From the NCBI GenBank assembly GCA_029932605.1, contig JAOZPT010000041.1, forward strand, positions 1 through 23,376: a DNA stretch of 23,376 nucleotides, given 5' to 3'. Position 1 is the first letter of the stretch; every line of letters starts with the position of its first letter. A model generated the notes under the pieces. That model saw nothing but the letters and a program-made list of their open reading frames with translations, had not been told where the DNA came from and searched no databases. This document shows, piece after piece, positions 1 to 23,376 of the stretch. Origin of the DNA: Candidatus Zixiibacteriota bacterium. Lineage in GTDB: Bacteria; Zixibacteria; MSB-5A5; UBA10806; 4484-95. The position numbers and the translations under genes were made by a program.

Positions 1-251
1 ATTTTTTTATATTAAGCTATGAACGGGGATTCTTGTAATTTTCTTCGATATTAAGATTGATTGGATTGGAAATAGGTACTGAGGTTGGCATAAGTTATGC
101 AATTTTAAACCCTTCTGATTTATTTCCTTGCTTAAAGGGACTTAATTATTTATGTATTTATCAGGTTCTTGAAAGTTGAGAACTTGGGTAAAAAAGTTAT
201 GTATGACTGTGATAACGCAACCACATTGGTAAGATTTAACAGGAGATGACA

Positions 252-1778
252 ATGGAAGATTTTCTCAAAGAATTAGGGATTAAAAAGGTCAATTCGGGCG
301 CATATGCAGGAGGATGGATTGAAAAACCCGGTGGGAAAGAACTTGTTTCGATAAATCCCACTACGAAAAAAGAAATTGCCCGTGTTGTTCAGGCCGATGA
401 AAGCGATTACCGTAAAATTATAGATGGGGCATCCAAGGCTTTTAGAACCTGGAGAATGGTACCTGCTCCCAAAAGAGGAGAGGTTGTCCGGCAGATTGGC
501 AATGAACTTCGTAAATATAAAAAGAGCCTGGGCAGGCTTGTCTCTTTTGAAATGGGCAAAATCCTTGCCGAGGGCGAGGGCGAGGTTCAGGAGATGATTG
601 ATATTGCGGATTTCGCCGTTGGGCTTTCCCGCCAATTGTATGGACTGACTATGCACAGCGAAAGAGCTAAACACAGAATGTATGAGCAATGGCACCCCCT
701 TGGTATTGTGGGGATAATCACCGCCTTTAATTTTCCGGTTGCTGTCTGGGCCTGGAATGCTATGATAGCAGCTGTCTGCGGAGATACGATGGTCTGGAAA
801 CCCTCATCTAAAACTCCCCTCACGGCTATAGCTGTTCAAAATATCGTGAATCGTGTTTTAAAAGAGAATAACGCTGAGGGGGTGATGAATCTGGTGGTTG
901 GAACCGGAAGGACCATTGGAGAGCAGTTGATTTCTGATAAAAGAGTTCCACTTGTAAGCGCTACCGGTTCATGCAGTATGGGTCGTAGAATCGGCAAGGT
1001 GGTGGGTGAACGTCTTGGCCGATGTATCCTTGAACTTGGCGGTAATAATGCAGTTATCGTGATGGACGACGCCAACCTTGATCTTGCCATAAGAGCTATT
1101 GTTTTTGGTGCTGTGGGCACTGCTGGCCAGAGATGCACGACTACTCGCAGGGTAATCGTCCAGGAGGGGGTTGCCGATAATTTAGTGAACCGTCTTAAAG
1201 ATGCTTATTCCCAGATTCGCATTGGTAACCCTTTAGAGGATGGTGTCCTCATGGGACCACTAATAGATGGTGAAACCGTTGAAATAATGATGAATGCCCT
1301 TAAGCAGGTCGAAAAAGAGGGAGGCAAGGTCATATATGGTGGAAATGCCCTGACAGATGGAAAATACGCGGAGGGCTATTTCGTTGAACCTACGATAGTG
1401 ATGGCTCATAAAGACATGGCCATTATAAAAGATGAGACTTTTGCTCCCATCCTTTATGTAATCAAGGTTCGTGACCTCGATGAGGCAATAGAGGTCCATA
1501 ACGATGTTCCACAGGGTTTATCCTCGACCATGTTTACCACAAACCTTCTGTCAGCGGAGACTTTCCTGAGTCATGAAGGCAGTGATTGTGGTATAGCCAA
1601 TATCAATATCGGCACCAGTGGCGCTGAGATAGGTGGTGCATTTGGCGGCGAGAAAGATACCGGCGGTGGCCGTGAGGCAGGCAGTGATGCCTGGAAAGCT
1701 TATATGCGGCGGCAGACTAACACTATTAATTGGTCAACCGAACTACCCCTGGCGCAGGGGATAAGGTTTGGAGAGTGA
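252..1778 (+). CDS. Aldehyde dehydrogenase family 7 (antiquitin / piperideine-6-carboxylate or aminoadipate-semialdehyde dehydrogenase-like)
   Basis: Catalytic motifs ILELGGNNA (Glu) and GTAGQRCTT (Cys), plus the ALDH7-typical GSDCGIANINIGTSGAEIGGAFGGEK and ELPLAQGI C-terminus. AGGAG at 241-245 abuts the ATG at 246 but lies 6 nt before the ATG at 252, so 252 is the preferred start. Confidence 0.92.
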   Translation: MEDFLKELGIKKVNSGAYAGGWIEKPGGKELVSINPTTKKEIARVVQADESDYRKIIDGASKAFRTWRMVPAPKRGEVVRQIGNELRKYKKSLGRLVSFEMGKILAEGEGEVQEMIDIADFAVGLSRQLYGLTMHSERAKHRMYEQWHPLGIVGIITAFNFPVAVWAWNAMIAAVCGDTMVWKPSSKTPLTAIAVQNIVNRVLKENNAEGVMNLVVGTGRTIGEQLISDKRVPLVSATGSCSMGRRIGKVVGERLGRCILELGGNNAVIVMDDANLDLAIRAIVFGAVGTAGQRCTTTRRVIVQEGVADNLVNRLKDAYSQIRIGNPLEDGVLMGPLIDGETVEIMMNALKQVEKEGGKVIYGGNALTDGKYAEGYFVEPTIVMAHKDMAIIKDETFAPILYVIKVRDLDEAIEVHNDVPQGLSSTMFTTNLLSAETFLSHEGSDCGIANINIGTSGAEIGGAFGGEKDTGGGREAGSDAWKAYMRRQTNTINWSTELPLAQGIRFGE

Positions 1779-2088
1779 GGAGAGGGAATGTGGTAGTTTT
1801 TATTAAGGTTAATAAGTATAACCTAATATTAACGGCTGGTTTAATTAAATGTCAACTATTGGATATATTTACAGAAACTGGTCTAATTATATTGTAAATA
1901 TATCTATATGGTGGGTGTTTTTGATGCAACTAATTTAGGTTAGGAAATTATATATGTTTAAAAAAGTATAAAAAAATCTGTTACCTTCAAATTTAAATGT
2001 TGGGAATATGTCCATAATTATCCAACTTAACAATACTATGATAGACTAAGTATTTTAAAAAGACAGAGTGAAATTTTATTTGTAAGGA

Positions 2089-3477
2089 ATGAGAACTGGA
2101 AGAATGAATAGTATATTAAGAAATGAAACCCTTAGTTTTTATCTATGTTTAGTTTTTTTACCAATATTGATTTCTATAATAATTATATTGATAAATAAAC
2201 CGATCGTGAGCTTTGTTACTTTGGGAGTAGTAATATTTATTGTAATAACATTTATTAATTTTGATTTGTTGATTTATATTTTATTAGCATTATGGCCAAT
2301 AGTTAGTTATTATATTCCTAAAGAAAGCACAAAATATTTCTGGATAATTATTTGTTTGTTTTTTTTGATAATGTTATTATCAAAGTTAATGACAAATAGA
2401 CGGTTAAGGCTTCCGCCAAAAGAACTATTATATTTTTTTGGAGTTTTTTGGTTATTAATAATTTTTTCTGATGTTTATAATTTACAGAATATAAGTCTAA
2501 TAGATAACTTAAGATTAATTTTTTTTACTGTTCTTATATTTATATTCTATGATTGGAGTTTTAACAAACCTCCGTCAAGGATAATCTTATGTATACTATT
2601 TCCTTTAATAATTTCAATAATAATGGTGTTAGTAACTATATTAAAAAACTTTAGTTTAATGGGTTTTTTACAATTAACTTTTTTTAGATATAGTGCTTTT
2701 TTTGGTAATCCTAATAATTATGGCAATTATCTAAATTTTGTTATTCCATTGATATTTTCATTCTTGGTGATGAAGTATTATAAAAGGTATTATTATATAA
2801 TCTTGTTTATATTTATTTTGTCATTTTTAGCCTTGATAATATCAAACTCAAGAGCTGCTTATCTGGGAGTGGGCTCTTCGATTATTATATTATCTTTGCT
2901 GATTAAGAGGATAAGACTTCCTGTATTGATATTCCTTGGTTTACTAATATTTGTTTTTATTTATTCACCGTTTTTTCGACAAATAACAAATTTTATTTTA
3001 AGAATTGGAACTGATCCTACTTCTGGAAGAGCAGATATCTGGGCTTCAGCTATGAGTATATTAAGGAATAATTATATTTTCGGTATTGGCCTTGGAAATC
3101 AGACATGTTATTTGGTTGAAGAATTACCTACAGCTTTCTCAAAACACATTATGGGGAATATAATGGGAGCTCACAATTTATATTTGAGTAAGGCCCTTGA
3201 AATTGGTATATTAGCAATACCATTGTTTTTATATTTATTTTTCATCCTTGGAAGAATTATCATTTTTAATACAAGATCAAAGCTTCCTTTAGAACAAAGG
3301 GCTTTAAACTTTGCTGCGTTAGGAGTTTTAATATCCTTGTTTGTAAGGTCCTTCTTTGAGGGTTCCGTTCTGATTCAACGAGGTGGTATATTTCCAGTAT
3401 TTTATTCGTGGATTATTCTGTCTTGGCCAATGCAAATTCATCAGAAAATCAGGAAATACAAGTCTACTACCAAATAA
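2089..3477 (+). CDS. O-antigen ligase / Wzy_C-family polytopic membrane protein
   Basis: Many hydrophobic segments, with family motifs RYSAFFGNPN, SNSRAAYL, SGRADIW, GIGLGN and AHNLYL. The start could instead be the ATG at 2104. Confidence 0.85.
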   Translation: MRTGRMNSILRNETLSFYLCLVFLPILISIIIILINKPIVSFVTLGVVIFIVITFINFDLLIYILLALWPIVSYYIPKESTKYFWIIICLFFLIMLLSKLMTNRRLRLPPKELLYFFGVFWLLIIFSDVYNLQNISLIDNLRLIFFTVLIFIFYDWSFNKPPSRIILCILFPLIISIIMVLVTILKNFSLMGFLQLTFFRYSAFFGNPNNYGNYLNFVIPLIFSFLVMKYYKRYYYIILFIFILSFLALIISNSRAAYLGVGSSIIILSLLIKRIRLPVLIFLGLLIFVFIYSPFFRQITNFILRIGTDPTSGRADIWASAMSILRNNYIFGIGLGNQTCYLVEELPTAFSKHIMGNIMGAHNLYLSKALEIGILAIPLFLYLFFILGRIIIFNTRSKLPLEQRALNFAALGVLISLFVRSFFEGSVLIQRGGIFPVFYSWIILSWPMQIHQKIRKYKSTTK

Positions 3478-3481
3478 CATG

Positions 3482-3509
3482 TTGACTTTATTAAATATTA
3501 AAATATAAT
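3482..3509 (+). promoter_or_regulatory. Sigma70-type promoter upstream of the ArcE-like gene
   Basis: TTGACT (3482-3487), a 16-nt spacer, then TATAAT (3504-3509). Confidence 0.7.
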
Positions 3510-3524
3510 ATTGCCATGCTGTAC

Positions 3525-3547
3525 TGGTCTAAAAAGCTTTTTGACCA
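3525..3547. promoter_or_regulatory. Near-perfect palindrome, candidate operator just downstream of the promoter
   Basis: TGGTC-T-AAAAAG|CTTTTT-GACCA is a dyad with one unpaired base. Confidence 0.45.
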
Positions 3548-3632
3548 CTGAATCTTCTACCATTTAAAACAATTATTGCTTATTTGGTTGGGGAATATAT
3601 TTTATTTTTTAGAAAGGGGTTGAAAAATATCT

Positions 3633-5018
3633 ATGAAACCGAAAAGAGTTGTCATAATGGGGGCGGCAGGCAGAGATTTCCATAACTTCAACTGTGTTTT
3701 CCGCGATAACGAAATGTATGAAGTCGTGGCTTTTACTGCTACCCAGATACCCGATATCGAGGGGCGCAAATATCCTTCCAGATTGGCGGGTAAGCTTTAC
3801 CCGAAGGGGATACCGATAGTAGCCGAGGAGGAATTACCTGTTTTAATCGACCAGTATGATGTCGAAGAAGTAGTATTTTCTTATTCCGATGTTTCTTATG
3901 AGCATGTTATGTCGTTGGGGGCGGTAGTTAATGCCTGTGGCGCTGATTTCAAGATGCTGGGTGCTGGAAAGACTATGTTGAAATCCAAAAAGCCGGTAGT
4001 GGCTATATGTGCCGTAAGGACAGGTTGCGGAAAATCGCAGACTACAAGAAGAGTCTGCCGGGTGCTAAAGAGTTTTGGTTTTAAGGTTATAGTTATTCGT
4101 CACCCGATGCCCTATGGAGACCTTACAAAACAGATTTGCCAGCGTTTCGCCAGGCTTTCGGACCTTGACAAGTTCAAATGCACTATCGAGGAGCGTGAAG
4201 AATATGAACCTCATATCAACAATGGGGTTATTGTGTATGCCGGTGTCGATTACGGTGTGATTCTCGGACGGGCTGAGAAAGAGGCTGATATCATAATCTG
4301 GGATGGCGGCAACAACGATTTGCCATTTTACCAACCGGATATTCACATTACCGTATTAGATCCTCATCGTCCCAGGCATGAGCTTACCTATTATCCGGGT
4401 GAGGCAAATCTTCTGATGGCAGATGTTGCCATCATTAACAAAGTTGAGACTGCGCCTTTAAAGGGGATTGAGGAAGTAAGGGAGTCGGTGAGAATGCTAA
4501 ATCCGGAGGCTGTGGTTATCGAGGCAGCCTCTCCGATTTTCGTTGATAATCCGGAGGTCATCACCGGCAAAAAAGTGTTGGTGGTTGAAGATGGTCCGAC
4601 AATCACTCATGGCGAGATGACCTATGGGGCAGGTGTGGTTGCGGCCAATAAATATGGTGCGGTCGAGCTGGTTGATCCACGACCATTTACCGTAGCCTCT
4701 ATAACAAAAACGTATGAAAAATATCCAGAGATAGGCGCTCTTCTTCCAGCTATGGGATATGGACAGAAGCAGGTTAAGGACCTTGAGACAACCATCAATA
4801 GAACAGATGCCGAGGCGGTTGTGATTGCTACACCTATTGACCTTCGAAGGCTGATTAATATTAAAAAACCGTCCACCCGTGTCAGGTATGAACTGCAGGA
4901 GATCGGATATCCCGATATTGAGGCGGTTTTGGTGGAATATTTCGGCTTAACAATAAAAGAATCTAAAACAACAGGCAAGAAAATTTCAAAGAGATCCAGA
5001 GCCGGAAAGCGCAGGTAG
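3633..5018 (+). CDS. arcE: COG2403 P-loop enzyme (cyclic 2,3-diphosphoglycerate synthetase-like), probable arginine synthetase ArcE
   Basis: N-terminal IMGAAGRDFHNFN...VVAFTATQIP, P-loop AVRTGCGKSQT, and RHPMPYG, TIEEREEYEPH, WDGGNND, VVEDGPT and LLPAMGY motifs. Directly upstream of carbamate kinase. The family call is firm; the ArcE activity is inferred. Confidence 0.75.
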   Translation: MKPKRVVIMGAAGRDFHNFNCVFRDNEMYEVVAFTATQIPDIEGRKYPSRLAGKLYPKGIPIVAEEELPVLIDQYDVEEVVFSYSDVSYEHVMSLGAVVNACGADFKMLGAGKTMLKSKKPVVAICAVRTGCGKSQTTRRVCRVLKSFGFKVIVIRHPMPYGDLTKQICQRFARLSDLDKFKCTIEEREEYEPHINNGVIVYAGVDYGVILGRAEKEADIIIWDGGNNDLPFYQPDIHITVLDPHRPRHELTYYPGEANLLMADVAIINKVETAPLKGIEEVRESVRMLNPEAVVIEAASPIFVDNPEVITGKKVLVVEDGPTITHGEMTYGAGVVAANKYGAVELVDPRPFTVASITKTYEKYPEIGALLPAMGYGQKQVKDLETTINRTDAEAVVIATPIDLRRLINIKKPSTRVRYELQEIGYPDIEAVLVEYFGLTIKESKTTGKKISKRSRAGKRR

Positions 5019-5220
5019 ACCCAAAAGCACTAATGACATGTTTAGTTTAAGCTGATGTCAAAGAGTATTTCGGTTGTTTAATCCGCCTTTTATGTTTAGA
5101 TATTTTTATTTAAAGTGATATTATATGATTAAAACGTTTTGTTTTTTAGTGCTTATTTATTAATATTTCGGTTTTAAGATAAGGCAAAATGAGAGAGAAA
5201 CGTTTTGAGGTGGTGAGATA

Positions 5221-6165
5221 ATGAAGAAGAAGACGGCCGTAGTAGCTTTAGGGGGTAATGCCATAACCGACAAGGACCGCGAAGATAATATACCTAATCA
5301 GTTTATTAACACAGAGATAAGCCTGGAGGGAATTATTAAGTTAATCGATGATGGTTACAATCTGGCGCTGACACATGGTAATGGACCCCAGGTGGGCAAT
5401 GCCGTTTTACGGGTAGAACTTGCCAGAGGTAAAGCTCCTGAATTGCCTATTTTTATCTGTGTGGCTGACCTTCAGGGCGGGATGGGGTATATGATAGAGC
5501 AGGTTCTCAGGAACAAACTCAATAAACTTGGTATAAGCAGAGACGTTGCTGTGGTGGTAACTCAGGTGATGGTGGATGAAAATGATGAGGATTTTGCCGA
5601 CCCCACCAAATTTATTGGCCAATTTTATGAGCCTGAGCAAGCTGAATCATTGAAAAAAGAGTTTGGCTGGAAAATGAAACCATTTCCCGGTGACCAAAGG
5701 TTAAGGCGGGTTGTTGCCTCGCCAAAACCACTATGTCTTATAGAAAAAAATGTCATAAAACGTCTTGTTGAAGCTGGGGTTGTTGTAATTGCCGCTGGTG
5801 GTGGAGGTATACCTGTTATTAAACATCAGGGAGTTCTGAAAGGTATTGATGCTGTTATAGACAAAGACAGAGCAGCTTCTGTTATGGCGCGCGATATTGA
5901 GGCTGAGTTGCTGGTTATCTTAACATCCGTTGAAAAAGTAGCTTTAAATTACAGTAAACCCACCCAGAGGGATCTTGATAAAATGACTTTAGCTGAAGCC
6001 GAGAGATATCTTTCTGAGGGTCATTTTCCACCTGGTAGTATGGGACCCAAAATTGAAGCTGCTGTCGATTTTTTAAAAGCTGGCGGTAGCAAAGTAATAA
6101 TAAGTTCTATTGAGAAGGCTTATGAGGCTGTTAACGGTAGAGCTGGAACCACCATTGTTGCCTGA
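5221..6165 (+). CDS. arcC: Carbamate kinase
   Basis: Motifs VVALGGNA, THGNGPQVG, PTKFIG, RRVVASPKP, GGGGIPV, AVIDKD and GSMGPKIEAA. RBS GAGGTG at 5207-5212. Confidence 0.96.
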   Translation: MKKKTAVVALGGNAITDKDREDNIPNQFINTEISLEGIIKLIDDGYNLALTHGNGPQVGNAVLRVELARGKAPELPIFICVADLQGGMGYMIEQVLRNKLNKLGISRDVAVVVTQVMVDENDEDFADPTKFIGQFYEPEQAESLKKEFGWKMKPFPGDQRLRRVVASPKPLCLIEKNVIKRLVEAGVVVIAAGGGGIPVIKHQGVLKGIDAVIDKDRAASVMARDIEAELLVILTSVEKVALNYSKPTQRDLDKMTLAEAERYLSEGHFPPGSMGPKIEAAVDFLKAGGSKVIISSIEKAYEAVNGRAGTTIVA

Positions 6166-6201
6166 TGGGTAGCATTCATTGAAAGGATATTCGGGTATTG
6201 T

Positions 6202-7590
6202 ATGATATCGTCCCATAACGGAGACATATACAATTTGGCAGTATTGGAAAAACTTGCTGATACTGTGAGTTCTGAGGGTGGGAGGATCTATGAGGTGGGC
6301 GGTTCAGTAAGAGACCGGCTTCTTAATATCATGCAACCCAAGGACTTGGATTTTATAATTTGTGGCATTCCTTTTAGTGACCTTAAAAAAATATTGCAAA
6401 AATTTGGGAATATAAATCTCGTTGGTCAAACATTTGGAGTAATAAAGTTTAAACCTTTTAAATCTGAATATGCTTATGATATTTCTCTTCCCCGTAAAGA
6501 GCGTTCCATTGGTGAAAAACATCGCGATTTCGATATTGATTTTGATCCGGATTTACCGGTAGAGGAGGACCTTGGTCGGCGCGATTTTACGATAAACGCA
6601 ATGGCTAAGGAGTTTCCAGATGGAGATTTGGTTGACCCTTATGGTGGTAAAAATGACCTCAAGAAAAGGATATTAAGAGCGGTTTCGGATTCGAGTTTTA
6701 TTGATGACCCCCTACGCATGATTCGTGGTGTACAGTTTATGGCACGGTTTAATCTTTCGGTTGATAGGAAAACATTTGAAGCGATGGAAAAAAATGCTCA
6801 CCTTATTAAAACAGTCTCTCCCGAAAGAATTGCTGAGGAATTGAATAAGTTATTGGAAGAAGCAAAGAAACCTTCAGCTGGTTTCTTATTGATGAGGAAT
6901 ACAGGTTTACTTGAATATATTTTACCGGAACTTGGCAAAACCGTTGGTGTGGAACAACCCGGTGGTTATCACAAATGGGATGTTTTCGAGCACACGTTAA
7001 GTACGATCGATAATTCACCGCCGAAGTTGGTGGTAAGGTTGGCAGCCTTGTTGCACGATATCGGTAAACCCCAAACCAGGGAAATAATTGATAAAGGGGC
7101 TACGTTTTATGGCCATGACAAACTCGGCCAGAGTATGGCTGAGAATATTTTAAAACGGTTGCGTTACTCTAATGAGACAATTAAACAGGTTGCAACACTG
7201 GTTGGCAAGCACATGTTCAGTCAAAAGGCTGGTGAGAAGGGTATCAGGCGTTTGCTCAACAAAGTTGGAGTCGATTTGGTTTTTGACCTGATTGCTCTTC
7301 GTAAGGCCGATACGATAGCTCAGGGTATGGGTCAGGATACAACGGGTATCGATGAGTTTAGGCTTAAGGTGGAGCAGGAAATCGCCAAGAGCCGGGCTTT
7401 CACGATAAGGGATTTAGCCTTAAATGGCAATGAATTAAAGCAACACTTTGACCTTGATGAGGGACCTTTAATTGGTCATGTCTTAAGATATCTTTTAGCG
7501 AAAGTTCTTGATGATCCGCAAAAAAATAGTAAAGAGAAATTGTTGTTGTTAAGTGCGGATTTTTTAGAAAAAAGGCATCTTGACATTTGA
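6202..7590 (+). CDS. cca: CCA tRNA nucleotidyltransferase (class II) with HD domain
   Basis: VGGSVRD...DLDF, intact loop RKERSIGEKHRDF, EEDLGRRDFTINAMA, DDPLRMIR, SPERIAEE, and HD domain HKWDVFEHT...LLHDIGKP. Confidence 0.9.
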   Translation: MISSHNGDIYNLAVLEKLADTVSSEGGRIYEVGGSVRDRLLNIMQPKDLDFIICGIPFSDLKKILQKFGNINLVGQTFGVIKFKPFKSEYAYDISLPRKERSIGEKHRDFDIDFDPDLPVEEDLGRRDFTINAMAKEFPDGDLVDPYGGKNDLKKRILRAVSDSSFIDDPLRMIRGVQFMARFNLSVDRKTFEAMEKNAHLIKTVSPERIAEELNKLLEEAKKPSAGFLLMRNTGLLEYILPELGKTVGVEQPGGYHKWDVFEHTLSTIDNSPPKLVVRLAALLHDIGKPQTREIIDKGATFYGHDKLGQSMAENILKRLRYSNETIKQVATLVGKHMFSQKAGEKGIRRLLNKVGVDLVFDLIALRKADTIAQGMGQDTTGIDEFRLKVEQEIAKSRAFTIRDLALNGNELKQHFDLDEGPLIGHVLRYLLAKVLDDPQKNSKEKLLLLSADFLEKRHLDI

Positions 7591-7608
7591 GAATTTTTTC
7601 ACTTAATT
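7580..7608 (+). promoter_or_regulatory. Possible promoter for the suc-kor cluster, overlapping the end of cca
   Basis: Perfect TTGACA at 7580-7585 but only a weak -10 (CTTAAT/TTAATT at about 7602-7608). RBS GGAGG at 7621-7625. Confidence 0.4.
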
Positions 7609-7629
7609 AGTTTTTTATATGGAGGAAAC

Positions 7630-8769
7630 ATGAAAATACACGAATACCAGGCTAAAGAGATTTTTGGCAAATATGGTTTGCCAATCCCGAAAGGCGAGGT
7701 TGTTACCACACCGGATGAAGCTCGCAATATTGCAGTTCGATATGAAAAACCGGTGATGATTAAGGCTCAGGTGCATGTTGGAGGACGTGGAAAAGCTGGT
7801 GGCATTAAATATTGCAAGGAGCCGGATGATGCCTTTTTTGCTGCCCAGGAAATACTGGGAATGGATATTAAGGGATTAATAGTTAAGAAAGTATTGGTTA
7901 CAGAGGCAGTTGACATTAAATCCGAGGCTTATGTTGGAGTTATCGTTGACAGAGTAACTAAAAGAAATGTTATCATGGTCTCGCCAGCTGGCGGTATAGA
8001 TATCGAGGAGGTAGCCGCTAAAACCCCTGAGAAGATTATGAAGCTGGGTGTTGACCCATTACTTGGACTGCTTCCTTACGAGGCGTTAAAGTTAGCCCGA
8101 TTCGTTTATCCTGATATTAAGATTGCCCGTTCGGCCGGAGGGGTAATAAGGAAATTATACGATGCTTTTGTTCATAGTGATGCTTCGTTGGCTGAGATTA
8201 ATCCACTTGTGTTAAACAACCAGGATGACCTTGTTGCCTTAGATGCAAAAATCAATCTTGACGATAGCGCTCTTTTCAGACATCCCGATTATGAAAATCT
8301 CAGGGACCTTGATGCCGAGGACCCAGCGGAAATGGAGGCAAAACGCAATGACCTTTCCTATGTGAAACTTAACGGTAACATCGGTTGTTGCGTTAACGGT
8401 GCCGGTCTGGCTATGGCCACCATGGACTTAGTGAAACATTTCGGAGGTGAACCGGCCAATTTCCTTGATATCGGCGGTTCTTCATCACCCGAGAAGGTCC
8501 TTGCGGCAATGAAAATTATCTTAAACGACCCCAATGTGGTGGTTATTCTGTTTAATATATTTGGTGGTATTACCCGTTGCGATGATGTCGCTAATGGTAT
8601 GGTCTGGGCTGTGGAAAAACTTAACCCACGTGTACCGATAGTTGTGCGCTTAACCGGTACAAATGAGGATAAAGCAAAAAAAATTCTCGAAAAACTGGAT
8701 TTATCCGCCACCAGCTCAATGGAAGATGTGGTTAAGATGGCAGTCAATGAGGCCAGGTCGGTGGTATAA
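7630..8769 (+). CDS. sucC: Succinyl-CoA synthetase beta subunit
   Basis: Motifs MKIHEYQAK, KAQVHVGGRGKAGG, EINPL, DAKINLDD, NGAGLAMATMD, PANFLDIGG and NIFGGITRCD. Confidence 0.96.
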   Translation: MKIHEYQAKEIFGKYGLPIPKGEVVTTPDEARNIAVRYEKPVMIKAQVHVGGRGKAGGIKYCKEPDDAFFAAQEILGMDIKGLIVKKVLVTEAVDIKSEAYVGVIVDRVTKRNVIMVSPAGGIDIEEVAAKTPEKIMKLGVDPLLGLLPYEALKLARFVYPDIKIARSAGGVIRKLYDAFVHSDASLAEINPLVLNNQDDLVALDAKINLDDSALFRHPDYENLRDLDAEDPAEMEAKRNDLSYVKLNGNIGCCVNGAGLAMATMDLVKHFGGEPANFLDIGGSSSPEKVLAAMKIILNDPNVVVILFNIFGGITRCDDVANGMVWAVEKLNPRVPIVVRLTGTNEDKAKKILEKLDLSATSSMEDVVKMAVNEARSVV

Positions 8770-8864
8770 TTGTGTATCATCGTTTGGTGATGGTTAATGA
8801 TGATATCGGTAATTTTGAAGGTTAGGGCGACTTACATAAAGATGATATAAAGAGAAGGTGTCTT

Positions 8865-9962
8865 ATGGCAATTTATGTTGATAAAAAAACCAGAGTGATC
8901 GTACAGGGCATTACTGGCCGTGATGGTTCGTTTCACAGCCGGCAGATGTTGGATTATGGGACAAATATTGTTGCTGGAGTCACACCAGGAAAAGGGGGTT
9001 CAGAGATATATGGAGTGCCGGTTTTTGATAGTATGGCTGAGGCTGTTGAAAAGACAAAAGCTAATACATCGATAATTTTTGTGCCTCCCATGTTTGCGGT
9101 TGATGCTATCTTCGAGGCGGCTCGCTCGGGGATATCACTTATTGTTTGCATAAGTGAAGGTATTCCTGCTATTGATATGGTTAAGGTGTATAATTATCTG
9201 AAGGAAAAAGGGGTAAGATTAATTGGACCTAATTGTCCGGGAATTATTTCACCGGGGATGTCGAAGGTTGGAATATTACCCGCCCAGATTTTTGCTAAAG
9301 GCCCAATCGGTGTTGTTTCACGTTCCGGTACTTTGACCTATGAAATCGTGCATAATCTAACGATTAAAGGGCTTGGGCAGTCAACATGTATCGGTATCGG
9401 TGGCGATCCTATTATCGGAACAAATTTTATTGATTGTCTGGAAGCTTTTGAAAACGACCCCGCAACCAAGGGGATAGTCCTGATAGGTGAGATAGGTGGT
9501 TCTGATGAAGAGATGGCGGCTGAATATATTAAAAGGAACGTAACGAAACCTGTAGTAGGCTTTATCGCCGGGCAGACTGCTCCGCCGGGTAAAAGGATGG
9601 GACATGCTGGAGCTATTATATCCGGAGCCTCAGGATTAGCCGAGGATAAGATCAGAGCTTTCAACGAGGTTGGAATACCGGTTGCCGAGATACCCTCGCA
9701 GATTTCTGATTTAATGGCTGAGAAGCTTGCTGAATATCAAAAGAAGTTGGCCAGGAAGAAAGCGATAGTAAAATCGAAAAAGAAAACTAAAAAAACGGCT
9801 AAAAAGAAAACAGCTAAGAAGGTGGTTAAAAAAAAGGCAAAAAAAGCCATTAAAAGAGTTACTAGAAAAACTGCAAAGAAAAAAACTGTTTCTAGAAAAT
9901 TGGTCAGGAAAAGAGCTGAGAGGAAAACTACAGCACTAAGAAAGTCGGGTAGAAGAAAATAG
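8865..9962 (+). CDS. sucD: Succinyl-CoA synthetase alpha subunit with a ~73-aa Lys/Arg-rich C-terminal extension
   Basis: Motifs [35 protein letters not shown] and the phospho-His motif RMGHAGA. The basic tail spans 9741-9959. Confidence 0.96.
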
Positions 9963-9964
9963 AT

Positions 9965-10189
9965 ATGGCAGAGAAGGTGACTAAGCGTTACAAACCAAGG
10001 CCTGATCCAGTTGTCATATATAAAAAATGGTGTAAAGCTTGCGGAATATGTGTTGAGCTCTGTCCTAAGAAGGTTTTTGATACTGACAGGGATGGTTATC
10101 CGGTTGTTGCCCGGGGTTTGGATTGTACCCAGTGTTCGATTTGCTGGATTCACTGCCCGGATTTTGCCATAACATCCAAGGAGATATGA
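9965..10189 (+). CDS. korD: 2-oxoacid:ferredoxin oxidoreductase delta subunit (2x[4Fe-4S])
   Basis: CKACGICVELCP and CTQCSICWIHCP motifs; directly precedes the alpha subunit. Confidence 0.88.
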   Translation: MAEKVTKRYKPRPDPVVIYKKWCKACGICVELCPKKVFDTDRDGYPVVARGLDCTQCSICWIHCPDFAITSKEI

Positions 10190-10196
10190 ATAGAAA

Positions 10197-11339
10197 ATGA
10201 CAGACGTGAGCGTTCCGAAACTTATCCAGGGAAATCAGGCATGTTCTTATGGGGCGATAGCGGCAGGTTGCCGGTTTTTCGCCGGTTATCCTATAACACC
10301 CTCCACTGAAATTGCCGAGACAATGGCTTTAGAACTTCCTAAATATGGCGGAAAATTCATTCAGATGGAGGATGAGATAGCCTCAATTTCAGCAATAATC
10401 GGGGCGTCTATTGCCGGCTCCAAGGCGATGACTGCAACCTCGGGCCCCGGTTTTTCCCTTATGCAGGAAAACCTTGGCTATGCGTATATGGCCGAGGTGC
10501 CATGTGTCGTTATAAATGTTATGCGAGGAGGTCCCTCTACCGGTTTGCCCACCAAGGTATCTCAGGCGGATGTGATGCAGGCTAATTGGGGGGCTCATGG
10601 TGATTATTATCCCATCGTTCTTAGTCCATCATCGGTCAGCGAGTGTTTTGATATAACAGTTCGTGCATTTAACCTTTCGGAAAGATATCGTTGTCCGGTG
10701 ATAATTCTTTCAGATGAAGTTATAGGCCATATGAGAGAGATGGTTAGCCTGCCGGATTTTTCCAGTGTGGAGATGATTGAGCGTCAGCGACCGAATGTTC
10801 CACCGGAATGGTATAAGCATTTTCTTATCACCCATGATTTCACCTCGCCTATGGCGAGTTTCGGCGAGGGTTACCGTTTTCATTTAACCGGTCTTACCCA
10901 CGATGAGTTTGGTTTACCGACCTCAGATAATATCGAGATTGCGAAAAAACTTGGTAAACTTAAGCTGAAGATTGAAAGACACTTAAGTGATATAAGCCAG
11001 GTTAATACCTATAAAATTGAAGATGCCCATATTGTAATTTTAGCATACGGTTCGGTTGCCAGAGCGGCTCGCCAGGCGGTTTTGCTTTCACGCAAAAAAC
11101 GGTTTAAGGCGGGCCTGTTTCAACCAATTACTCTATGGCCATTTCCCGACAGGCAATTACGACAGATATCAAGGAAGGCCGATCTGATAGTGGTAGCAGA
11201 GTTAAACCAGGGGCAGATCATAAATGAGGTTAGAAGGGTATGTAAATCACATTCTAAGGTTGTTGGCTTGAACAGATACGATGGTGAATTGATAACTCCC
11301 GAACAAATTCTTGAAAAGATAAAAGAGGAGCACAGGTAA
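10197..11339 (+). CDS. korA: 2-oxoglutarate (2-oxoacid):ferredoxin oxidoreductase alpha subunit
   Basis: Motifs FAGYPITPSTE, QMEDE, TATSGPGFSLMQE and RGGPSTGLPT. The 2-oxoglutarate substrate is inferred from the sucCD/icd context. Confidence 0.9.
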   Translation: MTDVSVPKLIQGNQACSYGAIAAGCRFFAGYPITPSTEIAETMALELPKYGGKFIQMEDEIASISAIIGASIAGSKAMTATSGPGFSLMQENLGYAYMAEVPCVVINVMRGGPSTGLPTKVSQADVMQANWGAHGDYYPIVLSPSSVSECFDITVRAFNLSERYRCPVIILSDEVIGHMREMVSLPDFSSVEMIERQRPNVPPEWYKHFLITHDFTSPMASFGEGYRFHLTGLTHDEFGLPTSDNIEIAKKLGKLKLKIERHLSDISQVNTYKIEDAHIVILAYGSVARAARQAVLLSRKKRFKAGLFQPITLWPFPDRQLRQISRKADLIVVAELNQGQIINEVRRVCKSHSKVVGLNRYDGELITPEQILEKIKEEHR

Positions 11340-12190
11340 TGCAGAAATCAGATGTAACGCATCAGTACCTCAGGCATACCATGGAATTTCCCAATGTCTG
11401 GTGTCCCGGTTGTGGTATCGGTATAGTGCTGGGTGCTTTCATACGGGCGGTCGATCGTCTGCATATTTCAAAAGATGATCTGGCTTTGGTTTCGGGGATA
11501 GGTTGTACAGCCAGGATACCGGCTTACGTCGATTTCAATACTCTTCATACAACTCATGGCAGACCCATCGCATTTGCTACCGGTGTTAAGTTAGCCAATC
11601 CTAAGTTAAAGGTTGTGGTGATTTCAGGTGACGGTGATATTCTGGCTATCGGAGGTAACCATTTTATCCATGCTTGCCGACGCAACATCGACATAACAGT
11701 GGTTGTGGTAAATAATTACATATATGGCATGACTGGTGGGCAGTATTCACCAACGACTCCGATGGGTAAAAGAGCATCGACAGCGCCATATCTAACAGTT
11801 GAACCACCTTTTGATACCTGCAATTTGGCAATCAGTTCAGGGGCAACGTTTGTTGCCAGAAGCACTGTTTATCATGCCACGCAGCTTTCAAGTTTGATTG
11901 AGAAGGCGCTTGTCAAGAAGGGTTTTTCGGTTGTTGAGGCTATGTCTAATTGCCATACCCAGTATGGTAGACTTAACCGCGAGGGAACAGCGGTGCGGAT
12001 GATTCAAGCCTTTAAAAATGTGGCGGTACCTGTGTCAACCGCCGCTAAGCTCTCACCCGAAAAGTTAGAGGGGAAGATAGTAATAGGCGTTTTGCACGAC
12101 ATAGAAAGACCTGAATATATTGAGCATTACCAGAAAATTATAGACAGGTTACAATTACCCAAGATGGCAGATAAAGAGGAAAAAGAATAG
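11339..12190 (+). CDS. korB: 2-oxoglutarate (2-oxoacid):ferredoxin oxidoreductase beta subunit (TPP-binding)
   Basis: Motifs WCPGCG, SGIGC, HTTHGR, GDGD...NN and YGMTGGQYSPT. TAATG stop/start overlap with korA. Confidence 0.9.
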   Translation: MQKSDVTHQYLRHTMEFPNVWCPGCGIGIVLGAFIRAVDRLHISKDDLALVSGIGCTARIPAYVDFNTLHTTHGRPIAFATGVKLANPKLKVVVISGDGDILAIGGNHFIHACRRNIDITVVVVNNYIYGMTGGQYSPTTPMGKRASTAPYLTVEPPFDTCNLAISSGATFVARSTVYHATQLSSLIEKALVKKGFSVVEAMSNCHTQYGRLNREGTAVRMIQAFKNVAVPVSTAAKLSPEKLEGKIVIGVLHDIERPEYIEHYQKIIDRLQLPKMADKEEKE

Positions 12191-12261
12191 GTGATATACG
12201 ATCTGATATTAGTAGAGATTTATTTTTTGAATGATATTCGTAGTTCCATTATGGTGATAGA

Positions 12262-12834
12262 ATGAAGAAGAAGAAGACTGAAGGCAGATATGAGATAAGG
12301 CTTTCCGGTTCGGGGGGTCAGGGTTTGGTTCTTGCGGGTGTTATGCTGGCGGAGGCTGTGGGTGTCTATGAGGGCAAGAACGTTACCCAGACACAAAGCT
12401 ACGGTCCTGAAGCGCGTGGTGGTACATCGCGGTCGGACCTGGTTATTTCGGATAGTGAAATATATTACCCGAAACCATCAAGCCTGGATCTGTTGTTATC
12501 GTTGACCCAGGACGCTTGCAATAGGTATTATCCTCATCTTAAGGATGATGGGATATTGATTGTAGATTCGGATATCGTAAGGCAGATTCCTCCGGTTAGT
12601 AACGTTTATGCATTTCCATTTACTCATACTGCCAAGGAGAAAATAGGAACCACACTGGTTGCCAATGTCATGTCTGCCGCCTCGATTGTCATCATTTCAG
12701 GAATTTGCAAGACTGATTCGTTTTTAAAGGCGGTTTTAAGCCGTGCCCCTCGAGGTACCGAGTCGAAGAATGAAACAGCGTGCAAAATCGGTTTTGAGAT
12801 GAGCAGAAAAGCGTTAAAAAAAGCAAAGGGATAG
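12262..12834 (+). CDS. korC: 2-oxoacid:ferredoxin oxidoreductase gamma subunit
   Basis: Motifs IRLSGSGGQG and QSYGPEARGG. Confidence 0.9.
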   Translation: MKKKKTEGRYEIRLSGSGGQGLVLAGVMLAEAVGVYEGKNVTQTQSYGPEARGGTSRSDLVISDSEIYYPKPSSLDLLLSLTQDACNRYYPHLKDDGILIVDSDIVRQIPPVSNVYAFPFTHTAKEKIGTTLVANVMSAASIVIISGICKTDSFLKAVLSRAPRGTESKNETACKIGFEMSRKALKKAKG

Positions 12835-13236
12835 ATGGGACGAACGCTTATAATCATCAAGCCTGATGCTGTCGAACGAGACCTGATAGGCGAGATTATA
12901 TCCCGCTTTGAGAAGGCTCGTTTTATAGTTGCTGCATTGAAGATGGTCAAGTTAGATTACGACAGCGCTCGGCGTTTCTATGCAGTCCATGAAGGTAAAC
13001 CGTTTTTGGATGAGCTATGCAAGTATATGTCATCCGGACCGGTGATAACGATGGTTGTTAAATCTGACGGTGACACAGTGGAAAAAGCGAGGCAACTTAT
13101 CGGGGTAACAGATCCCGGTAAAGCTGCTGCTGGCACCATAAGGCATGATTTGGGTGTAAGTCTTACCAAAAATTCAGTTCATGCCTCCGATTCGCCGCAG
13201 AACGCTGAACAGGAAATAAATTTTTTCTTTAGTTGA
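12835..13236 (+). CDS. ndk: Nucleoside diphosphate kinase
   Basis: Motifs RTLIIIKPDAV, FYAVHEGKPF, GTIR and NSVHASDS (phospho-His). Confidence 0.96.
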   Translation: MGRTLIIIKPDAVERDLIGEIISRFEKARFIVAALKMVKLDYDSARRFYAVHEGKPFLDELCKYMSSGPVITMVVKSDGDTVEKARQLIGVTDPGKAAAGTIRHDLGVSLTKNSVHASDSPQNAEQEINFFFS

Positions 13237-14477
13237 TGGAGATTCGACTACCGTTTGGAGGGAAAGACAGGCAAGTAGATATCGATAGCCTTCCCGGAGC
13301 TTTAAGGGTTGGAGGAATATTTCGTTGTCAATTCCCCTCGCCTTTAAGTCAAAAAAGTATGGAAGATAAAATATGGGAAGGTCTTAACCATTACAAAAAG
13401 CTCTTTGACAATAAAAAAATTTTAACTGTTGTTAACGATGGTTACCGCCGGACTCCGACAGATCTGCTATTGCCGATGATCTGGGATTACGTGGAGGGTG
13501 GAGAATTTATCGTCGCCACGGGTACACACAGAAACCCATCGGGGGATGAGTTAAGGAAGATATTTGGCCCATTGCTCGATGAAGTTGAACCGAAATTGCA
13601 TATTCATAACTGTTATGATGAGACATCTTTGGTAGATATTGGCAAAACCCGATTGGGCACTCCGGTTAGATTAAACAGGGAAGTTATTGAAGCTGATGTG
13701 ATTATTGCTATTAACTCGGTTGAACCACATTTTCTTGCCGGTTTTTCTGGTGGCCGCAAATCTATTGTACCGGGACTTGCCTCATTTGATACAGTGCAGG
13801 CCAATCATCAGTTTGCCAAAGATATAAATTCCTCGTCGTTATATTTGGAAAATAATCCTCTTCATCTCGACCTTGAGGATGCAATGAGTTTTCTTGGCGA
13901 TAAAACAATTCTTGGAATTCAGTGCGTAACCGACCGGGCTGGCAGGATAATAGGCTTATTTGTGGGAACTTTAAATGAGGCATTTTTAAAAGCCTGTGAC
14001 TGTGCCAAGAAGTTTTATGTAGTTGAAGTTCCCAGGAAATTTGATATTGTCATTGCAAACTGTGAACCACCTCTTGATGTTAACCTTTACCAACTTCAGA
14101 AAGCACAGGAACATGGTAGCAGGATGGTAAAGGATGGCGGGGTGTTAATCGTTATGGGTGCCTGCAAAGAAGGTGTTGGTTCGGAGTATTTTATGAAACT
14201 GGTGGAATTTTATCCCACCCCAAAGGAGGTGTTGGAAAAGGGTATAAACGACAATTCGTTCGGGATACACAAGTTAATTAAGACCGCCCGTCAGCTGAAG
14301 TGTTTTAAAATTTACTATGTAACAATGCTCGAAGGATATTTGGTTAGAAAAGTATATTTTAAGTCTTTTAATGATGTCAATGATGCATTAAAATCAGCTT
14401 TGAGTGAAATCGGCGATAACGTTGAATTAGCTTTTTTAGAAGATGCTGGTTATACAGTACCCGAAGTAAAACATTAA
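13236..14477 (+). CDS. larA: LarA-family nickel-pincer-nucleotide-dependent 2-hydroxyacid racemase/epimerase
   Basis: Motifs NDGYRRTP, ATGTHR, EPHFLAGFSGGRKS, ANH and NLYQLQKA. The ATG at 13236 overlaps the ndk stop (TGATG). Substrate uncertain. Confidence 0.88.
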   Translation: MEIRLPFGGKDRQVDIDSLPGALRVGGIFRCQFPSPLSQKSMEDKIWEGLNHYKKLFDNKKILTVVNDGYRRTPTDLLLPMIWDYVEGGEFIVATGTHRNPSGDELRKIFGPLLDEVEPKLHIHNCYDETSLVDIGKTRLGTPVRLNREVIEADVIIAINSVEPHFLAGFSGGRKSIVPGLASFDTVQANHQFAKDINSSSLYLENNPLHLDLEDAMSFLGDKTILGIQCVTDRAGRIIGLFVGTLNEAFLKACDCAKKFYVVEVPRKFDIVIANCEPPLDVNLYQLQKAQEHGSRMVKDGGVLIVMGACKEGVGSEYFMKLVEFYPTPKEVLEKGINDNSFGIHKLIKTARQLKCFKIYYVTMLEGYLVRKVYFKSFNDVNDALKSALSEIGDNVELAFLEDAGYTVPEVKH

Positions 14478-14492
14478 AAAAAGGAGTTAAAA

Positions 14493-15419
14493 TTGAGAAA
14501 GAAAGTAACAGTTATAGGTGCAGGGCATGTTGGTGAATGTACAGCCATGTATTTAGCCCAGAAAAATATCTGTGATATTGTTGTTATCGACATTATCGAG
14601 GATATGCCGATGGGGAAGACTTTGGATTTATCCCAGGCCGGACCGGTTGTTGGTTATGATGTTAAGCTTGAAGGGTCTAACGATTTTGAGGCGATGAGTG
14701 GTTCGGATATAGTTGTAATGACAGCTGGTTTTCCCAGAAAGCCTGGTATGAGTCGTGAGGACCTCATTAATAAAAACGCTGAAATAGTTGGTCCAGTATC
14801 GGAGAAAGTTAAAAAATACGCTCCAGATGCTATGCTGATTATGGTGACCAATCCCCTGGATATAATGACATACCATGCTTGGAAAATCACTGGTTTTCCG
14901 ACTGAAAGAGTGTTCGGTCAGGCTGGGATACTGGATTCCATACGGTTCAGAACCTTTGTGGCCTGGGAACTAGGTGTTTCTTTGTGTGATGTTCAGGCTA
15001 TGGTGCTGGGTGGTCATGGCGACACGATGGTACCACTCCCTGCCTATACTACCGTATCAGGTATTCCGATAACCGAACTTATTACCGAAGACAAGATTAA
15101 AGCGATATCTGATAGGACTCGCAATGGTGGTGGTGAGATCGTGAAATTGTTAAAGACAGGTTCGGCTTATTATGCACCGGCCGCAGCAGTTGTAGAAATG
15201 GTTGACGCAGTATTAAACGATCGTAAAAGGGTGTTTCCTGTCTCTGCCTTTGTGGATGGTTCTTATGGTATTAAAGGTATTTATATAGGAGTTCCTGTAA
15301 TTTTGGGTTCCGGCGGCGTAGAAAAAATATTTGAGTTAAAACTTAATCCTGATGACATGGCCTCTTTGCAAAATTCGGCAAAAACTTACAAAGAATGGTT
15401 AGGAGTGCTGGGTTATTAG
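14493..15419 (+). CDS. mdh: Malate dehydrogenase (LDH-like fold)
   Basis: GAGHVG; AGFPRKPGMSR with Arg at the specificity position (LDH has Gln); VTNPLD; LGGHGD. TTG start preceded by AAGGAG. Confidence 0.93.
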   Translation: MRKKVTVIGAGHVGECTAMYLAQKNICDIVVIDIIEDMPMGKTLDLSQAGPVVGYDVKLEGSNDFEAMSGSDIVVMTAGFPRKPGMSREDLINKNAEIVGPVSEKVKKYAPDAMLIMVTNPLDIMTYHAWKITGFPTERVFGQAGILDSIRFRTFVAWELGVSLCDVQAMVLGGHGDTMVPLPAYTTVSGIPITELITEDKIKAISDRTRNGGGEIVKLLKTGSAYYAPAAAVVEMVDAVLNDRKRVFPVSAFVDGSYGIKGIYIGVPVILGSGGVEKIFELKLNPDDMASLQNSAKTYKEWLGVLGY

Positions 15420-15472
15420 AACTGATATTTTGTAAAGATGTAACAGTTAAAGTTTTTGACAGTGGAGGTCCT

Positions 15473-17182
15473 ATGGGGAAAACCATAGCTGAAAAAATAT
15501 TTTGTGAGCATGTGGGTAGGGATGTGAAGGCTGGAGAGATAGTGGTTGCTGATATCGACGTCAGCCTTGTTCAAGATGGCACGGGACCTCTGGCTGTTCG
15601 CCAGCTTGAGAAACTCGAATTGGAGAAGCTGGCAAAGCCGGAGCGAACAGTGCTTTTCCTTGACCATTCTGCTCCGGCATCACGTAAGGAATTGGCAAAC
15701 GACCATGATACCTTACGCAATTTCGCAAAAAAAACCGGAGCCCGGCTTTCGGAAGTTGGAATGGGGATTTGTCATACCGTAATCAACGAAATCTATGTCA
15801 ATCCCGGTGATATTTTAATCGGAGCTGATAGCCATACATGCACAGGCGGAGCTTTATGCGCTTTCTCAACTGGTATGGGTTCAACAGATGTGGCCATTGG
15901 AATGGCGTTGGGTAAGACCTGGTTTCGAGTACCTGAAACTTTCAAGGTTTTTGTGACCGGTGAATTTCCTGTTGGCGTATTTGCCAAGGACCTTATTTTG
16001 CATTTAATCGGTCTTATTGGCGCTGATGGAGCAACTTATAAGGCTTTGGAGTTCTGTGGCCCTGCAATTGAGAATATGAGCATGGAATCACGTTTCACTA
16101 TTTCGAATATGGCGGTGGAGGCAGGTGCAAAAGCCGGATTGATTGCATCGGATGAAACGACAAAAAAATATTTGGAGAAAATGGGACGTGGCTCTAAATG
16201 GCGTCCTATCGCGGCGGATGATGATGCTGAATATGAACGGGTTATCGAGATCGATGTTTCATATCTTAAACCGATGGTTTCGTTTCCACATACGGTAGAT
16301 AATACTCGAACAATCGAAGAGGCTGCTGGTGTTGTGATAAATCAGGTTTTTTTAGGGACCTGCACAAATTCCCGTCTTGAGGACTGGGATGTCGTTAGCC
16401 GGATAGTGAAAGGTAAAAGGAAGGCACCGGGTATTCGGTTTATTGCGGTTCCTGGTTCAAAATATGTCGAAAAACAGGTGATGGATGCGGGCTATTATCA
16501 GATACTTGCTGAGTTTGGGGCGATGTTTTTGCCTCCTGGATGTGGTCCCTGTGTAGGCGTCCATGGTGGGGTACCGGCTGATGGAGAAAAATCGCTTACA
16601 ACAATGAACCGCAATTTCCGTGGCCGAATGGGAAATCCCAAAGGTGAAATCTATTTGGCATCACCTGCGACTGTTGCCGCCACCGCTATCGAAGGGGTTA
16701 TTGCAGATCCCCGTAAGTATGCTCGAGAGTTAACATCTAAATCATTTCCGACAATTGTAAACACTGAGGCTTTGAAGAGGGCTACTGTAATGGCTATGGA
16801 ATCGATTGAAAAAGTAGCCACTGAAACTGCCAGGAAGCTTGGCCCACGAGTTAAAGAGACCTCTGAAATTGTTGAAAAAAAGACCAGAGGAGTAATCAGA
16901 AAATATGAGCCTAAGGCCCAAAAAGCGGCAGTGGATCTTGAGAAAACGATTAGGACATTAGCAAAGGATGCCTCCAAGGCTATCAAGGAGGTCTTAACCG
17001 GTAAACCTGCTGTAAAAACTTCTCGAACCGTGAAGAAAAAAGTTGGAAAGAAATCTAAGACTGGAGTAGTTACTAAGAAGACTGTGAAGAAAAAAGCCAC
17101 TAAGAAGGTTTCAAAAAAAGGCGTCAAAAAAACAGCAAGGGGAAAAACTGTTAAAACCGTTTCTAAAAAGAGGAGGAGATAA
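15473..17182 (+). CDS. LeuC/HacA-family [4Fe-4S] hydro-lyase large subunit (candidate aconitase) with a 153-aa C-terminal extension
   Basis: Motifs MGKTIAEKIF, QDGTGP, LDH, GADSHT, GTCTN, PGCGPC, NRNFRGRMG and ASPA...DPR. GGAGG at 15464-15468 supports a start at 15473 rather than 15395. Confidence 0.9.
   Translation: MGKTIAEKIFCEHVGRDVKAGEIVVADIDVSLVQDGTGPLAVRQLEKLELEKLAKPERTVLFLDHSAPASRKELANDHDTLRNFAKKTGARLSEVGMGICHTVINEIYVNPGDILIGADSHTCTGGALCAFSTGMGSTDVAIGMALGKTWFRVPETFKVFVTGEFPVGVFAKDLILHLIGLIGADGATYKALEFCGPAIENMSMESRFTISNMAVEAGAKAGLIASDETTKKYLEKMGRGSKWRPIAADDDAEYERVIEIDVSYLKPMVSFPHTVDNTRTIEEAAGVVINQVFLGTCTNSRLEDWDVVSRIVKGKRKAPGIRFIAVPGSKYVEKQVMDAGYYQILAEFGAMFLPPGCGPCVGVHGGVPADGEKSLTTMNRNFRGRMGNPKGEIYLASPATVAATAIEGVIADPRKYARELTSKSFPTIVNTEALKRATVMAMESIEKVATETARKLGPRVKETSEIVEKKTRGVIRKYEPKAQKAAVDLEKTIRTLAKDASKAIKEVLTGKPAVKTSRTVKKKVGKKSKTGVVTKKTVKKKATKKVSKKGVKKTARGKTVKTVSKKRRR
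16802..16999 (+). repeat. Three degenerate 22-aa helical repeats in the LeuC-like extension
   Basis: SIEKVATETARKLGPRVKETSE / IVEKKTRGVIRKYEPKAQKAAV / DLEKTIRTLAKDASKAIKEVLT. The hydrophobic-E-K is in register in all three, and RKxxP is in register in the first two. Confidence 0.65.
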
Positions 17183-17185
17183 GCC

Positions 17186-17686
17186 ATGGCATTATGTGGA
17201 AAAGCGTTCAAGTTTGGCGATGATATCTCCACTGACCATATCGCTCCGGGAAGGTATTTCCACTTAAGATCGAATTTGCCTGAACTGGCCAAGCATGTTC
17301 TTGAGGATGCTGATGAGACATTTGCCACAAGGGTGAAACCGGGAGATTTTGTCGTTGGTGGTAAAAATTTTGGTCTTGGCTCTTCCCGTGAACATGCACC
17401 AACCATTATTAAGCTGGCGGGCGTTGGAGCGGTTCTGGCCAAGTCGTTTGCCCGGATATTTTTTCGTAATGCTATCAATGTCGGCTTGCCGGTTTTGATC
17501 TGTGATACGGACCGTATTTGCGATGGTGATGAACTTGAGGTTGACCTTGAGGCCGGTTTAATTAAGGATAAAACAAACGATATCGAGCTTTCGTTTACGC
17601 CCCTTCCAAAGACTATGGTGACTATTCTCGAGGATGGTGGGCTTGTGGCTCATATTCAGAAACACGGGGATTTCAAACTCGATTAA
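17186..17686 (+). CDS. LeuD/HacB-family hydro-lyase small subunit
   Basis: Motifs FGDDISTDHIAPGRY, NFGLGSSREHA and SFARIFFRNAINVGL. Confidence 0.92.
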   Translation: MALCGKAFKFGDDISTDHIAPGRYFHLRSNLPELAKHVLEDADETFATRVKPGDFVVGGKNFGLGSSREHAPTIIKLAGVGAVLAKSFARIFFRNAINVGLPVLICDTDRICDGDELEVDLEAGLIKDKTNDIELSFTPLPKTMVTILEDGGLVAHIQKHGDFKLD

Positions 17687-17784
17687 GATGTTTGTGCAGT
17701 GCAAGAATCATTTATATGGCATTGAAAAATATGAAGAGAGCCATAATAGCAAGCTATGTGTAAGACAAATTGAGGATATTTTAA

Positions 17785-18375
17785 ATGTCTAAAGTCTCCA
17801 AAAATTCGATACTGGGTCTGGTAATAGTATTTTTTGGTTTTATTTTATTATTTGATTCGCTTGGTTATGTTGAGTTTGATTTTTGGAGATTGATAGATAA
17901 ACTTTGGCCTTTAGTGTTAATAATAATCGGTCTGATAGTTATTTTCAAAAGCAGAGAAAGGGCCGAATCCGAATCATTATCGGTCGAGTTGAATTCCTCT
18001 GATTATAGCGGTTCTACATTATTTGGTGATATCCGAGTTGCCGGCATATCTAAAGATGTGGGAAAGATAGACCGGTCTTTGCTATTTGGCGACATCGTTA
18101 TCGATCTGTCCGGTTCTAAGTTGAAGGATGGTAATAATTATGTCAAAGCCTCGGTGATATTCGGCGATGTAGATGTGATAGTACCTGCTGATTTCCCGGT
18201 TTGTATGGATCTAGGTTGCATCGCCGGGTCAGTTTCGTATGGCGCCAAAAAATCTGATGGTTTAATGCCGAGAATTAGATACACCGATACCGATTTTGAT
18301 AACACGCCGGCCAAGCTTTATATTAAGGCCAACACGACTTTTGGTGATATAAGAGTAGTAAAGTCTGAAAAGTAA
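17785..18375 (+). CDS. LiaF-like membrane protein (N-terminal TM hairpin plus DUF2154-like beta-repeat domain)
   Basis: GLVIVFFG...[11 protein letters not shown]-terminus and repeated (L/I/T)FGD(I/V) strands. Confidence 0.75.
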
Positions 18376-18386
18376 AAGGAGAGACG

Positions 18387-19631
18387 ATGGCAAAATATAA
18401 GATGATTACACCCCCGACAAATGGCACACCGATAACGATCGTGGATAAAAAACTTAAAGTGCCGGACAACCCTATAATCCCGGTTATCGAGGGAGATGGA
18501 ATTGGTAGTGATATCATGAAGGCCTGTCGGCGTGTGGTTGATGCTGCTATAGAGAAAACTTATAATGGTAGAAAACAGATTGTCTGGTTTGATATATATG
18601 CCGGTGATGCAGCTTTGAAAATGTATGGCGAGGTTTTGCCACGAGATACATTTAAGGCAATAAAAGAGTTTATTGTTGCTCTCAAAGGTCCTCTTACAAC
18701 TCCTGTAGGGGGAGGTTATCGCTCGTTAAATGTCACTTTGCGACAGGCGCTAAACCTTTATGCCTGCGTAAGGCCGGTACGTTATTTCCAGGGTGTGCCC
18801 TCACCGGTAAAACATCCAGAGAAACTCAATGTGGTCATTTTCCGTGAGAACACCGAGGATGTTTATGCTGGTATTGAGTGGCCCAAAGGGACCAAGGAGG
18901 TTAAGAAAGTAATTGATTTTTTGAACAAAAGAATGAAGACCAAAATCCGTGCTGATTCTGGCATTGGCATAAAACCAATATCTGTAACAGGTACACAGCG
19001 TCTTGTCAGCAAAGCTATCCGCTATGCATTGGATAACGGGCGCAGGTCTGTTACCCTTGTCCATAAGGGTAACATTATGAAGTATACAGAGGGGGCTTTT
19101 CGGGATTGGGGATATAAAATCGCTGCTAAAAGATTCCCTGATGAAACCATTTCAGAAGCCGAAATCTGGGACAAATATAATGGCAAGTGTCCTGATGGTA
19201 AGGTTATTATCAAGGACCGTATTGCCGATTCAATGTTCCAGCAGATTCTCACACGTTCGGATGAGTATGATATTATAGCTACTCCTAATTTAAATGGCGA
19301 TTACCTCTCGGATGCATGTGCTGCCCAGGTCGGTGGGCTGGGTATGGCTCCTGGAGGTAATATCGGTGACTATGTGGGGCTTTTCGAGGCGACTCATGGA
19401 ACTGCTCCAAAATATGCTGGTAAAGATATGGTCAACCCGAGCTCACTTATACTTTCAGCGGTGATGATGCTTAATTATCTTGGCTGGAAGGAGGCTGGTT
19501 TGGCTATCGAGAAGGCCATTGAAAAAACCATCCTGCAAAAGACAGTGACGTATGATCTCGAGCGACTTATGGAGGGTGCAACTAAGGTCTCAACCTCGCA
19601 GTATGCCACGCATATCATCGAGAACCTGTGA
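18387..19631 (+). CDS. icd: NADP-dependent isocitrate dehydrogenase (E. coli type)
   Basis: Motifs [38 protein letters not shown] and [13 protein letters not shown] determinants in HGTAPKYAG and TYDLER. Confidence 0.96.
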
Positions 19632-19866
19632 TAGGGATGACATGAAACAGCCAACCTGTTCTGGACGTTTGAGGATGGGGGATTGGTGAATCGAATTATT
19701 TAATAGAGTTAGTTAAAATTAACCGAGCTAGGGCAAGGATAAAAGGTTCCAGCTGATACTGGTGGCATTAAGAATGAATTTTCGGGAGATATCAGGGGTA
19801 ACTTCTAATATGTAGCTTGAGTGTTAGCTAATTACCCTGCCGAATAAAATGGGCTGTTAGTTTTTT

Positions 19867-20838
19867 ATGAATAAGGAAATTGAACTGATATTTTCACCGA
19901 TTACATCCAAGATAAAGCAGTATGATGTGCTTTTAAAACGGATTCTTACTTCCGATTCAGAACTGATTGGCCAAGTATCCGATTACCTGTTTTCACGTTC
20001 AGGCAAATTGCTCAGACCGGGACTGATCTTTTTATCGGCAGGTCGAACAGATGATATTCGAGTTGTATATGCAGCACTTGCTATTGAGCTAATTCACGTG
20101 GCAACTCTTCTGCATGATGATGTCATCGACCAATCGACTAAAAGGCGTGGTCTAGAAACAGTCAACTATCGCTGGAATAATATGGTATCGGTGTTGATGG
20201 GTGACTATCTATTTGCCAAAGCATTCGGGTTGTTGGTTGAATCAGGATTGCAAAGTCTTTTGAAAAACTTCTCTGTAGCAACCCAGCGGGTTTCGGTTGG
20301 AGAGTTAAATCAGGTTTATAACACCGGCAATTTCGATTTAGCTGAGGAAGATTACCTAAAGGTTATTGCCGATAAGACCGCTTCACTTTTTGCCTGTGCT
20401 GGTGAGGCTGGCATTATATGTAATAGTGGCGATGAAAGTAAACAAAGGGCGATGCGTGAATACGGTGAAAACCTCGGTATCGCTTTTCAAATCACCGATG
20501 ACCTCCTGGATTTGGTAGGTGAAACTACTAAAACCGGCAAACAGTTGGGTTCGGATATCCGCGAGGGATGGGTCACTCTGCCTTTAATTTATACTTTAAA
20601 AAATGGCGGCAAACCATATAGGGACCGAGTCGTAAAACTATATAAGGAGAAATTTGATAAGAGCGAGTTTGAATGGATGGTTGATTTAATCCGCCAAAAC
20701 GGTGGTATTGACTATGCAAGCCAAAGAGCCCGGAATTATGTAAGAAAGGCTAAGAAGGCAGTGGCTGACATAAAAGGGATTGATTATAAGGAGAACTTAA
20801 TCAAACTAGCCGACTTTGCTGTTTATCGAGAAAATTAA
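19867..20838 (+). CDS. Long-chain trans-polyprenyl diphosphate synthase (IspB/HepT-like)
   Basis: GKLLRP; ATLLHDDVID...RRG with small residues upstream of the first DDxxD, indicating long-chain products; KTA; FQITDDLLD. Confidence 0.92.
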   Translation: MNKEIELIFSPITSKIKQYDVLLKRILTSDSELIGQVSDYLFSRSGKLLRPGLIFLSAGRTDDIRVVYAALAIELIHVATLLHDDVIDQSTKRRGLETVNYRWNNMVSVLMGDYLFAKAFGLLVESGLQSLLKNFSVATQRVSVGELNQVYNTGNFDLAEEDYLKVIADKTASLFACAGEAGIICNSGDESKQRAMREYGENLGIAFQITDDLLDLVGETTKTGKQLGSDIREGWVTLPLIYTLKNGGKPYRDRVVKLYKEKFDKSEFEWMVDLIRQNGGIDYASQRARNYVRKAKKAVADIKGIDYKENLIKLADFAVYREN

Positions 20839-20885
20839 TACAATGTTAATAACTGCTGTAGTTGTTTGCTTCGGTGAGTTATAAC

Positions 20886-22982
20886 ATGTTTTCTATAAAT
20901 TTCCATAGTAACTATATAATATTTTATGTCATTATTGGGTTGTCAGCATTGGCTATTTCGTGGTGGAGCTATCGGAATCTCTCTCCCCATATCTCTAAAC
21001 TGAAAAAATATCTCTTGATGATTCTGCGAATTATCGCTGTAACCCTGATTGGATTGTTGCTTTTAGAACCCCTGTTGACAGTTTTTTCAGAGAGGACGAC
21101 CGGTAATAAGCTTGGGGTTGTAGTGGATTTATCCTCGAGTATGATGACAGAGGAAAAAAGTGGTAGAAGGTATCAAATAGCATCTTCTGCTATCGGTGAT
21201 TATATGCCAAGGAGAATTCCGTTAAATTATTATGGTTTTTCTGATTCATTAGTAAGGCTTGAGAGTTTTCCGGATTCGTTTAGTTTTATAGGTAAGGCAA
21301 CCAATATCGCTACTGCATTAATCAGACCTCTGGATAACGATGAGATTGGTGCCCTGCTTATCGTTACCGACGGAGCCGGTAACATCGGCCCGGATCCGGT
21401 AAAATCGGCTTCTACGGTAAAAGTGCCTGTTTATAGCCTTGTAGTGGGTAGCAGAATTAACCGGAAGGATATTTTTATAAACAAGATTGATTACCCACCG
21501 GTGGGTTACACTAATACCGGATTACCTATAGAGGTTGAGTTTGGAGCCAACGGTTACGATGGCCAGACTGTCATCATGGAGATCCGCGATAATAAAAGCA
21601 CACTTGATTCAAAACGTGTTGTTCTTCCCCCTGATGGAGCGTATTCGATTGCTGAATTTAGGATTTCTGTGGCAGAAGAGGGAGTTAAAGATCTTAAGGC
21701 AATTATTTCCAGCATCGAGGATGAGACAACCAAAGACAACAACACTCGTGTTTTTACAATCAAATTTCTCAAAGATAAAATGAATGTTCTGATTTTATCC
21801 TCGTCACTCAATTGGGAATATACTTTTTTAAAGAAAGTTTTAGAAAAAGACAGTCATTTTGCGGTTAAGACTGCCATTGCCAACCGACATGGTGGATTTC
21901 AACAACTATTGTGGGATGGAATAGACCTTGTGATAGTAATGGATTTGAACTCAAATGCTTTAGGTTCCCAGATCAATAGATTGGTAGCTGCGATGGAAAC
22001 TGGCACTGGGTTTTTGTACCTGGCTGGAATTAATAGCCGTGGTGTTCAACTAAGGTCATGGGAGAAGTATTTACCTGTTAAACTTGGCCCGCGCGTGGAT
22101 ATCGAATTTGGGGAATATTTTCCAAAACCGACGATGCAGCCACGAGTTGGAGCGATACTGGATATCGAGGGCATGAGCTGGGAACAGCTTCCTCCTCTGA
22201 AATATGTAATCGCTCCTCTTGAACTTAACAAGGATGCTTTGATAATGATGGAGGTCATTACCGATGCAGGTGAGCATTGGCCGGTTGTTACCGCTGGGAA
22301 GTATAAAACAGGAAAGACCATAGCCATTACCGGTTTCCCCTGGTGGCCCAGATACTTCAGAGCTGGTATCGATATGGTTGACTTAAAGAGGATCGAGAAG
22401 TTTTGGAGCAATCTGGTCCGCTGGCTGGTGATAAGAGAGGACCTTGAGAAGTTCAACCTTAGCACTGATAAACCGGTCTATAAACTGGGTGAACCGGTAG
22501 GATTTAATGCGACTGTTTTTGATGATAATTATAATCTTGTAAGCGGTGCCCGAATCAGTGTTATGGTTATAGATTCTTCGAAAACGGAGCGTGAACTGCT
22601 TTTATCCGGGCTGGAACCGGGTAAGTATACAGGCGATTTTGGCTCGCCGGCACCAGGGAAATATGAGTTTAAGGCTATTGCCCTTATTGATGGTGATACG
22701 ATTGCCAGTGCTAACGGCAGTTTTTTAGTGGAGGCTTTAAGCCTGGAGATGGAGAATCCCTCGGCAAATTGTGCTATTATGGAAAAAATAGCGGAAATTA
22801 CCGGTGGAAAAAGTTATACTCCTGATAATTTTTCGGAGTTCTCGCAAAACCTCAGGTTAAAAACAAAGAGAAGCGAGGTGTTTTCCGAGTATCGCCTTAC
22901 CGGTAACCTTTATGTCCTGCTTTTGATAATATTGCTGTTTACGGCCGAGTGGGGAATACGAAAATTCAACCAGCTGGCATAA
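20886..22982 (+). CDS. Membrane-anchored VWA-domain protein with probable Ig-like and glutamine-amidotransferase-like domains
   Basis: Two N-terminal TMs ending in LLEP, MIDAS motif DLSSSM...ATNI...IVTDG, WSNLVRWL, IAEITGG, and a C-terminal TM followed by EWGIRK. Start at ATG 20886 or TTG 20862. Confidence 0.75.
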   Translation: MFSINFHSNYIIFYVIIGLSALAISWWSYRNLSPHISKLKKYLLMILRIIAVTLIGLLLLEPLLTVFSERTTGNKLGVVVDLSSSMMTEEKSGRRYQIASSAIGDYMPRRIPLNYYGFSDSLVRLESFPDSFSFIGKATNIATALIRPLDNDEIGALLIVTDGAGNIGPDPVKSASTVKVPVYSLVVGSRINRKDIFINKIDYPPVGYTNTGLPIEVEFGANGYDGQTVIMEIRDNKSTLDSKRVVLPPDGAYSIAEFRISVAEEGVKDLKAIISSIEDETTKDNNTRVFTIKFLKDKMNVLILSSSLNWEYTFLKKVLEKDSHFAVKTAIANRHGGFQQLLWDGIDLVIVMDLNSNALGSQINRLVAAMETGTGFLYLAGINSRGVQLRSWEKYLPVKLGPRVDIEFGEYFPKPTMQPRVGAILDIEGMSWEQLPPLKYVIAPLELNKDALIMMEVITDAGEHWPVVTAGKYKTGKTIAITGFPWWPRYFRAGIDMVDLKRIEKFWSNLVRWLVIREDLEKFNLSTDKPVYKLGEPVGFNATVFDDNYNLVSGARISVMVIDSSKTERELLLSGLEPGKYTGDFGSPAPGKYEFKAIALIDGDTIASANGSFLVEALSLEMENPSANCAIMEKIAEITGGKSYTPDNFSEFSQNLRLKTKRSEVFSEYRLTGNLYVLLLIILLFTAEWGIRKFNQLA

Positions 22983-23285
22983 GAACCTTCAGTTCACGTT
23001 TTGCTACGGCCTGATGGAGTAATGAATTTAAAATAAATCGTTTTCCCTTGATAGTAGCATAATTACCAATAGGAGAAACGAGACGTTTAGACTATAAAGG
23101 AATTCCGCTATAGGGAAAGGGATCTTACATGTATAAGAAATATCGTCTTTATCATTCGTTTAACTCATTAGTAAACCGACCTAATGATGAATAAGTATTT
23201 TTGATTAAAGTATAATTGTAAAAATATTGTTGAATTCGAAAAAAATATATTAAATTAGCATTCTAAAAAATAGGATAAGACAAGG

Positions 23286-23376
23286 ATGGCTAAAAGGTTA
23301 GCAGAAGCTATTATCAGATTTGCTAATTCATTAAAAACTCAGTATAACGATCTTTCAATGTTTTCAAAAGTATTTA
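23286..23376 (+). CDS. Possible 5' end of a CDS running off the window (MAKRLAEAIIRFANSLKTQYNDLSMFSKVF...)
   Basis: ATG at 23286 with an open frame to the end of the window and AGGA upstream. Too short to assign. Confidence 0.35.
   Translation, partial: MAKRLAEAIIRFANSLKTQYNDLSMFSKVF

Follow-up and report, generated by a model that had tools for sequence, protein, structure and literature searches.

The conservation patterns described here point to selection keeping polycationic, H1-like tails on a small, constant group of proteins in Zixibacteria, and we lean, by a modest degree, towards the view that these tails act as sequence-independent electrostatic tethers to nucleoid DNA and/or ribosomal RNA. 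The window, that is, the whole stretch of 23,376 nucleotides analysed, is a TCA-cycle cluster of Zixibacteria, in which the following features were annotated:

3633..5018, + strand: arcE-like gene (putative arginine synthetase), 461 aa
4956..5015, + strand: short basic C-terminal tail of the ArcE-like protein, 10 K/R in 20 aa
7630..8769, + strand: sucC, succinyl-CoA synthetase beta, untagged partner of SucD (NF001913 over cut-off)
8865..9962, + strand: sucD, alpha subunit of succinyl-CoA synthetase (365 aa with the core at 1-289; exceeds the NF004230 and TIGR01019 cut-offs)
9741..9959, + strand: H1-like K/R/A/T/V tail of SucD (composition)
9965..15419, + strand: korD, korA, korB, korG, ndk, larA-like racemase and mdh, all untagged (Pfam/NCBIfam)
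15473..17182, + strand: aconitase-family hydro-lyase large subunit, 569 aa (NF001614, TIGR01343 and TIGR02086 over cut-off)
16721..17002, + strand: conserved amphipathic linker of the large subunit (periodicity, alignment, AlphaFold)
17003..17179, + strand: H1-like K/T/V tail of the large subunit, predicted disordered (composition, pLDDT)
17186..17686, + strand: hydro-lyase small subunit, untagged partner (TIGR02087 over cut-off)
18387..19631, + strand: NADP isocitrate dehydrogenase (TIGR00183 over cut-off)

The untagged genes from korD to mdh belong to the same cluster and serve as internal controls for the specificity of the tails. The isocitrate dehydrogenase also lacks a tail, yet has a basic core (pI 9.2), and a scan for promoters and terminators remained at chance level (42 vs 37.7 and 20 vs 14.6).

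Translation reproduces the three tails that an earlier note had read in the window, each followed by a stop codon: 40 K/R and one acidic residue in 73 aa for SucD, 28 K/R and no acidic residue in 59 aa for the aconitase-family protein, and 10 K/R in 20 aa for the ArcE-like protein, with the endings SGRRK, SKKRRR and AGKRR as claimed. By composition they are K-rich, acid-free, low-complexity repeats of the unit KK(T/V/A)(A/V/T)K, and they are predicted to be disordered (pLDDT ~32 for the aconitase tail in the AlphaFold model, with residues 513-569 below 50). The SucD protein covers the full NF004230 and TIGR01019 profiles (451 vs cut-offs of 336 and 353), whose lengths are 291 and 286 as against its 365 aa, and the tail moves its net charge from -4 to +35. 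Ranked by polycation score among 2134 proteins, the SucD and aconitase tails come second and third, and the ArcE tail, of ordinary size, comes 29th; a polycationic segment occurs at the C-terminus of 21/1979 genome proteins vs 4/1979 at mid-protein, and three tailed proteins among 19 window genes correspond to a post hoc P of ~0.001. The tails are no product of misassembly: contigs from other studies run uninterrupted across that of SucD (X6 record 29, 9598-10585) and that of the aconitase (X2 record 8, 16610-18000), with no indel listed.

The expectation that orthologues would share the tails held across the class, as did the claim that one subunit is tagged per complex. In the charge test, a basic C-terminus was found on SucD in 73/92 homologues vs 0/96 for SucC, and on the large hydro-lyase subunit in 28/28 (and in 105 of its best 120 homologues) vs 0/25 for the small one. 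The ArcE-like enzyme passes in 37/67 relatives, with extensions of 5-30 aa. No basic C-terminal end was found in the homologues of KorD (0/62), KorA (0/60), KorB (0/44), KorG (0/41), NDK (0/65), the larA-like racemase (0/21), MDH (0/55) or the CCA enzyme (0), and a single one was found for ArcC, the carbamate kinase (1/80); the paralogues SucD2 and a second LeuC-like protein are likewise tailless. The tails may be as short as 3 aa or as long as about 150 aa, and a few near-tailless orthologues occur (SucD at locus L027, ArcE at L085 and L088, PPDK at L381). One locus set meant as an outgroup belongs to the same class and counts as further Zixibacteria, overlapping with another set. Sporadic tails were also seen on an M42 peptidase, a DNA methylase and one IDH.

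Between orthologues, both the sequence and the length of the tails turn over, with acidic residues excluded. Glu and AGR-Arg codons each lie one transition away from Lys, and the 74 distinct SucD tails contain 19 Glu codons vs 137 AGR-Arg codons; 72/74 end in K or R, and aromatic residues are limited to 4 in 4096 codons. No sequence motif was found in the tails beyond composition and the basic last residue. Across 78 rows with a locus GC of 0.39-0.73, synonymous codon use in the tails tracks that in the core of the gene (rho 0.64 and 0.59). A homology search with the tail only, in five genomes, retrieved the query itself and one weak match, and codon patterns were used in its place. By the Glu and Arg codon counts, the charge of the tails is selected at the protein level while their sequence turns over.

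The tag reaches further than the earlier note had proposed. Beyond the window it is carried by PPDK, inositol-phosphate synthase, the Lon protease, ribosomal proteins S1 and L17 and a SWIB protein. Free peptides of 20-128 aa that consist of nothing but a tail share KKxxK units with the enzyme tails and the SWIB proteins; the tag is thus not restricted to metabolic enzymes. Nor is it specifically C-terminal, as PPDK, S1 and SWIB bear it at the N-terminus: the N-terminal tail of PPDK is present in 28/30 and 26/30 class loci and an additional C-terminal one in 4/30 and 6/30, some PPDKs being tagged at both ends. HU proteins lack tails in all loci listed (9 of 10), so that a HupB-type fusion is not indicated. 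The same proteins are tagged at a larger distance: among 401 orthologue pairs compared between genome G000, of the host order, and G049, from a distant family, five are tagged in G049 and four of these (S16, SucD, aconitase and PPDK) are also tagged in G000 (with an odds ratio of 260 and P 1e-6, the test being unbiased from the G049 side only, with SucD and aconitase picked beforehand). ArcE and Lon, tagged in G000, failed the charge test in G049, of which 1.2 of 2.12 Mb (57%) was covered as separate 20-kb pieces, missing the boundary genes and inositol-phosphate synthase. A quick tree further suggests that a Gemmatimonadales clade gained a tail on SucD separately from Zixibacteria, and the tag is thus no speciality of a single lineage.

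The aconitase-family large subunit, for which we corrected an earlier reading by placing the start at ATG 15473 (569 aa), deserves separate consideration. It scores above the cut-off of NF001614 (552 vs 385) and of TIGR01343 and TIGR02086, whereas LEU2 and HacA_Meth remain under theirs. An identity as LeuC was considered and rejected, given that it misses the equivalog cut-offs (454 vs 611 for TIGR02083 and 252 vs 560 for TIGR00170) and that its gene is flanked by mdh and idh. No protein of AcnA/AcnB length was found in the genome, which otherwise holds only two aconitase-family proteins (533 and 660 aa); from context and genome inventory, this is likely the TCA aconitase. Its core fold is common to the two-subunit hydro-lyases MJ0499/MJ1003 of Methanocaldococcus (PDB 4kp1, 4kp2; 40-43% identity, TM 0.92 on target, Foldseek E 3e-52 to MJ0499 4kp1), which have about 420 aa and lack the extension, while the context of the Zixibacteria enzyme points to citrate/isocitrate. 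The extension comprises 153 aa, ~94 of them a conserved linker, absent from the earlier note and predicted to form two helices (residues 431-455 and 462-508; pLDDT 56-75 in the AlphaFold model, which supersedes an earlier model from 13 sequences with pLDDT 51). This linker is amphipathic with 11/3 periodicity, its hydrophobic moment peaking at 97-98 degrees in 13/13 aligned sequences (a peak reached by 0/1000 shuffles), and it has two invariant prolines, P457 and P479, 22 residues apart. It is limited to the host order. Homologues in the protein collection were four close relatives only, and none was found elsewhere in G000 or in the examined part of G049. There was no Pfam match and Atlas matches stayed below 0.8 (best 0.78, unnamed); none of these blanks is proof of novelty. 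Exchangeable apolipoproteins and their 11-mer helices have the same periodicity and proline spacing; sequence homology to them was not detected in Pfam or the PDB (apolipophorin-III and ApoA-IV, E 2.9 and 4.8, not significant).

The ArcE-like protein matches no Pfam or NCBIfam family over cut-off, but weakly resembles cyclic 2,3-diphosphoglycerate synthetase (E 7.9e-7), and its gene precedes the carbamate kinase gene arcC. Both traits are described for ArcE (PMC11032458), and an ArcE identity of the window enzyme would agree with them.

If the tails are electrostatic tethers, one tagged subunit per oligomer would give several tails per complex, with greater avidity and slower diffusion, and succinyl-CoA synthetase (SCS), aconitase, PPDK, ArcE, inositol-phosphate synthase and Lon would be concentrated at the nucleoid or on ribosomes. 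Cationic GFPs are slowed up to 100-fold through ribosome binding (PMC5726854), the PAKKA motifs of MLDS bind DNA (PMC5504291) and the KPAA region of PhaF binds RNA (PMC12818456); the sequence data fit DNA and RNA partners alike and cannot tell them apart. A possible benefit, suited to SCS, PPDK and ArcE, would be that ATP/GTP is made and pyrophosphate consumed near transcription and translation. No one function unites the tagged proteins, however: NTP is not a product of aconitase or inositol-phosphate synthase, and carbamate kinase and NDK are NTP makers, yet untagged. Alternatively, abundant enzymes might serve also as nucleoid-coating polycations. In the host order, the 11/3 helix of aconitase might attach to the surface of a lipid body or membrane, or else pair into a coiled coil multiplying the tails. 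A more elaborate version, which we hold to be rather doubtful, is an H1 address code in which the free peptides and H1-SWIB proteins organise the nucleoid, the tails draw enzymes into a metabolic compartment based on it and the apolipoprotein-like aconitase helix bridges this compartment to a lipid surface; so read, the code would be phylum-wide for SCS, aconitase, PPDK, ArcE, inositol-phosphate synthase and Lon, with the lipid bridge in one order.

Other explanations must be weighed against the tethers. The tails could be an address code co-assembling enzymes, SWIB, free peptides and nucleic acid into a condensate or metabolon, possibly with an acylation switch, as the repeat shared by these proteins, the single tag per oligomer and the discussion of AlgP's similar tail as a granule-chromosome tether (PMC9239181) would suggest; sirtuins occur in 5/5 genomes, but also in 10/14 controls. 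Nevertheless, like-charged tails have no mutual attraction without a scaffold, they lack a motif, and a TCA metabolon is not indicated because the steps from aconitase to SCS (IDH, KorABDG) and MDH are untagged, which leaves this an unlikely reading. Near-neutral extension of slippage-prone A-rich repeats, with selection only against harmful residues, would account for the fast change of the tails and their sporadic presence on unrelated proteins, in a lineage which tolerates basic proteins, since 49% of the G000 proteome has a pI > 8. This improbable reading is already weakened, as the same orthologues are tagged across families with clean neighbours (0 of 44-96 cases), Glu is excluded 7-fold vs Arg, the tails persist at 72-74% GC and SucD gained its tail independently in Gemmatimonadales.

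Anchoring on anionic phospholipids, with the aconitase helix inserted, like MLDS or PhaF, into a membrane or an inclusion of lipid, draws on the strong periodicity and proline spacing of the linker, on the helix-plus-basic-tail layout of MLDS (PMC5504291) and on inositol-phosphate synthase, which feeds lipid synthesis and adjoins a likely lipid gene (read by eye). We regard it as quite unlikely: the tails lack the aromatic and leucine residues typical of basic segments that bind membranes, the linker is confined to one order and without significant apolipoprotein matches, and the PhaC_N domain was found in 0/5 genomes, with its control matched. A WS/DGAT search gave 0/5 with a silent control. 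Targeting to polyphosphate granules as with Caulobacter Ppk1 or AlgP is highly improbable, even though lysine-rich disordered regions bind polyphosphate (PMC12345225, PMC3806658). This partner, suggested earlier, is unlikely because PPK1 (over cut-off in 11/81 class genomes, control matched in 7/14) was found in 0/11 genomes of the host order and PPK2 in 1/5 genomes and 0/4 of that order, G000 being 99.96% complete; a polyphosphate source as yet unknown would revive the idea. A non-localising role as solubility tag, proteolysis signal or reactive acyl sink, to which the succinyl-CoA handled by SCS and the basic last residue might point, is equally improbable, as aconitase, PPDK, ArcE, inositol-phosphate synthase and S1 do not handle acyl-CoA, N-terminal versions exist and the repeat unit also forms free peptides.

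The tethers proposed here have partial counterparts. The 22-aa basic C-terminal tail of Caulobacter crescentus Ppk1 is a localisation signal (PMC3806658), and resembles ours in being a short, highly basic tail of a metabolic enzyme, missing in the E. coli orthologue and needed for position; it differs in concerning one enzyme and polyphosphate granules, whereas Zixibacteria tag several unrelated enzymes with up to 150 aa, in genomes with no detected PPK. Rhodococcus MLDS and Pseudomonas PhaF join a helical surface-binding part to a K/A-rich DNA/RNA-binding tail (PMC5504291, PMC12818456), a layout shared by the aconitase extension only; they are granule proteins with proline-rich PAKKA/KPAA units, while the Zixibacteria carriers are enzymes in genomes without a detected PHA synthase domain. 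Lysine pentamer repeats with A/T/V, free of acidic and aromatic residues like our tails, characterise H1-like Hc2 (PF07382, NF038052), the Burkholderia-type NF038053 and AlgP. The window tails do not match the H1-like profiles, the free peptide L227 (21.6 vs 40) and the SWIB tail (27.7 vs 80) score below cut-off, and, unlike in Hc2 and NF038053, the Zixibacteria repeat is fused to housekeeping enzymes. Such K-rich fusions exist in other lineages, since the C-terminal parts of the NCBIfam adenylate kinase PRK13808 and valine-tRNA ligase PRK14900 match the Zixibacteria repeats; these are single enzymes of other groups, whose models state no tail role. In actinobacteria, Ku, topoisomerase I and HupB gain non-specific DNA binding from low-complexity tails of lysine repeats (PMC3553676, PMC6821194), and all three, unlike the Zixibacteria enzymes, are DNA-processing proteins. 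In eukaryotic surveys, metabolic proteins are depleted of low-complexity regions (PMC6821194); the main text of that source names neither succinyl-CoA synthetase nor aconitase, which its supplementary region lists may include. Among the papers listed outside subscription journals, we found no published tailed SucD, aconitase or PPDK, no lysine-rich N-terminal extension of PPDK and no lysine-rich tails in Zixibacteria. As far as these sources go, H1-like lysine tails were known from DNA-processing and granule proteins, and one, on Caulobacter Ppk1, positions an enzyme.

Ribosome binding is believed to put cationic proteins at a disadvantage, and the tails therefore bear on the extent, still debated, to which electrostatics organises the bacterial cytoplasm. 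Being short and portable, they allow a test of the idea in E. coli, with no need to culture Zixibacteria. If they are tethers, they would represent a cheap, general and charge-based way of placing enzymes in bacteria, applied per subunit and at either terminus.

On translation, the residue counts that the earlier note had reported for the basic C-terminal tails of SucD (9741-9959), the aconitase-family large subunit (17003-17179) and an ArcE-like protein (4956-5015) all proved exact, and contigs of other studies span the SucD and aconitase tails without gaps. With the tails, the net charge rises from -4 to +35 in SucD and from -5 to +31 in the aconitase-family protein. In the source genome (G000; 2.53 Mb, 99.96% complete, the window being contig C28), our own simple gene caller gave 2134 proteins. 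Among the 1979 of at least 100 residues, strongly basic windows were found C-terminally in 21, N-terminally in 13 and in mid-protein in 4; about ten of the 34 terminally basic proteins are ribosomal (by eye; S1 by Pfam). The presence of three tailed genes among the 19 of the window has a post hoc chance probability of about 0.001. The closest titled relatives of SucD are mostly from Zixibacteria, and metagenomes from vent and marine sediment gave DNA matches sharing at least half of the words. All long genes of the window lie on the + strand, including the cluster that carries the tails:

Window, + strand: cluster in the order ArcE-like gene, carbamate kinase, CCA enzyme, sucC, sucD, korDABG, ndk, LarA-like racemase, mdh, two-subunit hydro-lyase, LiaF-like gene, idh
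13233-14477, + strand: LarA-like nickel-pincer racemase within the TCA cluster, adjoining mdh; best match to the malate racemase family, under cut-off

The hydro-lyase scores over cut-off for subfamily models and under it for the LeuC and HacA equivalogs, and its predicted fold resembles MJ0499. Just two aconitase-family proteins were found elsewhere in this genome, and the hydro-lyase is likely the TCA aconitase. The ArcE label is based on a weak likeness to cDPGS and the position beside arcC, both matching the description in a passage of PMC11032458. An O-antigen ligase-like gene (2089-3477) has 23% GC, versus about 42% in its surroundings.

The conservation of the tails in orthologues was examined for every cluster gene of the fetched loci, some of them from Gemmatimonadota, scoring an end as basic when the best 15-residue net charge in the last 30 residues was at least +6. 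Basic ends were recovered in SucD (73/92), the aconitase large subunit (28/28 complete orthologues) and ArcE (37/67). The tagging of one subunit per complex also holds, as SucC (0/96) and the small hydro-lyase subunit (0/25) showed none. They were likewise absent from KorA (0/60), KorB (0/44), KorD (0/62), KorG (0/41), NDK (0/65), MDH (0/55), the CCA enzyme (0/65), LarA-like proteins (0/21) and IDH (0/4), and ArcC showed one (1/80). Among the best 29 of 60 relatives, the 28 SucD loci with a stop all carry a basic extension (3-115 residues, at least 34 in 24 of them); those of ArcE span 5-30. Of the best 120 large-subunit homologues in the database, 105 have ends that are basic, namely 77 of the 78 ranked highest and 28 of the 42 that follow.

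The paralogues of the source genome have no tail. Its second sucC/sucD pair (L283, G000:C78:7280-10437) is split by a 332-residue gene. The second LeuC-like protein (L284:279-1877, G000:C53:44575-46176, - strand; 533 residues, similar length in many relatives) has an extra N-terminal 117 residues resembling two helix-turn-helix repeats, and is an aconitase-family member with a possible DNA-binding head.

The earlier idea of a C-terminal tag on metabolic enzymes stands for SucD, aconitase and ArcE, but not for the wider set. In the source genome, PPDK, MvhD, ribosomal S1 and a SWIB protein carry the tag N-terminally, as do two DUF2934 proteins and a small protein rich in Cys; it is C-terminal on Lon, L17 and a protein recognised by eye as inositol-phosphate synthase. 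Lon, L17 and S1 are not metabolic. In two overlapping samples of 30 class loci each, the PPDK N-tail is present in 28 and 26, with an additional C-tail in 4 and 6; neither was found in 30 phylum loci centred on a Gemmatimonadales genome. Inositol-phosphate synthase (24/28) and Lon (18/29) pass the basic-end test. In G049, from a distant family (1.2 of 2.12 Mb), 5 of 401 orthologues are tagged, versus 10 in the source genome; S16, SucD, aconitase and PPDK are tagged in both, ArcE, Lon, MvhD and three others only in the source genome, and one only in G049. Sporadic tails occur on an M42 peptidase, a DNA methylase, a glycogen-binding protein and one IDH. In L177:1321-1941 (genome G048), an AMPK-type glycogen-binding domain (PF16561) is fused to the H1-like repeat, possibly a glycogen-nucleoid tether. 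A small protein without family, H1-like at its N-terminus and resembling a CxxCxGxG zinc finger at its C-terminus (L275:712-1047, L214:5471-5932), lies directly downstream of the TCA cluster in three genomes (G013, G011 and G010).

Contrary to the earlier proposal, the tag is not lineage-specific. A quick SucD tree places four tailed rows from Gemmatimonadales in a five-row clade (support 96) within tail-less Gemmatimonadota, and the starred branches require at least two tail changes. The C-terminal parts of the NCBIfam adenylate kinase and valine-tRNA ligase models also match the Zixibacteria repeat.

Peptides consisting solely of the repeat (34 residues in the source genome, 20-128 in many relatives) mostly start with MPAKK and end in basic residues; L227 has two copies in tandem.

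L278:555-659 (G000:C1:14254-14358), + strand: 34-residue free peptide of KKATK repeats alone, unannotated

This gene, preceded by a strong Shine-Dalgarno sequence, a likely sigma-54 activator and a 131-residue gene, is absent from the protein collection. Peptides of about 60 residues (L236:2139-2369, L473, L474) join MPAKK repeats to a Cys/His motif (RC..TK.GKRCK...C..H), without Pfam match; a relative is seemingly encoded at G000:C68:84265-84387.

In this order, a linker of about 94 residues (16721-17002) separates the aconitase core from the tail. The linker sequences are readily aligned and have invariant prolines at a 22-residue spacing, and their hydrophobic moment peaks at 97-98 degrees in 13/13 sequences, exceeding 1000/1000 shuffles each. 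Lipid-binding helices of the apolipoprotein type have this periodicity, as do 11-residue coiled coils. AlphaFold (102 sequences) predicts the core confidently, helices at 431-455 and 462-508 with moderate confidence, and a disordered tail. No significant linker homologue was found in Pfam, the Atlas, the protein collection or the PDB. The linker is lengthened in some orthologues (by a 26-residue duplication in L047; proteins of 642-678 residues in P0039, P0058 and P0065), so the helix could expand by repeats. MLDS shares this layout of a helix followed by a basic tail, and a section of PMC5504291 describes DNA binding by its PAKKA motifs. MLDS is a granule protein, but a search of 5 genomes for a PhaC_N domain gave none.

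That the tails are near-neutral extensions is rather improbable, given their composition. The 74 distinct SucD tails comprise 4096 codons, 1724 of them for Lys; Glu accounts for 19 and AGR-Arg for 137, although each is one transition from Lys. Asp and aromatic residues number 4 each, and the final residue is K or R in 72/74. Synonymous choices track those of the core, with rho 0.64 (AAG share) and 0.59 (four-fold GC) over 78 rows that include one run-on frame and count some genomes twice; tail length does not track GC. Selection acts at the protein level, though the significance of these statistics is overstated because kin are not independent.

Regarding the partner, the charge shifts lead us to expect some binding on physical grounds. 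Polyphosphate, one of the recruiting polyanions previously suggested, is unlikely as a general partner because PPK1 exceeds the cut-off in 11/81 class genomes and PPK2 was found in 1/5; with PPK1 in 0/11 genomes of this order, targeting to it is very improbable. Membrane anchoring is distinctly improbable, the tails having no hydrophobic anchors. A dedicated condensate is unlikely, and the proposed metabolon is not indicated because the TCA steps between the tagged enzymes are untagged. An NTP/pyrophosphate logic is compatible with the tags on succinyl-CoA synthetase, PPDK and ArcE. It does not suit aconitase or inositol-phosphate synthase, and it breaks down for NDK and carbamate kinase, both untagged. 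Other roles together seem remote. DNA and RNA remain as candidates: excerpts of two papers describe RNA binding by a similar region of PhaF (PMC12818456) and, in E. coli, ribosomes bound by cationic proteins (PMC5726854). It is by inference that we take nucleic-acid binding to be what selection maintains, and likewise for its benefit; we favour, at somewhat better than even confidence, that the tails would be electrostatic tethers holding the enzymes to nucleic acid.

The closest tested precedent, from an extract of PMC3806658, is the Caulobacter Ppk1 tail; literature searches, with subscription journals outside their coverage, found no paper on tailed SucD, aconitase or PPDK. The tails are a real, selected and class-wide feature; H1-like tails are known, and what stands out here is that a constant set of central enzymes bears them.

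Follow-up and report, generated by a model that had tools for sequence, protein, structure and literature searches.

We read the gene studied here, with a probability of about 45%, as encoding a bifunctional aconitase whose catalytic core is followed by a helix that would lie on a lipid surface and by a tail that would bind polyanions. The gene lies at 15473..17182 (+) of the window, the 23,376-nucleotide stretch of DNA that was analysed, as an ORF of 569 aa comprising a large subunit of the LeuC/HacA family and a 153-aa extension, which consists of a 94-aa segment and then a 59-aa tail. According to our reading, the LeuC/HacA-type large subunit, likely the aconitase of a TCA cluster, would keep its citrate-isocitrate role, and its 11/3 helix is predicted to lie on a lipid surface, either a membrane or an inclusion. 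Like an exchangeable apolipoprotein, the helix would be loosely self-associated in solution and opened flat on lipid, with the conserved prolines P458 and P480 acting as hinges. The disordered tail, together with the outward K/R residues of the helix, would bind polyanions (DNA or RNA) non-specifically, and the second, catalysis-independent job of the protein would be to bridge the lipid surface to the nucleoid. The tail would be the older, lineage-wide part, shared with SucD, PPDK, inositol-phosphate synthase and S1, and the helix an order-specific addition that may have grown from the A/K-rich start of the tail. The initial annotation had proposed an Fe-S enzyme tethered in this way; the conserved fusion and the amphipathic helix hold, but the tail turned out not to be special to this protein.

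The catalytic core (residues 1-416; 15473..16720, +) is likely an aconitase large subunit, as indicated by family HMMs, motifs and structure matches. Residues 3-414 scored over the cut-offs of NF001614 (552 vs 385), TIGR01343 (540 vs 386) and TIGR02086 (520 vs 410), and in the same family HMM search the protein stayed below the level of the equivalogs LEU2 and HacA_Meth. All three Fe-S cysteines (C297, C357 and C360) are present, the DH, DSH and NRNF motifs are intact, and the nearest solved structure is MJ0499 (4kp1/4nqy). The cognate LeuD/HacB-type small subunit (17186..17686, +; TIGR02087 over cut-off, conserved loop motif) begins 3 nt past the large-subunit stop codon. Upstream of the pair lies malate dehydrogenase (mdh; 14493..15419, +; TIGR01763 over cut-off), and downstream NADP isocitrate dehydrogenase (icd; 18387..19631, +; TIGR00183 over cut-off), within a cluster of sucC, sucD, 2-oxoacid:ferredoxin oxidoreductase subunits, ndk, a LarA-like gene, mdh, the large and small subunits, a LiaF-like gene and NADP icd. 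Citrate synthase was found in the 99.96% complete genome to which the window belongs, and an HMGL-like (LeuA/homocitrate synthase) gene was not found in it, with 14/14 controls positive. Given that mdh and icd flank the pair, that citrate synthase is present and that no HMGL-like synthase was found, the pair likely serves as a TCA aconitase rather than as an enzyme of leucine or lysine metabolism. Close homologues carry the source label candidate division Zixibacteria.

The 153 residues counted in the initial annotation after the family end DPRKY were confirmed by the ORF and by the family models, which stop at residue 414-415. The chance that the extension is a separate gene joined through sequencing or assembly error is virtually nil, and this explanation is already refuted. 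M440 and M442 might pass for internal starts in this single sequence; however, most orthologues have Ser and Gln there, and a stand-alone helix-tail protein translated from a conserved internal start was rejected on the same evidence. We compared four sequencing runs from hydrothermal-vent and sediment metagenomes: the contig of run X1, which may be the source of the analysed DNA, covers 16300-17700 with 2 substitutions and no gap, and that of run X3 covers 16610-17700 with the junction ungapped. Metagenome locus L163 also reads across the junction and has a 94-aa segment that is 100% identical. In addition, 17 other genomes share the fusion, with the segment in the same gene (two with a broken or split assembly), and of 67 longer database proteins matching the segment profile, 66 carry PF00330 and the remaining one is a fragment that carries the end of the same core. 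Short matches in the segment-profile searches (P0007, P0012, P0013) look like fragments.

The segment opens with a connector (residues 417-429; 16721..16759, +), in which E419 and L420 are nearly invariant and which has a similar start in tail-only orthologues. It continues as an uninterrupted 11/3 amphipathic helix with an Ala/Val-rich face (residues 430-509; 16760..16999, +), delineated by moment, periodicity and predicted helices. The AlphaFold monomer has helices at 431-455 and 463-508 with low confidence (pLDDT about 45-63), and kinks are predicted at P458 and at Y478-x-P480. A fold search with this monomer returned only aconitase-family structures and weak unrelated matches, and an ESM Atlas search with residues 417-512 gave no usable match. 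Prolines 426, 458, 480 and 512 have the spacings of 32, 22 and 32 residues that were initially reported. The three in-register 22-mers described at the same time are indeed contiguous at residues 444-509 (444-465, 466-487 and 488-509; 16802-16867, 16868-16933 and 16934-16999, +), but only 3-5 of 22 positions are identical and the third unit lacks a proline; the pattern is periodic, but the sequence itself is not repeated.

This periodicity was recovered by several measures. BLOSUM autocorrelation, with 38 lags tested, peaked at lag 11 (z 3.3, p 0.0005) and lag 22 (z 3.1, p 0.0015), and the hydrophobic-moment peak at 98-99 degrees was equalled in 0/1000 shuffles. The segment ranked first for 11/3 moment among the 1907 ORFs of at least 150 aa in the genome, in a 79-residue window whose length was picked on this very segment and thus favours its rank. 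Across the family, the moment reached 0.49 at its peak of 98.0 degrees vs 0.08 at the heptad angle of 102.9 degrees, a true 11/3 amphipathic signal that rules out a canonical heptad coiled coil with 3.5-residue periodicity. In 63 sequences, none of the residues within 60 degrees of the hydrophobic face at 98.2 degrees were K/R/D/E (0%); big hydrophobics are central on this face and Ala flanks them, K/R account for 35-45% of the residues between 120 and 180 degrees, and D/E have their maximum at 90-120 degrees. Mean moments per helix were 0.37-0.49. In 18-residue windows across 444-509, mean hydrophobicity reached no more than 0 to 0.25, a low level that counts against our reading. A HEAT-repeat reading, raised by a single match (P0020), was rejected given that the hydrophobic phase continues through the prolines.

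The segment is exactly 94 aa long in 63/70 proteins, and P458 (63/63), Y478 (63/63) and P480 (62/63) are conserved, with P426 present in 31/63. Seven proteins vary in length, by +37 (P0043), +74 (P0042), +111 (P0039-41) or -4 (P0094, P0096) residues; the helix of genome G009 is longer by 26 aa, and G012 has 37-aa units across a contig break. The five computed length variants hold the moment peak at 97.3-97.8 degrees. All indels are 11n+4 or 4 residues, i.e., whole turns, the hydrophobic face stays in phase, and every added unit brings its own prolines, with spacings of 22 and 15. The 37-aa series is probably one lineage, hence about three independent length-change events. Given that all indels are whole turns, it seems that one unbroken face is selected and that length is free, a combination expected for a surface binder rather than for a fixed fold. 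The surface-binder reading is therefore favoured by free length, fixed phase and repeated prolines. On the other hand, the near-invariant polar positions (E419, K435, E446, E490 and K505) would suit protein contacts, which we count against a lipid surface.

The same observations bear on the very unlikely case that the extension is low-complexity sequence whose growth is tolerated, or a solubility or chaperone-like (LEA-type) appendage with no specific ligand. Basic tails on many unrelated proteins, which on SucD range from 5 to 179 aa overall, would fit such growth, as would the loss of the gene in five family members and the faster evolution of the helix compared to the active core (38-49% vs 72-75% identity between families). 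However, the constant segment length, the invariant P, Y and L, the restriction to phase-preserving indels and the conservation of the segment where the core decays all argue against it.

The geometry of the helix also suits the main alternative, which we consider somewhat unlikely, in which the helix is never on lipid and oligomerises the enzyme as the stalk of a right-handed hendecad/pentadecad coiled coil. The enzyme, with its outer surface basic and several Lys tails displayed, would then be a multivalent H1-like nucleoid or condensate protein. Right-handed coiled coils have the geometry seen here, an 11/3 periodicity with 15-residue inserts (37 = 22+15, 26 = 11+15). Acids are located beside the face and bases outward, the conserved glutamates could make salt bridges, weak NCBIfam matches include coiled proteins (Tim44 8/15, UbiK 5/15), and a storage-polymer synthase was not found (with the WS/DGAT control silent). 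A stalk is harder to reconcile with the prolines, which recur every 15 or 22 residues, are near-invariant and are duplicated along with each repeat, and with the small size of the core (Ala 23%). Long coiled coils do not usually contain regular prolines, and arrays of the apolipoprotein type typically do. A two-copy complex prediction for residues 425-512 with a 65-row alignment scored 0.04 and 0.01 vs a mark of 0.42, and was uninformative either way. The coiled-coil and lipid-surface readings can coexist.

Gene loss and decay offered a further view on what is retained. Within family f1, four genomes (G000, G001, G004, G008) have kept an intact pair, and from the cluster of five others (G002, G003, G005, G006, G007) it is cleanly missing; given that these five lack the pair at the locus, the gene is dispensable, a further point against our reading. 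In G009, the large subunit has lost the His of DH and the Ser of DSH but has kept its cysteines and its enlarged helix, and the small-subunit gene is gone from the locus, with the best match elsewhere at 49% vs 78-85% among orthologues. None of the three Fe-S cysteines remains in two database proteins, the full-length P0011 and the fragment P0010, both of which have kept the helix. Identity of these decayed copies to G008 is 51-72% in the core and 57-70% in the helix, compared to 75-86% and 59-69%, respectively, for active family members. Given that helix identity holds while the core decays, it seems that the helix remains under selection after catalysis is lost. G009 and P0011 group together with 100/98 support, P0011 on a long branch. 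The catalytically dead form is rare, limited to one clade plus a fragment, since 53/54 full-length helix-bearing proteins keep all six catalytic motifs.

Dead copies that remain in the cluster could also be explained if the helix were a docking arm for Icd, Mdh, the small subunit or the LiaF-like membrane protein within a TCA metabolon, with the tail incidental. Docking is consistent with invariant Y478, with the conserved polar residues and with the gene order, in which mdh, the pair, the liaF-like gene and icd are strongly syntenic. Nonetheless, we consider it quite unlikely: the helix accommodates as many as three additional 37-aa units, G009 retains the helix without a small subunit, and the LiaF-like gene is also found next to an orthologue that lacks the helix (G024) and in genomes from which the pair is missing. 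The LiaF-like neighbour was dropped as a partner, given that it is not co-distributed with the helix gene.

The 59-aa acid-free tail described in the initial annotation was borne out (17003..17179, +): rich in Lys, Arg, Val and Thr, it starts at K511 and has 28 K/R and 0 D/E, in an acid-free run that spans 63 aa in total. Predicted to be disordered (pLDDT 33-39), acid-free, K-rich and of low complexity, it has the properties of an H1-like Lys-repeat tail, and its length among orthologues is 27-101 aa. Within the same cluster, SucD (8865..9962, +) has its own 78-aa Lys-rich tail (about 9726-9959) and no amphipathic helix; across the class, a basic tail was found on SucD in 27/30 loci (17-179 aa). 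In the genome under study, which has a GC content of 41%, such tails also occur on PPDK, ribosomal protein S1, inositol-phosphate synthase, a SWIB protein and a DUF2934 protein. Given that tails are also found on SucD, PPDK, other proteins and helix-less orthologues, the Lys tail appears to be a habit of the lineage and the helix the order-specific part. An antisense Phe-rich ORF at 16651-17478 is a shadow of the Lys codons, and SucD shows the same.

The profile of the 94-aa segment matched 18/285 genomes of the phylum, all in the order of the genome under study (18/24 genomes vs 0/261 others in the phylum); by family, carriers are this genome and 4/9 others in f1, and 13/14 in f2. Among 80 homologous loci of the genome collection, 69 stop no more than about 7 residues from where the family ends, 8 are cut or unreadable, 2 have short Lys tails and 1 has the full extension (L072, the same protein as in G004). 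Class-level orthologues (G024, G025, G029, G033, G034, G038) have Lys tails of 21-114 aa and no helix. A search of 1.84 billion sequences yielded 22 matches, 8 from the family itself (several of them fragments) and 14 from unrelated 11-mer proteins. In a midpoint-rooted tree of 47 selected rows from the loci, the long-tail and helix forms made up a clade with 100/100 support that excluded the short-tail forms. The first fork in this clade, between f1, f2 and one tail-only clade, is open and compatible with one or more origins of the helix. From these sequence comparisons, it is likely that the tail came first and the helix later. Our search of the literature on Zixibacteria, lysine-rich tails and aconitase, which left subscription journals and supplements mostly outside its scope, found no description of the fusion.

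As for the lipid surface itself, a PHA granule, for whose synthesis genes the initial annotation suggested looking, is not indicated. PHA synthase was not found, with PhaC_N in 0/10 family genomes and TIGR01836 in 0/24 order genomes (controls positive in Caulobacter). The wax-ester/TAG synthase (WS/DGAT) model matched 0/24 order genomes, but the control genomes were silent too. PPK1, PPK2 and BMC were not found in the 99.96% complete genome, with positive controls, and a link to polyphosphate or microcompartments was dropped. A phasin-family gene (PF05597) was found in 23/24 order genomes (16 over cut-off) and adjoins an ABC1 kinase in most loci read, including that of the genome under study; in the three relatives scanned, PF05597 is joined in a fusion to PHB_acc_N, the DNA-binding domain of PhaR. 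ABC1 kinases have been described as components of cyanobacterial lipid droplets in the part of the source available (PMC12223511). The phasin gene is also present in five genomes without the gene pair and thus not co-distributed with it. The phasin/ABC1 loci mark a possible lipid body, which would be a possible target for the helix.

A broader scenario, which we regard as unlikely on present evidence, would join these threads: a TCA enzyme turned into a bridge from lipid surface to nucleoid, with catalysis dropped in one lineage, would be one of several Zixibacteria-wide Lys-tailed metabolic enzymes (aconitase, SucD, PPDK and inositol-phosphate synthase) gathering on the nucleoid, beside an undescribed non-PHA lipid body marked by the fusion of phasin and PhaR DNA-binding domain and by the ABC1 kinase. 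In any case, the family provides a natural series for testing the ligand of the helix, from forms with 0-3 extra repeats to orthologues that have only the tail or whose enzyme is dead, and points to a wider, unexplained habit in Zixibacteria of adding histone-H1-like tails to central-metabolism enzymes.

Among known systems, apolipoproteins A-I and A-IV (PF01442; PDB 3s84) share with the helix its 11/3 periodicity, the 22-residue proline spacing and the junction pattern. They differ in that the helix studied here has a weak, Ala-rich face, charges that are not of class A and a unit of 22+15, and is cytoplasmic and fused to an enzyme. In a class A helix, K/R are located at the lipid-water interface and D/E in the middle of the polar face; here, K/R are in the middle of the polar face. 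In a profile search of the segment, Pfam Apolipoprotein (PF01442) was the commonest weak match, found for 11/15 members with a best E of 7e-4 and 14.7 bits vs a cut-off of 90, and apoA-IV came on top in a PDB profile search (E 0.034). Given that unrelated 11-mer proteins (flea, cnidarian, actinobacterial and HEAT) scored equally or better on the Apolipoprotein model, this match would reflect pattern and not descent, and the likeness to exchangeable apolipoproteins is probably convergent. The apolipoprotein-like helix of the initial annotation is thus retained in its periodicity, proline punctuation and weak HMM matches, but not in class A charges or in a score at cut-off level.

The comparison with PhaF and HBHA made in the same annotation also held in part, for the layout and for HBHA's own best HMM match, but not for phasin identity or for a PHA synthase. 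Pseudomonas PhaF (PF05597) consists of an amphipathic helical part and a basic H1-like tail. The layout is alike, and the protein is set apart from PhaF by the lack of a PF05597 match: phasin identity was rejected given that PF05597 was not among the Pfam matches listed and that hhalign to the genome's own phasin gave a probability of 1.2%, and the phasin model TIGR01985 matched 1/15 members at E 0.083. Mycobacterial HBHA and Rhodococcus TadA/MLDS, as far as described in the available part of the source, have the layout in common, with an apolipoprotein-matching helix and then a Lys-rich C-terminal tail; the best HMM match of the coiled region of HBHA is apolipoprotein A1/A4/E, and MLDS, a homologue of HBHA, is reported to bind DNA to lipid inclusions (PMC6176652). 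Compared to what is given there, the protein studied here has a fused 416-aa Fe-S hydro-lyase core, lacks the N-terminal hydrophobic stretch, and has a tail rich in K/V/T/R rather than K/A/P (PMC6176652). No HBHA-named proteins were among the names of segment-profile matches that we looked at. The fusion works like HBHA, MLDS and PhaF in layout and is a member of none of them; if our reading is true, it would represent an HBHA/PhaF-like bridge that arose independently on a metabolic enzyme, in organisms without a known storage polymer.

The core has the same two-subunit architecture of the aconitase superfamily as Methanocaldococcus isopropylmalate isomerase (MJ0499/MJ1277) and homoaconitase (MJ1003/MJ1271; 4kp1, 4nqy, 4kp2), with 40-43% identity and a TM of 0.92 across the core. 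In contrast to these enzymes, which end at the DPR motif, the protein in the window has the extension and lies in a TCA cluster, with no LeuA-type synthase found in its genome. For the tail, the likeness is to the low-complexity Lys tails of Streptomyces TopA, HupS and Ku, which, in the part of the source available, are DNA-binding, with the Lys repeats of TopA required for it (PMC5714199). Likewise, DNA-binding proteins are described in the accessible text of another study as enriched in Lys-rich low-complexity regions (PMC6821194). While the Streptomyces proteins process DNA and belong to GC-rich genomes (PMC5714199), the tails described here are on central-metabolism enzymes in a genome with a GC content of 41%. 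Finally, yeast Aco1, likewise an aconitase, protects and stabilises mtDNA without its Fe-S cluster, and the available part of that source describes no such tail or helix (PMC7463775). If our reading is true, the protein would be a bacterial parallel to the catalysis-independent nucleoid role of Aco1, with that role carried by a recognisable added module and not concealed within the fold of the enzyme.

Lysine-rich tails were also carried by several proteins other than the large subunit of the likely TCA aconitase pair. At 27 of the 30 loci read across the class (L111-L140), SucD, encoded at 8865-9962 of the window, had such a tail, its length ranging over 17-179 aa, and a 461-aa P-loop protein (window 3633-5018) also has a basic tail. 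Elsewhere in the window's own genome (G000; contigs C12, C35, C58, C53, C45 and C36, loci L172-L177), basic tails were found on PPDK and ribosomal protein S1, N-terminal in both, as well as on inositol-phosphate synthase, a SWIB protein, a DUF2934 protein and a small Cys-rich protein.

The same genome encodes a phasin-family protein (PF05597; contig C10, 38302-38595, loci L190 and L191; further loci L192-L201), present in 23 of 24 order genomes and joined to PHB_acc_N, the PhaR DNA-binding domain, in all three relatives scanned. The gene lies between a TPM-domain gene on one side and, at most of the loci read, a gene for an ABC1 kinase on the other. Searches of the order genomes that bear it gave no PHA synthase; the gene may point to a hitherto undescribed lipid body of a non-PHA kind with a link to DNA.

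G000 also carries other aconitase-family genes. A fused 660-aa gene (contig C3, L179:2883-6274), scoring above the TIGR00139 (homoaconitase) cut-off, adjoins an MmgE/PrpD gene in a genome where no HMGL-like synthase was found; similar genes occur in three of the five order genomes that have lost the pair, for which they may substitute. The second, a 533-aa LeuC-like protein (P0099; contig C53, L180:2579-4177, minus strand), has altered active-site motifs and ∼115 additional N-terminal residues that by eye resemble tandem helix-turn-helix units, with no Pfam match to this part. Many Zixibacteria have ORFs that are 34-41% identical to it and of comparable length, and this paralogue is possibly an Fe-S or citrate-sensing regulator.

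Within the TCA cluster, a conserved LarA (lactate racemase)-like gene (window 13233-14477) lies directly upstream of mdh, and the substrate of its product might be malate or a related 2-hydroxy acid. Order-wide, a gene for a LiaF-like membrane protein (17785-18375) is retained directly upstream of icd, including where the pair, or the pair and mdh, have been deleted. The multi-pass membrane gene at 2089-3477, with 21-30% GC versus 40-47% in its neighbours, was possibly acquired.

The large subunit encoded by a WOR-3 genome bears a short Lys tail, and a 433-aa gene downstream has a Lys-rich stretch at its start (the two genes at L001:11363-12661 and L001:8001-9293). Given that both carry Lys-rich stretches, the Lys-tail habit may extend past Zixibacteria.
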